Below, piece after piece: positions 1 to 64,000 of a DNA stretch of 64,000 bases. Source of the stretch: a virus; IMG/VR virus record IMGVR_UViG_3300020193_000009, positions 1 through 64,000 of that record; one strand, written 5' to 3'. How positions within the stretch are numbered: position 1 is the stretch's first letter; the number at the start of each line of letters is the position of its first letter. Under the pieces are notes generated by a model, which saw nothing but the letters and a program-made list of their open reading frames with translations, had not been told where the DNA came from and searched no databases. The translations under genes were made by a program, and so were the position numbers.

Positions 1-30
1 CAAAGGGAGACAAGGTGAAAAAGAGATAAT

Positions 31-86
31 GGGGCGCACACGCTTACCCTCCGAGCGTGTGCGCCCCACCCTTTTTTTGTCTTTTT
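31..86 (+). terminator. Intrinsic terminator of the cassette upstream of the window
   Basis: ggggcgcacacgct/agcgtgtgcgcccc stem followed by a T-rich tract. Confidence 0.85.
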
Positions 87-89
87 GCA

Positions 90-185
90 GGGCGGGCGCT
101 AGGTGCGCATAGCAGCTTGCACGCCCTTTCTCACGATGTATGCCATTACAAGGTTTAGTATGGTTTCTTGGTGTAATGATACGCT
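90..185 (+). promoter_or_regulatory. Cassette element copy 1 (hairpin + GGTTT box + -10 TACGCT)
   Basis: Matches array consensus; -10 at 180-185. Confidence 0.85.
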
Positions 186-234
186 GGTAGTGTCGTTGAG
201 ATTACAACCGAGACACTCACGACAGGAGACAATA

Positions 235-588
235 ATGAATACGCAGGTCATCATCAGGGCTATCCTTACTGCGATGAGCAGTCTGGACAGCAAGCACCCG
301 AATGTCGGCGTGTGGTTGCCAGAAGCGACCATTGCTCGCTTGGGTGAGCGAGATGAGAAGGCAGACAGGCAGATGCTCCAGCAATGGTTCAATCGCATTG
401 TCGCTGTTGCTGGCAATGTGAATGTCGGCTGGGTTCACACCGTTATGTTCGACAATGACGGGATGTGGAATGTGTCGGAGTGCTATCTGGCGTTGGCTGG
501 TCACACACCGACTGTGTTCATCGGCAAGCGTTACGGCGTTGGAACGCAAGTCATTCCAGGGCAACCGATGAGCGAATGGTTGTGGTAG
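235..588 (+). CDS. Hypothetical protein, cassette 1 (117 aa; paralogue of cassette 5)
   Basis: AGGAG RBS before ATG 235; shares VWLP.AT, QQWFNRI..VAG.VNV.WVH and ECYL with 2452-2754. Confidence 0.85.
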   Translation: MNTQVIIRAILTAMSSLDSKHPNVGVWLPEATIARLGERDEKADRQMLQQWFNRIVAVAGNVNVGWVHTVMFDNDGMWNVSECYLALAGHTPTVFIGKRYGVGTQVIPGQPMSEWLW

Positions 589-596
589 GAAGTTTC

Positions 597-643
597 GGGC
601 GAGGGGCGCAAGCCCCTCGCCCACTTTCTTTTATCTTTTTTTT
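597..643 (+). terminator. Intrinsic terminator (GCAA loop)
   Basis: gggcgaggggc-gcaa-gcccctcgccc + T tract. Confidence 0.9.
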
Positions 644-646
644 GCC

Positions 647-741
647 GGGAGGGCGATCGGTGCGCATAGCACCTTGCACGCCCGCACACACGGTGTATGG
701 GTTTCTGGGTTTAGTAAGGTTTCTTGGCATACTGATACGCT
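647..741 (+). promoter_or_regulatory. Cassette element copy 2
   Basis: Consensus match; -10 TACGCT 736-741. Confidence 0.85.
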
Positions 742-790
742 GGTTGATGTCGGGGAAACACCAATAGACACCCCGACAAGGAGACAAGTA

Positions 791-1108
791 ATGAACACGG
801 AAACGAATGGGATAACGGTCGGCAATATGGCGACCATTCTCAGCGAGGTGATACTGGTAATGCTCGGCGGCATTCGCCTAGCGTTCCCAGTCGCAAGGCA
901 ATACGACATCGACAACCTCGGCTGGCTGGATAGTGGAATGCAGAATGCTGACGAGGCAATCAACTACTTCGTTCAGGTCGCAACCCACGAGTTCCGCAAC
1001 GAGGGCGAACCCAACAACTACGAGTTCGCACTTGATGCAATCAAGGAGGAAACGACCAAGTTGGTAAAGTGGTACAGCAACCTCAAACCCAACTACCAAT
1101 CACGATAG
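791..1108 (+). CDS. Hypothetical protein, cassette 2 (105 aa)
   Basis: AAGGAG RBS before ATG 791. Confidence 0.8.
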   Translation: MNTETNGITVGNMATILSEVILVMLGGIRLAFPVARQYDIDNLGWLDSGMQNADEAINYFVQVATHEFRNEGEPNNYEFALDAIKEETTKLVKWYSNLKPNYQSR

Positions 1109-1125
1109 CCCAGACAGACGGGCAA

Positions 1126-1177
1126 GAGACGAGCGCACCGACAAGCGGTGCGCTCGTTTCTTTTTTGTCTTTTTTTT
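1126..1177 (+). terminator. Intrinsic terminator
   Basis: acgagcgcaccg/cggtgcgctcgt stem + T tract. Confidence 0.9.
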
Positions 1178-1180
1178 CGT

Positions 1181-1276
1181 GGGAGGGCATTAGGTGCGCA
1201 TAGCACCTTGCACGCCCACTCACACGGTAGATGTCGTTTCCGGGTTTAGTACGGTTTCTTGGTGTAATGATAGTGT
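1181..1276 (+). promoter_or_regulatory. Cassette element copy 3
   Basis: Consensus match; -10 TAGTGT 1271-1276. Confidence 0.85.
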
Positions 1277-1398
1277 GGTAGGTGTAAGCGGGCAGTCGTG
1301 CGCCCGATACAATCGTCTGCTGGCAGACCAGCGACTCAAGCACGGCTAGTCTGCCACCCAACAACGGCAGTCGTTCGGATAATGACTGCCAGAGAGGA

Positions 1399-1695
1399 AT
1401 GGCAATGTCAGACTACTCAGCCAAGAGTCGGCACATCACTCAGCGTGGTTCACGAGAGCAGGAGTTCATCACCTTCCTGCTTGACCGAGCCTGCCCTGCG
1501 GAGGTGGAACTGGTCACGAACGAATGGCACGAGGACGGTACGGAAGTTGTTCGCAAGACCTTCCTTATCGACCTATGCTGCCAGCGTGTGGAGGTCACTG
1601 CCGAGCGCAACCCTGACAACACTTGGTCACTCATCAAGTGGAATGAATACGCCGTTCTCACCCGATACGAGGACGGGGTGGTAACAGCAGAATGA
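1399..1695 (+). CDS. Hypothetical protein, cassette 3 (98 aa; start may be 1405)
   Basis: GAGAGG RBS; ORF ends just before the terminator. Confidence 0.75.
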   Translation: MAMSDYSAKSRHITQRGSREQEFITFLLDRACPAEVELVTNEWHEDGTEVVRKTFLIDLCCQRVEVTAERNPDNTWSLIKWNEYAVLTRYEDGVVTAE

Positions 1696-1700
1696 GATGT

Positions 1701-1749
1701 GGGAGTCGAGGCGAAAGCCTCGGCTCCCCTCTTTTTTTGTCTTTTTTTT
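1701..1749 (+). terminator. Intrinsic terminator (GAAA loop)
   Basis: gggagtcgaggc-gaaa-gcctcggctccc + T tract. Confidence 0.9.
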
Positions 1750-1752
1750 CGT

Positions 1753-1848
1753 GGGCGGGCGCTAGGTGCGCATAGCAACTTGCACGCCCACTCACACGAT
1801 AGAACGCATTACAAGGTTTAGTACGGTTTCTTGGCATAAAGGTAGCGT
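1753..1848 (+). promoter_or_regulatory. Cassette element copy 4
   Basis: Consensus match; -10 TAGCGT 1843-1848. Confidence 0.85.
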
Positions 1849-1900
1849 GGTGGTGTCGGGAGCAACACCAATAGACACTCCCGATAAGGAGCAATACGCA

Positions 1901-2233
1901 ATGACCATATTCACACTACTCGTGGTGTTGGTTGCCACGACTGCGAGCGCACTCACAATGACGCTCGCATACACAATGACCAAGCGACTAGTTGCGTCGG
2001 AAACGAAACAACTACGCAGGCAACTCCACCAAGCCCAACTGAAACTCCGATACCGAACGGAGCGCCACCAGCGGGATTTGGAGAGCGCTCTAACTATCGC
2101 ACGACACGCAATAAGGGCAAGGGATTATTTCAAGACTTTCGCCCCGTCATCCGCAATGGGTACATTTGACCAAGATGGCAAATACATCCCCAGTGCGGTG
2201 GCTGCGATGAAACGGCGTGAGAACAACCTGTAA
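1901..2233 (+). CDS. Hypothetical membrane-anchored coiled-coil protein, cassette 4 (110 aa)
   Basis: TAAGGAG RBS; hydrophobic N-terminus MTIFTLLVVLVATTASALTM followed by a heptad-like segment. Confidence 0.8.
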   Translation: MTIFTLLVVLVATTASALTMTLAYTMTKRLVASETKQLRRQLHQAQLKLRYRTERHQRDLESALTIARHAIRARDYFKTFAPSSAMGTFDQDGKYIPSAVAAMKRRENNL

Positions 2234-2248
2234 TACCGAAGCCGAGAT

Positions 2249-2302
2249 GCCCCACGCGCTTACCCTCCGAGCGCGTGGGGCGTTTCTCTTTGTCTTTTTT
2301 TT
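2249..2302 (+). terminator. Intrinsic terminator (same taccctccg loop as 31-67)
   Basis: gccccacgcgct/agcgcgtggggc + T tract. Confidence 0.9.
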
Positions 2303-2305
2303 GCC

Positions 2306-2401
2306 GGGAGGGCATTAGGTGCGCATAGCACCTTGCACGCCCGCACACACGGTGTATGCCATTACAAGGTTTAGTACGGTTTCTTGATGTAATGATAGTG
2401 T
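2306..2401 (+). promoter_or_regulatory. Cassette element copy 5
   Basis: Consensus match; -10 TAGTGT 2396-2401. Confidence 0.85.
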
Positions 2402-2451
2402 GTTGGGTGTTGAGGAGATTACAACCTAGACACTCCCAACAGGAGAAAGTA

Positions 2452-2754
2452 ATGGAAACGTTCACCCAAGCGATTACGCAGGCAATGGCAAGCCTGTCTC
2501 CTAGCCACCCAGAAACTGCGGTGTGGTTGCCAATGGCAACCTACACCCAGCGGGGCGAAGGGCTGGATGCGCAGATGTGGTACGACCACTACCAGCAGTG
2601 GTTCAACCGCATTGCGTTCGTCGCAGGGCAGGTCAATGTTCACTGGGTTCACTCGGTGCGTATTGATGAGAACGGCATCTCGCAAGTCTGCGAGTGCTAT
2701 CTCAGCCCGACAGGCTCGGTAGAGCCGATAAGGGTTATCGGCGTTCGTGGTTAG
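2452..2754 (+). CDS. Hypothetical protein, cassette 5 (100 aa; paralogue of cassette 1)
   Basis: AGGAG RBS before ATG 2452; aligns to 235-588. Confidence 0.85.
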   Translation: METFTQAITQAMASLSPSHPETAVWLPMATYTQRGEGLDAQMWYDHYQQWFNRIAFVAGQVNVHWVHSVRIDENGISQVCECYLSPTGSVEPIRVIGVRG

Positions 2755-2806
2755 AACGCCATAACTGCGCCAAGGTTATTAGGCACGGAGTGCCACTTGA
2801 CGCAGG

Positions 2807-2856
2807 AGTTGGGGCGGGTGCGAAAGCACCCGCCCCAACTTTCTTTATCTTTTTTT
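2807..2856 (+). terminator. Intrinsic terminator (GAAA loop)
   Basis: agttggggcgggtgc-gaaa-gcacccgccccaact + T tract. Confidence 0.9.
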
Positions 2857-2859
2857 CGT

Positions 2860-2955
2860 GGGCGGGCGATCAGTGCGCATAGCACCTTGCACGCCCACTC
2901 ACACGGTAGATACGATTACAAGGTTTAGTACGGTTTCTTGATGTAAAGGTAGTGT
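2860..2955 (+). promoter_or_regulatory. Cassette element copy 6
   Basis: Consensus match; -10 TAGTGT 2950-2955. Confidence 0.85.
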
Positions 2956-3006
2956 GGTGGGTATCACCAACGCCTGAACAAGAAGTAGGGCAAGGGGGTA
3001 TCTGTA

Positions 3007-3297
3007 ATGGTAAAATTCAAACGGCGTTATGTAAGTCCGAAAGTTAGGGCTCGCTTCTATCTGAATGCTCGGGAGCGCACCAAAATGCTTGAGGACAATC
3101 GGGGAAACGCATTTATGTGTCGGTTGATATTCCTAGCGTCTATCAATCGGGGTGCTCTGGAGAACTTCCTTCAGAAAGTGCGTGATGAAACTCCTTTCAC
3201 CCCCGAAGTTATTAGACCAAGCGAGCGTGCTCTGACCAAGGGGCGTTCGCCCAAGCGTCAAGGTACAAGCAAGAAGTTTCCGAGACTTGGAGACTAA
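3007..3297 (+). CDS. Basic hypothetical protein, cassette 6 (96 aa)
   Basis: AAGGGGGT RBS; fills the cassette; K/R-rich. Confidence 0.8.
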   Translation: MVKFKRRYVSPKVRARFYLNARERTKMLEDNRGNAFMCRLIFLASINRGALENFLQKVRDETPFTPEVIRPSERALTKGRSPKRQGTSKKFPRLGD

Positions 3298-3303
3298 GAA
3301 AGT

Positions 3304-3340
3304 GGGCGAGACGCGCAAGCGTCTCGCCCCTTTTTCTTGT
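3304..3340 (+). terminator. Intrinsic terminator (GCAA loop)
   Basis: gggcgagacgc-gcaa-gcgtctcgccc + T tract. Confidence 0.9.
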
Positions 3341-3348
3341 CCCGGGGC

Positions 3349-3444
3349 GGGTGGGCGATCGGTGCGCATAGCACCTTGCACGCCCGTTCACACGATAGAC
3401 ACGATTACAAGGTTTAGTACGGTTTCTTGATGTAATGATAGTGT
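3349..3444 (+). promoter_or_regulatory. Cassette element copy 7
   Basis: Consensus match; -10 TAGTGT 3439-3444. Confidence 0.85.
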
Positions 3445-3495
3445 GGGTCTTACCAACAGCAGTCGTTCAGATAACGACTACGGAAATGAGATGAA

Positions 3496-3834
3496 ATGAC
3501 CACAGACAAAATACTCCATACAGTTGAACTTCCACTCAACCCAGACAACCACTATGGAACGGCAAGCACAGCGCTTGACTTGTTTCATCGGGTGAGTATT
3601 GCCCACATAATGGGTGAAGCGTCTGGCGAACTGATTCAGGTATGGCTAGGTACACCGACTAATGCCAAACTGTTCACGCTCGTAGGTACTGCCAAGAAAG
3701 ACGGAAAGATAGTCTTTGTTGGTGAGTGTGCTGACCCCGATTTCCCAAAGGAGGTTGACGGTATTCGCGTCAATAATCTCTTTGCGTTTGAGGCAACACC
3801 GAACACTCGGATAAATGTAAAGACACAGCAATAA
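3496..3834 (+). CDS. Hypothetical protein, cassette 7 (112 aa)
   Basis: Fills the cassette between element and terminator. Confidence 0.8.
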   Translation: MTTDKILHTVELPLNPDNHYGTASTALDLFHRVSIAHIMGEASGELIQVWLGTPTNAKLFTLVGTAKKDGKIVFVGECADPDFPKEVDGIRVNNLFAFEATPNTRINVKTQQ

Positions 3835-3840
3835 GAAAGT

Positions 3841-3887
3841 GGGCGAGAGGCGCAAGCCTCTCGCCCCTTTTCTTTGTCTTTTTTTTT
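3841..3887 (+). terminator. Intrinsic terminator (GCAA loop; stem identical to 4383-4408)
   Basis: gggcgagaggc-gcaa-gcctctcgccc + T tract. Confidence 0.9.
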
Positions 3888-3890
3888 GCA

Positions 3891-3986
3891 GGGTGGGCGA
3901 TCGGTGCGCATAGCAGCTTGCACACCCTTTCACACGATACACGGTGTTTCTAGGTTTAGTACGGTTTCTTGGCATAAAGATAGTGT
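3891..3986 (+). promoter_or_regulatory. Cassette element copy 8
   Basis: Consensus match; -10 TAGTGT 3981-3986. Confidence 0.85.
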
Positions 3987-4037
3987 GCTTACCAACAACA
4001 GCAACCGTTCGGATAACGGTAGCAGAAACGAGATGAA

Positions 4038-4376
4038 ATGAAACACAACAACAACAACAACTTGTATTGGACATTCGGTAGGCTGGGGGAAATCGTTGCG
4101 ACGAATACCGCAGTCACGCTCAACACAGAACATTTCACCCAGCAGGAATGGGGGTGGATAAACGAAGCAACGGATGGTTGGCGGCAGGATGTCGCTATCG
4201 CCTGTTTCGTTCGTTCGTGGTATCGCTTCAATCGACAGATGAGCGAGAACGGACTTCCATGCAAGTGGTGCTCGTTCGTTGAGGATGAGACAACTGAACA
4301 CGGATGGGTGTGGCTGACCTGCAACGACCCAGCACAGTCAATCACGTCAGAGGGTTGCGATTGGGGAAACTGCTAA
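4038..4376 (+). CDS. Trp/Cys-rich acidic hypothetical protein, cassette 8 (112 aa)
   Basis: Fills the cassette; same leader type as cassette 7. Confidence 0.8.
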   Translation: MKHNNNNNLYWTFGRLGEIVATNTAVTLNTEHFTQQEWGWINEATDGWRQDVAIACFVRSWYRFNRQMSENGLPCKWCSFVEDETTEHGWVWLTCNDPAQSITSEGCDWGNC

Positions 4377-4382
4377 GAAATC

Positions 4383-4422
4383 GGGCGAGAGGCGCAAGCC
4401 TCTCGCCCACTTTCTTTGTCTT
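4383..4422 (+). terminator. Intrinsic terminator (GCAA loop)
   Basis: gggcgagaggc-gcaa-gcctctcgccc + T tract. Confidence 0.9.
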
Positions 4423-4427
4423 GCGGC

Positions 4428-4523
4428 GGGTGGGCATTAGGTGCGCATAGCAACTTGCACGCCCGCACACACGATAGACACGATTACAAGGTTTAGTACG
4501 GTTTCTTGGCATAAAGATAGTCT
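4428..4523 (+). promoter_or_regulatory. Cassette element copy 9
   Basis: Consensus match; -10 TAGTCT 4518-4523. Confidence 0.85.
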
Positions 4524-4576
4524 GGTGGGTATCTACAAGCAGTCGTTCGGATAACGACAGCAGAAAAGAGAATGAG

Positions 4577-4885
4577 ATGAAAGAGTACGAAGCAGCAAAG
4601 TCATTTGACCCGATGTTCATCATCACCGTTCAGGGGCTGGTGCGTTCAGCACTTGTCTCGCTCAAGCGTTCACGCAAGGCAGGTGGAGTGCCTATCGTGA
4701 CGTGGCGAGAGACCGTTGGTAATCCCAACATTGAGTTGATGAAAGCAATGCTCACCTACGCAACTCGTGTTGTGGCTGAGGAACTCAACCGTGATGTTGA
4801 GACCTACTTCATCCAAGAAGTCGTGGACAACGCACGACGCTTGGAAATCACGGCAATGGTTCAGCGAACGGAGTGGGACGGATGA
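4577..4885 (+). CDS. Hypothetical protein, cassette 9 (102 aa)
   Basis: Fills the cassette between element and terminator. Confidence 0.8.
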   Translation: MKEYEAAKSFDPMFIITVQGLVRSALVSLKRSRKAGGVPIVTWRETVGNPNIELMKAMLTYATRVVAEELNRDVETYFIQEVVDNARRLEITAMVQRTEWDG

Positions 4886-4892
4886 AAGATTC

Positions 4893-4939
4893 GGGGTGGG
4901 GGCGCAAGCCTCCACCCCACTTCTTTTTTTATCTTTTTT
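4893..4939 (+). terminator. Intrinsic terminator (GCAA loop)
   Basis: ggggtgggggc-gcaa-gcctccacccc + T tract. Confidence 0.9.
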
Positions 4940-4942
4940 GCC

Positions 4943-5038
4943 GGGTGGGCGGTAGGTGCGCATAGCACCTTGCACGCCCGTTCACACGATGAAGCCATAA
5001 TGAAGGTTTAGTACGGTTTCTAGGCATAGTGTTAGCGT
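4943..5038 (+). promoter_or_regulatory. Cassette element copy 10
   Basis: Consensus match; -10 TAGCGT 5033-5038. Confidence 0.85.
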
Positions 5039-5090
5039 GGGGAGTGCCGATGAGATAACAAACCTAGACACTCACGGCAAGGAAAGAACA

Positions 5091-5396
5091 ATGGCAAAGG
5101 TAAACCTGAAGGACATACAAGCAAGGCTCGTGAAGCGTGGGCGTGAAGCCTACGAGAACGAGAGCCTGAGCGCAGAACTGCTTGCGCTCACGCACGACAC
5201 GACTGACGCTTTCATCTTTGATGAAGCGACTTTCGCTGGCGAAGCGAAGGCAGACAACCCCGACTATGTGAACCACAAGAACTTGTGGCGCAACCGTGTC
5301 GGTTCCATTGCTGAGCGCAACGGAATCCCAAAGGATTCGCTGAGCGTTCAATGGACTGTTGATGGCGAGATGGTAGTCTCGTACAAACAGTCGTAG
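5091..5396 (+). CDS. KVNLKDIQ-KRGR family protein A, cassette 10 (101 aa; possibly DNA-binding)
   Basis: AAGGA RBS before ATG 5091; clear paralogue of 5683-5985 and 6268-6549. Confidence 0.85.
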   Translation: MAKVNLKDIQARLVKRGREAYENESLSAELLALTHDTTDAFIFDEATFAGEAKADNPDYVNHKNLWRNRVGSIAERNGIPKDSLSVQWTVDGEMVVSYKQS

Positions 5397-5411
5397 GCAT
5401 ACGCAAGGAAG

Positions 5412-5443
5412 GCGCCCGACCCGAAAGGGTCGGGCGTTTCTTT
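5412..5443 (+). terminator. Intrinsic terminator (GAAA loop)
   Basis: cgcccgaccc-gaaa-gggtcgggcg + tttcttt. Confidence 0.85.
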
Positions 5444-5444
5444 G

Positions 5445-5484
5445 GCTGGGGTTCAAGGTGCTACTCGCACCATTGAACCCCAGC
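5445..5484 (-). repeat. Inverted copy of the cassette hairpin
   Basis: Reverse complement core GTTCAA-T-GGTGC-GAGTA-GCACC-TTGAAC inside a gctggg/cccagc outer stem. Confidence 0.85.
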
Positions 5485-5535
5485 TGGCTCCGGGGTGCTC
5501 TCTAGATCTCTTTAATACATATTCTCAGCTTGTGC

Positions 5536-5631
5536 GGGCGGGCGCTGATGCGTATAGCATCTAGAACGCCCGCCCCATAGGAATAGGTGTTTCACAAGGT
5601 TTAGCACGGTTTCTAGGCATAGTGATAGCGT
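5536..5631 (+). promoter_or_regulatory. Cassette element copy 11 (covariant stem GATGC/GCATC)
   Basis: Diverged consensus; -10 TAGCGT 5626-5631. Confidence 0.8.
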
Positions 5632-5682
5632 GGAGGGTGCGGGGAGCAATACCAACCAAACAACCCGCAAGGAGAAACAACT

Positions 5683-5985
5683 ATGAAAGTAAACCTGAAA
5701 GAAATCCAATCCCGCCTCGTCAAGCGAGGGCGTGAGGCATACGAGAACGCAAATCTCGTAGCCGAACTCCAAGCGCTGGACGCTGGCGACCCAACGGATG
5801 CTTTCCTCTTCGAGGAAGCGACCTACGAGGGTGAGTGCTCGTCAACGAACGAGGACTACACGAACCACAAGAACCTGTGGCGCAACCGTGTGTCGTCGCT
5901 CGCTGGTCGCTACCTCGGGGACGAGGTGGAAATCTCCGTCCAGTGGACGGATAAGGGCGAAATGATAGTCTCGTTCCGCCAGTAA
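5683..5985 (+). CDS. KVNLKDIQ-KRGR family protein B, cassette 11 (100 aa)
   Basis: AAGGAG RBS; paralogy. Confidence 0.9.
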   Translation: MKVNLKEIQSRLVKRGREAYENANLVAELQALDAGDPTDAFLFEEATYEGECSSTNEDYTNHKNLWRNRVSSLAGRYLGDEVEISVQWTDKGEMIVSFRQ

Positions 5986-5999
5986 TACCGCAATAAGGA

Positions 6000-6031
6000 G
6001 CGCCCCGCCGAGCAATCGGCGGGGCGTTTCT
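6000..6031 (+). terminator. Intrinsic terminator (GCAA loop)
   Basis: cgccccgccga-gcaa-tcggcggggcg + tttct. Confidence 0.8.
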
Positions 6032-6034
6032 CGG

Positions 6035-6072
6035 CGGTCGTTCAAGGTGCTATTCGCACCATTGAACGACCG
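6035..6072 (-). repeat. Inverted copy of the cassette hairpin
   Basis: cggtc-GTTCAAGGTGCTATTCGCACCATTGAAC-gaccg. Confidence 0.85.
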
Positions 6073-6122
6073 GCTGTGAGAATGCCTATCTCACTTACTT
6101 TTAATATGCATTTCTATTTATG

Positions 6123-6220
6123 GCGGGGGTTCGATGGAGCGTATAGCTCCTTGAACACCCGCTCTCTAGGCAAGCGCATAAATAGGCGTTTAGTATGTTC
6201 TCAATACACAAAGATACGCT
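6123..6220 (+). promoter_or_regulatory. Cassette element copy 12 (covariant stem GGAGC/GCTCC)
   Basis: GTTCGA-T-GGAGC-GTATA-GCTCC-TTGAAC; GTTTAGTA box; -10 TACGCT 6215-6220. Confidence 0.75.
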
Positions 6221-6267
6221 GGATGTTGTGAACGGGATACCAAACACAAAGAAAGGCAGGTAGCACT

Positions 6268-6549
6268 ATGAAAGTGAACCTGAAAGACATCCAATCCCGA
6301 CTAGTCAAGCGTGGGCGTGACGCATTCCAGGACCCAATCCTGGAAGCCGACCTACTCGCACTTGACCCTGCGAACGAAGATGATGCGTTCATCTACGAAG
6401 CAGGACAAGGCAATCCCGACGACGATAACTTCGTTGCGCACAAGAATAAGGTGCGCAATCGGGTTATCTCAATGGCGAAGACACACTCGCTAGAAGTCAG
6501 CATCCAATGGACTGACTTAGGCGAGTGCGTTGTTAGCCTAGCCAAATAA
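6268..6549 (+). CDS. KVNLKDIQ-KRGR family protein C, cassette 12 (93 aa)
   Basis: Paralogy with the two preceding genes. Confidence 0.9.
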   Translation: MKVNLKDIQSRLVKRGRDAFQDPILEADLLALDPANEDDAFIYEAGQGNPDDDNFVAHKNKVRNRVISMAKTHSLEVSIQWTDLGECVVSLAK

Positions 6550-6574
6550 CCAATGGTATTCCCGTTCACACGGA

Positions 6575-6606
6575 GTGCGTGCGCCGAAAGGCGCACGCAT
6601 TTTCGT
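6575..6606 (+). terminator. Intrinsic terminator (GAAA loop)
   Basis: tgcgtgcgcc-gaaa-ggcgcacgca + ttttcgttt. Confidence 0.85.
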
Positions 6607-6644
6607 TTGGTGTTCAAGGTGCTATTCGCACCATTGAACACCAA
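6607..6644 (-). repeat. Inverted copy of the cassette hairpin marking the array end
   Basis: ttggt-GTTCAAGGTGCTATTCGCACCATTGAAC-accaa; composition turns AT-rich immediately after it. Confidence 0.85.
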
Positions 6645-7187
6645 TTTTTATGTATTTCTATTTCCTTAACTTGATTACATATTCTCAAACTAAACCTTTT
6701 CATGGGTGTTCCAAATAAAAATGTATTTTTATTTGCACACCCATTTATTTTTATTTATTTATGCCTTTACTTTAATCTATATTCCTAACTAAAACTATTT
6801 ATTTGTTTATGTGTTTCAAATTCTATTTAGTTTTGCCTATGCCGGCGCAGACAAAATTTTTTAGGGGCTACCCTTGTGTGCCAATGGCTGGGTAGTATCC
6901 TGTATCTATCCGTATACAGACAACTCGATCAATCCCGCAATTATTTGATGGGTAATAACACCGTTGTAATCAATCCGGCTTTAACTGTATATTAAAAATC
7001 GTTGATTAGTCGTTTGAACTATGCTAAAAATACTCGAGAGTTCTCTCGATTAAAGTGTCGATAGTTTCGGCTATAAAAAAATGTGGATTTGTATCGATTA
7101 ATTTCTATTTTACTTTAAATATGTCCAGAATAGGCTATAGAAGCCCTAATAAGCGTTCTCAAATTATAAGTGTTTCACAATTGCACA

Positions 7188-7265
7188 TTTTTTCTATCTT
7201 TTACCCCATTTTGCCCCACTTTTACCCACTTTTTACCACTTTTTACTATGTTTTGCCTATTTTTA
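7188..7265. repeat. Helically phased T-tract repeats (TTTTACCCAC-like, ~10-11 bp period)
   Basis: ttttaccccatt ttgccccact tttacccact ttttaccact ttttactatg ttttgcctat. Confidence 0.7.
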
Positions 7266-7337
7266 TTTATTTTTATATGCCATTTTAGGCAAATTTTTTT
7301 GGGAATATGCCTATATTAAAGCATATTCCTTTGCCTA

Positions 7338-7353
7338 TGTTCCACGTGGAACA
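7338..7353. promoter_or_regulatory. parS: parS-type centromere palindrome
   Basis: Perfect 16-bp palindrome TGTTCCACGTGGAACA matching the bacterial chromosomal parS consensus. Confidence 0.8.
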
Positions 7354-7411
7354 ATGAACTATAATCTATTTTAATATTTATAACGAAGTTTGAACTCTCG
7401 TCTCTTACTAT

Positions 7412-7440
7412 TTGACAATGTATAGGGTTGCGTATAACTT
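7412..7440 (+). promoter_or_regulatory. Putative sigma-A promoter antisense to the leftward early unit
   Basis: TTGACA-17 bp-TAACTT. Confidence 0.45.
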
Positions 7441-7519
7441 AAACTCCTGGATTGTCAAAGACTATGAGAAGCAATACGATTACACCCCATACTAAAGCTA
7501 ATACTTTATTGATCATCAT
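7439..7519 (-). CDS. 26-aa hydrophobic peptide MMINKVLALVWGVIVLLLIVFDNPGV
   Basis: GGAGG RBS; single predicted TM helix; below the ORF-track cutoff. Confidence 0.6.
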   Translation of the reverse strand: MMINKVLALVWGVIVLLLIVFDNPGV

Positions 7520-7523
7520 ATTA

Positions 7524-7604
7524 TTAATCCCTCCAATAATCAAATGCTACGACTACAAATACAGCGATTACAAATATAGAGAATACTAATTTATCCCAAT
7601 CCAT
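7524..7604 (-). CDS. 26-aa hydrophobic peptide MDWDKLVFSIFVIAVFVVVAFDYWRD
   Basis: Starts 1 nt after the upstream stop; single predicted TM helix. Confidence 0.55.
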   Translation of the reverse strand: MDWDKLVFSIFVIAVFVVVAFDYWRD

Positions 7605-7605
7605 A

Positions 7606-7941
7606 TTACTTACCCCGCATTTTTCTTTGTTTTGCTTTGATACGACGCTCTGTATCTTCCAATTCATTTAAACATGCCCCACAAGTTGTTTCATCTTCGG
7701 CATATTCTTCTGGTAGTTTATATCCACATCCTTGATCACACCATCTAATTTCTTCCCGGCTTTCTGGTTGGCTATTTGGTTGGTCATCCCATTCCTGTGC
7801 ATTTACTTCCCATTCATGCCTTTTAATTAGCCCCGTCAGGACTCTATGGCTAATTATTTCAATTGCTTCATCTTCAGAGTCGGCAATAACCCAGTCAGAA
7901 TAATATGCAGATATCAAGTATCTTTTCTTATCTTTAGCCAT
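7606..7941 (-). CDS. Small acidic protein (A.SEDEA motif) with C-terminal Cys pairs
   Basis: VIADSEDEAIEII; CDQGC...CGAC. Confidence 0.7.
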   Translation of the reverse strand: MAKDKKRYLISAYYSDWVIADSEDEAIEIISHRVLTGLIKRHEWEVNAQEWDDQPNSQPESREEIRWCDQGCGYKLPEEYAEDETTCGACLNELEDTERRIKAKQRKMRGK

Positions 7942-8203
7942 TTGTTTCCTCTACTTCATCGCACATCCAACCACTTAAATCTAAGTCGTAATAATCATCC
8001 ATTTGTTCAATTGCCTTATCAATTGCTTCATCTTCATCAGATGCGGCTACCGTTGTTTGTAGAGTTGCAAAGTCGTCTGAGAAAGAAACTGTGTAATACT
8101 TCTCTTTTTTTTGTTTCTTTTGTTTTAATTCTGCCTCTAACTCTGGACTTAGTAAACGTATAATTTCGCCACCACCCGGCATATTAAATTTTTTTACTCC
8201 CAT
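7934..8203 (-). CDS. Small acidic protein (A.DEDEA motif)
   Basis: TVAASDEDEAIDKA; overlapping start/stop coupling. Confidence 0.7.
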   Translation of the reverse strand: MGVKKFNMPGGGEIIRLLSPELEAELKQKKQKKEKYYTVSFSDDFATLQTTVAASDEDEAIDKAIEQMDDYYDLDLSGWMCDEVEETNG

Positions 8204-8418
8204 GTCACAAATCCTTCTTTCGTAATGTATGTGTATCCTTCTGGATTATCTCTTACTCTTTCTTCAATAAGTAATCTAATGTATTCTCGAGCCTCCTCCA
8301 GATAACTATAACAAAGGTTATAATCCCCGATAGGAAGAGGAATAGCCATATCTTCCAACTCTTGAAAAACGAGGTGAACATAATTAATTTTCTCCTCCAG
8401 CTCTTTTAGTTTGATCAT
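8194..8418 (-). CDS. Hypothetical early protein
   Basis: AAGGA RBS; in gene train. Confidence 0.65.
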   Translation of the reverse strand: MIKLKELEEKINYVHLVFQELEDMAIPLPIGDYNLCYSYLEEAREYIRLLIEERVRDNPEGYTYITKEGFVTWE

Positions 8419-8457
8419 ATTTGTCCTTGTGATAATTTATTAAATATATTAGTACAA

Positions 8458-8670
8458 TTATTTGTTATTTTTCTTTTCTTTCTTAACTTTTTTTTTAGCT
8501 TTTTTCTTGGCTACTGCTTCTTCAAGAATAAAAATGGCATAATCCATACCATTAACATAACCATCCCAAAAAGCACAATCTAAATCACCATCTGCTTCTG
8601 AATATTCTCTTGCAGTCATAGCATCTTTTCTTGCTTCTTTTATTTTGCTAATTTTATTTTGAATATTCAT
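8458..8670 (-). CDS. Hypothetical protein with Lys-rich tail
   Basis: ATGA overlap with the upstream gene. Confidence 0.65.
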   Translation of the reverse strand: MNIQNKISKIKEARKDAMTAREYSEADGDLDCAFWDGYVNGMDYAIFILEEAVAKKKAKKKVKKEKKNNK

Positions 8671-8930
8671 TCGTCTATTACCTCAATTTGTTCGTCTGGA
8701 TTGTATGGTACTTCTGTTATTAGATAATTAATTCTATTAACCCAAGCAAAGCGGTTGATAATAACTAGATCTTCATCAGCCTGAACAAGTGTCCAAATAT
8801 TGTTACGATTTGCTTTCTTTATTAACTCATAGTCATTCCCGTATGTTTCATAATAGATGAAACCATTTTTAGAATCAGGGTGAGAAATCGGTTTATATTT
8901 TTCTACCCAATCATCCCATTTAATTTGCAT
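8667..8930 (-). CDS. Hypothetical phage protein
   Basis: YETYG...IWTLV...VNRINYLITE; in gene train. Confidence 0.7.
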   Translation of the reverse strand: MQIKWDDWVEKYKPISHPDSKNGFIYYETYGNDYELIKKANRNNIWTLVQADEDLVIINRFAWVNRINYLITEVPYNPDEQIEVIDE

Positions 8931-9089
8931 AACATTACTCTCCCGGAAGATATTCGTATTTATCCATTAACCATTGCATCCATTCTCGATATGCATTTTC
9001 ATCTTCTTCTTCTGTTAAATAATCTGCTTGCGCCTCGAGCAATTTTACTAAATCTAATATTAGATCAGCTTCAGTTTTAAAATGTCTTT

Positions 9090-9323
9090 TCATACTGGTC
9101 CCCATCCAAGTGGTTCATTTGTTTCATCATCAAACCATTCAATTGTTCCACCTTCATTGCTAGATAAATCCTCTTGCAAAAATTCAAGAATTAATTCTTT
9201 GACTTTCTTTAGCTGAGATTCTTTATCTAAATCTTTATAAGATTCTATTATATCGTGAGTTGAATATACAAATTCAAATGAAACATTGGCTCTAACATAA
9301 GATGGTATATATGTATCTATCAT
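9090..9323 (-). CDS. Hypothetical acidic protein
   Basis: TAATG coupling. Confidence 0.65.
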   Translation of the reverse strand: MIDTYIPSYVRANVSFEFVYSTHDIIESYKDLDKESQLKKVKELILEFLQEDLSSNEGGTIEWFDDETNEPLGWGPV

Positions 9324-9889
9324 TAGCTTTTCTCCAATTTAGTTTTTTCACCGGTTGTTTTTTGAATTTGTCTAATTAATACTTCACATGCACTTGGTAT
9401 TGCTTCATCTAACAAATCATATGAAATACATTCTTCGCTAGAATTTGGACATTCGCTCCAACTAGAATATACATCAAACCAGGGATTATTATGCATAACA
9501 AGTCTATCTTCATCTAGGGCATCAACAAATTGTTTTTGTGTTTTGAAGTGTGTTAACAACTCTGTATGGTCTCTGATTAAAATACTATTATTTTTATCAG
9601 TATATCTAGTAATCCCATCAGCATAAATATCAACAGATAAATAAGTTTCATCGTGAGCAATAGTGCATACATATATGTGTGTGCTTCTGTTGCTAAAATA
9701 TTCTGCTGATGACCAACCATCTCTTAAAGCCCCATAAAATATAGGATCGGCAAAAACTTTGAATTGATCAACTAGTTTATGATGTTGTTTTGGTGTAAAC
9801 CAGTACATAGGCTTCTTGTAAATTTTAGTCAATTCACAAATGTCTGTAGATTTTTCTTTTTTCTTCTTTTTACTCACAGTCGTGCCCAT
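9323..9889 (-). CDS. Hypothetical protein
   Basis: GAGG RBS; 188 aa. Confidence 0.7.
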   Translation of the reverse strand: MGTTVSKKKKKEKSTDICELTKIYKKPMYWFTPKQHHKLVDQFKVFADPIFYGALRDGWSSAEYFSNRSTHIYVCTIAHDETYLSVDIYADGITRYTDKNNSILIRDHTELLTHFKTQKQFVDALDEDRLVMHNNPWFDVYSSWSECPNSSEECISYDLLDEAIPSACEVLIRQIQKTTGEKTKLEKS

Positions 9890-9950
9890 AACTAGCCTCT
9901 TCTGCTGTTAATTTTTTACCACACTCTATACATTTTTTTACATAAATTAC

Positions 9951-9995
9951 GTTGTCTTTATCGACAAGTAATTTAACCTTGTCGATAAAGACAAC
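9951..9995. other. Perfect 18-bp inverted repeat (terminator or RNase III-type stem)
   Basis: gttgtctttatcgacaag-9 nt-cttgtcgataaagacaac. Confidence 0.75.
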
Positions 9996-10033
9996 TTTAC
10001 CATTTATCTGTGCAGTTTCTTGATTATCTTGAC

Positions 10034-10720
10034 TCATACTAGCTCTTGATCTTTGACTTCTTCTTTCATTTCCGGCGTATCAACATTGAAAATTTTCTTG
10101 TTTTTAACCGCTTTAAATTCTTCCATTTTCTCATCTAGCGTTTCATTCATTGCACAAGTAGAAACTAAATCAAGATAAACTGTTTTATTTGCTAAATGAA
10201 TTGCGTGATCTTCTAATTCTGCTTCTTGCTCAAGACCAGTACCTTGATTAATGTACTTCCTACTATCCCGTAATTGTTTGAATGCTATAAAATTCCCATC
10301 TTCATCAAACTCTTTGGAATACATTTCAAATATATCATCCCAATCTTCAACTAAATAACGATCGTGAATTTGTTGAAGAATCCAAATCATATCCGCAGAA
10401 GAAGATGTAAATTTCCATTCTGGATTTGATTTCATAACTACTGCAATTACATCTACATCATCTGCTGTTTGATTTTCAATATCATAATCTTTAGTTGCTA
10501 TGCCTCTATTCATTATGAAACCAAGCGCACATCTAGTAGCTGTATGTTTAGTTGGTGACCAGCCAAAATACTTCATTGCATCACCTGGCATTTCTTCACC
10601 AGTTTCATCATCGGTATAGGTATCCATACCTTTTTCACCCTGTTTTTTCATTTCTTGCCAGACATAATAAAAAATTGCTTTGTCTGTCTTAAGCATTGTT
10701 TCTACATTTTCATTTTTCAT
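10034..10720 (-). CDS. CA[LVI]G...LQxIHD family protein (paralogue of 23546 and 23964 ORFs)
   Basis: RCALGFI..KSNPEWK..LQQIHD; AGGAG RBS before ATG 10720. Confidence 0.75.
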   Translation of the reverse strand: MKNENVETMLKTDKAIFYYVWQEMKKQGEKGMDTYTDDETGEEMPGDAMKYFGWSPTKHTATRCALGFIMNRGIATKDYDIENQTADDVDVIAVVMKSNPEWKFTSSSADMIWILQQIHDRYLVEDWDDIFEMYSKEFDEDGNFIAFKQLRDSRKYINQGTGLEQEAELEDHAIHLANKTVYLDLVSTCAMNETLDEKMEEFKAVKNKKIFNVDTPEMKEEVKDQELV

Positions 10721-10946
10721 TGCTATCTCCTGTTTCTGAATTGTTATTTGGAATTGTATAATTATGACCATTCTGTATTTCAGCTTCGTTTATATCTATT
10801 TCACCATTCATTGCTACTTTTTGATCCATACCAAGAGCGGCAAGAGATGCTATTGCTAATGCATTTTCTTCATCAATAGCATTTACAAAATAAGTAGTAT
10901 TAAATGATACTGTAAATGGGTATTCTTTACTATTTAAGTTACTCAT
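10710..10946 (-). CDS. Small acidic protein (VNAIDEENA motif)
   Basis: Motif shared with the 7606 and 7934 ORFs. Confidence 0.65.
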   Translation of the reverse strand: MSNLNSKEYPFTVSFNTTYFVNAIDEENALAIASLAALGMDQKVAMNGEIDINEAEIQNGHNYTIPNNNSETGDSNEK

Positions 10947-10948
10947 TA

Positions 10949-11773
10949 TTATACTGCTTTAGACTTTTGTTTTAATTTTGGATTAAGCATAATTCCGCCA
11001 TCATTATGATTCTCTTGATGGAATATAATTCTACCTTCGATAATGTCTGTTAACATATTAACTGCATCTTTGTAAGATATTGAATTTAGATCAATGCCTA
11101 CGTTGAGCCAAGACTCATCGTTATCTTCATCAATTTCGCCTGATTCAGTGTGTAAATGTCCGTAAGCATCACCTAGTAAATGACTGTATTGTTTGGAAAA
11201 TGACCAAACACTTGCTTCATCTCCATAAAATAACTTTCTGCCAACCCAAAGTGGAATATTCAAATAACTGCAGGCGATTATTTCAAATTCTTGATGAAAA
11301 TCACGCGAGTCATTTTTGTTCAACCAGTTTGGTATTTCCCAATCAAATGCTACTGCAGTTGCAAATCCGGCAATACAGCCAACACTTGTGCAATTAAATT
11401 TATTGGTTGTTTTGTCAACAACAGGATCATTAACTATGTCAAGGTGATTGATTAAATTACTTCTTGCAACTTCGTGAACATAATTGTAATAATTATCCCA
11501 GTTCTTGTTAAGATAACCAAGAAATGTAGACATATTAAAGTTTGTTAAACCATTTTCTTCAATAGTTGAGATCAACTTTTGAAATGCTTCAACATCATAA
11601 TCTTTATATGTGTTTCTTTGTAACTTTGTTGTTATTTGATCAAGTTTATTTTCAACTTTTTCTTGTTGTAAATCAAATTCTTCTGACCAACCGTGTTGAA
11701 GATAAACTTTATTAAGTCTTATATGTTCATTTATTGCTTTTATTGTTGCTTTAACTCTATTATTTGCTTTCAT
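10949..11773 (-). CDS. CxxVGCIAG family protein (paralogue of 12129-13064)
   Basis: FNCTSVGCIAGFA..GRKLFYG. Confidence 0.8.
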   Translation of the reverse strand: MKANNRVKATIKAINEHIRLNKVYLQHGWSEEFDLQQEKVENKLDQITTKLQRNTYKDYDVEAFQKLISTIEENGLTNFNMSTFLGYLNKNWDNYYNYVHEVARSNLINHLDIVNDPVVDKTTNKFNCTSVGCIAGFATAVAFDWEIPNWLNKNDSRDFHQEFEIIACSYLNIPLWVGRKLFYGDEASVWSFSKQYSHLLGDAYGHLHTESGEIDEDNDESWLNVGIDLNSISYKDAVNMLTDIIEGRIIFHQENHNDGGIMLNPKLKQKSKAV

Positions 11774-11774
11774 G

Positions 11775-12119
11775 TTATTCTCCTTGTTTTTTGATTTTAT
11801 TTACTAATTTTAATACCTTATATTTATTCCATGAAATAATGTATTCTGAACCAAACTGCTCAGTCCAGGCAAAATCTTTATCTAATTTTCGCTCAAGACC
11901 CATAGCAATCATTGTATCTAAAAAATCAAAATACTCTTGAGAGTCAACTTTGAGTTTAACTAACAATTTTGTAACAGGATTCTTTATATGAATTACAGTT
12001 TGATCAACAACCGGCATAATAAGACTATAATTTGAATTAATTACTGCCTGAATTGTCAGTTCAAGTTCAGTCTTAGAGTCCTTTTTTTGCTCAACTTTCT
12101 TTTGTTTTTTTAGTGGCAT
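11775..12119 (-). CDS. Hypothetical protein
   Basis: GGAG RBS; in gene train. Confidence 0.7.
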   Translation of the reverse strand: MPLKKQKKVEQKKDSKTELELTIQAVINSNYSLIMPVVDQTVIHIKNPVTKLLVKLKVDSQEYFDFLDTMIAMGLERKLDKDFAWTEQFGSEYIISWNKYKVLKLVNKIKKQGE

Positions 12120-12128
12120 ACAACTTAA

Positions 12129-13064
12129 TCACTCCATATTTTGTATTTTGTTTGATTTGGCAATAACCATCTCGTATTTATCCGAAATGACCGGCATTGT
12201 ATTTGTATCCAAATAAATATCACCATCACGAATTAATTCAAGTACTTTTGCAGCCATTGAATAATTAATAGAAGCCATATCTATTTCTGGATATCGTTCA
12301 TCATCTCCATCTCCATAATTGTATGGTTGCTCAAGTTTTCTAAATACATCTAACTCTGTAGCATTAGGATTTCTATCTTTTAGATCACACAGCATAGCCC
12401 AAATACTATTAGCTTCGCCATAAAATAACTTTCTGCCTATGATCACCGGCATATTTAAGAAGTTGCAAGCAACTTGTTCAAATAACACTTGTTGATTACT
12501 GTAATACCTTGAAGCTTCAACTATCAAATCTTCTTTCCAATCCAATGCTACTGCCATAGCAAATCCAGCAATACAACCAACAGTGCTACAATTGAATGCT
12601 TTTGTTGTTGAAATAAAAGCACTGTATGTCCTTGTTTCACTATCAAGTGGACTAAGATAATCACAGCTGACTGCACTTACTGTTTCAAATCCATCTAAAC
12701 TAGTTGTTTTCACTTCATCTTCATCATAGTCAGATATGTCTTCAAGGATTCCAAGAAACAACTGCATATTAAAGTGCTTTGAACCGTTAAGTTCAATTGA
12801 TGCAATTAGTTTATTAAAGTTTGTGATATTAAAATCCTTTGGTTTCATCAAAGAAAGATATCCGTTATTTTGCTCTATAATATCATGCCATTTTTGAACT
12901 ATGTGAGCAACTTCTTCGTCTTCGAAATATTTAAAACCAATATCTTGAATCTCTATATTACAATCGATATAAGTGGTAAAAAGGTCGTTAACTGATGGTT
13001 TAGTTAAGACTATCTGCTCTCTCACTTCTTCGAGTACTTTATTGTTGTTGATAACCGTGCTCAT
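12129..13064 (-). CDS. CxxVGCIAG family protein
   Basis: FNCSTVGCIAGFA..GRKLFYG; AGGAG RBS. Confidence 0.8.
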   Translation of the reverse strand: MSTVINNNKVLEEVREQIVLTKPSVNDLFTTYIDCNIEIQDIGFKYFEDEEVAHIVQKWHDIIEQNNGYLSLMKPKDFNITNFNKLIASIELNGSKHFNMQLFLGILEDISDYDEDEVKTTSLDGFETVSAVSCDYLSPLDSETRTYSAFISTTKAFNCSTVGCIAGFAMAVALDWKEDLIVEASRYYSNQQVLFEQVACNFLNMPVIIGRKLFYGEANSIWAMLCDLKDRNPNATELDVFRKLEQPYNYGDGDDERYPEIDMASINYSMAAKVLELIRDGDIYLDTNTMPVISDKYEMVIAKSNKIQNME

Positions 13065-13093
13065 TTATTTTCTCCTGTTGTTTGTTGATTTAC

Positions 13094-13258
13094 TTAATCG
13101 TTATATTCGTTTGGATATTCGTATTCTTCCCAATATTCAGTTAAGTTACTAACTTTTGTTTTGTACCAGCACCCACAATATCTACAATAAAAATGTGCTA
13201 TTTCACCCATTATTGTAAACACGCCATTTTGTTCGTAACAGCCGGGGCAATTAATCAT
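13094..13258 (-). CDS. 54-aa Zn-ribbon protein (CPGC...CRYCG)
   Basis: Manual translation MINCPGCYEQNGVFTIMGEIAHFYCRYCGCWY; ATGA overlap with the upstream gene. Confidence 0.65.
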   Translation of the reverse strand: MINCPGCYEQNGVFTIMGEIAHFYCRYCGCWYKTKVSNLTEYWEEYEYPNEYND

Positions 13259-13461
13259 ATATCTACCTCATAATAATCACTATCTTCTGGCACACTGTGT
13301 GCAACTGTTTTCATCACAGAAATGTCTGTAATCTGTGTACCTTTAATTGATTTCATATAATCTACTTGATGGCGTACAAATTGATAACCTGAATACAGGG
13401 TTCTAATTTGTAAAATTTTATCGTTATGCCATAATATAATTGCGTAGTTGTCTTTTTCCAT
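13255..13461 (-). CDS. Hypothetical protein
   Basis: GGAG RBS. Confidence 0.6.
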   Translation of the reverse strand: MEKDNYAIILWHNDKILQIRTLYSGYQFVRHQVDYMKSIKGTQITDISVMKTVAHSVPEDSDYYEVDI

Positions 13462-13462
13462 G

Positions 13463-13831
13463 CTACTCTCCAGAGTTGATAATTGCTTGATAGTTTCTCA
13501 CTAATGGCATAATGCTAATAAGTTCATCGTCATTAAATCCAATTAATTCACCTCCTCCGTCACCTTTTGTTAAAATAACATCACCAACAATTATTCTATT
13601 TGTTCTCCATGCTGCAAAAAAGTTTATATCTAAACCTTTTATTAAACCTTCTTCATCAACAACTACAACTGTATTGTCTGGAAAGAAGGAATTTTCTCCT
13701 CTGTCTAAATTTACAACTTCAATCCAACCATTAATTAAATCATTACATTCATCAAATGTAAGTCCTTCATTATACTTACCTTCATAAATTGAAATTTCAT
13801 TTGTGGTTTTGATTAATATATGTTTCATCAC
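13463..13831 (-). CDS. DUF3846-like protein
   Basis: GWIEVV..VVDEEG.IKGL.IN..A..IVGDVIL pattern. Confidence 0.65.
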   Translation of the reverse strand: MMKHILIKTTNEISIYEGKYNEGLTFDECNDLINGWIEVVNLDRGENSFFPDNTVVVVDEEGLIKGLDINFFAAWRTNRIIVGDVILTKGDGGGELIGFNDDELISIMPLVRNYQAIINSGE

Positions 13832-13846
13832 TCTCCTTTTTAATAA

Positions 13847-13923
13847 TGGCGTTTCCGATAGGATTTGAACCTATAACCTATAGATTAGAAGTCTATTGCT
13901 CTATCCAATTGAGCTACGGAAAC
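13847..13923 (-). tRNA. tRNA-Arg(UCU) with encoded CCA
   Basis: GTTTCCG acceptor stem, ATAGA-CTTCTAA-TCTAT anticodon arm, GGTTCAAATCC T arm. Confidence 0.95.
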
Positions 13924-13990
13924 AAAAACCACGCAAAATAAGTGTCTCAGCACTTTATTATTTTGCGTGGTATCAGGGGGATTGTATAGA

Positions 13991-14587
13991 TTACTTTGTT
14001 GATTTTTCTTGCTCTTGTTGATACTTATCCATCATTTGCCAGAACCTTAAATTTTCTCTCTCAGCATTTTTTTTATGAGCTGCCAGGGTAATAAGATTGC
14101 CTGTAGTTTTATAAACCACTTTGCCAGTATGATAAAACATCCTTCCATCTTTGAAAGTATGTTTCCACTTTTCACCCTCTTCGCCAGACCAAATTATATA
14201 TGATCCATCTTCAATATAATATGCTAGTGCGCAAAGAAAGATATCTTCATTGCCGGTTTTGCTATTATACCAAAGAGAGTTAATTCCTCTTTCATCTTCG
14301 TGTACATCAAACCCAAGACCATGTAATATTTCTTGGAGTGTCTTATACTTTAAGTGATAATCTGCTGGCATCCAACTATACCATTTAGCTGGATGATAAT
14401 CTAATCCATCCGGTCTAATAGATTTTTTGTCTAATTCACCACCATATGAACCACCAGATTTCATTACATCAAAATCTGGGTCTGTATTCAACCAGCATAA
14501 ATTCTTGTATGCTTCATCAAATTTTTCTTTCTTGATGAACACATCATTAGGTGAATAGCATTCATCAATGTTTACATAGTAACCCAT
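13991..14587 (-). CDS. Hypothetical phage protein
   Basis: 198 aa; MGYYV..GSYIIWSGEEGEKW. Confidence 0.75.
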   Translation of the reverse strand: MGYYVNIDECYSPNDVFIKKEKFDEAYKNLCWLNTDPDFDVMKSGGSYGGELDKKSIRPDGLDYHPAKWYSWMPADYHLKYKTLQEILHGLGFDVHEDERGINSLWYNSKTGNEDIFLCALAYYIEDGSYIIWSGEEGEKWKHTFKDGRMFYHTGKVVYKTTGNLITLAAHKKNAERENLRFWQMMDKYQQEQEKSTK

Positions 14588-14610
14588 GTTTTATCTTCTT
14601 TCTTTTGTTG

Positions 14611-15141
14611 TTATAATGACCAGTGACTAGCGCCACCGTTATCGTATAAATATCTTGCTACTTTAAGATTACAATCAACATCAAACAGACCATTAATTGA
14701 TGTTCCACAAATGTTTTTTGTAACTGTTTTCCAAGTCGAATTAACTTGCAGCAATCCTAAATCACTCGAGCCATCTTTATTCAATGTGGTATTGTGTGCT
14801 TTAGGATTACATCTACTTTCACGCCACGCTATATAAGAAAATAGCTTTGGTGGTAAGCCATACTCAACAAATTTAGACTCCCATTCAGGACATCTTTCAG
14901 ACTTGTCTCTTGGGATTCTATTCTTTGTAATTTGCTCAACTTTTGCCATTGGCAATGTTGTTGTAGTAGATGTAGTAGATGTAGTAGATGTTGTAGTGAT
15001 TGTTGTTTCTTCAACAATTACAACTTCAACAACAGATTGTTTTTGGTAAGAATCTTCTACTACTGTTTTTGTAATGATAGCGCCTGCAAAAGCGCCATAT
15101 ATTAAGCCTATAATTGCTATATAAGGCTGTGATTGAAACAT
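14611..15141 (-). CDS. Membrane-anchored lytic transglycosylase (SLT/lysozyme-like)
   Basis: N-terminal TM segment, Thr-rich linker, IAWRESRCNP (catalytic E), DLGLLQVN, G..HW end. Confidence 0.85.
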   Translation of the reverse strand: MFQSQPYIAIIGLIYGAFAGAIITKTVVEDSYQKQSVVEVVIVEETTITTTSTTSTTSTTTTLPMAKVEQITKNRIPRDKSERCPEWESKFVEYGLPPKLFSYIAWRESRCNPKAHNTTLNKDGSSDLGLLQVNSTWKTVTKNICGTSINGLFDVDCNLKVARYLYDNGGASHWSL

Positions 15142-15280
15142 AATATTTCCTCCATAGTTTGGTTTTGCGTTTTATCGCATTAGCATTTCTAAGAAAAGAA
15201 ACGTCAGTAAATCAACAACTTTACTTACGAATCTTGGCTTTCACTTTATATAGAACCTCCATTGTTAGTTTTATGATAAG

Positions 15281-15357
15281 TGCTGGCGATGAGACTTGAA
15301 CTCATATGTCACCAGTTAATCTTTCTACACTTTATAAGAGTGAGGGTATACGCCAGC
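15281..15357 (-). tRNA. Atypical tRNA-like RNA, anticodon-like loop UAU (Ile?), no canonical D arm
   Basis: 7-bp acceptor GCTGGCG/CGCCAGC, T arm ATGAG-TTCAAGT-CTCAT, CACT-CTTATAA-AGTG. Confidence 0.65.
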
Positions 15358-15365
15358 TTTGGCTA

Positions 15366-15746
15366 TTAGTTATCCTCTTCAAATAGATCGTCTAATTCTA
15401 TTAGAGTCATCAGCTCTTTGTGTTTACTTGGCTTGTTAGACATATTTTCCGAAAGTAGTGGTCTAATATAATTATTGTAGTGAATTGTGTACACATTTCT
15501 TACATCACTAATATTTGCATTTTGTGCTGCAGCAATTTCCGTAAATATAACATTCATATGTGTCATAAATGCGTATATCAATGCAGGCATAAAGAACGGA
15601 TTATCTCCGTAATCGGCACTAATTGAATTGAATAATGTCTCCAGAATTTTTTTGTTATCTTCCGGTTCATTATCATCAGCATTAGCAAATGTGGTAAACA
15701 GTTGTAATGCAATGTCTGTGTACAGGAATTCATCTTTATTGTTCAT
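15366..15746 (-). CDS. Hypothetical protein
   Basis: 126 aa; in gene train. Confidence 0.7.
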   Translation of the reverse strand: MNNKDEFLYTDIALQLFTTFANADDNEPEDNKKILETLFNSISADYGDNPFFMPALIYAFMTHMNVIFTEIAAAQNANISDVRNVYTIHYNNYIRPLLSENMSNKPSKHKELMTLIELDDLFEEDN

Positions 15747-15752
15747 AATTTT

Positions 15753-15941
15753 TTATCTATATTCACTAAGTACATAATATGTATAAACATCTCGATTAGA
15801 GATTAACCATTCTAGCATAGTTATCTCGTTTTGTCTAGTAAGATATTCAATTACATACTGAAATGAGTATATATTTCCTCCTTCTTTGGAAATTTGTTTT
15901 GTTATTTCTTTTAGTTTTGTTGGTATAATTGTTTGTTTCAT
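15753..15941 (-). CDS. Hypothetical protein
   Basis: Directly after tRNA-Leu. Confidence 0.55.
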   Translation of the reverse strand: MKQTIIPTKLKEITKQISKEGGNIYSFQYVIEYLTRQNEITMLEWLISNRDVYTYYVLSEYR

Positions 15942-15944
15942 ATG

Positions 15945-16017
15945 TGGGTGTGATGGGTTTCGAACCCATACTTTATTGATTTTAAGTCAATTGCCTCTGC
16001 CGTTGGGCTACACACCC
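15945..16017 (-). tRNA. tRNA-Leu(UAA) with a short variable loop
   Basis: GGGTGTG acceptor, ATTGA-CTTAAAA-TCAAT, GGGTTCGAAACCC; A73. Confidence 0.9.
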
Positions 16018-16023
16018 TAACAA

Positions 16024-16356
16024 TTATTCCACATCTTCTTCCATTTGCTTTGTTAATTCCATTATGTCAGATGGTGATTCACCTTTCTGTATTAGATCAT
16101 TATGATAAGCTACATTCTTTGTTATCTCCCTAATTGATACAGAATGTGGATTATAAAAGTATTCTTTAACTATCCCGGGCTGTTTTTCACCAACAGAATA
16201 TTCAAATATTCTTGCGTTCCAATTATCCGGCTTAAAACCGTGTAATCTTTCACAAACTCTGTTAGCAATTGCTACAGCTTCAATTACAGTAGATGTATCT
16301 TCTACTCTAACTGGAAATCGATACTCAACTATGTAATAGTTATCGAATTTCGGCAT
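16024..16356 (-). CDS. Hypothetical protein
   Basis: AAGGA RBS; 110 aa. Confidence 0.7.
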   Translation of the reverse strand: MPKFDNYYIVEYRFPVRVEDTSTVIEAVAIANRVCERLHGFKPDNWNARIFEYSVGEKQPGIVKEYFYNPHSVSIREITKNVAYHNDLIQKGESPSDIMELTKQMEEDVE

Positions 16357-16481
16357 CTACAATCCTTTGCCAACATAGAATAATAATACAAAGAATGGTA
16401 ATGCTAATATCCAAAGACCACAAATTAATAATAGGAAAAGACCAATTGGAAGGAATATGAACTTCAATACTTGCTCTTCGG

Positions 16482-18137
16482 TCATTTCAACTCCTTTATG
16501 AAAATGCTATCATCTTTTAGTGGACTAAAGAATGCGTTTGTAATAGATAAAGAAATATTATCATCACAGGGTGTCAGACTACCAATAAGATTACTTACAA
16601 TTTCATTTGACTTAACTAAGAATGTCTTAGTGCCAACATTTACAATTGAACCGTCAAGTATATCTGATTTCTGAATCTTGAAATTTAAACCTTGCAAATA
16701 TGGTAGATCAGATATCTTAACTTTGATATCACGACTACCTTTCTTCACATTGAGCACTTTTGCCTTGTAGTTTTTAACCATCAACTCTCCGATTCTTTTA
16801 TCTGCTAGGTCTCTAAAATCTGGATGACTATCACTCATACCTGTTGAGTAATGATCAAATTCATGAACTAATGTACCAACAATGCCTTCAATTGATGAAG
16901 TTTTAGCGTGAGACTTTGTTATCAAAATTTGTCTTTGAGAAATAGGTTGTCTTGAATTTATGGTAAGACCAAGAATTTCTACAGAGTTTGGTGAAAATAA
17001 AGCAACTTTCTTTTCCATATCAATAAATTCAGGGATGTAGTCGCCAACTATCTTCATTGCTTGTACAAAATTTGGGTATTCTTCATAATCATAAGACAAA
17101 TCATATGATAGTTCTTGACCAGCAATTACAGCAAGTGTTTTTACACCGGCAGATTTTAAGATCATATAAAGATTATCTGATTTACACCTAATTGGCACAT
17201 AATCAAGTTCTTTTACTTTCCTATCAACTCCGGGGATAGTATACTCTAATAAACCCAGCAATACTGCTTTTTCACCAAACTTATTGGTGAATCTTTCTTG
17301 CCACATTTTACTTGCCTTAAGATATTCAAATGCTGTACTTGGAAATGACCAAAACTCAGTAGAATTTGAATCATATGGATTATCTCCAATTGTGTTTTGT
17401 AACACTTCATCAATTGCTTCTTTATTAGTCATTGAAACAATTGCTCTAGCAATATCATATTGAAGACCGTAATAGTTTGCAAGTTTTCGTTCTTCATTCA
17501 ACTTAGCAGACTTTACATTGTAATGAAAATAGCTTGTTTCTTGTTCATCTTCATGAACTAATACACTCTTGCAATATATAGCCAAATTCCCGTAGTTATT
17601 TTTTAAGATGGAAATATCATCATCGAAGCGATGAAAAACTGGAGTGTTGTCACAATAATAATATTCATGTCTTGAAGCAATACTTCTCATTTCAGGAGTT
17701 GCTGAAATAAATACAGAAAACTCTCCATAATGATGTTTAGCTTCTCTTACAATTTCAAAACCCCAATCTGATGGAGTTATGGCGCTGTCTTTAGCATTGC
17801 TAACAACTTCTCGATAAATTTGCCATTCAGACTCCCAAGAAAGTCTGCCAGCATCAACCGTAAATGAAGATGGAATTTTGTTTATTCCATAGTCGTAATG
17901 AATGACTTCAATACCTTTAATATTAACTGGGGTGTATCGTAGTTCATACAACCCATCTTCATCTTCACCAAAAATTGCAAAATCAATTTCTTTTCTCAGT
18001 GCTAGAATTGGTGCATATTTAATACCGGAACCAAATTGACCAATTGTTTCATCATCATCACGCTTAGTAGATAGACCAAGATATTGCAAATGCAGCCTGT
18101 TTACTCCATCTGATTTATTCCATACCCTGATATACAT
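16482..18137 (-). CDS. GHKL/HATPase-like ATPase (permuted motif order) fused to a HExxH zincin-like domain
   Basis: LGLSTK..IGQFGSGIK; REVVSNAKD; LVHEFDH. Confidence 0.75.
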   Translation of the reverse strand: MYIRVWNKSDGVNRLHLQYLGLSTKRDDDETIGQFGSGIKYAPILALRKEIDFAIFGEDEDGLYELRYTPVNIKGIEVIHYDYGINKIPSSFTVDAGRLSWESEWQIYREVVSNAKDSAITPSDWGFEIVREAKHHYGEFSVFISATPEMRSIASRHEYYYCDNTPVFHRFDDDISILKNNYGNLAIYCKSVLVHEDEQETSYFHYNVKSAKLNEERKLANYYGLQYDIARAIVSMTNKEAIDEVLQNTIGDNPYDSNSTEFWSFPSTAFEYLKASKMWQERFTNKFGEKAVLLGLLEYTIPGVDRKVKELDYVPIRCKSDNLYMILKSAGVKTLAVIAGQELSYDLSYDYEEYPNFVQAMKIVGDYIPEFIDMEKKVALFSPNSVEILGLTINSRQPISQRQILITKSHAKTSSIEGIVGTLVHEFDHYSTGMSDSHPDFRDLADKRIGELMVKNYKAKVLNVKKGSRDIKVKISDLPYLQGLNFKIQKSDILDGSIVNVGTKTFLVKSNEIVSNLIGSLTPCDDNISLSITNAFFSPLKDDSIFIKELK

Positions 18138-18146
18138 ATATCTCCT

Positions 18147-19037
18147 TTAGTTGAGTATTTTTTGATTTACTGCATTAATAAATTCATCACGAACATAAGC
18201 TTTTACATTATCAGAAAGCTCAAGTTTGTTAATAAAATCTCGTACATCTGCAACACTTAATTTTGGATCAAAGCCATCAACTTCTCTTCCATCAACTAAA
18301 TGTGCATCAACTACATCTTCTTTTGGTTTAAGGTATTCATCTCTGTTGGCAAGATACTTCTGCTTTTCTTCTTCAATAACTTTCTTAGTGACATTCTCAG
18401 ATACAGTAGTTATCAGTTTAACAAGATCAATAACCATTGTATCTAAACGTGGAAATTTTATCAGATCAACACTGCCTTCTTGAATCTTGTCCAAATGCAA
18501 TGAAATATCTGAATTAACAGTATGGCAAATAGCATTCCAAACTGATTTACCAAGTGAACAAAGATTTGCTGGATTTTGACCTTGATATGAATCAAGTTGA
18601 TTTTCAATCCATTCTTCTGTTACTTCAGAATCTTGTGCATTGGTAATTGCATTATTAACATCGCTTTCAATTGTATCCCATACATTATCTGAATTAAGAT
18701 AGTCAGACATTTTATCTTCAATTTGGTATGCAACTACACTTTCAACATTGTCTTTAACCAGTAATTCAACATCATCTGAAATAGATTCCTTCATTTGCTC
18801 ATAGACAACATCAATGAATTTCTCGTCTTTTGCCAAAGCATCTATAGCTACTTTTACTGGGACTGTGAGAGTAACTATGTGAGCAAATTCTTTGTCTAGA
18901 TTGTCAATTACTTGCATTTCGTTTTCCATTTTATTCTCCTCTTGGTGTTTTATTGTAGTTGTAATTACATTTCCAGCAGCCTCTGTTCTTTCAAGATGCT
19001 CTGTTTGTTTCATATCATAGGTATCTCTACTTGTCAT
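18147..19037 (-). CDS. Acidic helical hypothetical protein (second in-frame RBS/ATG at 18929)
   Basis: AGGAG RBS before ATG 19037. Confidence 0.7.
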   Translation of the reverse strand: MTSRDTYDMKQTEHLERTEAAGNVITTTIKHQEENKMENEMQVIDNLDKEFAHIVTLTVPVKVAIDALAKDEKFIDVVYEQMKESISDDVELLVKDNVESVVAYQIEDKMSDYLNSDNVWDTIESDVNNAITNAQDSEVTEEWIENQLDSYQGQNPANLCSLGKSVWNAICHTVNSDISLHLDKIQEGSVDLIKFPRLDTMVIDLVKLITTVSENVTKKVIEEEKQKYLANRDEYLKPKEDVVDAHLVDGREVDGFDPKLSVADVRDFINKLELSDNVKAYVRDEFINAVNQKILN

Positions 19038-19060
19038 TTTTTCTCCTGTCTCAAGAAACA

Positions 19061-19534
19061 TCACCTATAAGCATGACCATACATATCATAAAACCAATTA
19101 GCATATTCATACATATTTGAGTTTTCTGGGACTATCATTGATGCACCATCAAACCAATCTTGGTAATGATACACAACGTTATCAATATCTTCTTCGTCAG
19201 GATATCCTGACAAGAATATCTCAATAAAATCAGCTGGACCACCCCAACTAAATTGAACTTTAATTACTCTGTGACAAGATACGCCAATTGGGAACTCGTC
19301 AAGACTAGTTTCTGTATACTCGTGATTTTTATGTTGCTCTTCAATAAATTTACTTACTTCATCTTCAGTTGGCTCTTCGCCAGATGAAGTAGTTACTTTT
19401 TCGATAAACTCTTCAACTAACTCTCGAAGTTGTTCATCAAATTCTCCGTTAACCATTGCTGTCATTTCTTTAATCATTTGGTCGCGGGATTCAAACTTTT
19501 CTTGAATCAGTTCTAGACAAGTTTTTTTTTCCAT
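19061..19534 (-). CDS. Acidic phage protein (SWGGPAD motif)
   Basis: TAAGGAG RBS; QFSWGGPADF..YQDWFDG. Confidence 0.75.
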   Translation of the reverse strand: MEKKTCLELIQEKFESRDQMIKEMTAMVNGEFDEQLRELVEEFIEKVTTSSGEEPTEDEVSKFIEEQHKNHEYTETSLDEFPIGVSCHRVIKVQFSWGGPADFIEIFLSGYPDEEDIDNVVYHYQDWFDGASMIVPENSNMYEYANWFYDMYGHAYR

Positions 19535-19553
19535 AAACTCTCCTTAATTTGCA

Positions 19554-20519
19554 TTAACCTTTTTGAGTCCATACTTGTTGAGCAAGTAAATTCATTGGGA
19601 AATCGGTAAGGCGATTAGTCTTCAATTTCACATTGTATCTACTAACAATAAGATATGGCAATGAAGTGAAAGTAACTACTTGACCACTACTAATCATTGC
19701 TTGTGCTTGAGCAATCACTAATGAAGGGTTGCCAATCTTTGCCAATACTTCTGACAATCGTTGTTGATCAACTTTCTTACCGTATCTGTTAAATATACAG
19801 GCAACAGCAGAAATCATTTGATCACGAAACATTTCATTGTTATTTGGATACGCAGCTTTTAGCGTCTGTAGTGTCTTTAGCAATACGGTTGCGCCGGCAT
19901 TGTCATACACTTTACGCAATGTTGCAACACAACGAACATTATCTGGACCAGGGGCAAAATGAATTTTTGCTCCGACTTTCTCGACAATTTCATTGATAGC
20001 AATTGCTGATTTGTCTCCAGCAACAATACCAGCTTTAAAGATTTGCGCCGGCGTTGGCTTTGTATGTTCTTTATTAGTCAGAGCAAAGATGTGTGCTTCA
20101 TCTTCAATTGATAGACCAAAGTAAACAAGTGCGTTTACATTTGCGTCTTTCATTCCCATAGCAATAAGCGAGTGATACCTATGGCTACCGTCAATGATTG
20201 CCAATGTGTTATCATCACGCATTGAGACTGTGATTACACCAAGCAAATCTGGGTTAAAATTCTTTGTGATACGGTTGATTTTTGCCTTCAACGGCTGTCG
20301 TTGATAGGTATAATCAACAAACATATCAGAAATTTTGATCAAAGACGACATCTTTGAGATGTGTCCAACATCAAAGTTTGCACCAAGAGATTCGTGTTTA
20401 GTAGCAATTGCTACTTTCAAATCTTTGTTTACTTGTTTTGTGGTTAATTGCTTGGATGTAGTTTTGTTTTTCACTACTGTCTCCTTGTTGTTTAATTTGG
20501 ATAATTGCTTATTTTTCAT
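19554..20519 (-). CDS. ParB/Srx-like N-terminal domain protein
   Basis: VDYTYQR..GVITVS.R....IIDGSHR. Confidence 0.75.
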   Translation of the reverse strand: MKNKQLSKLNNKETVVKNKTTSKQLTTKQVNKDLKVAIATKHESLGANFDVGHISKMSSLIKISDMFVDYTYQRQPLKAKINRITKNFNPDLLGVITVSMRDDNTLAIIDGSHRYHSLIAMGMKDANVNALVYFGLSIEDEAHIFALTNKEHTKPTPAQIFKAGIVAGDKSAIAINEIVEKVGAKIHFAPGPDNVRCVATLRKVYDNAGATVLLKTLQTLKAAYPNNNEMFRDQMISAVACIFNRYGKKVDQQRLSEVLAKIGNPSLVIAQAQAMISSGQVVTFTSLPYLIVSRYNVKLKTNRLTDFPMNLLAQQVWTQKG

Positions 20520-20521
20520 GA

Positions 20522-20731
20522 TTAGCCTCCTAGGTTAATCTTATCTCTTTCGGCAATTTTTCTGCCGTGGTTGTATTCTTCTATAACATTTACTTTTAAA
20601 GTTTCTAAAAAGTATTCTTGTAAATCAAGATTGGGTGGATTGTTTACATTATTCATACAATCATTGTATCCAATAGCAAACCAATACTTTGCTGTATAAG
20701 AAACACCTTTAGATTTAACACTATATGCCAT
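20522..20731 (-). CDS. Hypothetical protein
   Basis: TAATG coupling. Confidence 0.6.
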   Translation of the reverse strand: MAYSVKSKGVSYTAKYWFAIGYNDCMNNVNNPPNLDLQEYFLETLKVNVIEEYNHGRKIAERDKINLGG

Positions 20732-21081
20732 TAGAGTTCATTTTTCTGAAGTTTATATTTAATCATATGCATAGTCTTATTTACCACTTTAGAAGCAACA
20801 GATTTATAATCTTCTTGTCTAAATAAACTGCGTAAAGTACCACGTTCTCTTGAAGTGAAACCACCCCATACTCCAAATTTAATATCTTCATTTAGAGCAT
20901 AAGTTAAGCATTGTTCAATAACAGGGCATTCTTTACAATAAGCTTTTGCTTTGTCTGTTTCTTTCTTTATATTTCTATTTTCTTCATCTGATTCAAAGTA
21001 AAATACATCAATAGGTACGCCTTTACAGGCTGCCCTATCGCGCCATATTTCTTTAATTGGACTAAATAATTTACGATTCAT
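20731..21081 (-). CDS. whiB: WhiB-family transcription factor
   Basis: W..RAACKG..AKAYCKECPVIEQC..GVWGG. Confidence 0.93.
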   Translation of the reverse strand: MNRKLFSPIKEIWRDRAACKGVPIDVFYFESDEENRNIKKETDKAKAYCKECPVIEQCLTYALNEDIKFGVWGGFTSRERGTLRSLFRQEDYKSVASKVVNKTMHMIKYKLQKNEL

Positions 21082-21439
21082 AGTACGGAATAACTGGCTT
21101 TTCTACTAGTGGATTAAGTAATGTTTGCTCGTAAGATTCATAATACTTTTCAAGTGGCAAACCAATTGCTTTTAGTGAAGAAATTAGATGTGAGATGTGC
21201 GATGACATTGCAATAATAACATTCACCGCTTTGTTAACATCTACTTCTCCATCTTCTCCACAACACAAATTGATTAGTTCAAGACCATAAACTGTCCTGC
21301 CTTGTGATGTATCATAGTTTGTAGATTTAAACAGATTAGTTACCTGTTGTAATGTATTGACGAAATCTGTCTCGTCAGACATTCCATCAGGAATTTTGTT
21401 TTCTACGTTTGCATTTTCTATGTCTTTTTTGTTGTACAT
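21071..21439 (-). CDS. Hypothetical protein
   Basis: TAAGGA RBS before ATG 21439. Confidence 0.7.
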   Translation of the reverse strand: MYNKKDIENANVENKIPDGMSDETDFVNTLQQVTNLFKSTNYDTSQGRTVYGLELINLCCGEDGEVDVNKAVNVIIAMSSHISHLISSLKAIGLPLEKYYESYEQTLLNPLVEKPVIPYYES

Positions 21440-21446
21440 ATTTTCC

Positions 21447-21950
21447 TTAATACCAAATTGATGAACCATCGGCGCTTTTTGATACAAAATTTAACCACCA
21501 AGCAGCGTATATCCAATCGGCAATTAATTCTTGTGGATCACAATCTTCTTCTTTTGATGCATAAGCGTATGCCTGCTCAGCAAATTTTTCTGCATTATCT
21601 TTCATCCATTTTGACATTTCTGAACAATATTCTGCTGACATACCTTCTTTCCCATCTTCAAATCCTTCACCATAAAAGTGATATGTTGTATTTTCATATG
21701 CATCAAAATCACCATTTTCAAGCAAAGAAATTAAAGCATTTCCATACTTTCCGCGATACCAACAACCAGTTCCAAGCATTCCGTATGATGGTTTTGATTT
21801 AGATACCATTGGATCTAAATTAAACTCAATATGCCAAGGACAATTGTTTTTAGCAATTGTTTCATCGCAATCTATTCTCCCATCTTCAGAATATATAACA
21901 GTTCCGGCTTTTACACACGGATATTCGTGTGGTATATTATCTAACCCCAC
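21447..21950 (-). CDS. Hypothetical phage protein (MGLDN..CWYRGK..W.)
   Basis: GAGGAG RBS before GTG 21950; the longer ORF call overlaps the next gene. Confidence 0.7.
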   Translation of the reverse strand: MGLDNIPHEYPCVKAGTVIYSEDGRIDCDETIAKNNCPWHIEFNLDPMVSKSKPSYGMLGTGCWYRGKYGNALISLLENGDFDAYENTTYHFYGEGFEDGKEGMSAEYCSEMSKWMKDNAEKFAEQAYAYASKEEDCDPQELIADWIYAAWWLNFVSKSADGSSIWY

Positions 21951-22308
21951 AACCTTGTTTCTCCTCTCTTGCTTTTTGTTTTCTAGCTCTTCTTCTTTCA
22001 TTATTTTTAGCTTTGTATTGCTTTTGCCTTGAAATATTAATAGTTTTTTCCCACTTAGGAGTCTTAACAATTTTTTTGTCTCTAAATTTAGACTCAATCC
22101 ATTTATTGTGGGCAGTAAAGGCATACTTTTCATCGTGTTCAAATAGCATCTTTACCGATAGAATATCTACATTTTTGTAATGATACTCAAGACCACTTTG
22201 ATATTCAACTACTAACTTACCAATGTTACTAGATGTATTGTAATCAAATTTTGCTTTATTGATAACAATGTCATCAAATACTTTACTTATCTTTTTTCTG
22301 TTACTCAT
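21937..22308 (-). CDS. KTSC-like domain protein
   Basis: YN.....LVVEYQSG.EYHYKNV; GGAG RBS before ATG 22308. Confidence 0.6.
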   Translation of the reverse strand: MSNRKKISKVFDDIVINKAKFDYNTSSNIGKLVVEYQSGLEYHYKNVDILSVKMLFEHDEKYAFTAHNKWIESKFRDKKIVKTPKWEKTINISRQKQYKAKNNERRRARKQKAREEKQGCGVR

Positions 22309-22723
22309 AATCTTCTCCAAATTGTGCTTCCATTTCCATAAAATCTTCTTCATCAGCCACAGGATAATTTTCCAATTTATCTTGCCAGAACATTGCTGAT
22401 TTAAAAGCTTCAGTAATATTATCAATTACTACACCAGATTCTTTATCTTTCAGCACACGGCATAATAGTCTATCAATACTACCGACAGCCCAATGCCTGT
22501 ATGTTTCTATTCGGAAATCATCTGGGAATCTCTCCATTAGGTCTGAGGAAATTACTTTAAAATTTGACAACTCAAGAGCATCTGAATCTCTGGTTTTATC
22601 AAATCCACAAAATCCCCAAGTTACAAATGTATCTTCTGGACCCCAATACCCAAAGTCTTCTGGCTTTTCAATTGCATCACCAGCACACTTTAAAAGATTT
22701 TCCGAATAAATAAATTTAGTCAT
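22301..22723 (-). CDS. Hypothetical phage protein
   Basis: RDSDALELSNF..HWAVG..YPVADEED. Confidence 0.75.
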   Translation of the reverse strand: MTKFIYSENLLKCAGDAIEKPEDFGYWGPEDTFVTWGFCGFDKTRDSDALELSNFKVISSDLMERFPDDFRIETYRHWAVGSIDRLLCRVLKDKESGVVIDNITEAFKSAMFWQDKLENYPVADEEDFMEMEAQFGEDYE

Positions 22724-23180
22724 TTGATCTCCAGTTTTCCATAAACTCTGTAAATGCTACTTGCAATGAACCTCTGGCAGTCATATAATTAAATACATCT
22801 TCACCTTCACCAGCAATTGATAGCATAGAGGCATATTGAATTGCTGTATTACCAACTAATGTCATTTTAACTCTTTTTCTATCAGGATGTTCAGATGGTG
22901 GTAAATGGCTATTTTCATCATTGTCGTTATTAGGCGCAGCCCAACCAGCAGTCAATACGGCAAGTAAATTGTATTCATTTAACTTGATCGCCTTAATTGT
23001 TCTTTTGCTACTTAGCAATTTGTAAATATCACCATTTGAATTAACAGTTTCGTATTGAACACCTTCATCTGACATTTTAATGCCAACTAGTGTTGCAGCT
23101 TTTACTTCTCTGTATTTATCTACATCTGTATGAATATTTCTTACAATTTGTTCAAATAGCTCTTCTGGATAAATTTCCAT
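22716..23180 (-). CDS. Hypothetical phage protein
   Basis: GWAAP..PSEHPDRKRV; AGGAG RBS. Confidence 0.75.
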   Translation of the reverse strand: MEIYPEELFEQIVRNIHTDVDKYREVKAATLVGIKMSDEGVQYETVNSNGDIYKLLSSKRTIKAIKLNEYNLLAVLTAGWAAPNNDNDENSHLPPSEHPDRKRVKMTLVGNTAIQYASMLSIAGEGEDVFNYMTARGSLQVAFTEFMENWRSND

Positions 23181-23201
23181 TGTTTTCTCCTGTTTTGTTG
23201 T

Positions 23202-23552
23202 TTATTTGTATAACATTTCATTAGTTTTATCACTTGCCCATCTAAAAGCATCATCTTCTGATGTTTCACCAAAAAATTGCTCACACCTTACTTCATTTAT
23301 TTCTTCGCGCCATACTTCGGCATAGGCAAACATTCCACCGTATGTACGATTTTGTTTTGGATCATATCCACTAGATGTCCAGATATAAACAGTTACAATT
23401 TTATTTGTAAATGACTCAAATGGGCTATCTTCTTTTTGAAAATCATATGTTTTGACCCAATCGTGTAAGACAGTCATACCTGTTTTATCTGCTTCATCAA
23501 TATTAAACGATCTAAATTTCATTGGAAATGTTTTTATCTCTTCCATTACCAA
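23202..23552 (-). CDS. Hypothetical protein
   Basis: In gene train. Confidence 0.7.
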   Translation of the reverse strand: MVMEEIKTFPMKFRSFNIDEADKTGMTVLHDWVKTYDFQKEDSPFESFTNKIVTVYIWTSSGYDPKQNRTYGGMFAYAEVWREEINEVRCEQFFGETSEDDAFRWASDKTNEMLYK

Positions 23553-23914
23553 TCTCCTTTTTCTTGTCTAATTAAAATTTCAAAGTTATTCAACCATGCA
23601 TCTACTGGTAATCTATCGTGAATAGTTTGCAATCTATCAATTAAAATTAAATCAACTTTCCAGTTTGGAAGTGATTTTTGCAAAGCTTCGACAATTGCTT
23701 TATTTGGACGCATATTTGCGTCTAATACTGTATTGCCTTCAAATTCTATATCATAAAAACTATCATCAATAAGGCAACCAACTGCACATTTTGTACCGTC
23801 TGTTGTACGATAATTGCAAGAAATTGGTTGTTTTGGTTGTTTTTGATTTTTAAAAAAATCACGAACATATTCAATTACATCAATGTTTGTATGTAACTCA
23901 TTTAATGTTTTCAT
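23546..23914 (-). CDS. CxYR...CAVG...LQxIHD family protein
   Basis: CNYR..KCAVGCLI..LQTIHD. Confidence 0.8.
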   Translation of the reverse strand: MKTLNELHTNIDVIEYVRDFFKNQKQPKQPISCNYRTTDGTKCAVGCLIDDSFYDIEFEGNTVLDANMRPNKAIVEALQKSLPNWKVDLILIDRLQTIHDRLPVDAWLNNFEILIRQEKGDW

Positions 23915-23963
23915 ATTTTTCACTCCATTTATCATAATTGGGTATGTATTTGCTTTTGTCATA

Positions 23964-24317
23964 TTAGTACGACACCATCAATCTACTAAATTTCCATTCC
24001 CATTCATTTGGTTGAAAATGATCGTGAATATTTTGAAATTCTTGCAATAACTCCATATCAATTTTCCAATTTGGAACTGATTTTTCAACAGCACTATACA
24101 CTCTACGGTCAGTTATTGTTTTATCTTCAAAAGATGTTTGATACCATTCATCATCTATAAGCCAACCAATAGCGCACTTTAAATCGTAATCTTTACCACC
24201 ACGATACTTACAGTTCCCATTATAGACTGATCGACTTTGTTTTCCTTGACTAATTAAGCGATCACGAACATATTCAATAACCTGATGATTTGTTTTTAAT
24301 TTACTCAGTGATTTCAT
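23964..24317 (-). CDS. CxYR...CAIG...QxIHD family protein (tandem paralogue)
   Basis: CKYR..KCAIGWLI..FQNIHD. Confidence 0.8.
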   Translation of the reverse strand: MKSLSKLKTNHQVIEYVRDRLISQGKQSRSVYNGNCKYRGGKDYDLKCAIGWLIDDEWYQTSFEDKTITDRRVYSAVEKSVPNWKIDMELLQEFQNIHDHFQPNEWEWKFSRLMVSY

Positions 24318-24777
24318 ATCTTCCACTCCATTTATCGTATTGATAAATATGATAATTAACAATTGCTTTTACGAATTTGGCATCTGGGGAAACAGATTTG
24401 TTATTTCGAATAAAGTTATTAACCCATTCAGAAAGTGTTCTAGTGCTGTGATTTGTTCCAAGACCAATATGACTTTTTACATCATTCATTGTCATAAACA
24501 AATCAAATGGCTTCCATTCGTCATTTTCATCTTTCTTCCACTCTTCCATAAATGATCGACCAGTAATTTCTTCAATTGCTTTAGAACGACCATAATATTC
24601 AGCAGCGTTGCTTTCTTTAATTTCACCAATGGCAACAGCACCACCCCAGAATATAAATGTTTTAGTTACCGGTACTAAATCAAATACTTTGACTCCGCCT
24701 TCTAATCTTTCAATATAGGCAGAATCAATGTTGTCTTTATACATTGCAATTTCACCAATATTCCATGATAATGGCAT
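24301..24777 (-). CDS. Hypothetical phage protein
   Basis: MPLSWN..HIGL.TN; AGGAG RBS. Confidence 0.75.
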   Translation of the reverse strand: MPLSWNIGEIAMYKDNIDSAYIERLEGGVKVFDLVPVTKTFIFWGGAVAIGEIKESNAAEYYGRSKAIEEITGRSFMEEWKKDENDEWKPFDLFMTMNDVKSHIGLGTNHSTRTLSEWVNNFIRNNKSVSPDAKFVKAIVNYHIYQYDKWSGRYEITE

Positions 24778-27700
24778 TATTCATCTCCTTGTGGTGTATT
24801 ATTTTTATCGTATTCTTTTCTTGCTGCACTAATTTCTTCTTGAACAGGCATACCTAGTTCTTCAAGAATAAAAATGATTTGGTCTAGGATTTCACCATCA
24901 TTCATTTCTTCACCAGGTGTTGCTATTATTTTCATTATATGTAATAATGCAGATGATTCACTCATTGTCATTTTATTCATCCTCCATTGTTAAACCTTTA
25001 ATTGCTATTGCTACCATAATGCCGGCTATTGATAGAATCAATAACATTAAAACTGCTTCAAACATTTTGTCTCCCATCTTCTATAAATCCGATTTCACCA
25101 TATTTATCTTCAAAATTTGCTTTGGCTGATTCATAAACCCATTCAAATTGTGGATGGTCTTCTATTGGACCATCAAATAAATGTAAATGTGCGTACTCTG
25201 TCATTCTATCAAATGTTTTTTCAATAAATCTTTCCATATATTCTTCAGACAAATCTTCAAAAGTATGGCAAGTTTTAAATGAAAACCCACACAACAATCG
25301 TATTTTATTTTGAACAACTTGATCTTTTCCATTGTCAAAATCATTGCTTGAATGCCAAGAATTATATTTAGCTTTACAAGCAGCAAGAAGTCTTTCTTTA
25401 TCAACAAGAGATAAATTTACAGTATCTTTTAAAATACCTTCTTGTATCAAAAAATTTGCTCGCCATACACTGTTGTCATCTGAGTATTCAAATGTATGAT
25501 CAAAAAGAACAATTCTTTCTTTGAGCTTTTCTAATGTAGATTCCATTATTAATATCCCCTCGCTAGTTGGTTAAATGCTATTTCATCTGTTTTATCATTT
25601 TGAATTTCAAGACGCTTCTTTATCATAAAGAAGTAATCTTCTACCTTCATTAATTTATTCAATGATACTTCATCCCATTGTTCCGGGAAATTGTTATCAA
25701 TATCATACACAAGTTTGTGGTCTGGAATGTCTGAATTATAAACTATCTTGATACCTATATACCTACCAAAATCGTGGTCATTATATGTTTTTTTGAAGTC
25801 TAAACCAAGTGGGTATGCTTGTGGAAATGTTCGCTTCAATTGATCAATCAATACATTGGCTTCTAAAGTTGCCAGATTCCAATAATTTTCATGACCAATT
25901 TGTACACAAGGTTCATTAGAAGGAACTGTGTCAAATTCTAAATAATCGGTTGGCATTATTTTTCTCCTGTTGTTGTTTATTGATATTATAAATACAATAG
26001 AAATAGGCGGGAAATATTTATATCCGTGTATTCATCTGTAAGTACAAACCCAACTAAGCCTTACAGATATAGTTATCATAATGATAACAAATACTTTGAT
26101 ATGATCATTACAATCATACATATTTCCCTTCACCCGTGAAAGGAGAGGGCTAGCCTATTTCTATTCTATTTATAGTTCTTCCCAGATTCTACGATATTGA
26201 AAAACTTCATCATCATTACCAACTAAATATAATGAGATTACGTGTTTTCCAAGTTTTCTATCATCTGAACCAATGTATGGATAAATCATTTGAATTGCAA
26301 ATTTCCATTTACGAATAAATTTAATGTTGTCTCGATTATTGCTATTCCATTTATACTGAGTAATGTTGTAATCAGTATTTAAATACTCTTTGATAGTTCC
26401 GAGAAATACATATTCAAAGTGTTTATCTGGCACTGGTCTTGGCGTAAATCCATCATTTTTAATTGCATTATCAAATAACCATTGCTTTTCCAAAACCATA
26501 AGATATTGCCCATCAGTGGTTGTCTTGAATCTATTGTAGTATTTTTTCATTACGGGTTCTCCTTTAAGGTTTTGATTATGTTAATAATTTGATCTTCTAA
26601 TAGAGATACTCTATCTGACAAATTAGATGTGCAGCTTTTAAGATTTTCCAATATCTCCGTTACAACTTTTGTATTTGATGATTCTTGAGCAATTGCTTGC
26701 TGCATTAATTCAGCAAACTTTATAATTTCGTTACTGTCAATTTCACTCATATTGGTCTCCTTTGTTTTGCATTTCTAAATCCCACAATTTAAAATCCGCA
26801 TTCATTTCTAAATCCAATTTCCAATCGTATGGATCAATTATTTCGTGCATACCAAGAACTTCTTTTGTAATGCAATATTGCCAATTTTTTCGATAATTAT
26901 TCATTGTTGTACCTTTCCATTTGATTTTGACTGTTTCTTCATTTTTAACATCTGCTAATTTTCTGATTATCTTTTGATTTTCAAACACCCATTTATAAAA
27001 TTCATTACTCATCAAATTTACCTTCTTTCTTTGCTTCCCAAAGTTTAGCTATAATCATTGCTTTATCAGCATCTGTCATTCCACGAATTTTTTCAGCAAT
27101 GTTATAGCATTCATTTCCTTCTCGATGTTTTCCAATGGCATAGTAATGGTTTCCCAATTCTTCCCACTCTTTCCATTCTTGTTGCTTATCCATAAAGTTT
27201 CCCTTCTTTTAACTCCATAATTCGAACAAATTTATCAATACTAAATACGCAATCAAGAGCACTTTCACCACAATAAATTGCACCATTGATAACAAAATTG
27301 TTGCTTCTCTCACCATTAGATAGCACTAAATCTATATAATTAATTATTTTGTATTTGTTGGTAAATCTAACAAAGACATCTCTATCTCCATCATAATGTA
27401 AAATTACCATACGAATCATATAGTATGATTCAAAGTTTTCGTGATTTTTATCTTTTTGCTTTTTCCAAGCAAGTATTTCGGTTTCTCGATGGAACAATGT
27501 TTGTTTATCGTAAATTTTAGTCATTAGCATTCCTCTCTTAGATGTTCTTCAATAGTTTTATCAATATCTTTATCTGTAAAACACCATTCACAACATCTTG
27601 AACCATCAGAATTTATTGTGTAATGTCCACCTTTTTGTGTAAGATTTGGATCAACTATTTTCATTACTTTAACTGCACAACTGTGACAGAGTGAAATTTT

Positions 27701-28062
27701 AAGTCTATCTTTTTCACCAATTGTATCAAAGAATTCACCATATCCACCAAAAATGTCAAATGATAATCCATTGTCTATTTGCCACAATTTATCATCTTGA
27801 AATGGAAATTGTTCAAATACGGGAATTATTTCTTCTGAACAAGATGTACAAACATATTTACTCATTTTCAGTAATGCTCCTCGTTTATTAGATATTTACA
27901 AATCTTGAATATTTTATTTAAGTTTTTATGATCTGGGTTATTTATACTTGCATTACGCAATAACCAATGTGGGTCTCTTTGTCTTTGAAAAGGAATATCC
28001 ATTACCTTTGTCAAATTTTCAAGTTCATTGAGAAGTTGATTTTTGGTTTTGTTATCTATCAC
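24777..28062 (-). other. Train of ~11 small hypothetical early genes (24777-24980, 25058-25546, 25549-25956, 26170-26550, 26550-26750, 26743-27015, 27005-27193, 27186-27530, 27524-27865, 27868-28062)
   Basis: Co-directional ORFs with abutting or overlapping starts and stops and RBSs; no recognisable function. Confidence 0.7.
25996..26165 (-). ncRNA. Candidate structured intergenic RNA
   Basis: Nested stems: 25996-26008/26153-26165, 26009-26017/26120-26128, 26034-26042/26060-26068, 26072-26088. Confidence 0.5.
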
Positions 28063-28637
28063 TCTAATCCTTTTGCTTTTCGAACTTCGGCAATTTGTTT
28101 TCTAAACTCTTCTAACTCTTTTTGCTTTTGTTCAGGATTGTTATTGGTTTTATTACCATAACGAATCCACATTAGTTTTTCCAAAGTTTGTTTCTTGCTT
28201 TCTTGTCTTTCAATTTCATCTTTCTCCAACTTATCAAGTTCAATTTTGATTTCCTTGATGTTTTCATCATTAGATTGCTCAACACAATCATCAATAGTTA
28301 CATCAACACCTGATTGAAGTAGACTAATAATAAGTTTGAGTTGATTGATTTGATTTAGTCGAAGGAATAAATCTTCATCACCTAAGTCAATAACAATGCC
28401 TTTACGAGCATTTGTAATAACTCTTACACGAAGTAATGACATAATAAATTGAATTTCTTCTGCTGTATCGTATGTCACACACTTTACATACTGCTTTACT
28501 GCCGGCTTTTTCTTTCGCCTGCGAATACGACCAGACTTTATCAAATCAGATAGATTGACTTTGTTAGAGTTTGGATTTGGAATAGCCTTATGCTTTACAA
28601 TACGGGCTTCCACATCTGTGAGTTTGATTTTAGTCAT
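28059..28637 (-). CDS. Basic hypothetical protein
   Basis: 192 aa; TAATG coupling. Confidence 0.7.
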   Translation of the reverse strand: MTKIKLTDVEARIVKHKAIPNPNSNKVNLSDLIKSGRIRRRKKKPAVKQYVKCVTYDTAEEIQFIMSLLRVRVITNARKGIVIDLGDEDLFLRLNQINQLKLIISLLQSGVDVTIDDCVEQSNDENIKEIKIELDKLEKDEIERQESKKQTLEKLMWIRYGNKTNNNPEQKQKELEEFRKQIAEVRKAKGLE

Positions 28638-29062
28638 TACTTTTTACCTTTCTTTCCATAAGTGTAATAATCAAATTGTGACGGGTGAATAAATGATGAA
28701 CTTGTAATAACATTTCCTTTTCTACTACGCTTTGGCTTTACCCAATTTTCTGCGTAATCAGAACCTTGTGGATAAACAATTTCTACGCCATTTGCTTTCA
28801 ATTCAATAAGTCTGAGCAAATACATTAGTTGTTCACACTCAAACTCAAAGCCTTTGTCTGTGACTGCGTATGTGCGTATGTCGCGTTGTTTTTCACAAGA
28901 TTTGAAATAGGTAATAGTGCCATACTCAATTGTTCCAAACGCTAACTCTAAGCCAAAGAGTTTGCGATAAACTTTGAGGAAATAATAATCTATGTTGGCA
29001 TTACGCAGTGCGTATGCCAATGCGTCTGTGTAAGACTGTTTGTAATCCGATAGATTTGTCAT
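28637..29062 (-). CDS. First gene of the leftward early unit, hypothetical
   Basis: AAAGGGA RBS; downstream of a putative promoter. Confidence 0.7.
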   Translation of the reverse strand: MTNLSDYKQSYTDALAYALRNANIDYYFLKVYRKLFGLELAFGTIEYGTITYFKSCEKQRDIRTYAVTDKGFEFECEQLMYLLRLIELKANGVEIVYPQGSDYAENWVKPKRSRKGNVITSSSFIHPSQFDYYTYGKKGKK

Positions 29063-29138
29063 AGTAAATCCCTTTCATTGATTGTTTATTTTTTTATTTG
29101 AATAGTTATTTTTGGGCGTAATCGTGGTCGTGGGGGCA

Positions 29139-29167
29139 AGGGTACAGCATAGAATAAAAAACAGCAA
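29139..29167 (-). promoter_or_regulatory. Putative sigma-A promoter for the early gene train
   Basis: TTGCTG-17 bp-TACCCT on the - strand. Confidence 0.5.
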
Positions 29168-29464
29168 CCTCACAGCAAATAAATATTTTGAAAAGATTAT
29201 TTCGCATAGGCAATCGCACAGGGCTAAACAGCCATCATAAAGGCTTTATTAAAGAATGATCGGACAGCTATGTAAATAACTATTTTGCGGGGCTCGTTAT
29301 GAAGTAAATAATAAACGAAATTTAGTACACGCTTACCAAGCATTACTAAATAATATGATATATGAACTACCCGTGTTTTTTTCTATTTACAGGAAAATTT
29401 GAGTATATATTTTTCAGAGTCTAAGGGTCTGAGAAAAAAATCCATTTTCGTAACTGATTTCAGA

Positions 29465-30283
29465 TTATTCCAATACCGTTGCGTGCTTCTCTATGAATGA
29501 CATCAGAGTTCCTTTATATTTCATACGACCTATATGTGTTAATTCAATACTCGGCTCTACCCAAATCTTTCCACCAATGTTTTGCCAATACCTACAGAAA
29601 CCATAATCTTCAGAAAGAAATCTATTAAGATGCGGATCGATATACGAATTGAAGAATGCATAAGTCCATTTCTTTTCTGCATCATTCAAAGCACCGGTGT
29701 CATCATTATATTTTAACTCTGGATACTTCTTAATTAATTTATGAATAACTTCCCTTTTAATCAACATAAACCCCGTGCCGGCATCAAAGATTTCTATTGC
29801 ACCATTACTTACATTAAGAGTTCTATTATCTGCACTTTTAACAGGGTTGATTACAAATCTTACGCTATTTTCTAATAGCAGATCTTTCGACATACTAGCT
29901 TTTACATTTTCCTCAACTCTATTCCACTCAATTTGTTTTATTGGATAGGCTGCAGTAACAACCTCTTTATTATGCCAAAGAAGTTTTATAATTGCCTCCG
30001 GCTCCCACGCAATATCTGCATCAATAAACATTAAATGCGTTGCTTGTTCATACGCCATAAACTTAGCGATTACATTATTACGCGCTCGATTAATTAAACT
30101 GTCAGTAATTGTGCAGAGACCAAATTTAATTCCGTGATCTCTAAAATACATCATAGTTTTGATTAATGATAAAACTGTTGGTTCAGATATTAATTGATCA
30201 TAACAAGGTATTGCGAATAGAACATTCCATTTGGAAGCTACATCTTGACTAATCTCGATTTTTTGTGTCTCAAATAATGGCAT
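29465..30283 (-). CDS. GT-A fold glycosyltransferase-like protein
   Basis: LMFIDADI (DxD), GTGFMLIKR, LSEDYGFC. Confidence 0.85.
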   Translation of the reverse strand: MPLFETQKIEISQDVASKWNVLFAIPCYDQLISEPTVLSLIKTMMYFRDHGIKFGLCTITDSLINRARNNVIAKFMAYEQATHLMFIDADIAWEPEAIIKLLWHNKEVVTAAYPIKQIEWNRVEENVKASMSKDLLLENSVRFVINPVKSADNRTLNVSNGAIEIFDAGTGFMLIKREVIHKLIKKYPELKYNDDTGALNDAEKKWTYAFFNSYIDPHLNRFLSEDYGFCRYWQNIGGKIWVEPSIELTHIGRMKYKGTLMSFIEKHATVLE

Positions 30284-30297
30284 ACAAAAATTATACT

Positions 30298-30323
30298 AAA
30301 AAAAAGTGGGGCTTGCGCCCCAC
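30298..30323 (-). terminator. Intrinsic terminator (GCAA loop)
   Basis: gtggggc-gcaa-gccccac-tttttttt on the - strand. Confidence 0.85.
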
Positions 30324-30359
30324 CCGAAAAAATATTGCTATTTGTTTCTAAATTGTTAA

Positions 30360-30701
30360 TTACGCCTTAACAGTTGTCTTGACGTTTTTAACATCTTTTG
30401 CTTTTACTGAAGTATTTTTGGTAATCGTAACTTCAGCATCATTCTTCCCCGGCACTCTGAAATAGAGCGTTTCATTGACTTTATCAAAGTGAATCTGAAC
30501 TTGCAGATTCAACTTTTTAGCCTGCGCTCTAATTCTCTGTTGCATTGAATTGTATTTCTTACCAGCAACAATTCCCGTAATTGAGAATGCGTTACCAGTT
30601 TCAGATGACAACACCAATGTGTCGATAATTTGCTGTAACTCAGCAGATGTACGACCACTGCGTGAAATAACAGGGAAATTGCTTGCTTGATTAATTTGCA
30701 T
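30360..30701 (-). CDS. Small basic putative DNA-binding protein; possible remote homologue of cassette 10-12 proteins
   Basis: AGGAG RBS; SRSGR..NAF..QRIRAQAKK..VQIHF. Confidence 0.75.
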   Translation of the reverse strand: MQINQASNFPVISRSGRTSAELQQIIDTLVLSSETGNAFSITGIVAGKKYNSMQQRIRAQAKKLNLQVQIHFDKVNETLYFRVPGKNDAEVTITKNTSVKAKDVKNVKTTVKA

Positions 30702-30788
30702 TTTATGCTCCTATTTACTAGTTGTTTTTGTCGCCTTGTGACGACAACACAGATAGTAGCAGGTCAATTAAAAACTACACAGTGTTCG

Positions 30789-30965
30789 CTAAACTATTTT
30801 CGAAGAGTTTTTTTCTTGTTCCTGCTTGATCATCTTTACCAAACCATTTATCTGTGCAGTAAGCACCGCGTTTTGAGCTACTAAATCAGCAATTTTATCT
30901 GTAAGAATTGCTATAATATCTGCCGCTTCTACCTGTATGTTTTTGTTTATATCGATTCTATCCAC
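30789..30965 (-). CDS. 58-aa coiled-coil protein
   Basis: Manual translation ..IIAILTDKIADLVAQNAVLTAQI.. Confidence 0.6.
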   Translation of the reverse strand: MDRIDINKNIQVEAADIIAILTDKIADLVAQNAVLTAQINGLVKMIKQEQEKNSSKIV

Positions 30966-32686
30966 TTTCCCACCTCCTGTCCTGGTACATTTAATTCCTT
31001 ATATCCGGGCGTGAATTCTCTCAAATTATGATTATACACGCTTGCTGTGCCAAATTCTTCGAGATCTTCATCAATCTCTGACTGCATAGAAAAATCTAAG
31101 ATTTCTACTTCTACTTCTTGTTCGACCGCCATATTTTCTACACAATTAAATACCGAACCAGCCAAAGAATCTGCCATATCTTTTGAACCACCAGATGGGT
31201 GATCAATTTTATTATTACTAAATAATCTAAGCTTAAGTAGCTCTTCATTTACCAATATCTCGTTCCAATATCCTCTTAATCTTGTATCGTATATAGATGT
31301 CATTAATGTGTCATAGTCAGTCTTTTTTACGCTATGAAAATCAGCTGCGATTCCTTGCGCTCTCAAACTTTGAATCATTTCAATAGATTGCCATCTATCA
31401 AATGTAACTTTAGCTACATCAAACTTTCTACACAAATCGACTATCATTTGCCTCACAGATGCAAAATTAATTTCTTCGCCTGGTGCGGCTTGCCAAGAAT
31501 ATATTAAATCAACATTTATTACCGGAAGCTTTTCTACGCCCATAGAAGTTTTAATTTCTTTAAACCCAGCACAATGTGTCAAACAAAGAGCTGATCTATC
31601 TCTTTTAAATCCTAAGTCAACATGTATAAATCTTCTGTGACCATCTGAATTATTAAACCATTTATGAAACCTTCCATCTTCATCAATCGGATCATCTGCA
31701 TACATAAATGCTTTTCTAACTAAATCTTCATCTCTAAAATATGCGTCTTCCATTGTAGGTGGTTCACATTCAAATCTCGATGCAGCTTCAATAGGATTTC
31801 TTATGTATTCAGACTCAAGATCAGATCTCTTAATTGTTGGATTAACTTCCCAGGTAGCTGCTTTTATATACCATGTTTTTGGCTCGTTTTTTTCATGAGC
31901 ACCAAAATATCTTTGTTGAATAAAATCACCTTTATATCTAGGGAATGATAATAAAATTACTTTACCTACTTCTGGGAATCGTGACATCACAGATAACTTG
32001 CTCATATTATATATTGCAGAAGCTGACCCTTTAGCTCTTGTATCACCTTTTAATTCGATATCTGTTTTAAAAGCAGAGATCTCGTCTAAGACTATAGTTA
32101 ATACTTCATAACCTTCCCATCCTTCACTTTCTGAGTGACCGGAGAATAGCCTTACTGGTCTGGAAAAGAAAAAGATTTCTGACACTCTAGGTTCAAACCC
32201 AACGCTATTAAAATACGGAGATCCAAGCAATAGGTTTTTTAACGGCTCAAAGAAAACCCTTTGAGCTTGCTGTGCGTTTACAGCTAGGTTTAGTAGGTCA
32301 ACATATACGCCATTTGCTTTACCGTAGTAACTGAGAGGATCGCGTAAACAATGTAGCAAATAAGCCGTATATGCGATTGAAATTCTGCTACAATGGTCTT
32401 TGCCAGACCCCTTACCTAACATACAAATTACTTCATTATCAGTATATTTTTTATAGTATTCGAGACCATTATGTTCACCCATAAGCTTTTGCAAAGTCGG
32501 CAATTTAAATATTTGCGTACTGTGTCGAACTATTTCAAGCTGTATATTAGACAATGGCGGCAAGCCAAGATATTTTTTTTCTTGTACAAATGTTTCAATA
32601 GATACCGGTTGTTCCATCAATTCATCTTGTCTAAGCAATCTATCAAAGTCTGCAAATTCCAAATTAATTCCAAGGTACTCAGACAT
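30947..32686 (-). CDS. terL: Terminase large subunit
   Basis: Walker A GKGSGKD, Walker B IVLDE, RNase H-like IHVDLG and DHPSGGSKDMADS. Confidence 0.92.
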   Translation of the reverse strand: MSEYLGINLEFADFDRLLRQDELMEQPVSIETFVQEKKYLGLPPLSNIQLEIVRHSTQIFKLPTLQKLMGEHNGLEYYKKYTDNEVICMLGKGSGKDHCSRISIAYTAYLLHCLRDPLSYYGKANGVYVDLLNLAVNAQQAQRVFFEPLKNLLLGSPYFNSVGFEPRVSEIFFFSRPVRLFSGHSESEGWEGYEVLTIVLDEISAFKTDIELKGDTRAKGSASAIYNMSKLSVMSRFPEVGKVILLSFPRYKGDFIQQRYFGAHEKNEPKTWYIKAATWEVNPTIKRSDLESEYIRNPIEAASRFECEPPTMEDAYFRDEDLVRKAFMYADDPIDEDGRFHKWFNNSDGHRRFIHVDLGFKRDRSALCLTHCAGFKEIKTSMGVEKLPVINVDLIYSWQAAPGEEINFASVRQMIVDLCRKFDVAKVTFDRWQSIEMIQSLRAQGIAADFHSVKKTDYDTLMTSIYDTRLRGYWNEILVNEELLKLRLFSNNKIDHPSGGSKDMADSLAGSVFNCVENMAVEQEVEVEILDFSMQSEIDEDLEEFGTASVYNHNLREFTPGYKELNVPGQEVGKWIESI

Positions 32687-32723
32687 AATTATTTACCAAC
32701 ATATGACTTAGAGGCTTCAAAAC

Positions 32724-32809
32724 CCGTTCTCAAATTCTGGACATAAAGGCTCAAAAACCCGTTCTCAAATTCTGACATAAAACCCCTTAATTACCGTTCT
32801 CAAATTCTG
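32724..32809. repeat. Three direct repeats CCGTTCTCAAATTCTG at an exact 35-bp period
   Basis: 32724-32739, 32759-32774, 32794-32809. Confidence 0.9.
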
Positions 32810-33395
32810 ATGAATTTGTATCAATGGCTGATTCTTTTGAAAGATCTATTCTTTCACCTGACATAATTTCAAATGCAATTTCTAATTCTTTTCTGACCTC
32901 TTCTGCAATCGCGGGATGTTTTGCAATAACATCTCTTAGTATTTTAGAAAGAATTTGATTAACATTTTCCGCTTTCTGCATTCTTGCAATGTACTCCCCA
33001 TCAGCTTGATTGCCGCCCATAAGTTTATGCAATTGAGCTTTTTTAGATGCAATCTCCCCGGCAAGCTTGATTGCCTGAATTCTTGCGGCAACCATACCAT
33101 TGTCTGTTGCAATTGCAATTGTTTCCCAAGCCTCTTTGCTTAGTTGATCAAACTCCTGCAATGCTTTAATTGTATTAAATTGAACCCTTTCAAGAAAATA
33201 AGGATCTTCATCAACAGTTTTATTTAAGATAATTTTATATTCTTCTACATATTCTTTTACTTCATTTGGTTTTAGCGACATCAATGCGCCAATCTCTCTA
33301 TTACTATAGCCCTTTACATGAAGTAAACCAACTTGTTCTACATCTTTAATTTTATCAATTAAAGATTTATTTTTAATTGGTTCGATATCTGACAT
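32787..33395 (-). CDS. Putative terminase small subunit (N-terminal HTH)
   Basis: GYSNREIGALMSL HTH; directly upstream of terL. Confidence 0.6.
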   Translation of the reverse strand: MSDIEPIKNKSLIDKIKDVEQVGLLHVKGYSNREIGALMSLKPNEVKEYVEEYKIILNKTVDEDPYFLERVQFNTIKALQEFDQLSKEAWETIAIATDNGMVAARIQAIKLAGEIASKKAQLHKLMGGNQADGEYIARMQKAENVNQILSKILRDVIAKHPAIAEEVRKELEIAFEIMSGERIDLSKESAIDTNSSEFENGN

Positions 33396-34453
33396 AATCT
33401 CTCTTTATACTCTTGACTCACTTTCTCCCAGGTAAGATTTTTATGGACCCATTTTGCGCCATGAAAAGTTTTATCTGCTACTTCATCGTAGTTATTTACA
33501 ACATATAACATTTTATCACATAAATCATCGAAATCCGGCTCTGCCCAGTCACCGCACCCTTCGTATATTCCGAACATATTCATAGTTCCCCACTTATAAT
33601 TAAGCGGCACAGACAGATGTGCAAACTCAGTACAAGCAGTAGCGTTAGTGCAAATAGTTGGAATACCTTTTGCTATACCTTGCAATGGAAGCAACCCCCA
33701 CCCTTCACCACTTGTAGGGTATAAAACACAGTCCACTTCATCATAAATTTTTGCAAGATCTGAATCAGTGGTTTGCCAATCAATTACTTTAATTCTATCG
33801 TGGTCTTTCAAATACATTCTAGAACCATCATTAAAGTAAATTCTTGCATCTGCATGCCCATTTGATTTATAAATAAGATTAAAGCGGTCATCTTTGCCAA
33901 ACAGCTTTAGAAAAGCGTTTACAGACATCTGGGAGTTCTTTCTGGTCGACGGAGAGCCTATACTTAAGAAAGTAAATCGCCCCGGTTTCCTCAATATTCT
34001 TGGCTCAGAGGGCATTGAGTAGATTACATCATTAACACCAAGTTTAAAATCATAAACAGGTATCTTAACTCCAGAGTTGATAAAGACATTTTTAGCCCAT
34101 GCAGATGTTGTCCAAAACTCATCAGCGCTATTAATTAGATCAATCCAGTTTGCTGGTATTTTATTTGTTTCCCAATATGTAAAACAAACATTGTAGCCAG
34201 GTTTTTTATTAAAAAATATTGGCAAAGCATTATAGATATATATATCAGCAGAATTTGTAGATTTTTCATATAGAAAATTTATGCCCGCATTATGCAGTTT
34301 GTTAATTTCTTCTACCCGCTCTTTGCTTTGATCAGTAATATTTTCTTCTATTAGGTCAAAATCATTTTTCAAATATGATTTTAGATATGAAGCAGAATCA
34401 CTGTACCCTTCAGACTTGTTCAATATTACTGCTGTAGTCCATTGCACTCTCAT
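33359..34453 (-). CDS. Glycosyltransferase family 4 (GT-B)
   Basis: WETNKIP, RKN, PTSGEGWGL...A.GIP. Confidence 0.88.
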   Translation of the reverse strand: MRVQWTTAVILNKSEGYSDSASYLKSYLKNDFDLIEENITDQSKERVEEINKLHNAGINFLYEKSTNSADIYIYNALPIFFNKKPGYNVCFTYWETNKIPANWIDLINSADEFWTTSAWAKNVFINSGVKIPVYDFKLGVNDVIYSMPSEPRILRKPGRFTFLSIGSPSTRKNSQMSVNAFLKLFGKDDRFNLIYKSNGHADARIYFNDGSRMYLKDHDRIKVIDWQTTDSDLAKIYDEVDCVLYPTSGEGWGLLPLQGIAKGIPTICTNATACTEFAHLSVPLNYKWGTMNMFGIYEGCGDWAEPDFDDLCDKMLYVVNNYDEVADKTFHGAKWVHKNLTWEKVSQEYKERLCQISNQLKINL

Positions 34454-35201
34454 CTATTTTAAACCCAATCTCTCCGCCTGCCGCAGCCGCTTCTTCTTTC
34501 AATCTTGGCAAAGGTAAGCCGTGAATTTTTGTATACTCAACTCTATAATTATACCACCCTTGAACAGCTCGCCACATTCTATCATCAGTAGTTCGTGCAA
34601 GTTCTTCAAGCTCCTCAGTTGATATTAAAAAACTAAGAACGCCCAATGGCATATATACAACCACGTCATAGCTTGAATTTTTTCCCTCTGCATATTTTTT
34701 TAAGAGCAATTGAAATTGCCTAATTGTATCCTCTACAGGCTCGCCGGCAAAAAAATCAATATTACCATATGCATTTCTAATCCGAGGGCAGTAATCATCA
34801 ACTCCTACAATCGTACCATAACTTCTGCAAACCATCGGGCGATGATCATAAATTGTGCATCCATTTTTATAGAATGCGCACCACTTTTCAGTTTCGCCGC
34901 CAAACTCCCAACTAGTGTCATTCATTGCTTCTTTTAACTTTAGTATAACTGCATTAAAAGATTGTTTGGCAAATTCTTCACCTTTATTTTCTAGATCTAA
35001 ATAATATTTCCTATTTATATTGTATGCAATATTTGCACACTCAGCCATATGAATAGTAACACCAATCTTACAGCATTTACCTGAACCGAGGCACTTAAAC
35101 TTACCACTATTTTGACGAGCCTCAAGCACGCGAACATGATTGTAAAGCATATCTATTTCGCCAAAAATTGCAATATCACTAAGCGCTACTTTTCTTTGCA
35201 C
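34410..35201 (-). CDS. YkgJ-like Cys-cluster (Zn/Fe-chelating) protein
   Basis: CLGSGKCC..CAFY..CTIYDHRPMVCR. Confidence 0.8.
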   Translation of the reverse strand: MQRKVALSDIAIFGEIDMLYNHVRVLEARQNSGKFKCLGSGKCCKIGVTIHMAECANIAYNINRKYYLDLENKGEEFAKQSFNAVILKLKEAMNDTSWEFGGETEKWCAFYKNGCTIYDHRPMVCRSYGTIVGVDDYCPRIRNAYGNIDFFAGEPVEDTIRQFQLLLKKYAEGKNSSYDVVVYMPLGVLSFLISTEELEELARTTDDRMWRAVQGWYNYRVEYTKIHGLPLPRLKEEAAAAGGEIGFKIDESAMDYSSNIEQV

Positions 35202-35497
35202 TATCTACCGTAACCTTTCTTTCTCATTTGTATTTCTTTTCTTTTTTGTCGCTTTCGTTTTTCAACTTCTTTTTGCATTGGCGATTGCGGTCGCCGCTTT
35301 GCTGTTGAAGAAAGATTCCTGCCTTTTCCTCTAAATCTTAACAACTGATATTTTTCACACCAGTTATACAAACCTTGTGGGGTAATTTCTATATTATAAG
35401 TTTGTTTTAATAGTTTAACTATGTCTGTAAGGTTCATCCTCTTGCGAACATAATGTTCGTAAAGCCAGATTTTATCTTTGTACGGTTCTAGTGCCAT
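35201..35497 (-). CDS. Small HTH DNA-binding protein
   Basis: YKDK.WL..HY....MNLTDI..ITPQGLYNW. Confidence 0.65.
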   Translation of the reverse strand: MALEPYKDKIWLYEHYVRKRMNLTDIVKLLKQTYNIEITPQGLYNWCEKYQLLRFRGKGRNLSSTAKRRPQSPMQKEVEKRKRQKRKEIQMRKKGYGR

Positions 35498-36053
35498 TTG
35501 CGCTCAACATTAAATAATACCACAAACCAATGCCAACTGCATCGATAATATCGTCATCATCAAGATCTTCATTTGTCATTTCAAAGTAATCAGTTATAAT
35601 GTCTCTGACCCTATCTTTTCTTTCTTTTTTTCTACTTGATTCTGTAATTAAGTGCTCTTTATCTTCCTTGGAAAGATTTTTATACCCTATGCCTCGTTTC
35701 CATATCATCGGATTTATATCAACAACTTTCGAGCAATGCTCCTGAGCAACGCCCCAAGAATAACCTATAATATAAGAAATTATTCTACTTGTTTGAAAAT
35801 TTTGAATATACACAGATTGCTCTATCACGCATTCATTTGGTTTATATTTGGCACACACCTCAACTAAACCATCCCTTACAGCCCGAAATTTAATATGCAT
35901 TTCTGTAGACTTGGGAAATTTAATCTTTCCACACTTTATCAAACGAGGTTGCTTAACTCCCATCTCAATTACAGCCCAACCTAAAGAATGTGATGATGGA
36001 TCTAAAGATAAAACTTTAGTAAAATTATTTTTAGCAATAGACTTTATACTCAC
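35472..36053 (-). CDS. ruvC: RuvC-like Holliday junction resolvase
   Basis: VLSLDPS..GWAV, VIEQ, DDIIDAVGIG. Confidence 0.8.
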   Translation of the reverse strand: MSIKSIAKNNFTKVLSLDPSSHSLGWAVIEMGVKQPRLIKCGKIKFPKSTEMHIKFRAVRDGLVEVCAKYKPNECVIEQSVYIQNFQTSRIISYIIGYSWGVAQEHCSKVVDINPMIWKRGIGYKNLSKEDKEHLITESSRKKERKDRVRDIITDYFEMTNEDLDDDDIIDAVGIGLWYYLMLSANGTRTVQR

Positions 36054-36361
36054 ATTTTTTCTTTTCGAAGCTTTTCTTCGTCCCATCCCCAGCTTATGAG
36101 TCTTTGAATGAATCTTTCGTCTTTGCATCTTTCGCATATGTTTTCCTTGTTGTAACGAGATAAAATTGTATTACACTCCGGTGTTTCACAGACTCTTTTT
36201 TTATTCTTGTTACGTTTTTTTTCGTAATAATTTTCTAATAATTTTTTGTTAGTAACTACCCTTCTGCATTCTGCAGAACAATATATACTGTTGTAAACTT
36301 TTGCTTCAAACTTCTTTTTGCATTTTTCGTTTTTGCAAATTCTAAAAACACCACTACCCAC
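36050..36361 (-). CDS. Cys-rich Zn-binding protein
   Basis: C..C..YCS..C; C...C..C..C. Confidence 0.7.
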   Translation of the reverse strand: MGSGVFRICKNEKCKKKFEAKVYNSIYCSAECRRVVTNKKLLENYYEKKRNKNKKRVCETPECNTILSRYNKENICERCKDERFIQRLISWGWDEEKLRKEKM

Positions 36362-37079
36362 TGTCTCCCCAGCATAAAGCAGCCAAATCACAAGAAGAAC
36401 AATTTTTTGATGTTCGCTTGTATGGTCTGTCAGGAATACTTTGTGTTATAAAGTTTCCATAATATTCTCTGTACTTTTTGAATAATTTATTTATAAAGTC
36501 TTGATCTTTTTGAATATATATTGGTAATATCTCTTGATTATTTTTGTTTTCATAAATCACGAAACCAGAATCAAGATTTAAACATTGCATGTATATTTGA
36601 GCTTGACGATAGTGTTCATCTTTTGGTTTTTTATAAATCTGTCTATAATGGAAACCCTCAGAGCTAATTGATTTTAACTCTATCAGCTTATCTCCATACC
36701 AATTAATAATACCATCTGCCGTGCCCTCAATTGGCGGATCAGAATAAGTAACTGGTATTTCTTCATCTACAAGAATACCCATATCTCTAAAATATCCGTA
36801 TAATCTGTCATGTACAGCATGACCATTATCAAATATTCTATGCGTTTGTGGACTAAAATCTGAAGCTACATCTACACCATCAAATAAATAATACCAATAT
36901 CTAGAGCATTGATTGGTATAGCTTGGATGAAACCCACTAACTTTTTTAAATATTGTCTCGTTTTTCTTTAAAAGCTGGTCATCTATTGCTTTACACAAAG
37001 TGTTTTCTAAATCCGTTGGAGATTTAGACTCAACAACAACCACATCCTTTGGCTTTCTTAACTGTTTTAATGATTTCAT
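36354..37079 (-). CDS. Cas4-like PD-(D/E)xK exonuclease
   Basis: GTADG..IELKS..QAQIYM..CSSC.....C. Confidence 0.85.
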   Translation of the reverse strand: MKSLKQLRKPKDVVVVESKSPTDLENTLCKAIDDQLLKKNETIFKKVSGFHPSYTNQCSRYWYYLFDGVDVASDFSPQTHRIFDNGHAVHDRLYGYFRDMGILVDEEIPVTYSDPPIEGTADGIINWYGDKLIELKSISSEGFHYRQIYKKPKDEHYRQAQIYMQCLNLDSGFVIYENKNNQEILPIYIQKDQDFINKLFKKYREYYGNFITQSIPDRPYKRTSKNCSSCDLAALCWGDSG

Positions 37080-37399
37080 TGGTTATAACCGCCCTTTCCG
37101 GCAATTTTTAATGCATTTATATTTTCTGTTAGAGCTTCGTACATAGTTTTCCAAATATCATTTACAAACTTATCTTGGTCTGTCATAACCGCAGACTTTC
37201 TTTTGAATGCCTGTGATTTTACAATCATTAGTGTTCTATACGCAGCAAGTATATTAGCATACTTAATCGCTTGAGTTCCTAAATAATGATCTGGATTGTC
37301 AATAATATCTTGAACAATCCTGATGCATTCAATAAATTCATCAGCTTTATCACCCATTTGCTCAGCAATAATTTCTTTATTAATAATAATGTCTGGCAT
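37076..37399 (-). CDS. Hypothetical helical protein
   Basis: In gene train. Confidence 0.7.
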   Translation of the reverse strand: MPDIIINKEIIAEQMGDKADEFIECIRIVQDIIDNPDHYLGTQAIKYANILAAYRTLMIVKSQAFKRKSAVMTDQDKFVNDIWKTMYEALTENINALKIAGKGGYNQ

Positions 37400-37698
37400 T
37401 ATTCGTACTCGCTTCCTTTAACTAGCTCTTTAAAAACTTCCCAATCAATTATTGCAACTTTTGTTTCAGAATCTTTGCCCATGACTACAGATACGCACGG
37501 ATATCTATAATTGTTATTCCAAGCATCTTTTGTAATCTTTTTCCAAAATTTATGTGTAAGCGTAAATGTTTTTTCATTATGCTTATAGTCAAGCACAAAT
37601 TTATTCATAACCGCATCACCCTTCTTAATTCCTCTACCGGAATTTTTAACAGCCTTTGCCTTGTCTTTTTTTATTTCTTCCTTCTCAGTTCTTTTCAT
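37399..37698 (-). CDS. PD-(D/E)xK nuclease, Hjc-like resolvase
   Basis: NSGRG..KGDA....LDYK. Confidence 0.65.
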   Translation of the reverse strand: MKRTEKEEIKKDKAKAVKNSGRGIKKGDAVMNKFVLDYKHNEKTFTLTHKFWKKITKDAWNNNYRYPCVSVVMGKDSETKVAIIDWEVFKELVKGSEYE

Positions 37699-38609
37699 CC
37701 AAGAATCGCTTTCCCAATTTCTGCACGCTGTTTGTCTGTGAATTCAATAGCGGTAAGACCGTTCCACTTCTGATCTTCGTAAGAATACCACGCGCCTTTG
37801 CGCTGAATGATCTCCATTGCAATAGCGATATCGATTAGTTCTCTATCAACATCTATTTTACCTTCTTGTGGAAGAACATAATAATAACCCGTAGTGCCGA
37901 TGCTTGGTAACTGCTTTGTCTTTTCAATTGTCCATGTAGCACGTTGACTAGTAATAAGGTTTGTGTCATCTCTTTCCATTTCACTCTTCGACATTGACAG
38001 AAACAGTTTAACAATATTATGCATATTGTGATGCACTGTATTACCCATCTTTGCTTTTGTTACAGCAAACATACCACTAAGATCAACTGTCTGGTGAGCA
38101 ACAAAAAGCATAATATTTCTTTCCTTATGCAAATAGTTAACTAGCTTCTGCATAAGGAATCCTTGTGATCTTGATTGAAGACCCATTGCCTTACCGCCCT
38201 CCGGCTTATCATAGAACTCTTCTTTAATAATGTTAGAGAGGCTGTCAAATAAAAAGATGTGCTTTTCGGTTAAATGTGTCAGATATTCATAAATATTTTT
38301 CAATATCTCCTCTACAATTGTTGACTGCACCACTACAATATCTTTAATATCGATACCGCACTTAGCTGCATATTCATCATTATAAGATGATTCTGAATCA
38401 ATAATTATTGGTCGATAGCCGAGTTTCTGTGCTTCAGCAAGAATTCTAAAGCACATTGTTGTCTTACCAACAGAAGGTGTACCCCAGAATAAATGCGTTG
38501 CACCAGTGTTCAACCCACCGCCAAGTGCTCTATTTAATCCAATGCTTGGTGTCGGTATCACTTCGTGTACCGGCATTAAATCGCCCTTGCGTTTATCTAC
38601 TAATAGCAT
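37695..38609 (-). CDS. recA: RecA/UvsX-like recombinase
   Basis: TPS.GLN.ALGGG, GTPSVGKTT, IDSE, FLFDSL, GAWYSY. Confidence 0.9.
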   Translation of the reverse strand: MLLVDKRKGDLMPVHEVIPTPSIGLNRALGGGLNTGATHLFWGTPSVGKTTMCFRILAEAQKLGYRPIIIDSESSYNDEYAAKCGIDIKDIVVVQSTIVEEILKNIYEYLTHLTEKHIFLFDSLSNIIKEEFYDKPEGGKAMGLQSRSQGFLMQKLVNYLHKERNIMLFVAHQTVDLSGMFAVTKAKMGNTVHHNMHNIVKLFLSMSKSEMERDDTNLITSQRATWTIEKTKQLPSIGTTGYYYVLPQEGKIDVDRELIDIAIAMEIIQRKGAWYSYEDQKWNGLTAIEFTDKQRAEIGKAILG

Positions 38610-39099
38610 TTTTCTCCTTTAATGTGTAAAGTGTTCTATCTTGAAATGGTGGATGACCAGGTGTTTCAACAACTGGCATTTTAAAGTTAATTTCGTTCTC
38701 CACAACAAGTCCAGTTCTTGACAATATTGTATCAAATTGGTGCTGCGAAGGCGTGTGTTGTTTTGAAAATTCTATCACGACAACAGAAGATTTTTTTATC
38801 AAATCAACTACGCAATCAAATTCTTTTTCTTCACCTTCAATATGAAGACCTAAAATTACTGTTGCAATTTTTTTATCATGTAATTCACTTGAGTGTGCTG
38901 AATACCAGTCTGAAATACTTCCATGAAATGTATCTTCAAGTGTTTTAAGCGGATCAATGCAATATAGTTTTTTATTTGTTTTTATTTTTTTCCTATACGT
39001 TCCTATGTCAATGACAACATCAATATCATCAAGATAATATTCAGCAACATGATGTCTAATTGAATATGATTTTGTGTAAAGATATTCCCACCTGTCCAT
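38593..39099 (-). CDS. Putative SAM-dependent methyltransferase-like protein
   Basis: VIDIG..CIDP Rossmann-like motifs. Confidence 0.5.
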   Translation of the reverse strand: MDRWEYLYTKSYSIRHHVAEYYLDDIDVVIDIGTYRKKIKTNKKLYCIDPLKTLEDTFHGSISDWYSAHSSELHDKKIATVILGLHIEGEEKEFDCVVDLIKKSSVVVIEFSKQHTPSQHQFDTILSRTGLVVENEINFKMPVVETPGHPPFQDRTLYTLKEKNAISR

Positions 39100-39695
39100 T
39101 AGATTCCAACCTTTGGCATAATCAATGCTGTTCCACACCCGATTGTAAAATTAACAAATCCATAATTATTTTCCTCAGCCCATTGCTTTGAAGCTTGATA
39201 ACAACCAATCCCAAGATTACCAATCTTGGCTCCTACGTTATTTGTATCATGAACAGTAATTGCCCAATTTTCTCTTCTCATTCTACTTCCATAATTGCAT
39301 AAGTCTTTATATACTTGCTCATATGTATGATCTGCATCAACATGTAAATATGCAATATTGTTAAAATTTTCAAAAGCAGAATCGGTTAATTGTTTATATA
39401 TTTTAATCCCCTCATATCCATCTATTACATTTTCATATACAGGTCTGCCCCAAATACCAATATCTGCATCAACAAGTGATGTGTCTATTTTATGAATTAT
39501 TTGTTCTCTCATTAATACTTCTTGTGCATAATGCATCAGTTTTGGTACAAAACCAGCCCCAGAACCTAAACAAACACATACATCCGCTTTTAATGAATAT
39601 GGTAGGGCATAATAAATTGCACCAAGACCAGCAAAATCATTATCTGCACCGTGAGATTCTGACCATTTTGATGTTTCAATTATATCTCTATACAT
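39099..39695 (-). CDS. Class I SAM-dependent methyltransferase (Methyltransf_24-like)
   Basis: CLGSGAG, LHVDADHTYE.V..D, HDT. Confidence 0.8.
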   Translation of the reverse strand: MYRDIIETSKWSESHGADNDFAGLGAIYYALPYSLKADVCVCLGSGAGFVPKLMHYAQEVLMREQIIHKIDTSLVDADIGIWGRPVYENVIDGYEGIKIYKQLTDSAFENFNNIAYLHVDADHTYEQVYKDLCNYGSRMRRENWAITVHDTNNVGAKIGNLGIGCYQASKQWAEENNYGFVNFTIGCGTALIMPKVGI

Positions 39696-39697
39696 TT

Positions 39698-42600
39698 TTA
39701 AACCATTTCTATTTGCATTTTTTTGATCTGCTTGCGCTCAATATAGTCTTCTATCGTAATTATTTTATCAGCAGAATCGAGCTTAAAAGAGTCAAGTCGA
39801 TTAAGTGTTTCTTTATCTTCGACCCTTGATAGTCGTGCTACATACCACTCACCTTTCTTTAACAAACCTTTCACTTTTTTATACACTGCTGCAAAAATAA
39901 CTACCTTAAAAAACTGTTTTCCATCCCAACAATACACACTTGCCATCTCTTTACCTGACGATGTTATAAAATTTCTAATATTGAATACATACATCATTGT
40001 TTTTGGATCATTAATAAAACCAATATCATGTTTATACACCCAGGCATATTTGTGATCTAGCCCTTGTTTCTTCATCATCATTACATTAAACAATTTCGAA
40101 TCTTGCGCTTGATACACGTCACAATATGCGTGCAATGTTCTGTCGCCAATTAGAGCATAAACATAATCCCTCTGTGCCAATTCTGTATTTCTTTCACCAA
40201 AAACAGTGCAGGAACCGGAATGATCTTCAAATTCAACACGCAAATAATTCTGAGCTTTCTTTGTAGACCTCACCACAGCTTTAATCAAGGTAAGGCTTGA
40301 CATTGTTTCATGAAAATCCGCAGCATTTTCAACAAATTCATCAATCTCTGTTTTAAATTCACTTGACTTGATTGGAAATCCAAGCACAGGTAGGTAATAT
40401 CTTTGATGATCAAACTGCGATACGTGACCCATTGAATCAAATGCGCCAACTTTATCAAAATTCTCTCGCAACGGAGCCTTCACCGCAGATTTAGAACACT
40501 TATTATTAAACTCTTCAAAGGAATTAAAAGGTCTTTTGTCAAAAATCTCTTTAATTGCGCTCACACCACAGCCAGTTACATTAGTAAGACCGAACCTAAT
40601 GCCTTCATCTTCACCCGGCAGTGACATTGAGAAGAATTCTTGTGACTTATTGATGTCTGGCGGATAAATTTTAAGCCCTAAGCGTTGTGCTTCCATCAAG
40701 TATGCAGTGATTTTGTCAGTTGCTGACTCATTGTACAAAAGAGCCCATACAAATTCGAGCGGATAATTGACTTTTAACCACATTGTCTGATACGACATCA
40801 AAGAATAGGCAACAGCATGAGATTTATTAAACATATACAACGCCGACATCTCAAATTCAGACCATATTTTGTCCGATTTTGATTTGGTCAAGTAAGGATT
40901 GCTAATAAACTTCTCCTTGAATTTATCAAACTCGGCTACATCACGTTTTTTACCAATAATTTTGCGCAATGAGTCTGCTTCTGACCAAGAAAATCCCGCC
41001 AACAGCACCGCCATTTGCATGAGTTGCTCTTGGAAGATAACTGTGCCATATGTTTCTTCTAAAATTGACTTCACAACCTCATGTGGATACTTCGGATCAG
41101 CATCACCCTTCTTACAGTCAATATATTTCTGCCCTTGCGACAACAAAGCGCCGGGTCTAACCAGGGCATTTGACACCACAAGGTCGTTAAAGTTATCAAT
41201 ACCCATTCTTTCAATCAAATTACGGTAGGCGGCGGCATCAGTTTGAAAAATACCCACCGTATTGATGTTATTAAAGTTCTCATACACCCCTTGGTCATCC
41301 AGAGCCAGGGATTGTGCCTCCACATCAAGCCCATAGCGCTCTCTAATCATCGCTAGCGCGTCTTTAATGACCGATACGGTCTTGAGACCCAAAACATCTA
41401 TTTTTATAAGCCCAACGGCTTCTGCGTCTTCCATCGCAAACGCTGTAACCGCACTTCGCTCCCCGCCTTGAGAGACCTTTCTTGACTCCACAGGGCATAC
41501 TTCTGTTAATGGTACGGCAGATACCACCATTCCTGCAGCATGCACGCCCGCTGTACGCACACGCTCTTGCAATCTCTCTGCCAATACCGGAATATCGGGA
41601 TATTTGCGAACAAATATCTTTCCCTTTTCCGTATTCTTTAATTCTTCGATTGTTTCAAAAAATGGGGTGATGGAATTGATTTCAGCATACGGAACCTGTA
41701 GAATTCGGGCAACATCTTTGACCGCACTCTTTGGCTTAAACGTGCCATAGATCGAAATTGCCGCAACCTTATCTTCACCCCAGCGCGTGGCAAGATAATT
41801 TTTGACTTCATCTCTGCGTTTATCTTCAAAGTCCAGGTCAATGTCGGGATAGTCGTTTCTTTCGGGGTTAATAAATCGGGAAAACAAAAGGTTGTATTTT
41901 ATCGGGTCTACTTTGGTAATGTCGAGCAAGTACGCCAGCACGCTACCGCCAACGGAGCCTCGCCCTGTGCCTCTGCCAATGTTGTTGTTGTCTGCCCATT
42001 TAACAAGATCCCATACAATCAAGAAATAGTCGGCAAAGCCGAGCTGTTTAATAATCTCCAACTCCTCGTTAAGTCGTTGCACATATTCTTCACCCAAGCC
42101 CAGCTCTTTTAGGCGAAAGCTTGTAACTTCAGCCAAATAATCGTCCGAATTTATTGTACGCATAAATTTTGGCAACAGATTCTTTCGCTTTTCCAACTTG
42201 GCAGTGCATTTTTGCGCTACCTCTATCGTATTTTCCAGAATATCGGTACGATCATACCCGGCATCTTTAAACCACGAAGCCACCTCGTCTACATTTGCCA
42301 CATATGGATTAATCTTATCAAACCTAAGAAACCGGTTAGGATACATATTATTAATTTTTGCTACCATATCAATTCCAGCCACATGAATGCAATCAGCATG
42401 CTCTTTAGCATGCCTTTGTTCTGCTGCGTTAAGGCTGGGGTATTGTGAAAGCATTAATAGGATTTCTTCACATCCTTTGTCATGCTTTGTTGGGAAATGA
42501 CAATCTGCTGTTGCTACGACAGGTCTATTATATGTACCCGCCAAACTTATAAGACCGTCATTTAACTCTTTTGGATTCCAAGCCTGTATTTCATAGTAAA

Positions 42601-43105
42601 AATCATCTTTAAATATCTTTAAAAAGCGCTCCGATAACTCTTGAGCCCTATTTGTATCTCCCGCCAAAATTGATTTTGATATAGCACTCGCCATACAACC
42701 GGAAAGCGCAATAATATCATTGTCTACCAATTCTTCAAGAAGATTAAAATCCATTCTAGGCTTGTAGTAAAAATTGTCGCTCCAAGCTTTTTGATTCATC
42801 TTAAATAATTTTTGCAAACCTTCATTTGTTTTAGCAAGGAGTATTAAATGAAACCTTTCGCTTGTGTCTTTTGCATCGTGTTCAATTGATGGTACAAAGT
42901 AGGCTTCAATACCAAACAATGGTTTAACATTGTGTTTATTACAAGCATCTTGGAATTTTAACACACCGCCCATTGTACCGTGGTCTGTAATTGCGGCGGC
43001 AATTTGTCCATTAGTGCTAGTAATTTTGGCAATTTCATCCGGCGTTGACATTCCATCAAGCAGTGAATATTCAGAATGACAATGTAAGTGAACAAATTCA
43101 GTCAC
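39698..43105 (-). CDS. dnaE: DNA polymerase III alpha subunit
   Basis: HLHCHSEYSLLDG PHP domain, GRGSVGGS, PDIDLDF, KIDVLGL, FNKSHA. Confidence 0.97.
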   Translation of the reverse strand: MTEFVHLHCHSEYSLLDGMSTPDEIAKITSTNGQIAAAITDHGTMGGVLKFQDACNKHNVKPLFGIEAYFVPSIEHDAKDTSERFHLILLAKTNEGLQKLFKMNQKAWSDNFYYKPRMDFNLLEELVDNDIIALSGCMASAISKSILAGDTNRAQELSERFLKIFKDDFYYEIQAWNPKELNDGLISLAGTYNRPVVATADCHFPTKHDKGCEEILLMLSQYPSLNAAEQRHAKEHADCIHVAGIDMVAKINNMYPNRFLRFDKINPYVANVDEVASWFKDAGYDRTDILENTIEVAQKCTAKLEKRKNLLPKFMRTINSDDYLAEVTSFRLKELGLGEEYVQRLNEELEIIKQLGFADYFLIVWDLVKWADNNNIGRGTGRGSVGGSVLAYLLDITKVDPIKYNLLFSRFINPERNDYPDIDLDFEDKRRDEVKNYLATRWGEDKVAAISIYGTFKPKSAVKDVARILQVPYAEINSITPFFETIEELKNTEKGKIFVRKYPDIPVLAERLQERVRTAGVHAAGMVVSAVPLTEVCPVESRKVSQGGERSAVTAFAMEDAEAVGLIKIDVLGLKTVSVIKDALAMIRERYGLDVEAQSLALDDQGVYENFNNINTVGIFQTDAAAYRNLIERMGIDNFNDLVVSNALVRPGALLSQGQKYIDCKKGDADPKYPHEVVKSILEETYGTVIFQEQLMQMAVLLAGFSWSEADSLRKIIGKKRDVAEFDKFKEKFISNPYLTKSKSDKIWSEFEMSALYMFNKSHAVAYSLMSYQTMWLKVNYPLEFVWALLYNESATDKITAYLMEAQRLGLKIYPPDINKSQEFFSMSLPGEDEGIRFGLTNVTGCGVSAIKEIFDKRPFNSFEEFNNKCSKSAVKAPLRENFDKVGAFDSMGHVSQFDHQRYYLPVLGFPIKSSEFKTEIDEFVENAADFHETMSSLTLIKAVVRSTKKAQNYLRVEFEDHSGSCTVFGERNTELAQRDYVYALIGDRTLHAYCDVYQAQDSKLFNVMMMKKQGLDHKYAWVYKHDIGFINDPKTMMYVFNIRNFITSSGKEMASVYCWDGKQFFKVVIFAAVYKKVKGLLKKGEWYVARLSRVEDKETLNRLDSFKLDSADKIITIEDYIERKQIKKMQIEMV

Positions 43106-43114
43106 TTTTTCTCC

Positions 43115-43678
43115 TTAAAGCTTAGAAGGATCTGAACTTACCGTAATATCAAATAATGTATCAATGGTATTATATTCTCCCCAATACTTTTGGTTGTACC
43201 ATTGTTTTCTAAGATAACACTTAATACCGTTTTCCTGCAATTTATTTATTTCTGCAGGATTGTCTTCTACCACAAATATTGGATCAATATTTTTAATAAT
43301 GTCAATTTTATTTCCAACTGTTGAGAAATGTGGCAACCTTGAATTTATATTCCACTTTTCCAACCAAGGCAACGCCTGCTCTTTTGATGCTACTTGCTGT
43401 CGTGCTGTAACAATTTCAATATCGTATCCAATGCTAAACCAATAATTTATTTGATACCAAGCATCTTCATACGGCTTCATATTTGCCCAAAATAATACAT
43501 TGTTAAATATTTTTAACATGTCCGGGTCATTTACTTTAGATATTAGTAAGTCGCCATAATTCATTTCATTAACTGGCACACCGATACTGCAAAGCCAATT
43601 GTACATTGCAGTGTCAATGTCGGCAATAACACCATCTAAATCAAATACCATTGTAGGATTGCTTTTTGTTATTTTCAT
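43115..43678 (-). CDS. HAD-family 5'(3')-nucleotidase
   Basis: FDLDGVIAD, VTAR, VEDN. Confidence 0.85.
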   Translation of the reverse strand: MKITKSNPTMVFDLDGVIADIDTAMYNWLCSIGVPVNEMNYGDLLISKVNDPDMLKIFNNVLFWANMKPYEDAWYQINYWFSIGYDIEIVTARQQVASKEQALPWLEKWNINSRLPHFSTVGNKIDIIKNIDPIFVVEDNPAEINKLQENGIKCYLRKQWYNQKYWGEYNTIDTLFDITVSSDPSKL

Positions 43679-43691
43679 TTTCCCTCTTTCG

Positions 43692-43765
43692 TGGAGACAA
43701 AGGGACTTGAACCCTTAGCCTTCTGCTTGCAAAGCAGATGCTCTTGCCAGTTGAGCTATGCCCCC
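43692..43765 (-). tRNA. tRNA-Ala(UGC)
   Basis: G3:U70 pair, TCTGC-TTTGCAA-GCAGA, GGTTCAAGTCC. Confidence 0.95.
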
Positions 43766-43773
43766 TGCCTTAA

Positions 43774-44415
43774 TCACCAACTATCTTTTAATTCACCGGT
43801 AGTCAAGAACACTTGCTGCTTTTCATATGGCAGTCTCATGTAAACATTGTCTAACTGATGCATTGGTAGATCTGTTATAGCCTTAAGCTCGGGCGACACA
43901 TCCAGAGGAATAAGCGAATAATTTGTATCCGCCGCCGTTGAGCCAGTACGTGAATACTTATAATATCTATCAGTAACCGTACTAAACTCTTTTGCATACT
44001 CAATAAGTGTCAAACCAACATGTCGTTGGTTAAATGTTGTATCCAATACTCTTGGCTCCCAAACACCCGGCTCTGTTTCAACCGCAATATTGATAAGTAG
44101 GTGTGGCTTTGGTCTCCACGCTTTATCAACTACTGCCTGCTCACTTGCCCAACATCTATAGTTAAATTCTTCCATAGATGCAGTGGATGCAACTCTCCAT
44201 TTCCAATTGACTGGTGAAGTTACAACCGGTACAGTAATGCCTGTGCCAATAGTTTCAGAATAATTTTTAGAGTCTTCTGTTAATTCTTGTCTAAATCTAA
44301 TTCTAAATGACTGCCCTGCTTGAACAGTAAAGAATCGTTTCGGACCGCTCTTTCCACCTGCCGGTGCTACTGCCTTTTCAAGGTCTTTTAGTGTTTTAAC
44401 TGATGTAAATGCCAT
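43774..44415 (-). CDS. Putative single-stranded DNA-binding protein (gp32-like)
   Basis: Position between primase and dnaE; IRF..INIAV..SRTG....TNYSLIP. Confidence 0.6.
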   Translation of the reverse strand: MAFTSVKTLKDLEKAVAPAGGKSGPKRFFTVQAGQSFRIRFRQELTEDSKNYSETIGTGITVPVVTSPVNWKWRVASTASMEEFNYRCWASEQAVVDKAWRPKPHLLINIAVETEPGVWEPRVLDTTFNQRHVGLTLIEYAKEFSTVTDRYYKYSRTGSTAADTNYSLIPLDVSPELKAITDLPMHQLDNVYMRLPYEKQQVFLTTGELKDSW

Positions 44416-44426
44416 GTAATTTTCTC

Positions 44427-45353
44427 CTATATAATTTGATTTTTGTTGTTAATTGCTTGTTGTATTTCATTACTACCCATCTCACCAGGATCTTTCAATC
44501 CCAGCGGGATGCTTGCGAACGAGAGATTTTTCCCTCGACACATCTCTATGATAGCACGCCGCATGGCATGTCCAGCCTCGTCGTTGTCAGAAAATATGAT
44601 AATTTCATCAAAAAATTTTCGTATCATTTTTATTTGTTTTTCAGACACAGCCGCCCCTAGTGTTGCGACAGTGTTTGGAAAACCAGCTTGGTGAACAAAC
44701 ATGCAATCAATACTACCCTCAACAATTATACACGATGGGTGTTTTTTTGCATTTGATATGTTGAACAAATTATCTGCTCTTTTAAAGCCTTTGTTGTAGA
44801 GATACCTTGGCTCTTGATGTGATTCTATCGCTCTACCAATAAAGCCTGTTAACCTATAGTTGTGCGACCTCACCGGAATAACTACCCTGTTCTTTTGATC
44901 GGAGAAGCCAACTTCAAAATATTTTAAGGTATTAATTGACAACCCCCTTTCAATTAATGTTTTTACCTTTTGCACTTGACTATCATCATCATAATTAATT
45001 AAAACACTGTCAATCACAAGTTCATCAATATCTTCTTTTACATATTTGTAACTATTAAGTTGTTTTTCAACAGATAACTTGTCCAGCGCAAAATCTTTAC
45101 CATATGACTTTCCTGTAAAGTGAAAATACAGTTGCCTAAAATTACCTTTCTTACCGCATGATGGATTAAAGCACTGCCATAAACCTGTTTTAACATTAAT
45201 GTACATAGCGGCTGTATGTACATTTTTGTGAAAAGGGCAAAATACATTTAACTCCTCACCAGCCGCAGACTGCACCGGCACAGAGTATTTTGCAAAGAGA
45301 TTGTAAATCTCTTCCTCTAATTGTTTAGACGAAAATTTTGAATTTATAGACAT
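44427..45353 (-). CDS. dnaG: DNA primase (CHC2 Zn finger + TOPRIM)
   Basis: CPFH..C....C; IVEG.ID; DNDEAG. Confidence 0.92.
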   Translation of the reverse strand: MSINSKFSSKQLEEEIYNLFAKYSVPVQSAAGEELNVFCPFHKNVHTAAMYINVKTGLWQCFNPSCGKKGNFRQLYFHFTGKSYGKDFALDKLSVEKQLNSYKYVKEDIDELVIDSVLINYDDDSQVQKVKTLIERGLSINTLKYFEVGFSDQKNRVVIPVRSHNYRLTGFIGRAIESHQEPRYLYNKGFKRADNLFNISNAKKHPSCIIVEGSIDCMFVHQAGFPNTVATLGAAVSEKQIKMIRKFFDEIIIFSDNDEAGHAMRRAIIEMCRGKNLSFASIPLGLKDPGEMGSNEIQQAINNKNQII

Positions 45354-45507
45354 TACGTTTTGCATCATAGTCTGTAATTAAACTTGTTTTTCCAAACTCA
45401 CCCTTTTTCTTTTTTGCTTCTTCTTCCATCCAGGATCTTAATCTAGACAGCGTTTCAATATCTATAACTTCGCCTGAAACAATAACTTTGTTAATTTTCT
45501 TACGCAT
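45325..45507 (-). CDS. Hypothetical protein
   Basis: TAATG coupling to the helicase gene. Confidence 0.6.
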   Translation of the reverse strand: MRKKINKVIVSGEVIDIETLSRLRSWMEEEAKKKKGEFGKTSLITDYDAKRNVYKFKIFV

Positions 45508-46721
45508 TAAATATCCCACTCCTCTGTCCATTTTCCTGTTTCTAAGTTCCACCTAAGATAGAAGCCGAAATGCGGAGCTCGCCTTACTTTCCTAGATACC
45601 ACTTGAAATAAGTCTGACGATATTTCTCTATGTATCGCCAATACTAAGTCGGCATCATATGCCAACTGTTTACTCCAAGCGACTTCTTCCAACTCCGGTG
45701 GTCTTTCCGAGTGACCATCAGCCATTGTTACAGCAGCAACATCTACAATTGGAACATTGTTTTTTACCGCCATTCGTTTAAAGGATTTAGATAAGTTCTT
45801 TGCTTTTTCAGTCTCTGTTCTAGAACCTGATGCGTCATCAAATAAGCCATGATAATCTAAAATAACAATGTCCGGATGATATTGATCTATCTTTGCTTGC
45901 ACCATATTTTGGTCTGCAGTTTCAAGACCTTCTGACGTAACAAGATGAATTGCGTGTTTGCCAGTAAATGTTGCTTCAGCCCATTTTTCGTATGTCTCAA
46001 TAATCGCCGGATTGGCTTTTACCAAATCGCTATTGGTAAAATGCCCTTCGCCATTATTTAAAAGAGTATCTAACCTTTGCCCCTCTTGTTGTTTATTCAT
46101 TTCAAGAGAAATAATTAAAGGTCTATATCCAGCTTTCCATGCGTTCACTGCAAACAATCTTGCAATAAATGATTTACCAACGCCTGTCCAGCCTAAAAGA
46201 ACAACAAAGTCTCCAGGTTGCCAACCACCAAACACTTTGTCAATAACATTGATGCCTGAAGGTATTCCTTGAATTTCTTTTTTATTCTTAGATCTTTCCT
46301 TTAAATCCTCTGACCTATCTTTCCACTCACCAACCAAGTCAGTATCTTTTAAATTACTTGAAAACTTGTAGAGCTTAGATGTCTCCTCCATTAAATAAGA
46401 CAGCGCTTGCCTTGCGCCGGTGTCACTAATAAGGCTGTGAGCTTTAGAGACGATGCTTCTTGTTTGATATGCTAAAGATTCTTTTTTTGCCTCATCAATA
46501 TAATATTCAATTGGCTCAGGTGTTGATATAAACTCAAAATCTGGATGGTGTTGCTTAATTGTTTCTTTAGATGGTACACGCTTGTGATTTTCATAATGAT
46601 TGACAATAAAATTCCAGATATCACGGTACTCTAAGAAAACATTTTCAACTCCACCATTTACGGAAGAAATATAATCTTTGGACTCAATAATTGCATTAAG
46701 CAATCTAACTTCGTAATTCAT
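45507..46721 (-). CDS. dnaB: DnaB-like replicative helicase
   Basis: GWTGVGKS, SLEM, ILDY, YDADLV. Confidence 0.92.
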   Translation of the reverse strand: MNYEVRLLNAIIESKDYISSVNGGVENVFLEYRDIWNFIVNHYENHKRVPSKETIKQHHPDFEFISTPEPIEYYIDEAKKESLAYQTRSIVSKAHSLISDTGARQALSYLMEETSKLYKFSSNLKDTDLVGEWKDRSEDLKERSKNKKEIQGIPSGINVIDKVFGGWQPGDFVVLLGWTGVGKSFIARLFAVNAWKAGYRPLIISLEMNKQQEGQRLDTLLNNGEGHFTNSDLVKANPAIIETYEKWAEATFTGKHAIHLVTSEGLETADQNMVQAKIDQYHPDIVILDYHGLFDDASGSRTETEKAKNLSKSFKRMAVKNNVPIVDVAAVTMADGHSERPPELEEVAWSKQLAYDADLVLAIHREISSDLFQVVSRKVRRAPHFGFYLRWNLETGKWTEEWDI

Positions 46722-47024
46722 TTACGATTCCAGTCTTTTTTTAGTTTCCTGTACAATGTCCTTAAACCTATCCTGTGATTTCTTCTCAAATTCTACCCTT
46801 TCAACGAATGTTCTAGATTCTATCGCAAAATCAAATACTAAAAATGGACCCGGACGATTTTTTATAAAATATTCAACGGCTGCCTCAAGATTATCTTTTT
46901 TATAAAAAGATGCCAATGCATCAGCAACTTGCTCCTGCCTTGGAGAATCGGGTATAAAAAGCTTATGATACTTTTTGCAACAACTTTTGAAGTACTCTAT
47001 CAGTTCGCTTCCAGTTAGTATCAT
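46722..47024 (-). CDS. Hypothetical protein (possible helicase partner)
   Basis: Abuts the helicase gene. Confidence 0.65.
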   Translation of the reverse strand: MILTGSELIEYFKSCCKKYHKLFIPDSPRQEQVADALASFYKKDNLEAAVEYFIKNRPGPFLVFDFAIESRTFVERVEFEKKSQDRFKDIVQETKKRLES

Positions 47025-47253
47025 CTCCTTTACTCACCTCTTTCCAAGTCTCCTGCATTACATCAAACTCTGACAAGCCGCCATTTACGCCGTAAAAAGA
47101 ATCCGTTTGCCACATATTAAGAATACATTCTTTTCTTACAGTGCATGACTTGCAAACATTTTTTGCATACTGCACTTCTTCATATTTATAAGAAAACCAA
47201 CGTTTACTATTTTTATCTATAAGGCAAAGCGCACGCTTTCTCCAAGAACTCAT
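46963..47253 (-). CDS. whiB: WhiB-family transcription factor
   Basis: WRKRALC..AKNVCKSCTVRKEC..GVNGG. Confidence 0.88.
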   Translation of the reverse strand: MSSWRKRALCLIDKNSKRWFSYKYEEVQYAKNVCKSCTVRKECILNMWQTDSFYGVNGGLSEFDVMQETWKEVSKGDDTNWKRTDRVLQKLLQKVS

Positions 47254-47471
47254 GATTTTTCTGTATCCAGCTCCTGCAGTTTAGCTTCAATTTGAGAGTC
47301 AACTGCTTCCCATAATTTCTCCCAACCTTCTTCGTCTTCAATTCCTTTGCAAACAACTCTTGCACCAGCATCTAATCTGAGTGACTCGTAGTTACCAAGA
47401 TTTTTGGTAATACCAACGGATGCCCAAATCTCAACCTGATCTTGTTGTAGCTGTTTATTTACTTGTGCCAT
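47250..47471 (-). CDS. Conserved small phage protein
   Basis: VGITKNLGNYESLRLDA. Confidence 0.7.
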   Translation of the reverse strand: MAQVNKQLQQDQVEIWASVGITKNLGNYESLRLDAGARVVCKGIEDEEGWEKLWEAVDSQIEAKLQELDTEKS

Positions 47472-47473
47472 AA

Positions 47474-47908
47474 CTATCTCCTTTTTAATTTTATTTTTTG
47501 TGACATTCTTATAACCTTAGCCTGAACTGGTTTACTGCTAGACGGTCTCCCCGGTGTTCTGCCATTAAAAAAAGCAACCATATCGTAGACATCTTGCTTT
47601 TCATAATATCGCCAATTTTTATACCCATCGCAAGTTTCGCTAAACTTTTTCCCGCTTGGTATTAGATTACGTTTTTCATATTTTCTAATCGTATCTGGTC
47701 TTTTCTCTACTATCTTTGCAACCTCTCCTATTGTATATATTCTATGCAAAATAAGTTCTGCATTTTGAAATGGAAATATATTTTCTTGCTTTGTCAATAA
47801 ATCAACCGCATAAACTTGATTCATATTCTTAACAATTTTTTTTATTTTAACAATTGTATTAGAATATTTGTAAAATTTATTTTTGATAATTTTGTCATGT
47901 AATGACAT
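47474..47908 (-). CDS. MerR-like HTH DNA-binding protein
   Basis: YTIGEVAKIV....DTIRKYEK..LIP..WRYY. Confidence 0.82.
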   Translation of the reverse strand: MSLHDKIIKNKFYKYSNTIVKIKKIVKNMNQVYAVDLLTKQENIFPFQNAELILHRIYTIGEVAKIVEKRPDTIRKYEKRNLIPSGKKFSETCDGYKNWRYYEKQDVYDMVAFFNGRTPGRPSSSKPVQAKVIRMSQKIKLKRR

Positions 47909-48152
47909 ATCTTTCCTTAACTGGCTTAAATCCAAACTCTTTAAGAATTATATTTAACTCGCCTATTTCTATATCAACGCCCCTAGCGCACCCAATACAT
48001 GTTAAATCAATATAATTTTTCTTTAATGCAAAGTATTGAACACCCAACAGCATTTTATTATGACACCTTACACATCTTAACTCTCTATTGCGATAATAAC
48101 TTTTTAATTCCGGTATATCAATTCTTTTATTTTTAGATTTATCATTCATCAT
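47895..48152 (-). CDS. Zn-ribbon protein
   Basis: CVRC..CIGC. Confidence 0.7.
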   Translation of the reverse strand: MMNDKSKNKRIDIPELKSYYRNRELRCVRCHNKMLLGVQYFALKKNYIDLTCIGCARGVDIEIGELNIILKEFGFKPVKERYVIT

Positions 48153-49314
48153 CTAACCAGCAATTATATTCTGCTGTTACCATTCCTTTCTCGGGATGTA
48201 TAAATATTAATGATTGTGATGGTCTACCTGCAGCAGCTAAAGTTTCAGCAGCATATGTATTTACAGATTCCGGACTGCCTGAAATTCTTAATTGAACAGT
48301 ATTAAAAGTCATCTTCGTTGGGGCATGAAAATGACCAATATAAATATCATCAAAGTCTTCTTCTATTGCACCAACTTTCCAACCATACGCTTTCTTTTGA
48401 AAGGTATAAAAAGACGAAAAACTTTTAAACTGATCGCCGTGACAAAGTAATGCTCTATATTTACCAACTTTATCAATTGCATACCAATGTCGATCACCAC
48501 GTCCATCTGGAATAATGAATTTGATTCGGGGCTCTTTCTCAAACATTAACTGAGTAATACGGTACAGCATTCTGTCTCCGTTTGTTTCTGGGTCGTGGTC
48601 TTTGCTTGCCCTACCACCGATTCTACCGTGATTACCAATAACACCAACAAATGTAACCTTTTCAAAATTTTCAAGCATTATATTAATAAAATTTTTCATT
48701 ATTCTTGGACCATCTACAGTAATTTGTCTATACAAACCACCATCTACTAAGAATGATTGACCAGGAAATATAAGCTCACCTTCTATTAAATCACCAAGAG
48801 CCCATATTCTTATTTCTTTTACTGGATGATCTTTTCTTTGTATATTTGTAAGATTAATAACTTTTTCTGCATACTTATAAATTCTTTGTTCACATATAGA
48901 AGAATTATAGTCTGGTGTTATCTTTGACAACTGCCAATCGGATAAAATAGCAGCAGCAACTTCTTCATTGCCGCGTCTTTTATCAATTTTTGGCTTTGGT
49001 GCTGGCTTATATTTTGCTGAAATAATTTCATCCCTTACAGCTTCATATACTGCCGAAGCAAGGTCATCACTCTTTGTCTTTAATTTATTATACTCTTGCA
49101 ACAATCTAGTATATGCAACTTTTATTTCCGCTTCCGACTCAGGCTTCTTACCTGAAACTGGATCTGTTGGCACTTCAAATAACCCCTTTTCTCTACGAAA
49201 TTTACAAAGACCATTAATATCGACCGACCTGCGACATTCTTTATCCGCATATTTTTGATTTGCTGTTTTGGGTTCGAATTCTTGGTCGCAACCATCTGTG
49301 TCGCAAATTTTCAT
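48142..49314 (-). CDS. Calcineurin-like metallophosphoesterase
   Basis: SDWQ, GDLIEG, GNHG, HGD, GHFH. Confidence 0.88.
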   Translation of the reverse strand: MKICDTDGCDQEFEPKTANQKYADKECRRSVDINGLCKFRREKGLFEVPTDPVSGKKPESEAEIKVAYTRLLQEYNKLKTKSDDLASAVYEAVRDEIISAKYKPAPKPKIDKRRGNEEVAAAILSDWQLSKITPDYNSSICEQRIYKYAEKVINLTNIQRKDHPVKEIRIWALGDLIEGELIFPGQSFLVDGGLYRQITVDGPRIMKNFINIMLENFEKVTFVGVIGNHGRIGGRASKDHDPETNGDRMLYRITQLMFEKEPRIKFIIPDGRGDRHWYAIDKVGKYRALLCHGDQFKSFSSFYTFQKKAYGWKVGAIEEDFDDIYIGHFHAPTKMTFNTVQLRISGSPESVNTYAAETLAAAGRPSQSLIFIHPEKGMVTAEYNCWLDDE

Positions 49315-49322
49315 AAGGTCAA

Positions 49323-49772
49323 TTATACACCATCGCTGTAAAATTTTTGATCGCCCGAAACATTCTTTAAATTTATTTTAGACTTTTCTCTTAATTCATC
49401 ATTCTTCCGGCGCATCGTTTCTCGCATCTTAGCACGGTGCTTTTCAGATGGCTTTCTACCTTCTCTGTGTATCGCACTGTGTTCAGGAACTGTACATAAA
49501 AATAAATTTTCTACACGATTGTCTGTTTTTATTTCATTTATATGATGAACGGTTTCCCAAGGTTCAAGGTATCTATTTAGATATGCTTCAAAAACAAGCC
49601 GATGCTCATACACATATCCTTTAATATTATATTGATGTTCTGGATTTAAAATCCTAACATAGCCTTTATCATCTATATATTTACCACCACCATAATTTGG
49701 ATTATTTTCTCCATGAATTGTTTTAGCTGTCCATTCAATATCTTTTCTTTTAGAAGCTAAAGTTTCTTTCAT
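49323..49772 (-). CDS. HNH endonuclease
   Basis: YEHRLV..VHHINE.K.DNR.ENL..H..IH. Confidence 0.9.
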   Translation of the reverse strand: MKETLASKRKDIEWTAKTIHGENNPNYGGGKYIDDKGYVRILNPEHQYNIKGYVYEHRLVFEAYLNRYLEPWETVHHINEIKTDNRVENLFLCTVPEHSAIHREGRKPSEKHRAKMRETMRRKNDELREKSKINLKNVSGDQKFYSDGV

Positions 49773-50431
49773 TAAACAGCAGCGCCAGCATCTTCTATCA
49801 TTAATTGTAATCTTTCAGTTTGACTAGAAATAACGGCAACTTGTGGAGCGTTTGTTAAGTTAGATGTACCGCCAGTTCTTTCGACAGAAACTGAAAATGA
49901 TTCCGCAGTTAACCCACCACCGCTTGGTAGCAAAACAGAATACGTTCCGGCTCCAACATAAGCAATATCACCAGATTTTATAGTTGTAGCTATTGTGCTT
50001 GCATTTGCAGCTACATTGTAAAGTTCATAAGCAAACGGTGTAAAATTCCACACAGCTCTTGGGGATGTAGCCCCGTAGCCAGCCGATAGGGCATTCCATA
50101 TCTTTAATGACAATTTTGCATCCTCCGCGCCTTTTCCGGTAATTTGAAAACCAGGAAACACACATGTTATTTTATACAAACGATTTTGATCGACGGTTAC
50201 TCTTTGATCAGAACCACCATTTGGATTTGTCAAGGCTAATATTTGAGTATTACTTGTTACATTTGCAACTAAAGTTCCACTTGTATGCTCTATGTATTCT
50301 AAAACACCCTGTGGTTTTGAATCATTAGCATCTCTAATTTGTTCTATATTTAAAGACATCTGAGCTAGGCGGTCTGATGAAAGAGGTGTTCCATCGGTCC
50401 ATGAGACAAAGACGTAATTTTCGTAAGCCAT
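49772..50431 (-). CDS. Minor tail/fibre-associated protein
   Basis: V.W.DGTPL....L..M N-terminus, beta-rich; follows the fibre gene. Confidence 0.6.
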   Translation of the reverse strand: MAYENYVFVSWTDGTPLSSDRLAQMSLNIEQIRDANDSKPQGVLEYIEHTSGTLVANVTSNTQILALTNPNGGSDQRVTVDQNRLYKITCVFPGFQITGKGAEDAKLSLKIWNALSAGYGATSPRAVWNFTPFAYELYNVAANASTIATTIKSGDIAYVGAGTYSVLLPSGGGLTAESFSVSVERTGGTSNLTNAPQVAVISSQTERLQLMIEDAGAAV

Positions 50432-51928
50432 TTAACTATTATACCCTAATTGCTGTTCCAGTGCTTTCAATCTGGCATTTAAATCTACAATAGCTGCCAG
50501 TAGATGCGGGATCATTTTTGCATAAATAACTTGATAATACCCTCCTGGGGTTTGAGGGGCTTCTACAAATTCTGGGAAATTAACCTTTAATTCATCCGCC
50601 ATAACACCAATACTATGTTTGCCTTGAAGCCAGGGACTGGAAATGTCTTTTTTATAATCAAATTCATAGATTTTTGTATTATAAATTTTTTGCAATACAT
50701 CAGAAGTAATTGATTGAATATTTTCTTTTAATCTTCTATCTGAATCATAGCCATCTGGGTAAAAGAATGGTCTAACATTTGGGTCATTGTTGACTATACA
50801 TGTCAGCTCGCCGGCGGCGTTATCCCAACCAAACGCTATTCCAAATCTGTCTCCAGCAAGATTAGATGCGTTATAATAAACACCAGTCCCCCCAGCGATA
50901 ATCGTATCGCCTGACTCAATCCCCCCGCCCGATTCAAGGGTTCCATCAGCATATATATCTGCATCAGAAATAATATCTACACCAGCATAAATAGTGTCAT
51001 TAGCAACAATAACGTCTCCCTCAATAACTCCGTTTGTTTCTATTTTAGAATATGTAGCATAAGAATAATTCCCACCACTTTGCAATCTCCAATTGTCATA
51101 CAAATATTCTGCACCTATAAAAACTCCAGCCATTGGATCACTGAATGGTGCATCTATTCGAAGCCCTGCTCTAACTTCGCCAGTATTTTGCCAATTACTG
51201 TGCAGAGGGGCAAGTCCAGATCCGTATGGAAATAATTTGCCTATATCCAGTGTCCCAAGGAAATTTCCACCGGTATGCATACTGTCTGGGGAATTAGCAT
51301 GCCCAATGTCAAATCCAGCAATCTTCCCACCTGTAGCTTGCAAATTACCAGTTGTGACATCTCCTGTAACAGACAGATCTGACCCATTAAATAACATAAA
51401 TTCAGAACTGCTGCCGACTCTAAAGTGTCCATTTGAATACCAATAATTATTATTATTAATAACTAAAGCACCGGCTGTGAGTGTTCCTCGAATAGTAGTT
51501 GCATCAAATGCAGCATCTCCAGCATATGTTATAGCCCAGCCCAGTGTGCCTTTTGATGTTATAGTACCATTTGCTGCAATTGTTCCATCAAAGTTACTAC
51601 TTCGTATAACATTGTTAATTAAAACAATATTTGCAGATAGTTCACCGGCAGTAACGGCTCCAGCTGCAATATGAACAGATTGAATTGAATTTGGCAACAG
51701 TCTGATTCCGGCAGGACCAAGAACGTCTGAGCTAACAATATCTGAAATAACAGCCTTAAGTGATTGAAAATTGGCTTCCTGCCTATTCCTTCTTGCGCTA
51801 CTAATTGTGCCTGTAAATCCTATATTAAAATCATATATAGAATATTTATCAGTTTTAATTAAAGAAGATGCATCGCCATCATGATCGTGACCACCTGGAA
51901 AAAATATTATAGAGTTTTCAGATGTCAT
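50432..51928 (-). CDS. Tail fibre with C-terminal intramolecular chaperone (peptidase S74)
   Basis: SDRRLKENI..G.MADEL..P..Y..MIP.L..AI..L..RL. Confidence 0.85.
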   Translation of the reverse strand: MTSENSIIFFPGGHDHDGDASSLIKTDKYSIYDFNIGFTGTISSARRNRQEANFQSLKAVISDIVSSDVLGPAGIRLLPNSIQSVHIAAGAVTAGELSANIVLINNVIRSSNFDGTIAANGTITSKGTLGWAITYAGDAAFDATTIRGTLTAGALVINNNNYWYSNGHFRVGSSSEFMLFNGSDLSVTGDVTTGNLQATGGKIAGFDIGHANSPDSMHTGGNFLGTLDIGKLFPYGSGLAPLHSNWQNTGEVRAGLRIDAPFSDPMAGVFIGAEYLYDNWRLQSGGNYSYATYSKIETNGVIEGDVIVANDTIYAGVDIISDADIYADGTLESGGGIESGDTIIAGGTGVYYNASNLAGDRFGIAFGWDNAAGELTCIVNNDPNVRPFFYPDGYDSDRRLKENIQSITSDVLQKIYNTKIYEFDYKKDISSPWLQGKHSIGVMADELKVNFPEFVEAPQTPGGYYQVIYAKMIPHLLAAIVDLNARLKALEQQLGYNS

Positions 51929-54900
51929 TACACAACCTTCCTTATAACTAATTTTTGATTTAGTGATTTATTATAATCAAGATCACTGCTAATTACCCAA
52001 TAGTCACCATTTATTATATCAAAAGCATTAAAGCTAGATATTCTTATCCTATCTCCCAATTGAAGTTTTGCAACTGGTAATATTGAAATATTAATAATCG
52101 GTACAGGCTCACCCATTTTTGAAATTATAAAACTAGCTAATTTTCTAGCATATTCTAGATTTGTTATATATTCATTTTCTATAACCAGCTCTTTCAAACC
52201 ATATTTTCTAATGTTGTCATCAAGCACTTGTTTTTGCTCTTTAACATCTCCATTTGCATCAGTTATTGCAACAGGTATACCGGCTATACGAGATTGATGA
52301 GTTTCACCCGTTTCTGCATTTGTTCCTTCTAAATAAATAATATCACCAGAAAAAGTATTATTTGATGCAGCAATAATCATCATTGCACCATAAGGTGTTG
52401 GATTAAACCTAATCAATTCTAATTTTGGAGGTTTAACCTGTGTTATATTTGTTATTAGCGGAAGCTGGACCATGAAGGCAGGAGACTTGTCAAATTTTAA
52501 TTGATCGTATACTTTAACTTCTCGAACGAGAGCATTTTGATTATGACTAGCAGCAGCCGTATCATATTGAGCTCTATCAAGTATTAAAAATGAATTTGAA
52601 GTAGCATTTGAATATTTAATTATTTCATCATCAATTTTAACATAACCATTTTTTGGAAAGTACGGCTCATTTGTTGATTTTACACTCATACTTACATCAG
52701 CGCTTGTCATTGCGCTAGTTAAGTTTGTAACCGCTACAGATGTAGTTTCTGGATGCCAAAGACCTTGTTTAGAAGATTCTGGTTTTGAAACACCAGCTAC
52801 TTTAATTACAACTTTATTTGTTTGCAATTGAACATTAAAATCTGCTTCAATAATATTAGTTGAATCTGAAAATGTATACTGAACATTTGCATGTTGATCA
52901 ATAGATGGTTCAAAAAATCTAAAATAGTGATCATATTTTGCATTATTTAACTCATCAAAATATAATCTACCTAAATCAGCTATTGTTATATCATTTATAA
53001 TAGATTCTATTGTAGTATCATTTCCATATATAAATGGTAAAATTTGTATTGGTTGCATTTGTGTTTGTATATAGTTTTCCTTTACTTGTTGCGCATCGAA
53101 TGAGTCATTAAAAATTGCAAATTCATCTATGTAAAAAGATCTAGTAGTTGCCGGGGCAACCTCTCCAGCGCCAGCATTAAAACTTGAACCACGACCACCG
53201 ATTGTTATATCTTTATCTGTAAAATTCAAAAGACTTCCTGATGTTGTAACAGTATTTTTCAAATCCCCGTTTACATAATATTTTAAAGAATTATTACTAA
53301 AAGTAATACTAATTAAACTAGAATTAGTATTTGACAAAGCTGAATTAGAAGAAATAGTTTGTATTCCGTTAGAGGTTATAAATTTAAAACCATTTGATGA
53401 AGAATTAGAATAGAATTCAAATCCATTAGAAGGAGATGAATTATTAAAACAACTTAAATATTCACCATCATTTGAGAAAGATCCATTATGAAATTTACCA
53501 TATAATTCTATAGAAAATTTACCTGTATAATTATCTCCAGCAGAATTAAAAACATCAAAAGACTGGTGATATGGGATTCTAATATAGCTATTAGAATTTA
53601 ATAAAACACTTCTGTTGTCAGAATCAGAAACTACTCCAGAAAGTTCAGAAATTTTTGGTTCAGATAAATACAGCCCATTATTTCTGGTTCCAGATCTCTC
53701 AACAATATTTACGTTTGGAATCCCATTTACAATGGGAAGCGTAGGTGTCCACGAATTAGACGAAAAAGTAAGATATGAGTTGCTATTTTTAGAACCTACA
53801 TAATCGACCGCAGCAATTGTAAAGCATTCGTTACTGTATACCCAGTCAATACTTGCATTAAATTCTTTTTGTAGAAAAATTTGAAATGGCTCATTTGCAG
53901 GATTTTGTTCTGTAAAAAATTCAATTCTAATATCATAAACCTTACCGGCAGTTAGGTTGTATAAAGCAGAAGATACATATGCGGCACTATTGGTTCCTGT
54001 ATCCAGGTTGTACCATCTATCAATAATTTTTACATTATTTAAATACAGCCTTGCACCACCATTGTTTAAACCTAAAATCAATCTTTGATTACCGGTATTT
54101 TTTGGAATATAGTAGCCATCAAATACACCATTAAAATAACTTGTTACTGTCTCATTTGTTTTTGAAACAAATTGACCGGATATAAAATTTAAAGCTTTGC
54201 TCGCTCCAGCTTGAGTAGATATTTCTTTTGATGTTGTATGTAGAGATGGAGAAACAAATGTTCTTATCTCCAAAGCTCTTTCATATGATGATAAATATTT
54301 GTCATTAGCGTCTAGAACAATATCCCTTACCGAGTTAAGATCGGTATTTGGAACTTTAAACAATCTTGCTCTCAAAGAAGTAGCTACAGTTCTTTGATTA
54401 TTAGCTCTATCAACACTATTTTCATCAAAACCAAAATGCAATACTGCATTATTTTTACAATAAAATTCTTTTGGTTTTTTTAAATATTTTATATCTTTTT
54501 TAGGAAAATTTGTCATCATTAACAATTGTTCAATAGCTTTCCCAACAGTACTTTCTTGAATTAAATAACCTTTTGTGATCATTTTATCTTTAGAAAATTT
54601 TCCTCTATCTGTCAGATTAGCTTTTATAGACATACTGCTTGATGACCCCTGCCACTCATCAACATAAAAAACACCAACTGGAACATATTCAAATATGTCA
54701 AATACTACTGACGAATTAACTGTGTGATTTCTTGCTTTTGTATCCCCCACCCCTCTCTCTATAACATTAAAAGAATTCCCGCTTTCTTTTCTTGCAATGA
54801 TTCTTTCTTGATTTGTGGTTCCGGGATTTATTGTTAAGAGGTAATCATCTCCAGCCCCACCGGTTGGGAAATCGTTTACATTAAAAACGCTAATTGTATT

Positions 54901-55953
54901 TGCCACAGTTGAAACATTTGATGCGATAGTTGTGGTAATTTGATCACTAGGGTGTGATTGCCTCTCCCACCCTAAATATATATGACAACGTAAATCTTTT
55001 TTCATATACTTTCCAAATGTTGAGGAAGAGTTGAAAATATTAAAGTCTTTAAGTGAGTTGTCTAAATTTATAGAAGCAGAATTACTACCACCGCCTGCAA
55101 TCGGCAAACTGCTTTCATGAACATCTCTAGTTTTAGAACTATTAAAGTCCATAATATAATCTGTTAAATCATATCTATAAATTGGACATACCTCATTAAC
55201 TCTTGCATGATCTAATGGATTTTTAGTTGTATAAATTGTTAATAATATTTTATTAATATTATCATTACTAATAGATTCTAAATAATGATTAAAGTAATAA
55301 GAATTAGCTGGTATTTCTCCATCTTCATTATAAACAAGTGTATTGGTATTATAATATGCTTTAATATTATAAGCACATATTTGACCATTATACTCAGAAG
55401 TAATTATTTTAATTAAATTTACTTTTCTTTCTGTAAACAAATATGTTAATATTACTGGGGATGCAAATTCATAACCGGTAAATGTAGCATGAAGATTTGA
55501 TGTAGTTTTAGTAGATGATTCATAACCAAATTCATAATTTTCTTCTTTTGTAGGCGGCAGACAGTGCCACTGACCATTTGCCGTAATTGTTTTACCATAT
55601 TTATCTTTTGCATCACAAACACCCCACGTAAAAGATTGCCTTTCAATTCCATTTATAGATTCATTTGGCGTAAAATAAAAATCTTTTTGCCTAGCTTTGT
55701 TAAAAACTATTTCATTAGCAGAAAGCGCTCTTTGCTTTGCGAGGAGTCCGTTGGCATTATTAATTATATCTTGATTGGACTTTGATGTGTAGGTAGAATT
55801 AGACGATGCTATTTGCGTATTTCCAACTTTATCAACATGCCTGCTGTCCAGCCAGTCTATAATAATTAATGGTTTAACTCTTTGTGAAATTGCAGATATA
55901 GCAGTATTATAAGAAGATGAAAGATCAATATTATATTTGCCTTTTGTAAGCAT
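51928..55953 (-). CDS. Large tail tip/hub protein with PA14-like and LamG-like domains
   Basis: GGARLYLNN..IID.W..LTAG..YDIRIEF; YYVNG..ITIGG..IDEFAIFN. Confidence 0.78.
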   Translation of the reverse strand: MLTKGKYNIDLSSSYNTAISAISQRVKPLIIIDWLDSRHVDKVGNTQIASSNSTYTSKSNQDIINNANGLLAKQRALSANEIVFNKARQKDFYFTPNESINGIERQSFTWGVCDAKDKYGKTITANGQWHCLPPTKEENYEFGYESSTKTTSNLHATFTGYEFASPVILTYLFTERKVNLIKIITSEYNGQICAYNIKAYYNTNTLVYNEDGEIPANSYYFNHYLESISNDNINKILLTIYTTKNPLDHARVNEVCPIYRYDLTDYIMDFNSSKTRDVHESSLPIAGGGSNSASINLDNSLKDFNIFNSSSTFGKYMKKDLRCHIYLGWERQSHPSDQITTTIASNVSTVANTISVFNVNDFPTGGAGDDYLLTINPGTTNQERIIARKESGNSFNVIERGVGDTKARNHTVNSSVVFDIFEYVPVGVFYVDEWQGSSSSMSIKANLTDRGKFSKDKMITKGYLIQESTVGKAIEQLLMMTNFPKKDIKYLKKPKEFYCKNNAVLHFGFDENSVDRANNQRTVATSLRARLFKVPNTDLNSVRDIVLDANDKYLSSYERALEIRTFVSPSLHTTSKEISTQAGASKALNFISGQFVSKTNETVTSYFNGVFDGYYIPKNTGNQRLILGLNNGGARLYLNNVKIIDRWYNLDTGTNSAAYVSSALYNLTAGKVYDIRIEFFTEQNPANEPFQIFLQKEFNASIDWVYSNECFTIAAVDYVGSKNSNSYLTFSSNSWTPTLPIVNGIPNVNIVERSGTRNNGLYLSEPKISELSGVVSDSDNRSVLLNSNSYIRIPYHQSFDVFNSAGDNYTGKFSIELYGKFHNGSFSNDGEYLSCFNNSSPSNGFEFYSNSSSNGFKFITSNGIQTISSNSALSNTNSSLISITFSNNSLKYYVNGDLKNTVTTSGSLLNFTDKDITIGGRGSSFNAGAGEVAPATTRSFYIDEFAIFNDSFDAQQVKENYIQTQMQPIQILPFIYGNDTTIESIINDITIADLGRLYFDELNNAKYDHYFRFFEPSIDQHANVQYTFSDSTNIIEADFNVQLQTNKVVIKVAGVSKPESSKQGLWHPETTSVAVTNLTSAMTSADVSMSVKSTNEPYFPKNGYVKIDDEIIKYSNATSNSFLILDRAQYDTAAASHNQNALVREVKVYDQLKFDKSPAFMVQLPLITNITQVKPPKLELIRFNPTPYGAMMIIAASNNTFSGDIIYLEGTNAETGETHQSRIAGIPVAITDANGDVKEQKQVLDDNIRKYGLKELVIENEYITNLEYARKLASFIISKMGEPVPIINISILPVAKLQLGDRIRISSFNAFDIINGDYWVISSDLDYNKSLNQKLVIRKVV

Positions 55954-57030
55954 TTAGACCTCTTCCAAACTCATAGAGCAGTCAAAGAAATAAATATCAT
56001 CAACCAAATCCCGTCGAATTAGAGTTTCACTGTAATCTTTCACCAATACATTATAACTTGTTTCTGTGTACGGCACATTACTATTTTCGTCCATATTTAC
56101 TATTTTTAATACATGATGCTGAGGTTTACCAGCTATTTCTTTTAGATAGTCCCTGCCTCGTTTCCCATCAACTGTATGAGAATGAGAATTTGGCACATAT
56201 GACCATGACAAATTAAAGGTTCTTCTTGCAGGTCTAGCGGACGATTTATAATATCTAGATTTTCTATTATTCCAGTTAATATTTTCTACAAAAATAGGAT
56301 CAACAGAAACTCCTAGTTTTCTATTATGATTTGTTATTGGCTTGTCATCGATTAACAAAACTGTTCTTATATCAGATAAATCGCTTGCAGATATTACATT
56401 TCCAACAATAAATTTAATCGCTTTGGTAGTAACATTGCCCATATTATTGATAATAATTTTTATTGTTGTCAATACAATTTTACCAACAATTGTTAGATTA
56501 ACAGAACCACTTAATGCAGAAGATATAGATTTAACACTTACTGCTACCGCAAAAACTTCTGAGGATGGCGCTATGACAGACGCGGCAAATGAATCTTTTT
56601 TAATTACTGTAACCATATTGCTTTCAATGTTAATTAAAATTTGAGCTTTCAAAATTTCTTGCGCAATTGCTACAGTAGACGTAATACTTGCAGAAATTGA
56701 TACCGAGGCAAACAAAATTTCTTTGGCAATTACTGTAGCACTAGATTCAATAGAAAGAACAGCTGATGCAAGTTTAATTTTTGTTCCAAGAGTTAACGTT
56801 GCACCATCTATTATAATTATAGATTGTGCAAGCTTAACTTTAGTAGCAGATATAATTAAATTACTTTCAACAGAAATATTAGAATAAATAAGACCCGCAC
56901 CAAAAGTCAAAGTTGCTATCGCAGATGAACTAATTGATATTTGTATTTGTGCTTCTTTAGCCTCATCTGGATTAAAAAAATCTAAACCTGATTTTAACGG
57001 TTCAGAAAATGAGTAAAAACTTGTTGTCAT
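55954..57030 (-). CDS. Minor tail protein: ~20-aa repeats plus a C-terminal domain paralogous to 57032-57427
   Basis: IT.HNRK..WSY.P....TVD...GRD.L..YSE.LIRRD shared. Confidence 0.72.
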   Translation of the reverse strand: MTTSFYSFSEPLKSGLDFFNPDEAKEAQIQISISSSAIATLTFGAGLIYSNISVESNLIISATKVKLAQSIIIIDGATLTLGTKIKLASAVLSIESSATVIAKEILFASVSISASITSTVAIAQEILKAQILINIESNMVTVIKKDSFAASVIAPSSEVFAVAVSVKSISSALSGSVNLTIVGKIVLTTIKIIINNMGNVTTKAIKFIVGNVISASDLSDIRTVLLIDDKPITNHNRKLGVSVDPIFVENINWNNRKSRYYKSSARPARRTFNLSWSYVPNSHSHTVDGKRGRDYLKEIAGKPQHHVLKIVNMDENSNVPYTETSYNVLVKDYSETLIRRDLVDDIYFFDCSMSLEEV

Positions 57031-57031
57031 T

Positions 57032-57427
57032 TTATCTCTCCGTTAAAGTTAAAGAAACATCGTAATAAGAGCACTGGGAGGTATAATCTCGTCTTATTAG
57101 ATCTTCGCTATATGAATCTATATAGCAATCTAATGTTTGATACTGACCTGGCGATAATTCAATAATAATTGTCGCAGCAGCTGAGCCATTAGCTAACGAA
57201 TAAAGAAAATCTCTGCCTACCCGATTGTCCACAGTTTTTGATTGTAAACTTGGTAAATATGACCATTTTAAAGAAAATTGTTTTTTATTCCTTGAATAAT
57301 ATCTACGTTTATGACCCGATGCTAAATCAATATCATCAGCAGCAATCTGTTCACTAATAGATATTTTTCTGTTATGTTCTGTTATTTCTGTTGAGTTAAT
57401 TGATAAAAGTTTATGTATTGACATCAC
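57032..57427 (-). CDS. Putative distal tail (Dit-like) protein
   Basis: Directly follows the tape measure gene; 131 aa. Confidence 0.65.
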   Translation of the reverse strand: MMSIHKLLSINSTEITEHNRKISISEQIAADDIDLASGHKRRYYSRNKKQFSLKWSYLPSLQSKTVDNRVGRDFLYSLANGSAAATIIIELSPGQYQTLDCYIDSYSEDLIRRDYTSQCSYYDVSLTLTER

Positions 57428-60400
57428 ACGCCTCTATTTAAACCTGTATATGTTTTAATTACCCTATTTTCTAAACCAGCTGTTTTTTGATTTCTTGGCA
57501 AAACTTTTGTATTATATTCTTTCATCATTGAATTAAACCACTCTGGTTCACCAACAAATGTATCAACATAGATATTTACATTCTGCGTTGATGAACTCGT
57601 TCCACCAGCAGACTGCATTGCTGGCGCTGGAACCCTCATTGATGGAATTTGCGGGACAGAGAACTTTGCTTTATTAAGCTGAGTCAGGGCAGGTATGCCA
57701 ATCTTCCTTACAGCCTCTGCATTTAGAACAAATTCACCACCATGCAGAGTTGCAGGAATTGGCATAGATGGAGCGCCGGGTACATAACCACCTTCTTTTC
57801 TGTTCACGCTTGGCAATGGGATTGGTCCCAATTGATTCTTTGTACGATAAAATCTATCATAGTAATCCTTCGCTCTCCTTATCAAAATTCTTTCAATCCT
57901 TGTATTTATCGCAAGATTTTCTACAGGGACAGTGCCTATTTGCATAAAAGGATCTCTTCCAACTATTCTTGCAAAGGCATTGAAACTTGCCTTACCTTCA
58001 CCAAAGTAGTATAGTAAATTCTCAAAACCGTATAGGTCATCCGTCATGCCGTATGGTTGTCCTTTAGTAATATTTTTCAGACTAGAATATGAGCCAAGAA
58101 GGAAGTCATCAAAATGCCTTGCCATTCTTATATAATATTCCTGAAACTGCGCAAATTCACCAATGATTTTCCAAAGAGTTTGTGTTTGCACAACACTACT
58201 CAACCCGTGACCACCAATATCTGGATCAAATTTTTGCCTTTCTAAGATCGTTCGCCAACTATTCTCTAAAGCCTCGTCAAAGCTCTGACCAGGAATAAAA
58301 TCACGCATATCAAGACCTTGCAATCTTGCAAAAATCTCATTTAGTGCATACCGCTGTTCATTAGTATAGTTCTGAATTGGCAGATTCTTGTAATCAAGAA
58401 TTTCATACTTACCAGCAGGGAACCTGAGCCCCTCACCAGGTCTTGGAGTAAAATATGTGTCTACACCCATTATATTTTCAATTGCCCCGGGGTTAGCATC
58501 AATTAGATCTTTTAATTTAATGGCTATTAACCGACCTGTTTCCCGGGAAGCACTTCCTCTATTCATTATTGGTCGCACAAGGTGATTTAATGCAAAATGA
58601 ATTGTGTCTCTAATAATTTCATTATTATCACTATTCATAACCCTATAATGGTCACTTGTTGGACGTAAAATAGCATCACCAATTTCATTTATTTCAAATG
58701 GATATGATGTTTCATGAACAGCCATCAACTTATCAAGAGTCAACTCTCTCATCCCACGATCCAATTGAATACTCTTCATTATTTGTTCTTCGATAACTAC
58801 AGGCTTGTTTCTCGCAGCGACTTCTATGGCTGTTAGCCTCTTTCCTTCTAGCACTAAACGGGCATATTCAAGCTGAGCCTGAAGATTGTTTTTTACCTTG
58901 GCGGCATAAAGGAGCGCTGATACATATGTATCATTAACATCACCGCCAAAAGATTTATACCCAACGTGTGCTTCGAGCCATCCTCTTACCGTACTAACTG
59001 CATTTGGACCAATTTTTGATGTCCCAGTAATATCAAGGGGGTTTAAAGGAATATTTCGAACCTTTCTTAAATCCGGAAGAGCTTTTAATAAATCATCACT
59101 TAATCCAAATCCAACTGTTTCGCCTAAAATATTATGAATATACGCGCCTACTGATTCAGTAACTTCCGGGGACCCTTCGAGATGAGAAAATTCAAGTAAA
59201 CTTTCAGGCAAAATAGAGCGACCAGTCACTTTTTTAGTTTGTATGTTAAATTGTTTTTGAACTAAAGCAGGTAGATTTTTACCAGTAGTTCTTGTACCAG
59301 ATGGCAAAGCAAGTTGTCGAGGTATAAGATTTTTAACATCTGTTAATTTTGAAGATTCTTTTTGAAGGCTGGATACTATACCTTTTGCATCATTATTTAT
59401 TTTAATAGACCTATTTACTCTAAGCAAAGCTCTCTTTAACAAATCTTTTGTGAAAAACCCACCTCTTCTTCTAACTTGTTTTAGTATATTTACAAGTTCC
59501 ATATCGTCAATGTCAAGAGGAATTTCAGCCAATATTTTCTGGGTCCGTGTGCGCATACTAGTTGAGCCAGGGATATTGATATCTTCGAGGAGCCTGCCTC
59601 CTTTTGTTATATAGAAAGAACCTTTTGGACGGAGGATTGGAAGACTGGTTTCATCAATAGGAGAAAGATCGTAACCCAGTTTTCTAGCAATTTTTGCAGC
59701 ACGACCTTCTCCTTGAAATACATCGCCAGCAAACCCCCTGTCGTCTGCGTAGTACCTGGCAGAATTTACTATTTCTTCGACTTTACCTCTAACCCATGAA
59801 TAAGTATAATCTCCAAGATTATCTCCAGGACCAAACGATCTACCAGATAAAGATTCCGAAATAATATTATCTTTAATACCTTCTGGACCCACATGGATCC
59901 CAATTCTTCTTGAAGGTAACAGATTTAATGGATTTAGAGACCTTATTGCTTCGATTGCCTTAGTGATAGGTCCTGGTTGCAAGATTGCATCACGTGTTCT
60001 ATATGGCATTGATTCTTGTCTCAGGGCGGGTGGCATTGATTCATTAGCTATAAATGCTGCTTTATTTGCAGCTAATCTTGCATTTCTAATTGCAATATTA
60101 TCTGCTCTAATAAGATTATTAATTACGCCTTTAACACCAGCCTCTAAAGCATTGCCTTGTGGTGGATTTACAGAACCCTTAAGAGTGTTAACAACTTCTG
60201 GAATATAATTTTTTGCAACCTCAATTTTATCAACAACTGAACCTACCTTTTCTGCAATCACTCCAGCACGGATTTTTGCTGATTGACCAACAGTTAATCT
60301 TCCAGCTTTGGCAGCAGAGACCGCCTTTGCAGCTCTTGCAACATCATCAAACCTGCTAACCGCTGTCACTGGAGTACCGGATGCCGCTGTGCCGAGTATG

Positions 60401-63400
60401 TTGAGAGTGTGTAGACCTTTTTCAAAAGTACTTAATTCTTTACCGGAAGCCAATTGCATAGCGGATCTTGCTACCCCGACTACTGGAATGAATTGTGAAA
60501 CATTTAAAAGATCCTTCATCTTCCCCTTGCTTGCTATGTTTTCTTGAACTGGAGAAATGCCTAAACCTCGTGTAAGATTAGATGCTCCAGTTGCAGCGAC
60601 ATATGGATTCCTAGAAGCTGTAACTGCTCTGGACGCTGAACTTGATCTGTAAGAACCTGATGCATCATCAAAGTCGCCTTCTGCTGCACTAAATAACATT
60701 CCAAGGTTTGCAAAAGCAACAGATGCATTAACTAAACCGGTAGCAACAGACTTACCAATATTAGAAGCAGCACCTTTTACACCACCAACAACATTAGAAA
60801 TAGCATCACCAATACCACCAAATATTCCACCACCTTTACCGCCAGGGACTTTTCCGCCCTTAAAGTACCCACCGTGTCTCAAGTTATTTAATCTCTCAAG
60901 AGATCCAAGACCAATCTTTCTTACAGACTCTGCGTTTAATACATATTCACCACCATGCAGAGTTGCAGGAATTGGCATAGATGGAGCGCCGGGTACAAAT
61001 CCGCCTTTTTTATATTTAGGAATATATCCACCTTTATATTTTCCATACTTAAGTGAGTCCAAAATTCTTTGCAAATTTGGTGGTATTGGGTCTTCATCAT
61101 CAATTTCTTTTGGCAAAATTTGACCCTGTAATTGATATCTTATAAAATCAATATCTTGTTTTGTTAATTCTCCAGTATAATTAAGATAACTCATTATTGA
61201 ATTTGCACTTTTATTCAACATGGCATCATCTGTGGTAATATCAGGTGCTCCAAATATGGCATGCATTAATTCATGTTTAAGAACATGACCCTGATCATTA
61301 AGCCCTAATATTCCCTGGATACCAGATGGGAGGACCGCAAACCCTTCACTAGCTAATGATTTTTTATATTTTTCAGTTCTTGCTAATCCACTAAACATAC
61401 CTTCACCAGAGGTAATATTTATGTAACCTTTCATCAGATAATTAACTACTTCTTTAATTGGCTGTGGTATAAGATCAGTTGGAGCAAAAATTTTACTTGG
61501 TGTTATATAAATAGGAGTTGTAGATAAATACCTACCATATTTTTCATTTTCTTTAATATCGTTACCTACCGTATAATAACCGCCCTTGAAGGTAAGCATT
61601 TTCGGATCGTGAGTAATTTTAATAATGTAGCTAAGACCATTTTTGGTAATATACGCATTATCATCAAATTTCGTTGCATCTTTTACTGTAACTATTTTAT
61701 AATTAGCACCAGCTAAAGTTGCAATTTCCTTCATAGCGTTCTTATATTGATCATATCTTAACTGCCCTATTACACCATGTGTAATATCTTGAACAAATGT
61801 TATTGTATTATTAGATTTTCTTAATGCTGCAGCAAGAGCAGACTCTCCAATTTTTTGATCTCCTCCAACAAACGATGGGTATGAATTAATATCAAACGCC
61901 GGATCCATACCATAAGTCTCACCAAATATTCGATATATTTCTTTACCATATTGAAGGTAACTTCCCCTTCCTTTATCACCCGGGTTGTATCTAGCTCCTG
62001 TACGATATGCAAAAGGCAGAGGGTTTTCTACCCCACGAACTTGATACTTACTTGGCTGCCAATCCGGAATTTCGTCTTGGAATAAAACAGCAAAATCAAT
62101 TAATTGTTGTTTTGAAAGCGCAAATTTTATTCCTTTTTTCTTATAATACTCTTTAGCTTGTTTTACAACATGAGGATCATTGTAATAACGAGGATCATTG
62201 CTCTCGATATAATCTCTATAACGAACAGTTCCAGTAAATAAATCTTTTAATGTTCTTGGTGGAGCGCCAGCTTGAGATTTGTATTGATCTATATTAAATA
62301 ATTTCTTTACACCTTCAGTAGCCAAATATAGTGGTGATGTTTTAGAGTCATGCTGAATTATATCAAAAACCCTACCAAGCAGGGTTTTATCTTCATCATT
62401 ACCAAAGATTGCACCGCCAAGTGAACTAATACCACCAATGCCAAGCAATCCTTTTAATTTACCAAATTTACCACCGAATAACCCCGTCTGAACCCCAGAT
62501 CTCGCTTCTTGTAGATGACGAACAAGAGCCGCTACTGCCTTTGCTTTTTCTTCTGGGTTGTTTACAATTTTCTTTAGTAATTCTGGAGATACATTTAGTT
62601 CTCTTAATACATTTGCTCCAGTAAACCTTCTAGCTTCGCTAGCAAATAGATTTGTATCTCTTAATATTTTTGCACCCCTTTTAGCCTGAAGTATATAAAT
62701 TGATGCATTTTTTCCTTCAAATTGACCCTCTAAGAATCCAATCGCCCTATCTGCCAAATTTTTATCTGCCAGCCCTCTATATACTTTTGCGGCTTCTTCT
62801 ATTGGCATACCTCTTAATTTGTTTACTAATTTAACATTTGACAAACCTTTCATCCACGTATACACAGTTCCAAGGAGATGGTCTCCTGGTCCAGCCGGCT
62901 TAGCGTCCATCATTCCATGTTTTGTAAAATCATCAACACCTGGTCTGCCCACATGAATTCCAATTCTTCTGCTTGGAATCTTTGTAAGTGGATTTAAATT
63001 ATGCATAAGGTCTACAACTTTTGTAAATACACCCGGTGCTTTTGTAATGTTCTTTTGCATTCTAGCAATTACGCTATTGCCACCCGTAAACAAGGAACGA
63101 TATAATTCATCTTTCTCTAACAATTCGCTTAATACTGGATTTAACTTTTCGGTTGCGCCAAATTTAATATATGGATCAATTCCAACCTTTTTTGCAAACC
63201 TTTCAATATACATGCCCATTTGAGAATTTTTACCAACGCTAAGAGCTGAATAAGCTTTTTCTACGCCTTTAAATTGAAGCTCATTTCTTGCTCTTGCCAA
63301 CATTCCCAATGATCTACCAATCTTATTTATAAACCCGGGACCCTTTTGACCAACATTAGAACTCTCTGTCATTATCCCAGCATCAAAAGCCTCTCTAGTT

Positions 63401-64000
63401 AATTTAGGAGCAATCTTAATTTTCTCAGCAAACCCTAGTAAATTAGAAATAATTGGTCTATAAACACTTTGAGCAGTGTTGGTAGCCCTTTGCCCCTCAA
63501 ATGGAACCCCTGTTTTAGTTAAACCACCCCGGATTAATCTCTTTGTATCATCAATGACGCGCCTAATGATACCTGGCTGTTTTATATTTTCTATTACTTC
63601 ACCCTGAAGGTTGGTCACTAACTTAGAAACATCATCAGCAGATTTTGCAGTTAATGCAGAAGATGTAGAACGGAAAGGAGCAACGAGGCTAGAGCCAGCA
63701 GAAGCAAGCAACGACTTTAAATTTCCACCAGCCATAGTCTCTCTCGTTACTCCAGGCGGTGGTGTTGGTCCAAAGAAAAACGACTTAACTAGACCGCCCA
63801 CAGTTGCTTTTTTAGCAGATTCTTTTGCTGCCGCCTGCACCATTTTTTCAACTGCTAGTTCAGATGATGTTTTTGTAGACCCTTTAGCCATTGCACTCAG
63901 TGTTGCTTTCAAACCAACTTGACCGGCAGTAACAGCAGCTTTGCTTACGCCTCCAGTCAATATTGTTGCTGCAACATCAGCAGTATTTGTAGCAGATTCA
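57424..64000 (-). CDS. Tape measure protein (5' partial, >2190 aa) carrying toxin-like/enzymatic domains
   Basis: Frame open to the window edge; TMP C-terminal motif GG.VPG....IPATLHGGE.VLNAE twice; precedes tail-tip genes; HELMH zincin motif; duplicated GIHVG domains. Confidence 0.85.
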   Translation of the reverse strand, partial: ESATNTADVAATILTGGVSKAAVTAGQVGLKATLSAMAKGSTKTSSELAVEKMVQAAAKESAKKATVGGLVKSFFFGPTPPPGVTRETMAGGNLKSLLASAGSSLVAPFRSTSSALTAKSADDVSKLVTNLQGEVIENIKQPGIIRRVIDDTKRLIRGGLTKTGVPFEGQRATNTAQSVYRPIISNLLGFAEKIKIAPKLTREAFDAGIMTESSNVGQKGPGFINKIGRSLGMLARARNELQFKGVEKAYSALSVGKNSQMGMYIERFAKKVGIDPYIKFGATEKLNPVLSELLEKDELYRSLFTGGNSVIARMQKNITKAPGVFTKVVDLMHNLNPLTKIPSRRIGIHVGRPGVDDFTKHGMMDAKPAGPGDHLLGTVYTWMKGLSNVKLVNKLRGMPIEEAAKVYRGLADKNLADRAIGFLEGQFEGKNASIYILQAKRGAKILRDTNLFASEARRFTGANVLRELNVSPELLKKIVNNPEEKAKAVAALVRHLQEARSGVQTGLFGGKFGKLKGLLGIGGISSLGGAIFGNDEDKTLLGRVFDIIQHDSKTSPLYLATEGVKKLFNIDQYKSQAGAPPRTLKDLFTGTVRYRDYIESNDPRYYNDPHVVKQAKEYYKKKGIKFALSKQQLIDFAVLFQDEIPDWQPSKYQVRGVENPLPFAYRTGARYNPGDKGRGSYLQYGKEIYRIFGETYGMDPAFDINSYPSFVGGDQKIGESALAAALRKSNNTITFVQDITHGVIGQLRYDQYKNAMKEIATLAGANYKIVTVKDATKFDDNAYITKNGLSYIIKITHDPKMLTFKGGYYTVGNDIKENEKYGRYLSTTPIYITPSKIFAPTDLIPQPIKEVVNYLMKGYINITSGEGMFSGLARTEKYKKSLASEGFAVLPSGIQGILGLNDQGHVLKHELMHAIFGAPDITTDDAMLNKSANSIMSYLNYTGELTKQDIDFIRYQLQGQILPKEIDDEDPIPPNLQRILDSLKYGKYKGGYIPKYKKGGFVPGAPSMPIPATLHGGEYVLNAESVRKIGLGSLERLNNLRHGGYFKGGKVPGGKGGGIFGGIGDAISNVVGGVKGAASNIGKSVATGLVNASVAFANLGMLFSAAEGDFDDASGSYRSSSASRAVTASRNPYVAATGASNLTRGLGISPVQENIASKGKMKDLLNVSQFIPVVGVARSAMQLASGKELSTFEKGLHTLNILGTAASGTPVTAVSRFDDVARAAKAVSAAKAGRLTVGQSAKIRAGVIAEKVGSVVDKIEVAKNYIPEVVNTLKGSVNPPQGNALEAGVKGVINNLIRADNIAIRNARLAANKAAFIANESMPPALRQESMPYRTRDAILQPGPITKAIEAIRSLNPLNLLPSRRIGIHVGPEGIKDNIISESLSGRSFGPGDNLGDYTYSWVRGKVEEIVNSARYYADDRGFAGDVFQGEGRAAKIARKLGYDLSPIDETSLPILRPKGSFYITKGGRLLEDINIPGSTSMRTRTQKILAEIPLDIDDMELVNILKQVRRRGGFFTKDLLKRALLRVNRSIKINNDAKGIVSSLQKESSKLTDVKNLIPRQLALPSGTRTTGKNLPALVQKQFNIQTKKVTGRSILPESLLEFSHLEGSPEVTESVGAYIHNILGETVGFGLSDDLLKALPDLRKVRNIPLNPLDITGTSKIGPNAVSTVRGWLEAHVGYKSFGGDVNDTYVSALLYAAKVKNNLQAQLEYARLVLEGKRLTAIEVAARNKPVVIEEQIMKSIQLDRGMRELTLDKLMAVHETSYPFEINEIGDAILRPTSDHYRVMNSDNNEIIRDTIHFALNHLVRPIMNRGSASRETGRLIAIKLKDLIDANPGAIENIMGVDTYFTPRPGEGLRFPAGKYEILDYKNLPIQNYTNEQRYALNEIFARLQGLDMRDFIPGQSFDEALENSWRTILERQKFDPDIGGHGLSSVVQTQTLWKIIGEFAQFQEYYIRMARHFDDFLLGSYSSLKNITKGQPYGMTDDLYGFENLLYYFGEGKASFNAFARIVGRDPFMQIGTVPVENLAINTRIERILIRRAKDYYDRFYRTKNQLGPIPLPSVNRKEGGYVPGAPSMPIPATLHGGEFVLNAEAVRKIGIPALTQLNKAKFSVPQIPSMRVPAPAMQSAGGTSSSTQNVNIYVDTFVGEPEWFNSMMKEYNTKVLPRNQKTAGLENRVIKTYTGLNRGV

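Follow-up and report, generated by a model that had tools for sequence, protein, structure and literature searches.

The window, a 64,000-nt stretch of IMG/VR virus record IMGVR_UViG_3300020193_000009 (positions 1 to 64,000), opens with an array of at least 15 tandem one-gene units, 12 of which lie at positions 1-6644 of the window and three on an adjoining contig, L001. This contig matches positions 1-196 at 100% identity and also supplies the left boundary, in agreement with the proposal of a sequence-only reading that the array continues past the left edge. The 12 copies of the conserved element in the window are all on the plus strand with a spacing of 489-593 nt. Each unit contains, in order, a 97-nt element, a hairpin-bearing leader (47-53 nt in 11 of the 12 units), an SD sequence of the AAGGAG type, a single ORF of 93-117 amino acids and a G+C-rich terminator (Table 1). 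Terminator-like sites numbered 26, compared to 8.1 ± 2.8 in shuffled sequences. The element consists of a hairpin, a linker, the GGTTTAGTAYGGTTTCT block and a TAnnnT hexamer, and its motif is confined to the array within the 80.7-kb contig. The earlier description of self-contained units on one conserved scaffold was confirmed, as each of the 12 has its own promoter-like element, leader hairpin, SD sequence, ORF and terminator. The element itself, put at about 96 bp in that description, measured 97 nt; the scaffold is longer, as about 170 nt comprising the terminator, T-run, hairpin, boxes and −10 are retained at every boundary. The grouping of the 12 ORFs into nine sequence groups, with cassettes 1 and 5 paralogous and cassettes 10, 11 and 12 likewise, was reproduced. 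Junction motifs of the spacer to the right of the array are seen again after cassettes 10 and 11.

Table 1. Coordinates of the cassettes and flanking features in the window.
Feature	Position	Strand	Element	ORF	Terminator	Remarks
End of preceding cassette	1-72	+			30-68	3' end of the MDIT-type mini-ORF cassette of L001; 100% overlap with L001:14520-14715
Cassette 1	89-622	+	89-185	235-588 (117 aa, family 10)	597-622	Hairpin 89-127, boxes 152-168, TACGCT 180-185
Cassette 2	645-1162	+	645-741	791-1108 (105 aa, family 7)	1124-1162	
Cassette 3	1180-1728	+	1180-1276	1399-1695 (98 aa, family 16)	1701-1728	Long, structured leader (122 nt)
Cassette 4	1752-2286	+	1752-1848	1901-2233 (110 aa, family 2)	2244-2286	Membrane helix at N-terminus; paralogue is first cassette of L001
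Cassette 5	2305-2842	+	2305-2401	2452-2754 (100 aa, family 10)	2805-2842	
Cassette 6	2859-3329	+	2859-2955	3007-3297 (96 aa, family 8)	3304-3329	Product pI 11.3
Cassette 7	3348-3866	+	3348-3444	3496-3834 (112 aa, family 4)	3841-3866	
Cassette 8	3890-4408	+	3890-3986	4038-4376 (112 aa, family 12)	4383-4408	Product with 9 Trp and 6 Cys; missing from L140, L142 and L145
Cassette 9	4427-4918	+	4427-4523	4577-4885 (102 aa, family 3)	4893-4918	
Cassette 10	4942-5484	+	4942-5038	5091-5396 (101 aa, family 1)	about 5414-5434	Inverted hairpin copy 5445-5484
Cassette 11	5535-6072	+	5535-5631	5683-5985 (100 aa, family 1)	about 6001-6026	Inverted hairpin 6035-6072
Cassette 12	6124-6644	+	6124-6220 (degenerate/hybrid)	6268-6549 (93 aa, family 1)	6572-6603	Inverted hairpin 6607-6644, right end of array
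Spacer	6645-7600	.				AT-rich, non-coding, repeat-dense; between array and convergent backbone genes

The sharp contrast in composition, and contig ends that fall within repeats, could suggest that an assembly error joined a G+C-rich segment to an AT-rich phage. This explanation is refuted. A contig from run X1 covers 4961-7596 with no mismatch, the array/backbone junction is also bridged by X10 and X13, and read depth is 104-143 on either side of it. The left border is spanned by the independent contigs L122, L126, L130 and L136 and the right border by L117, L138 and L142, and the entire array of the relative L199 lies inside one 83.6-kb contig. As both junctions are bridged by independent samples at equal depth, the array is not chimeric.

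This uncultured phage carries two WhiB-like genes scoring above the cut-off, and its gene order is syntenic with Streptomyces Stanwilliamsviridae. On this gene content it is judged to be a freshwater (lake) actinophage distantly related to that family; the nearest relatives of its DnaE and tape measure protein are likewise from Streptomyces phages. It is of siphovirus type and looks lytic.

Related lake phages carry the array at the same backbone flanks with different cassette content and order. Cassette strings vary from contig to contig, with gain, loss, splitting and reordering at the element: an extra element divides a two-ORF cassette in L002, nine cassettes lie between the same flanks in L199, and the family 3 ORF of cassette 9 has four different preceding neighbours. 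Some of these orders may contain assembly errors since the contigs cross repeats, although identical orders were obtained from samples independent of one another. Cassettes therefore turn over between relatives, and the alternative of a static early operon set fails. The cassette ORFs are real genes under purifying selection, as their dN/dS ratios are mostly 0.1-0.5. Their products are ORFans for which we found no family or fold match, and an anti-defence or host-takeover role for them is a guess.

How the cassettes move was considered from the enzymes encoded and from the boundaries themselves. The phage encodes homologous-recombination proteins of its own (a UvsX-like recombinase, a Cas4/RecE-like exonuclease, a RuvC-like resolvase and an SSB). 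No integrase, resolvase (serine recombinase) or HUH enzyme was found in about 95 kb of genome, PF00589, PF00239 and PF01797 being absent, which extends what had been noted for the window. At most about 90% of the genome has been recovered, so a recombinase could be encoded in the missing part. Homology breakpoints are spread across the whole scaffold with no fixed point at the hairpin, and the elements around the family 3 ORF are mosaic in its four contexts, which fits homologous exchange of the kind seen in the PeSLs (promoter-early stem-loops) of T4-type phages. In those loci, composite terminator and early-promoter motifs flank small ORFan genes, the motifs are the sites at which close relatives have inserted, deleted or replaced genes, and exchange is attributed to UvsX-type phage recombination without a dedicated recombinase (PMC2839356; PMC4122927). 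Because a site-specific recombinase is absent and UvsX-like, Cas4-type and RuvC-like genes are present, we infer that shuffling is best explained by PeSL-like homologous exchange within the 170-nt scaffold rather than by integron chemistry. Integron arrays resemble this one in their tandem single-gene cassettes, their imperfect, structure-conserved boundary hairpin and their variable content among relatives. However, the phage array lacks IntI, attI and attC core sites, its exchange points are scattered, and each cassette has a promoter-like element and a terminator, while most integron cassettes lack a promoter. Of the earlier suggestion that cassettes are reshuffled at the element, change at that position among relatives stands; the integron analogy, taken as a mechanism, does not.

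The hairpin of the element lies on the plus strand in every unit, about 70 nt upstream of the −10, and is conserved, bulged and covarying, with a strand bias of 52 G.U cells versus 0 A.C cells. These properties, and its presence at each boundary, with copies in both orientations flanking the last three cassettes, would fit a folded single-strand recombination site (comparable to an integron attC or IS200/IS605-type target), at which cassettes would be moved site-specifically by an enzyme encoded either in the missing genome part or by the host, for example XerCD. We take the hairpin core, GGTGCGCATA, to resemble the XerC arm of E. coli dif, a similarity that is a lead only. Such a site is nonetheless improbable, given the lack of tyrosine recombinases, serine recombinases and HUH enzymes, the scattered breakpoints, the missing XerD arm and attC-type RYYYAAC/GTTRRRY core, and the fixed distance that joins the element to a promoter-like motif. 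Although it is the sense strand on which the covarying hairpin folds, the model that we favour below places this hairpin outside the transcript and leaves it unexplained.

The −10-like hexamer of the element has the profile T8 A8 g n g T8 at a fixed distance, and we interpret TAnnnT as a sigma-A-type −10 and the element as a predicted promoter. Intergenic repeats are known to act as promoters in halovirus HF2 (PMC8707807). An invariant block (GTTnAGTAnnnnTTCT) occupies −40 to −24, where a canonical −35 would stand; it matches no known −35 element, and canonical sigma-70 sites are not enriched. The hexamer and its spacing are the same in the diverged L199 array while the boxes differ, such that the 17-nt block is invariant inside one lineage and altered in every L199-lineage copy. 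The missing −35, this lineage-specific block, the restriction of the motif to the array and the two WhiB-like genes could all mean that the host housekeeping holoenzyme does not suffice and that phage-specific transcription machinery reads the element. Candidates for this factor, which would be delivered with the virion or made early, are a WhiB-like protein bound to region 4 of sigma-A, a sigma factor or activator that escaped recognition, and a polymerase domain concealed in the tape measure protein; its target would be the invariant block, the hairpin, or the two together. A precedent is Thermus phage P23-45, in which a tape-measure-fused RNA polymerase uses pre-early promoters (PMC10770324), and which shares with our phage a giant tape measure protein, conserved private motifs before small genes and unusual conserved terminators. 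No counterpart of that polymerase domain was detected in our tape measure protein, which has 6,438 amino acids, a single DxDxD in a coiled-coil context, no Pfam or PDB match and no detectable catalytic motif. Searches of the phage genome yielded neither a sigma factor nor an RNA polymerase, whether of T7 type or with a two-barrel signature, and no DNA-binding regulator was found in the vicinity of the array. The WhiB-like genes are backbone-type in composition and would be expressed after the array if the codon logic presented below holds. Moreover, the conserved TAnnnT suits sigma-A, and the two box types are combined in the element of cassette 12, which weakens the argument for co-evolution. 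We therefore regard a phage-specific reader as possible but unlikely.

Three signatures are limited to the array. The G+C content is 52% in the array and 33% in the backbone. Thirteen of the 16 four-base palindromes, compared to none of the 240 other tetramers, occur at less than half of expectation, a depletion also found in the arrays of relatives, and the ORFs contain nine six-base palindromes where about 59 are expected. AGA accounts for 2% of arginine codons in the array versus 57% in the backbone, and UUA for 1% versus 33% of leucine codons; the phage encodes the tRNAs that read them, tRNA-Arg(TCT) and tRNA-Leu(TAA). The plus-strand block next to the array in L001 is backbone-like. These signatures suggest early expression of the array, and indirectly support the early role in the previously proposed immediate-early platform. 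Conceivably, the 20-point jump in G+C with its sharp borders, together with the ORFan proteins, marks a foreign, moron-like island of cargo whose composition is a donor relic unrelated to early infection. This explanation is very improbable. Lineages that share only 72-79% backbone identity have the array at the same site and with the same composition, paralogues arise inside the array, and neither the viral set nor 596 Gb of bacterial genomes yielded the motif in another setting. Avoidance of palindromes and of phage-tRNA codons is a selective signature rather than a donor relic, and the small-gene region of the cultured relative Paradiddles is also higher in G+C than its backbone. Although individual cassettes resemble lambdoid morons in their own promoter and terminator and deviant composition, morons are single insertions expressed from prophages, while the array is homogeneous, has early-type signatures and belongs to an apparently lytic phage. 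The DNA of this phage may be modified; if so, array-only palindrome avoidance lacks an obvious reason.

The explanation we favour, and consider somewhat better than even, is that the array comprises at least 15 independent one-gene transcription units whose host-ready early genes are shuffled by the phage's homologous recombination. Each unit would open with a promoter made up of the sigma-A-type −10 and the invariant block. Transcription would start at, or a few bases upstream of, a protective 5' hairpin, proceed through a strong SD sequence and a single small ORF, and stop at an intrinsic terminator. With host-type G+C-rich codons that avoid AGA and UUA, the genes would be suited to the very start of infection, whereas the backbone, heavy in both codons, would be served by the matching phage tRNAs. 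As array DNA is nearly purged of short palindromes, restriction enzymes would have little to cut before any protection exists. The scaffold at every boundary would allow the UvsX-like recombinase, Cas4/RecE-like exonuclease and RuvC-like resolvase to delete, duplicate and reorder cassettes, and to swap them between co-infecting relatives, with no need for a site-specific recombinase.

The array is thus probably a host-takeover region that is expressed first, a type of region for which T4-type phages provide known examples. It shares with PeSLs the composite motifs, small ORFans, turnover at motifs and lack of a dedicated recombinase. PeSLs occur as scattered hyperplastic regions in T4-like myoviruses, however, whereas the array is a single contiguous block of units in a siphovirus-type actinophage. 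Its element exceeds the PeSL in length, has an additional covarying hairpin and shows no canonical −35, and the G+C island and the avoidance of palindromes and phage-tRNA codons have not been described for PeSLs. The first-step-transfer DNA of T5, the early region of T7 and the host-takeover module of SPO1 also contain small, non-essential genes that come first in the expression programme, and many of these genes have a promoter and a terminator to themselves. We found no homology of array genes to these early genes, and both the compositional contrast and the four-base palindrome purge are much stronger in the array. Leading phage DNA meets restriction before protection, as reported for Autographiviridae (PMC12455610).

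Paradiddles (Stanwilliamsviridae, NC_042010) has a related backbone, with a 37% identical DnaE and the same order of helicase, primase, SSB, DnaE, UvsX, Cas4, RuvC and terminase genes. Its first 10 kb contain about 21 small genes, which run antiparallel to the backbone genes. As in the array, every unit combines an SD sequence and a leader hairpin with a conserved box upstream, a TAnnnT −10 and a terminator hairpin, a shared design that supports the −10 reading of the array hexamer. The units of the two phages have no sequence similarity. Unlike the array, Paradiddles has a recognisable TTGAC-type −35 (TTGAC.. N17-18 TAGACT), GGACA boxes in place of the hairpin, and no palindrome avoidance. 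The small-gene region of Paradiddles presumably lies in a long terminal repeat; a read depth of about 1.2x argues against such a repeat for the array.

The contig that holds the window (G000; linear, 80,668 bp, an IMG/VR virus rated ~77% complete, with the window as its first 64 kb) had a G+C content of 52% in bases 1–6644 and of ~33% to the right, where everything is encoded on the minus strand. The G+C-rich part contained 12 plus-strand repeats spaced 489–593 nt apart. Each repeat opens with a 97-nt element made up of a bulged hairpin, a linker (CACACGRTA...), the invariant GGTTTAGTAYGGTTTCT block and, 11 nt beyond the block, a TAnnnT hexamer. The leader that follows was 47–53 nt long in 11 of the 12 units, and folding placed the start of a leader hairpin 1–7 nt past the hexamer in most of them. 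An AAGGAG-type ribosome-binding site and a single ORF of 93–117 aa come next, and the unit ends with a long T-run that follows a G+C-rich stem capped by a GNRA loop. One predicted strong terminator and one promoter-like element were found for every cassette. Terminator-like sites were 3-fold enriched in the array (26 compared to 8.1 ± 2.8 in shuffled sequence), and canonical sigma-70 promoters were not (7 compared to 8.6 in shuffles). This direct reading, together with protein clustering, bore out the tandem cassettes and paralogue groups described in the sequence-only reading. A weight matrix of the core motif found no copy elsewhere in G000 or in the neighboring contig L001. Searches with a degenerate element pattern in viral contigs and with the core motif in bacterial genomes gave single chance-level matches only, with no host or prophage copy, and blastn against GenBank phages gave no match.

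The array had been described as running off the left edge of the window. The last 196 nt of L001 (14.7 kb) were identical to window positions 1–196, including unique ORF-tail and terminator sequence. The array therefore extends leftwards by three cassettes, for a total of at least 15, and its start is visible after an AT-rich leader region. Related arrays were present in about 18 lake-metagenome contigs, several of which cross the left border (L122, L126, L130 and L136) or the right border (L117, L138 and L142). When contigs from four independent runs were compared with the window, one covered 4961–7596 without a mismatch and two more bridged the border. Sequencing depth was 104–143 on both sides of the border. 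In a more distant relative (L199, from an 83.6-kb contig), the two backbone flanks were the same and enclosed a complete array of 9 cassettes. The bridging contigs, the equal depth and the intact array in L199 exclude a chimeric assembly. The pre-early region of T5 lies in the terminal repeat at the first-entering end; here, the depth of unique array parts was 116–143 compared to 104 for the backbone, and a ratio of ~1.2 rather than 2 argues against a collapsed terminal repeat.

The non-coding leader preceding the first cassette was conserved in three lineages and includes a long hairpin, GAGAGCGCATCGGGC...CTCGGTGCGCTTCTC. The AT-rich spacer that separates the array from the convergent backbone genes was rich in short repeats, direct as well as inverted, and showed 76% conservation in L199. 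It could serve as an origin, for packaging or as a pause site during injection.

Coordinates of features in the window, in related contigs and in Streptomyces phage Paradiddles
Feature	Sequence	Position	Strand	Remark
ORF of cassette 3	window	1399–1695	+	family 16
Last element of the array	window	6124–6220		hybrid of two box types
Spacer right of the array	window	6645–7600		950 bp, AT-rich, non-coding
WhiB-like gene	window	20833–21045	−
WhiB-like gene	window	47068–47244	−
Predicted modification gene set	L001	4143–12194
Predicted modification gene set	window	33359–34453
Near-copy of the block	window	43972–43988	−	inside SSB gene, upstream of tRNA-Ala
Tape measure ORF	window, continuing in L151 (the part of G000 beyond the window)	57424–64000, on to G000 76740
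Leader before first cassette	L001	12700–12990
Leader before first cassette	L002 (related lake contig)	11150–11440
Leader before first cassette	L199	6780–7080
Left-terminal small-gene region	L202 (Paradiddles, NC_042010)	1–10000		left 10 kb

Arrays were cut at the block and their proteins were clustered into families so that cassette orders could be written as strings of family numbers. Cassette content and order differed between relatives, and we therefore conclude that the array is not a static operon. Identical orders were found again in independent samples. In L002 the element splits two ORFs that in L001 form one cassette; the cassette that comes next is unlike that of the window.

Order of cassette protein families in the array and its relatives
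Contig	Cassette order
G000 with L001	2, 9, 5+6, 10, 7, 16, 2, 10, 8, 4, 12, 3, 1, 1, 1
L131	2, 5+6, 9, 7, 16, 2, 10, 8, 4
L126	2, 9, 7
L140	10, 8, 4, 3, 1
L145	2, 22, 8, 4, 3, 1
L133	14, 3, 1, 1
L127	17, 14, 18, 1
L199	new, 6, 5, basic, 14, 18, 1, 1, 1

Family 3 had four different upstream neighbors, and in those contexts homology began at the upstream terminator. Moreover, sub-parts of the element (hairpin type, linker and −10 flank) assorted independently around family 3. Such a mosaic would be expected of repeated homologous exchange or gene conversion within the ~170-nt scaffold; cuts at a single fixed site would leave a different pattern. Joints between contigs and the window that appeared to go back or to skip a single cassette were considered as proof of deletions or of excised mini-circles like those of PeSL cassettes and rejected, as they were mostly mosaic or near-identical parts of the scaffold.

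A search for tyrosine recombinases (PF00589) had no hit in either contig (G000, 80.7 kb; L001, 14.7 kb), although every control genome matched, and no serine recombinase or HUH enzyme was found in the two contigs. The absence of an integrase or HUH enzyme noted earlier for the window thus extends to the flanking sequence. The recombination genes that G000 and L001 do carry encode a UvsX-like recombinase, a Cas4/RecE-like exonuclease, a RuvC-like resolvase and SSB. As no such site-specific enzyme was found and exchange was spread over the scaffold, the proposed integron mechanism was not supported. The array also differs from integrons in its parts. There is no IntI-type tyrosine recombinase beside it, and its hairpin covaries (see below) but its arms lack the core sites of attC hairpins (RYYYAAC/GTTRRRY). 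Integron cassettes are mostly promoterless and share a common Pc, whereas each cassette here has its own predicted promoter-like element and terminator.

The information profile 3' of the block read T8 A8 g n g T8, and these conserved positions are exactly those that are important in a −10 hexamer. Actinobacterial sigma-A promoters typically consist of TAnnnT with a weak −35 element. The invariant block lies at −40 to −24, in the place of a −35 element or of an activator site replacing one. We lean slightly towards the host sigma-A holoenzyme, possibly aided by a factor of host or phage origin, as the reader of the element. Two WhiB-like genes (77 and 43 bits, both past the Pfam cut-off) encode candidate sigma-A partners. 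The alternative is a reader private to the phage. In L199 the hexamer and all spacings were kept, but both boxes were changed in every copy, with AGTTG...ACATTCT in place of GGTTT...GGTTTCT. The window's last element combines both types as a hybrid, with its first box of the window type and its second half (TTCTCAAT) of the L199 type, so that the common core is GTTnAGTAnnnnTTCT; co-evolution with a private factor is therefore possible but not required. No reader of the block was found: there was no sigma factor, and no regulator adjoins the array. A search for the T7-type polymerase family also gave no match, but says little since every control genome was blank as well. Overall, we consider a phage-private reader unlikely.

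Several other readings of the element were rejected. A sigma-54 site (TGGCAT..TAGC) was discarded because its GG and GC positions were not conserved and were missing in L199. TTGCAC as a −35 element and GATAGT as a −10 element were ruled out by spacing and the information profile, and a T7-like promoter by the pattern of conservation. A 17-mer near-copy of the block with two mismatches (AGTTTAGTACGGTTACT) was found in the SSB gene; it has no TAnnnT hexamer at the array spacing.

The hairpin at the start of the element has the arms GGGYG..GGTGC and GCACC..CRCCC. In 59 distinct copies, compensatory changes occurred in 8 of the 12 predicted pairs. Pairing was possible in 96% of cells compared to 84% in shuffles, and double changes numbered 67 compared to 15.6 ± 4.2, a value that none of 500 shuffles reached. 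Slid registers gave only 24–45% pairing. The cells included 52 G.U and no A.C combinations, indicating that the sense strand is the folding strand. The hairpin lies past the T-run of the preceding terminator and ~70 nt upstream of the −10 hexamer, and a complete inverted copy was present behind each of the last three cassettes, both in the window and in L199. Rfam had nothing near gathering scores. The first 10 nt resemble the XerC arm of E. coli dif; no XerD-arm-like sequence follows, and the 28-bp dif-type site of XerCD modules, with its 6-bp spacer, was not found. The hairpin may act on read-through RNA, as a second barrier or a site of processing, or it may bind a protein or serve as a recombination site.

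A bolder proposal is that hairpin and invariant block together form a dedicated recognition module outside the ordinary promoter. This module would be either a folded single-strand site at which an unrecognised enzyme exchanges cassettes between co-infecting phages, or the promoter of an RNA polymerase or factor injected as part of the 6,438-aa tape measure protein. In the first form the array would work like an integron but lack an integron integrase; in either form it would be an entry segment that mimics the host, is proof against restriction and has private machinery for expression or exchange. The only domain recognised in the tape measure protein was PhageMin_Tail, near its N-terminus. 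No Pfam or PDB sequence match to a two-barrel RNA polymerase was obtained, and the single DxDxD motif lies in a charged coiled-coil stretch. A polymerase fused to the tape measure protein, as in P23-45, was thus without support, as there was no polymerase signature by sequence. We regard the proposal as a whole as quite improbable.

Composition, palindromes and codon usage each set the array apart, with sharp borders, and the plus-strand gene block directly upstream in L001 was backbone-like in all three. GC3 was 0.46–0.72 in cassettes and 0.22–0.37 in the backbone. Of the 16 four-base palindromes, 13 occurred in the array at less than half of the Markov expectation, compared to none of the 240 other tetramers, and in the ORFs alone the median log2 of observed over expected was −3.6. 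The depletion was also present in the array of every relative. Six-base palindromes numbered 9 compared to ~59 expected in the twelve ORFs, and 1228 compared to 1142 expected in the backbone. The phage carries genes for tRNA-Arg(TCT) and tRNA-Leu(TAA). In cassettes, 2% of Arg codons were AGA, compared to 57% in the backbone, and 1% of Leu codons were UUA, compared to 33%; the L199 array had 0% AGA and 2% UUA. These properties were retained in lineages whose backbones are only 72–79% identical, and selection therefore maintains them. Most simply, the array genes would be transcribed and translated before the phage tRNAs and any restriction protection exist. On this early reading, the array would combine in one place three independent adaptations to the opening minutes of infection: host-like codons that require no phage tRNA, almost complete removal of restriction-type palindromes, and a promoter and terminator for each gene.

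Among described concepts, the PeSL cassette of T4-type phages comes closest; in it, terminator–promoter motifs surround ORFans and relatives show comparable differences without a dedicated recombinase (PMC2839356, PMC4122927). Both systems combine a stem-loop terminator with an early promoter motif, although the promoter here is predicted and not of the sigma-70 consensus type, and in both the indels and replacements between relatives are bounded by the motifs. PeSLs occur in hyperplastic regions of T4-like myoviruses, whereas the present array is in a siphovirus-type actinophage. Since the shuffling principle was already known, the value of the array lies in its unusually sharp signatures and its link to a cultured phage family that is open to experiment. 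Particular to it are a 20-point G+C island, a near-complete purge of short palindromes limited to the array, clean avoidance of the codons read by phage tRNAs, a promoter-like element that has an invariant block but no −35 element, and a covarying hairpin in both orientations, a conserved structure open to direct testing. It provides a clean picture, from sequence alone, of what would be the first-expressed phage genes as exchangeable units.

The cassette genes are real, with dN/dS mostly 0.1–0.5 in orthologue and paralogue pairs. Pfam and PHROGs had no match for any of the 10 cassette proteins tested, and thus no homologue of A1, A2 or dmp from the T5 pre-early region was found. The proteins were heterogeneous: two are membrane-anchored, one is a 33-aa membrane peptide, one is very basic, several are acidic and one is Trp/Cys-rich. 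Family 1, the triplicated last cassette, had only unnamed metagenomic proteins as relatives. Its structure model was confident (pLDDT 85) but gave no significant PDB match, one uncharacterised phage neighbor only, and no usable match in the ESM Atlas. The about 25 small protein families constitute a defined pool and an obvious place to seek host-takeover and anti-defence functions.

The backbone encodes the tape measure protein, a DnaE-type polymerase, DnaB, primase and terminase and is of the siphovirus type; the two WhiB-like genes identify the phage as an actinophage. DnaE was nearest (37%) to that of ~130-kb Streptomyces phages of the family Stanwilliamsviridae, which were also the only source of GenBank relatives of the tape measure protein. 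Because DnaE identity is only ~37%, the phage is a distant relative of the family, outside its named genera. Its host is probably a freshwater actinobacterium. Freshwater actinophages are abundant and mostly uncultured, and the element is a candidate early promoter for them. Among four-base palindromes, GGCC alone was purged genome-wide; it was absent from the whole 80.7-kb contig, including the backbone (0 compared to ~84 expected). Separately, a predicted gene set comprising a DUF1599 nucleotide-modification domain, an AdoMet decarboxylase, an FkbM methyltransferase, two GT4 glycosyltransferase paralogues and an SNase-type nuclease suggests DNA hypermodification.

Stanwilliamsviridae share the order of replication and recombination genes as well as the DnaE-type polymerase, and their terminal small-gene regions are the closest relatives of the array by descent. 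We found no description of the unit design of these regions in the literature searched. The left 10 kb of Paradiddles contains ~21 small genes, and its small-gene unit consists of a terminator hairpin, a conserved GGCCCGGACA box, TTGAC.. N17–18 TAGACT, a leader hairpin and a Shine–Dalgarno sequence. Intergenic regions of this terminal block share repeated GGACA motifs, a TTGAC-type −35 element and a TAGACT −10 element, and its G+C content was 56.6% compared to 48.0% in the backbone.

Follow-up and report, generated by a model that had tools for sequence, protein, structure and literature searches.

What does a hairpin of about 40 nt do that recurs, in both orientations, between the small genes of an uncultured freshwater siphovirus? 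The stretch of DNA that we analysed (the window) comprises positions 1 to 64,000 of an 80.7-kb viral record, IMGVR_UViG_3300020193_000009, from a genome that is about 77% complete. The first-pass annotation had taken the hairpin for a new type of site, recognised by its structure and serving recombination, nicking or protein loading. The reading to which we lean, with a probability of about 0.4, is that of a strand-specific folded site read by a putative protein, which would mark or control the borders of early transcription units.

The cassette array and its hairpins

The hairpins lie in an array with a GC content of 53%, compared to 32% for the phage. The array holds at least 15 one-gene cassettes, and the window begins within it. 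Each cassette runs from terminator to hairpin, promoter, leader and small ORF; terminator-like sites number 25, against 7.1 expected. The array occupies one and the same locus in three lineages and terminates in non-coding DNA, with convergent genes to its right. A chimeric assembly as the source of the jump in GC content was ruled out, L009, L019 and L046 each linking the island to AT-rich phage DNA. The phage, a siphovirus, encodes a polymerase of the DnaE type, a tape measure of 6438 aa and its own primase, helicase and SSB. Window positions 1 to 7000 had no blastn match in 50,697 phage records, and the protein search of the left flank returned L009 itself as its sole match. Pfam and PHROGs gave no family for the cassette proteins; 10 of the 12 were scanned, all of them ORFans, the other two being paralogues (cassette 5 of cassette 1, cassette 11 of cassettes 10 and 12). 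The MKVNLK... family beside the flipped copies was modelled by AF2 with a pLDDT of 84, and a Foldseek search against the PDB returned nothing at E ≤0.001. The protein of cassette 6 has an arginine-rich N-terminus. No candidate hairpin-binding protein was found.

The hairpin consists of a stem of about 17 bp with a single bulge and a G-N-N-T-A loop under two closing G-C pairs. The forward core is GGTGC-GCATA-GCACC in 10 copies, and it changes compensatorily to GATGC-GTATA-GCATC (5546–5560) in copy 11 and to GGAGC-GTATA-GCTCC (6135–6149) in copy 12. Behind cassettes 10, 11 and 12 the core is inverted, and each of these flipped copies (5445–5484, 6035–6072 and 6607–6644) has one bulged base and outer stems that are unrelated in sequence and perfectly paired. 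In all of this the sequences and places given by the first-pass annotation proved correct. Its description of a 5-bp core with outer stems holds for the core and extends to about 17 pairs in every copy, while its statement that all copies follow a terminator fails for the first forward copy (L009 12998–13048) and for forward copies 11 and 12, which AT-rich DNA precedes.

The flipped copies fold with energies of −25 to −33 kcal/mol (z −7.3 to −9.3). In the mid-array copies the stem is interrupted by a small internal loop and a mismatched G.A; these copies fold weakly (z −1.8 as RNA, −3.2 as DNA), and a mid-array copy attains the correct fold on the plus strand only. An intrinsic terminator is a GC-rich hairpin with a U tract directly behind it, a description that the element does not fit: the last flipped copy is followed on the plus strand by a run of T, and the other 14 copies have no directly adjoining T run. 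Some outer arms contain Chi-like words (GCTGGTG), an idea that was dropped because the arms are variable and palindromic. The AT-rich hairpin X, to the right of the array, is retained through compensatory changes in its L046 homologue.

Table 1. Hairpins, boxes and promoter blocks at the array (window positions unless another sequence is named).
Feature	Position	Strand	R1 model score (bits)	Remarks
First forward copy of array	L009 12998-13048			
Forward hairpin, cassette 1	84..135	+	63.6	fold; stem ~90-126, loop GCATA
Promoter block, cassette 1	153..188	+		GTTTAGTA.GGTTTCTTGG then TAnnnT; repeat family D4
Forward hairpin, cassette 2	641..692	+	67.1	
Forward hairpin, cassette 3	1175..1226	+	62.9	
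Forward hairpin, cassette 4	1747..1798	+	63.9	
Forward hairpin, cassette 5	2300..2351	+	63.6	
Forward hairpin, cassette 6	2854..2905	+	63.9	
Forward hairpin, cassette 7	3343..3394	+	64.9	
Forward hairpin, cassette 8	3885..3936	+	65.9	
Forward hairpin, cassette 9	4422..4473	+	60.7	
Forward hairpin, cassette 10	4937..4988	+	65.1	
Flipped hairpin behind cassette 10	5438..5488	-	54.3 (minus) vs 31.7 (plus)	stem 5445-5484; minus-strand loop GAGTA; fold -32.9 kcal/mol
AT-rich box	5511..5528	+		TTTAATACATATTCTCAG; 45 nt right of flipped loop; no TAnnnT after; conserved in lineages A, B, C
Forward hairpin, cassette 11	5530..5580	+	57.7	GATGC-GTATA-GCATC; outer stem 9 bp
Flipped hairpin behind cassette 11	6027..6077	-	55.3 vs 20.8 (other strand)	stem 6035-6072; fold
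AT-rich box	6100..6117	+		45 nt right of flipped loop
Forward hairpin, cassette 12	6119..6169	+	64	GTTCGA-T-GGAGC-GTATA-GCTCC-TTGAAC; fold
Flipped hairpin behind cassette 12	6599..6649	-	56 vs 29.2	stem 6607-6644; final element of GC-rich array; fold
AT-rich box	6671..6688	+		TTGATTACATATTCTCAA; 44 nt right of last flipped loop
AT-rich hairpin X	6704..6742	+		arms resemble hairpin family; T run next, then another box at 6771; fold z -4.9
AT-rich iteron region	6750-7400			
Promoter block starts, other cassettes	709, 1244, 1816, 2369, 2923, 3412, 3954, 4491, 5006, 5599, 6188			

Pairing, strand and loop under selection

The comparative set held 61 distinct variants from lineages A and B, together with 12 copies from a third lineage. 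Alignment A4, made by model search and contaminated by near-perfect palindromes that match the wrong strand too, was excluded from the counts. Among the 61 distinct copies, 88.7% of the stem cells are paired, compared to 75.8% after shuffling; none of 500 shuffles reached the observed value, and slid alignments gave at most 47.5%. Compensatory double changes affect 8 of the 17 pairs (118 cells). The initial observation holds, and in stronger form. L046, an independent lineage that was left out when the structure was defined, behaves in the same manner: 85.3% of its cells are paired (against 72.1%) and 9 of 16 pairs are doubly changed. The constraint reaches the loop as well. Positions 1, 4 and 5 (G, T and A) are fixed in 61 of 61 distinct copies, while positions 2 and 3 vary freely, for a total of 11 loop sequences; one type-C copy has a 6-nt loop, G-N-N-N-T-A. 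The bulged T is nearly invariant. The inner stem occurs in at least six different sequences, and the outer stems are unrelated among copies.

The wobble pairs are strikingly one-sided, with 63 G.T cells (61 of them in forward copies) against 2 A.C, an excess to which a strand-biased mutation process could contribute and in which many cells are inherited rather than independent. Intermediates of the C-G, U-G, U-A kind are present, and C.A is absent from them. Because G.T so far exceeds A.C, one strand matters. This comparative evidence identifies the hairpin as a folded element that is under selection and specific to one strand, with the reservation that template switching within palindromes can yield compensatory changes without selection (PMC8794818). 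The compensatory pairs, the invariant G..TA loop, the fixed bulge and the wobble asymmetry together point to a folded site that is probably read by a protein, and to this extent, with strand and orientation both mattering to the reader, the structure-recognised site of the first-pass annotation stands.

A dimeric regulator, either a repressor shutting off the early genes or an activator at about −83, might instead bind the palindrome as duplex DNA, the arms being matched by template switching. Template switching is able to make the two arms of an inverted repeat alike (PMC8794818, PMC13100816). The 5-N5-5 palindrome also stands at the distance of a class-I activator from the promoter, and the orientation-specific 9-bp core GCGNNTAGC would be readable in the duplex. 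We consider such an operator improbable. Compensation across 17 pairs, with at least six inner stems and unrelated outer stems, would be intolerable for a dimer that reads sequence; the asymmetry of wobble pairs and the conserved bulge would be meaningless in a duplex, and the flipped copies have no promoter to regulate.

The element is restricted to the arrays. A 21-nt motif search of the whole record gave 10 forward and 3 reverse matches, all within the array, with none for the control pattern. In about 100 kb of phage DNA beyond the arrays the covariance model found no further copy, a search of 185,579 genomes gave one chance-level match only, and exact motif scans of viral contigs found nothing besides the phage's own relatives. 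All Rfam matches, the CRISPR-DR families included, fell far below threshold and lay mostly on terminators or coding sequence; the sole match overlapping a hairpin (forward copy 7) was naRNA4 at 3300–3385 on the minus strand, with 24.5 bits against a gathering threshold of 59.5 (E 0.45). The hairpin module matches no known RNA family or DNA site. These searches bear on the notion of a selfish or neutral palindrome of the REP type, or of an RNA decoy resembling a CRISPR repeat, that would merely travel with the repeated scaffold. In size, in shape and in its occurrence in both orientations in extragenic DNA the hairpin does recall REP/BIME elements. Type I-F CRISPR repeats resemble its GTTCA... 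arm and 5-bp stem with a GUAUA loop. REP elements, however, are dispersed in the genome, whereas these copies are confined to arrays; no RAYT was found, and no CRISPR-DR family matched. The strict placement of one copy per promoter, together with a loop, bulge and pairing that purifying selection has kept across three lineages, makes a passive passenger of either kind hardly credible.

Coupling to the promoter box and the putative reader

Every hairpin stands 43–50 nt to the left of an 18-nt box (TTKARTAC...). The loop-to-box distance is 46–50 nt in 62 distinct forward spacers and 43–45 nt for the flipped copies, and it is kept even between unrelated spacers. A forward hairpin is followed by the box and, 20 nt on, by TAnnnT, which is invariant in 34 sequences from three lineages and occurs after forward boxes only. 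Judging from this conservation, the forward box with TAnnnT is the predicted promoter of the cassette, and it places the centre of the hairpin near −83. A flipped hairpin is followed by an AT-rich box that lacks a −10 element, and this arrangement closes each of the last three cassettes. The polarity is pronounced, the flipped copies scoring 54–56 bits in their own orientation and 21–32 bits in the opposite one. The same layout is seen in 10 metagenome loci and in three lineages: each promoter has its forward copy, and each of the three final cassettes is followed by a flipped one. No use of the box motif was seen in other parts of the genome.

In the reading that we prefer, the hairpin would be recognised in its folded, single-stranded form by a phage or host protein. 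It would set or control the borders of early transcription units in two capacities, controlling the early promoters from upstream and serving as a polar insulator: the forward copies would confront whatever enters from the left, and the flipped copies would be turned toward the convergent genes to the right of the array. Neither a pure insulator nor a pure promoter element accounts for everything, the former leaving the fixed distance to the box unexplained and the latter the flipped hairpins at boxes that have no −10. What the sequences show is the structure with its selection, polarity, coupling to the box and confinement to the arrays, and a crossover outside it; the protein reader and the boundary or insulator role are our inference, as is our leaning toward DNA over RNA. 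With a DNA hairpin extruded from one strand, no antisense transcript would be needed for the flipped copies. Recognition as RNA, on transcripts that read through or run antisense, comes close behind. A more specific version would apply the principle of phage N4 (see below), a DNA hairpin as a transcription signal, without a virion polymerase: a host or phage protein would read the one-strand DNA hairpin and switch early promoters of the host polymerase, and the flipped copies at their promoter-less boxes would be polar stops between the GC-rich early island and the convergent late genes. In that full form it is unlikely.

An RNA element would act as a protein operator on read-through transcripts (forward copies) or antisense transcripts (flipped copies), which it would stop, process or modify in the manner of boxB/nut or RNase sites. 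Strand-specific wobble pairs are the classic signature of RNA. Lambda boxB and the MS2 and PP7 sites are RNA operators comparable in shape, with a 5-bp stem, a G...A pentaloop and a single bulge at a fixed depth. A sigma-70-like, AT-rich candidate promoter, conserved in three lineages, lies upstream of the first forward copy, and the arginine-rich N-terminus of the cassette 6 protein would also suit an RNA operator. Yet strong intrinsic terminators precede the forward copies and the promoter block comes after them, so that a minority of transcripts only would include them. The flipped copies would require antisense transcripts, and no promoter that could give rise to these was found. The fixed spacing to a DNA box would go unexplained, and antitermination would be pointless because the array ends in non-coding DNA. 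The likeness to known operators is also partial. Compared to the GNRNA loop of boxB, G1 and A5 are fixed here as well, but position 3 accepts any base rather than a purine and T4 is invariant. Unlike the boxB, MS2 and PP7 stems, the stem runs on for 12 more pairs. In lambda nut the hairpin is downstream of the promoter, whereas here it is upstream, and a candidate promoter precedes the first copy alone; no boxA was seen, only a loose TTTGTCT word occurring upstream. We regard an RNA element as possible, though doubtful.

For a DNA hairpin that acts in transcription, the precedent is phage N4, in whose early promoters a hairpin is read single-stranded by the virion RNA polymerase and orientation matters (PMC4496689, PMC13037366). 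The likeness lies in a strand-specific 5-bp stem under a loop of the GC-G..A-GC type in a phage early region. The differences are in the geometry: the loop is of 5 nt (6 in one type-C copy), compared to 3 nt on a 5–7 bp stem in N4; about 70 nt separate the hairpin from the sigma-70-type TAnnnT downstream of it, whereas the N4 hairpin is centred at −11; and if they were read as in N4, the forward copies would face away from their own genes. Sequence searches of PHROGs, Pfam and the PDB disclosed no phage or virion RNA polymerase, the 6438-aa protein included. The latter was considered as a hidden RNA polymerase and ruled out, as it gave tail matches only (Pfam, PHROGs) and no match in the PDB sequence search. 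The top of the hairpin also recalls the DNA mini-hairpin GCG-N(1–2)-AGC, in which two G-C pairs and a sheared G.A enclose one or two loop bases (PMC13037366). The version here, GC-G-NNT-A-GC, has the same frame plus one base, and its stability is beyond what nearest-neighbour folding can model.

Cassette rearrangement and related systems

The first-pass annotation had inferred a site for recombination or nicking, at which cassettes would be moved, inverted or excised in the manner of attC or IS200/IS605. AttC sites and IS608 ends are recognised as folded sites with extrahelical bases. As with attC, IS200/IS605 and REP, we are dealing with folded imperfect palindromes that have extrahelical bases, are probably recognised by strand and lie at cassette borders; cassettes 11 and 12, and the entire array, are bracketed by inverted copies, and cassette order varies among lake populations, contigs from other samples skipping or reverting by whole cassettes. 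The joints themselves argue otherwise. The orientation is identical in every array, and the lake-metagenome contigs show no strand-change joint, in conflict with the expected inversion or excision at the hairpins. The only mapped deletion, that of cassette 8 in L040, has its crossover within the shared promoter block and not in the hairpin; the remaining rearrangement joints are spread across the whole scaffold.

The enzymes are likewise missing from what was searched. PHROG scans of about 50 phage proteins found no integrase, invertase, HUH or Y1 enzyme, and the approximately 95 kb formed by the window, the rest of the record and L009 yielded no tyrosine or serine recombinase and no HUH enzyme; neither IntI nor TnpA was found in this genome of about 77% completeness. 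The RYYYAAC/GTTRRRY cores of attC are absent, the arms GTTCAA...TTGAAC having the opposite order and not conforming in purines and pyrimidines. AttC cassettes are promoterless, whereas each cassette here has its own promoter and terminator, and the crossovers here lie away from the hairpin. At IS200/IS605 ends both hairpins are on one strand, whereas the bracketing copies here are inverted. The array stays at the same locus in three lineages, and tandem duplication of one gene family accounts for the three flipped copies. A recombination or nicking site is therefore very unlikely, and this part of the first-pass interpretation finds no support.

As replication signals, the hairpins would be single-stranded initiation or priming sites, or fork barriers, used when their own strand is unwound, next to a putative origin in the AT-rich iteron region (Table 1). 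The GC-G..A-GC top recalls the very stable mini-hairpins at the G4 and ssiA priming sites, and in RSF1010 the hairpins ssiA and ssiB lie next to iterons in inverted orientation (PMC13037366). The phage encodes the primase, helicase and SSB mentioned above, and the flipped copies are oriented toward forks that would come from the iterons. Fifteen forward copies, each tied to a promoter, would make little sense as priming sites, however, and the loop exceeds that of the mini-hairpin motif by one nucleotide. Such a function is highly improbable.

The strand-specific folded site at early transcription-unit borders, our preferred reading, has its nearest setting in the promoter-early stem-loops (PeSLs) of T4-type phages, in which a repeated terminator stem-loop and a strong early promoter flank small ORFan genes (Arbiol 2010, PMC2839356; Comeau 2014, PMC4122927). 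Terminator stem-loop and early promoter are repeated between small ORFan genes here too. Homologous exchange between PeSL repeats deletes, adds and reorders genes, as the changes of order and the promoter-block crossover show for this array too. Unlike PeSLs, the array is a compact GC-rich island in an unrelated siphovirus, and it has a second, covarying and oriented hairpin at a fixed distance from the box, flipped at the array end, which is unreported in PeSLs. The scaffold is an analogue of PeSLs and not a member of the family, the phage not being T4-type and having no DNA match in the 50,697 phage records.

Arrays of tiny early genes are where phages store functions of host takeover and anti-defence, and their wiring and insulation are known for few model phages only. 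The comparative support in the present case is unusually clear: the pairing is specific to one strand, both the loop code and the distance to the box are fixed, and there is a flipped form. The compact sequence code could become an orthogonal insulator part. If the hairpin is read as RNA, it would represent a new class of operator or insulator. If it is read as folded DNA, it would be the second case, after N4, of DNA hairpins as transcription signals, here for the host polymerase.

Fold, loop code and strand of the hairpin

The sequences quoted in the first-pass annotation were all found where it had placed them. The 21-nt core of the hairpin, a folded element of about 40 nt present in each early-gene cassette, is confined to the array, with 10 forward and three reversed occurrences; a control pattern gave none in the 80,668-bp IMG/VR virus record that is the source of the window. 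On folding, the three reversed (flipped) copies reach -25 to -33 kcal/mol, with z between -7.3 and -9.3. We gathered 128 copies from the window and 17 loci. The 61 distinct ones (50 forward, 11 flipped), all from the first two lineages, A and B, were aligned with MAFFT. The full element comprises 12 outer pairs, a bulged T, five inner pairs and a 5-nt loop, with an extra 3'-side bulge in one sub-lineage. Mid-array copies have the long stem too, interrupted by a G.A mismatch and one small internal loop.

Among these 61 copies, 88.7% of the stem cells are paired, compared to 75.8% after shuffling (reached by none of 500 shuffles), and the value falls to 31-47.5% when the partner is slid. The covariation proposed from the window alone was borne out: both sides have changed at eight of the 17 pairs (118 cells). 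The inner stem takes at least six forms (GGTGC/GCACC, GATGC/GCATC, GGAGC/GCTCC, CCTGC/GCAGG, GCTGC/GCA-GC and CGAGC/GCT-TG), and in the outer arms TTGCAC with GTGCAA replaces TTGAAC with GTTCAA. A covariance model built solely on the A and B copies found nine forward and three flipped copies in L046, a locus of a third, more distant lineage (type C), and had no match in other phage DNA amounting to about 100 kb. Aligned separately, the 12 L046 copies are 85.3% paired (72.1% shuffled), with double changes at nine of 16 pairs. RNAalifold, applied to 120-nt stretches, predicted this hairpin as the sole structure.

The loop reads G-N-N-T-A in all 61 copies, with positions 2 and 3 free (11 loop sequences), and in the 12 type-C copies, save one whose loop has 6 nt (G-N-N-N-T-A). 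Both G-C pairs that close the loop hardly ever change, and the few exceptions are compensated (for example, TGT-GCATA-ACA in the related locus L019). Flipped copies carry the loop code on the minus strand, where the covariance model scores 54-56 bits, versus 21-32 on the opposite strand; the opposite strand of a mid-array copy did not form the element on folding. These features call for a reader able to tell strand and polarity apart and in contact with loop (G1, T4 and A5), bulge and helix, probably a protein on the folded single strand.

The strand preference extends to the wobble pairs of the 61 copies, where G.T accounts for 63 cells at eight pair positions and A.C for two. Series of C-G, U-G and U-A are seen, the C.A intermediate never. 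The main rival explanation, an RNA element on read-through or antisense transcripts, has to be weighed here and is possible, if doubtful. As 61 of the 63 wobble cells come from forward copies and many are inherited, mutational bias may also contribute to them. We lean towards the hairpin acting as DNA: no antisense RNA would then be required for the flipped copies, and the GC-G..A-GC top is reminiscent of the very stable DNA mini-hairpins found at priming sites and in N4 promoters (PMC13037366), a likeness that serves as a lead only.

No Rfam family matched the hairpin. A strict pattern with a free inner stem was absent from IMG/VR outside this phage group and matched once in 185,579 genomes, which equals chance expectation. 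The single match (L045, a Verrucomicrobiia MAG, 4957-4984) lies just past a gene end, and its inner stem pairs poorly. The likeness to attC or IS200/IS605 ends suggested by the first-pass annotation fell away, as the hairpin lacks the defining features of both; REP elements, N4 promoters and intrinsic terminators were rejected on the same grounds. The comparison with lambda boxB points both ways: G1 and A5 of the loop are fixed, as in a GNRNA pentaloop, but any base occurs at position 3 and T4 is fixed as well. Selfish or decoy repeats are a most improbable account of copies that are confined to the array and stand one to a promoter.

The cassette unit and its spacing

Each unit runs from a GC-rich intrinsic terminator with a T run through the hairpin, a spacer of about 30 nt, the promoter block, a leader and a strong Shine-Dalgarno sequence to an ORF of 93-117 aa. 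The promoter block, which carries an 18-nt box, reads GGTTTAGTACGGTTTCTTGG (GTTGAGTACACATTCTCAATGCC in L046). The hexamer TAnnnT lies 20 nt after TTTAGT; its T, A and final T never vary among 34 sequences of three lineages, and we take it to be the signature of a sigma-70-type -10. The block has no -35 at normal spacing: the box lies 3 nt too far upstream, and therefore an extra factor is possibly needed. Two GGTTT words stand 10 bp apart in the block (window 153-188 and 11 others), and the motif is not used outside the array in the phage genome. Together, this pattern suggests that the cassette promoters would need an activator or a modified sigma. Of the 12 cassette proteins, 10 were scanned, and all of these are ORFans; cassettes 5 and 11 encode paralogues of 1 and of 10/12. 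Two cassette proteins are very basic, one with an Arg/Lys-rich N-terminus and the other with a KRKRK-rich tail; both may bind nucleic acid and are candidate readers of the hairpin.

From loop base 1 to the box, 62 distinct forward spacers measure 46-50 nt: 47 in the lineage of the window, mostly 48 in the second and 48-50 in L046. The separation of hairpin and -10 likewise proved constant when measured. For flipped copies, the loop lies 43-45 nt from an AT-rich box in three lineages, despite unrelated spacers. A duplex operator is an unlikely explanation for elements whose arms change in compensation and whose wobble pairs favour one strand.

In all arrays extending to the right end (10 loci and L046), each of the last three cassettes has a flipped copy behind it. 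About 45 nt beyond this copy lies the strongly conserved AT-rich box CTCTTTAATACAYATTYTC, and then the forward hairpin of the next cassette. The AT-rich boxes are similar to the promoter block over its 5' half, but none is followed by TAnnnT. The last three cassettes always code for paralogues of one protein family (MKVNLKDIQSRLVKRGR...), and thus an old tandem duplication has probably multiplied the flipped copies, which have been retained ever since. At the head of each array, the forward hairpin of the first cassette is near-perfect and lies behind AT-rich DNA; the island is therefore bounded by inverted, near-perfect copies. At its right edge, an AT-rich hairpin, a T run and a further box have the look of a cassette head in AT-rich form, a 'ghost' of one.

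The island in the phage genome

Bases 1-6650 of the window have a GC content of 51-53%; the rest has 30-42%, mostly 30-38%, with coding on the minus strand. The last 196 bases of contig L009 are identical to window 1-196. L009 adds three cassettes and the array start, its remaining 12.7 kb being AT-rich phage DNA (portal, ribonucleotide reductase). The GC-rich island sits at the same place in L019 and in L046, a flank protein of which is only 50% identical, and an assembly chimera is thereby ruled out as the source of the GC jump. Across the three lineages the island has 51-57% GC (window 1-6650; L009 13000-14715; L046 13190-17700), versus 30-38% for the phage genome. Scanning metagenomes with the promoter word gave 22 loci, of which 18 are arrays. 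Immediately to the left of the array, a segment of some 75 nt, starting GGCAACTCGTTTGCTTGGGACC, is nearly identical in three lineages and ends in a hairpin whose stem is kept while its loop varies; it is a candidate small RNA.

Coordinates of features in and around the array
Feature	Position	Strand	Remarks
Very basic cassette protein	window 3007-3297		
Very basic cassette protein	L046 15929-16264	minus	
AT-rich box after last flipped copy	6671		
AT-rich hairpin	6704-6742		arms like GC-rich family; T run after; kept in L046 via compensatory changes
Further box	window 6771-6788		48 nt beyond AT-rich hairpin
AT-rich non-coding region, 800-bp	window 6749-7330		repeated TTTGCCTAT / ATGCCTAT words and other short repeats
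ParB-like gene	19554-20519		named alongside partition-site reading of 6749-7330
Tape-measure ORF, 6438 aa	G000 (whole record) 57424-76740 (window 57424-64000 and beyond)	minus	only tape-measure/minor-tail matches, at its ends
Candidate small RNA	L009 12814-12890; L019 11266-		
Candidate small RNA	L046 about 17860-17790	minus	

The runs containing the sequence are lake-water metagenomes. PHROG scans identified a siphovirus, with terminase and tail genes; its tail would be about a micrometre long if the tape-measure ORF sets tail length. Its replication genes encode a DnaE-type polymerase, primase, DnaB-type helicase and SSB, and further genes a UvsX-like recombinase, RuvC-like resolvase, Cas4-like and SbcD-like nucleases and a ParB-like protein. 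Among the scanned proteins, none was recognised as an RNA polymerase, integrase, invertase or HUH enzyme. The AT-rich non-coding region, kept in L046, separates the convergent array from the main genome and may be an origin or partition site. That the hairpins, recurring with every cassette, are themselves replication signals we find hard to credit.

Cassette exchange and the proposed role of the hairpin

The array is reshuffled in nature. Cassette order and content vary from one lake sample to another, some whole cassettes being left out and others repeated (window 1-5100 versus metagenome contigs), and no cassette joint in these contigs shows a strand change. The first-pass annotation had offered the hairpin as a recombination site, which is now very unlikely. 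In L040, which has no cassette 8, the repeated regulatory scaffold follows the 7/8 version through terminator, hairpin, spacer and promoter block and the 8/9 version from just after the -10; the crossover is not at the hairpin, and breakpoints in other contigs are scattered over the T run, spacer, promoter block and leader. The exchange is homologous, of the PeSL type (PMC2839356, PMC4122927), and not site-specific at the hairpin.

Our preferred reading concerns transcription. Forward copies would lie near -83 of each predicted early promoter, and flipped copies would be positioned where convergent minus-strand genes enter the island. Because of this placement, we favour, with a probability of roughly 0.4, a role for the hairpin in bordering or controlling the early transcription units.
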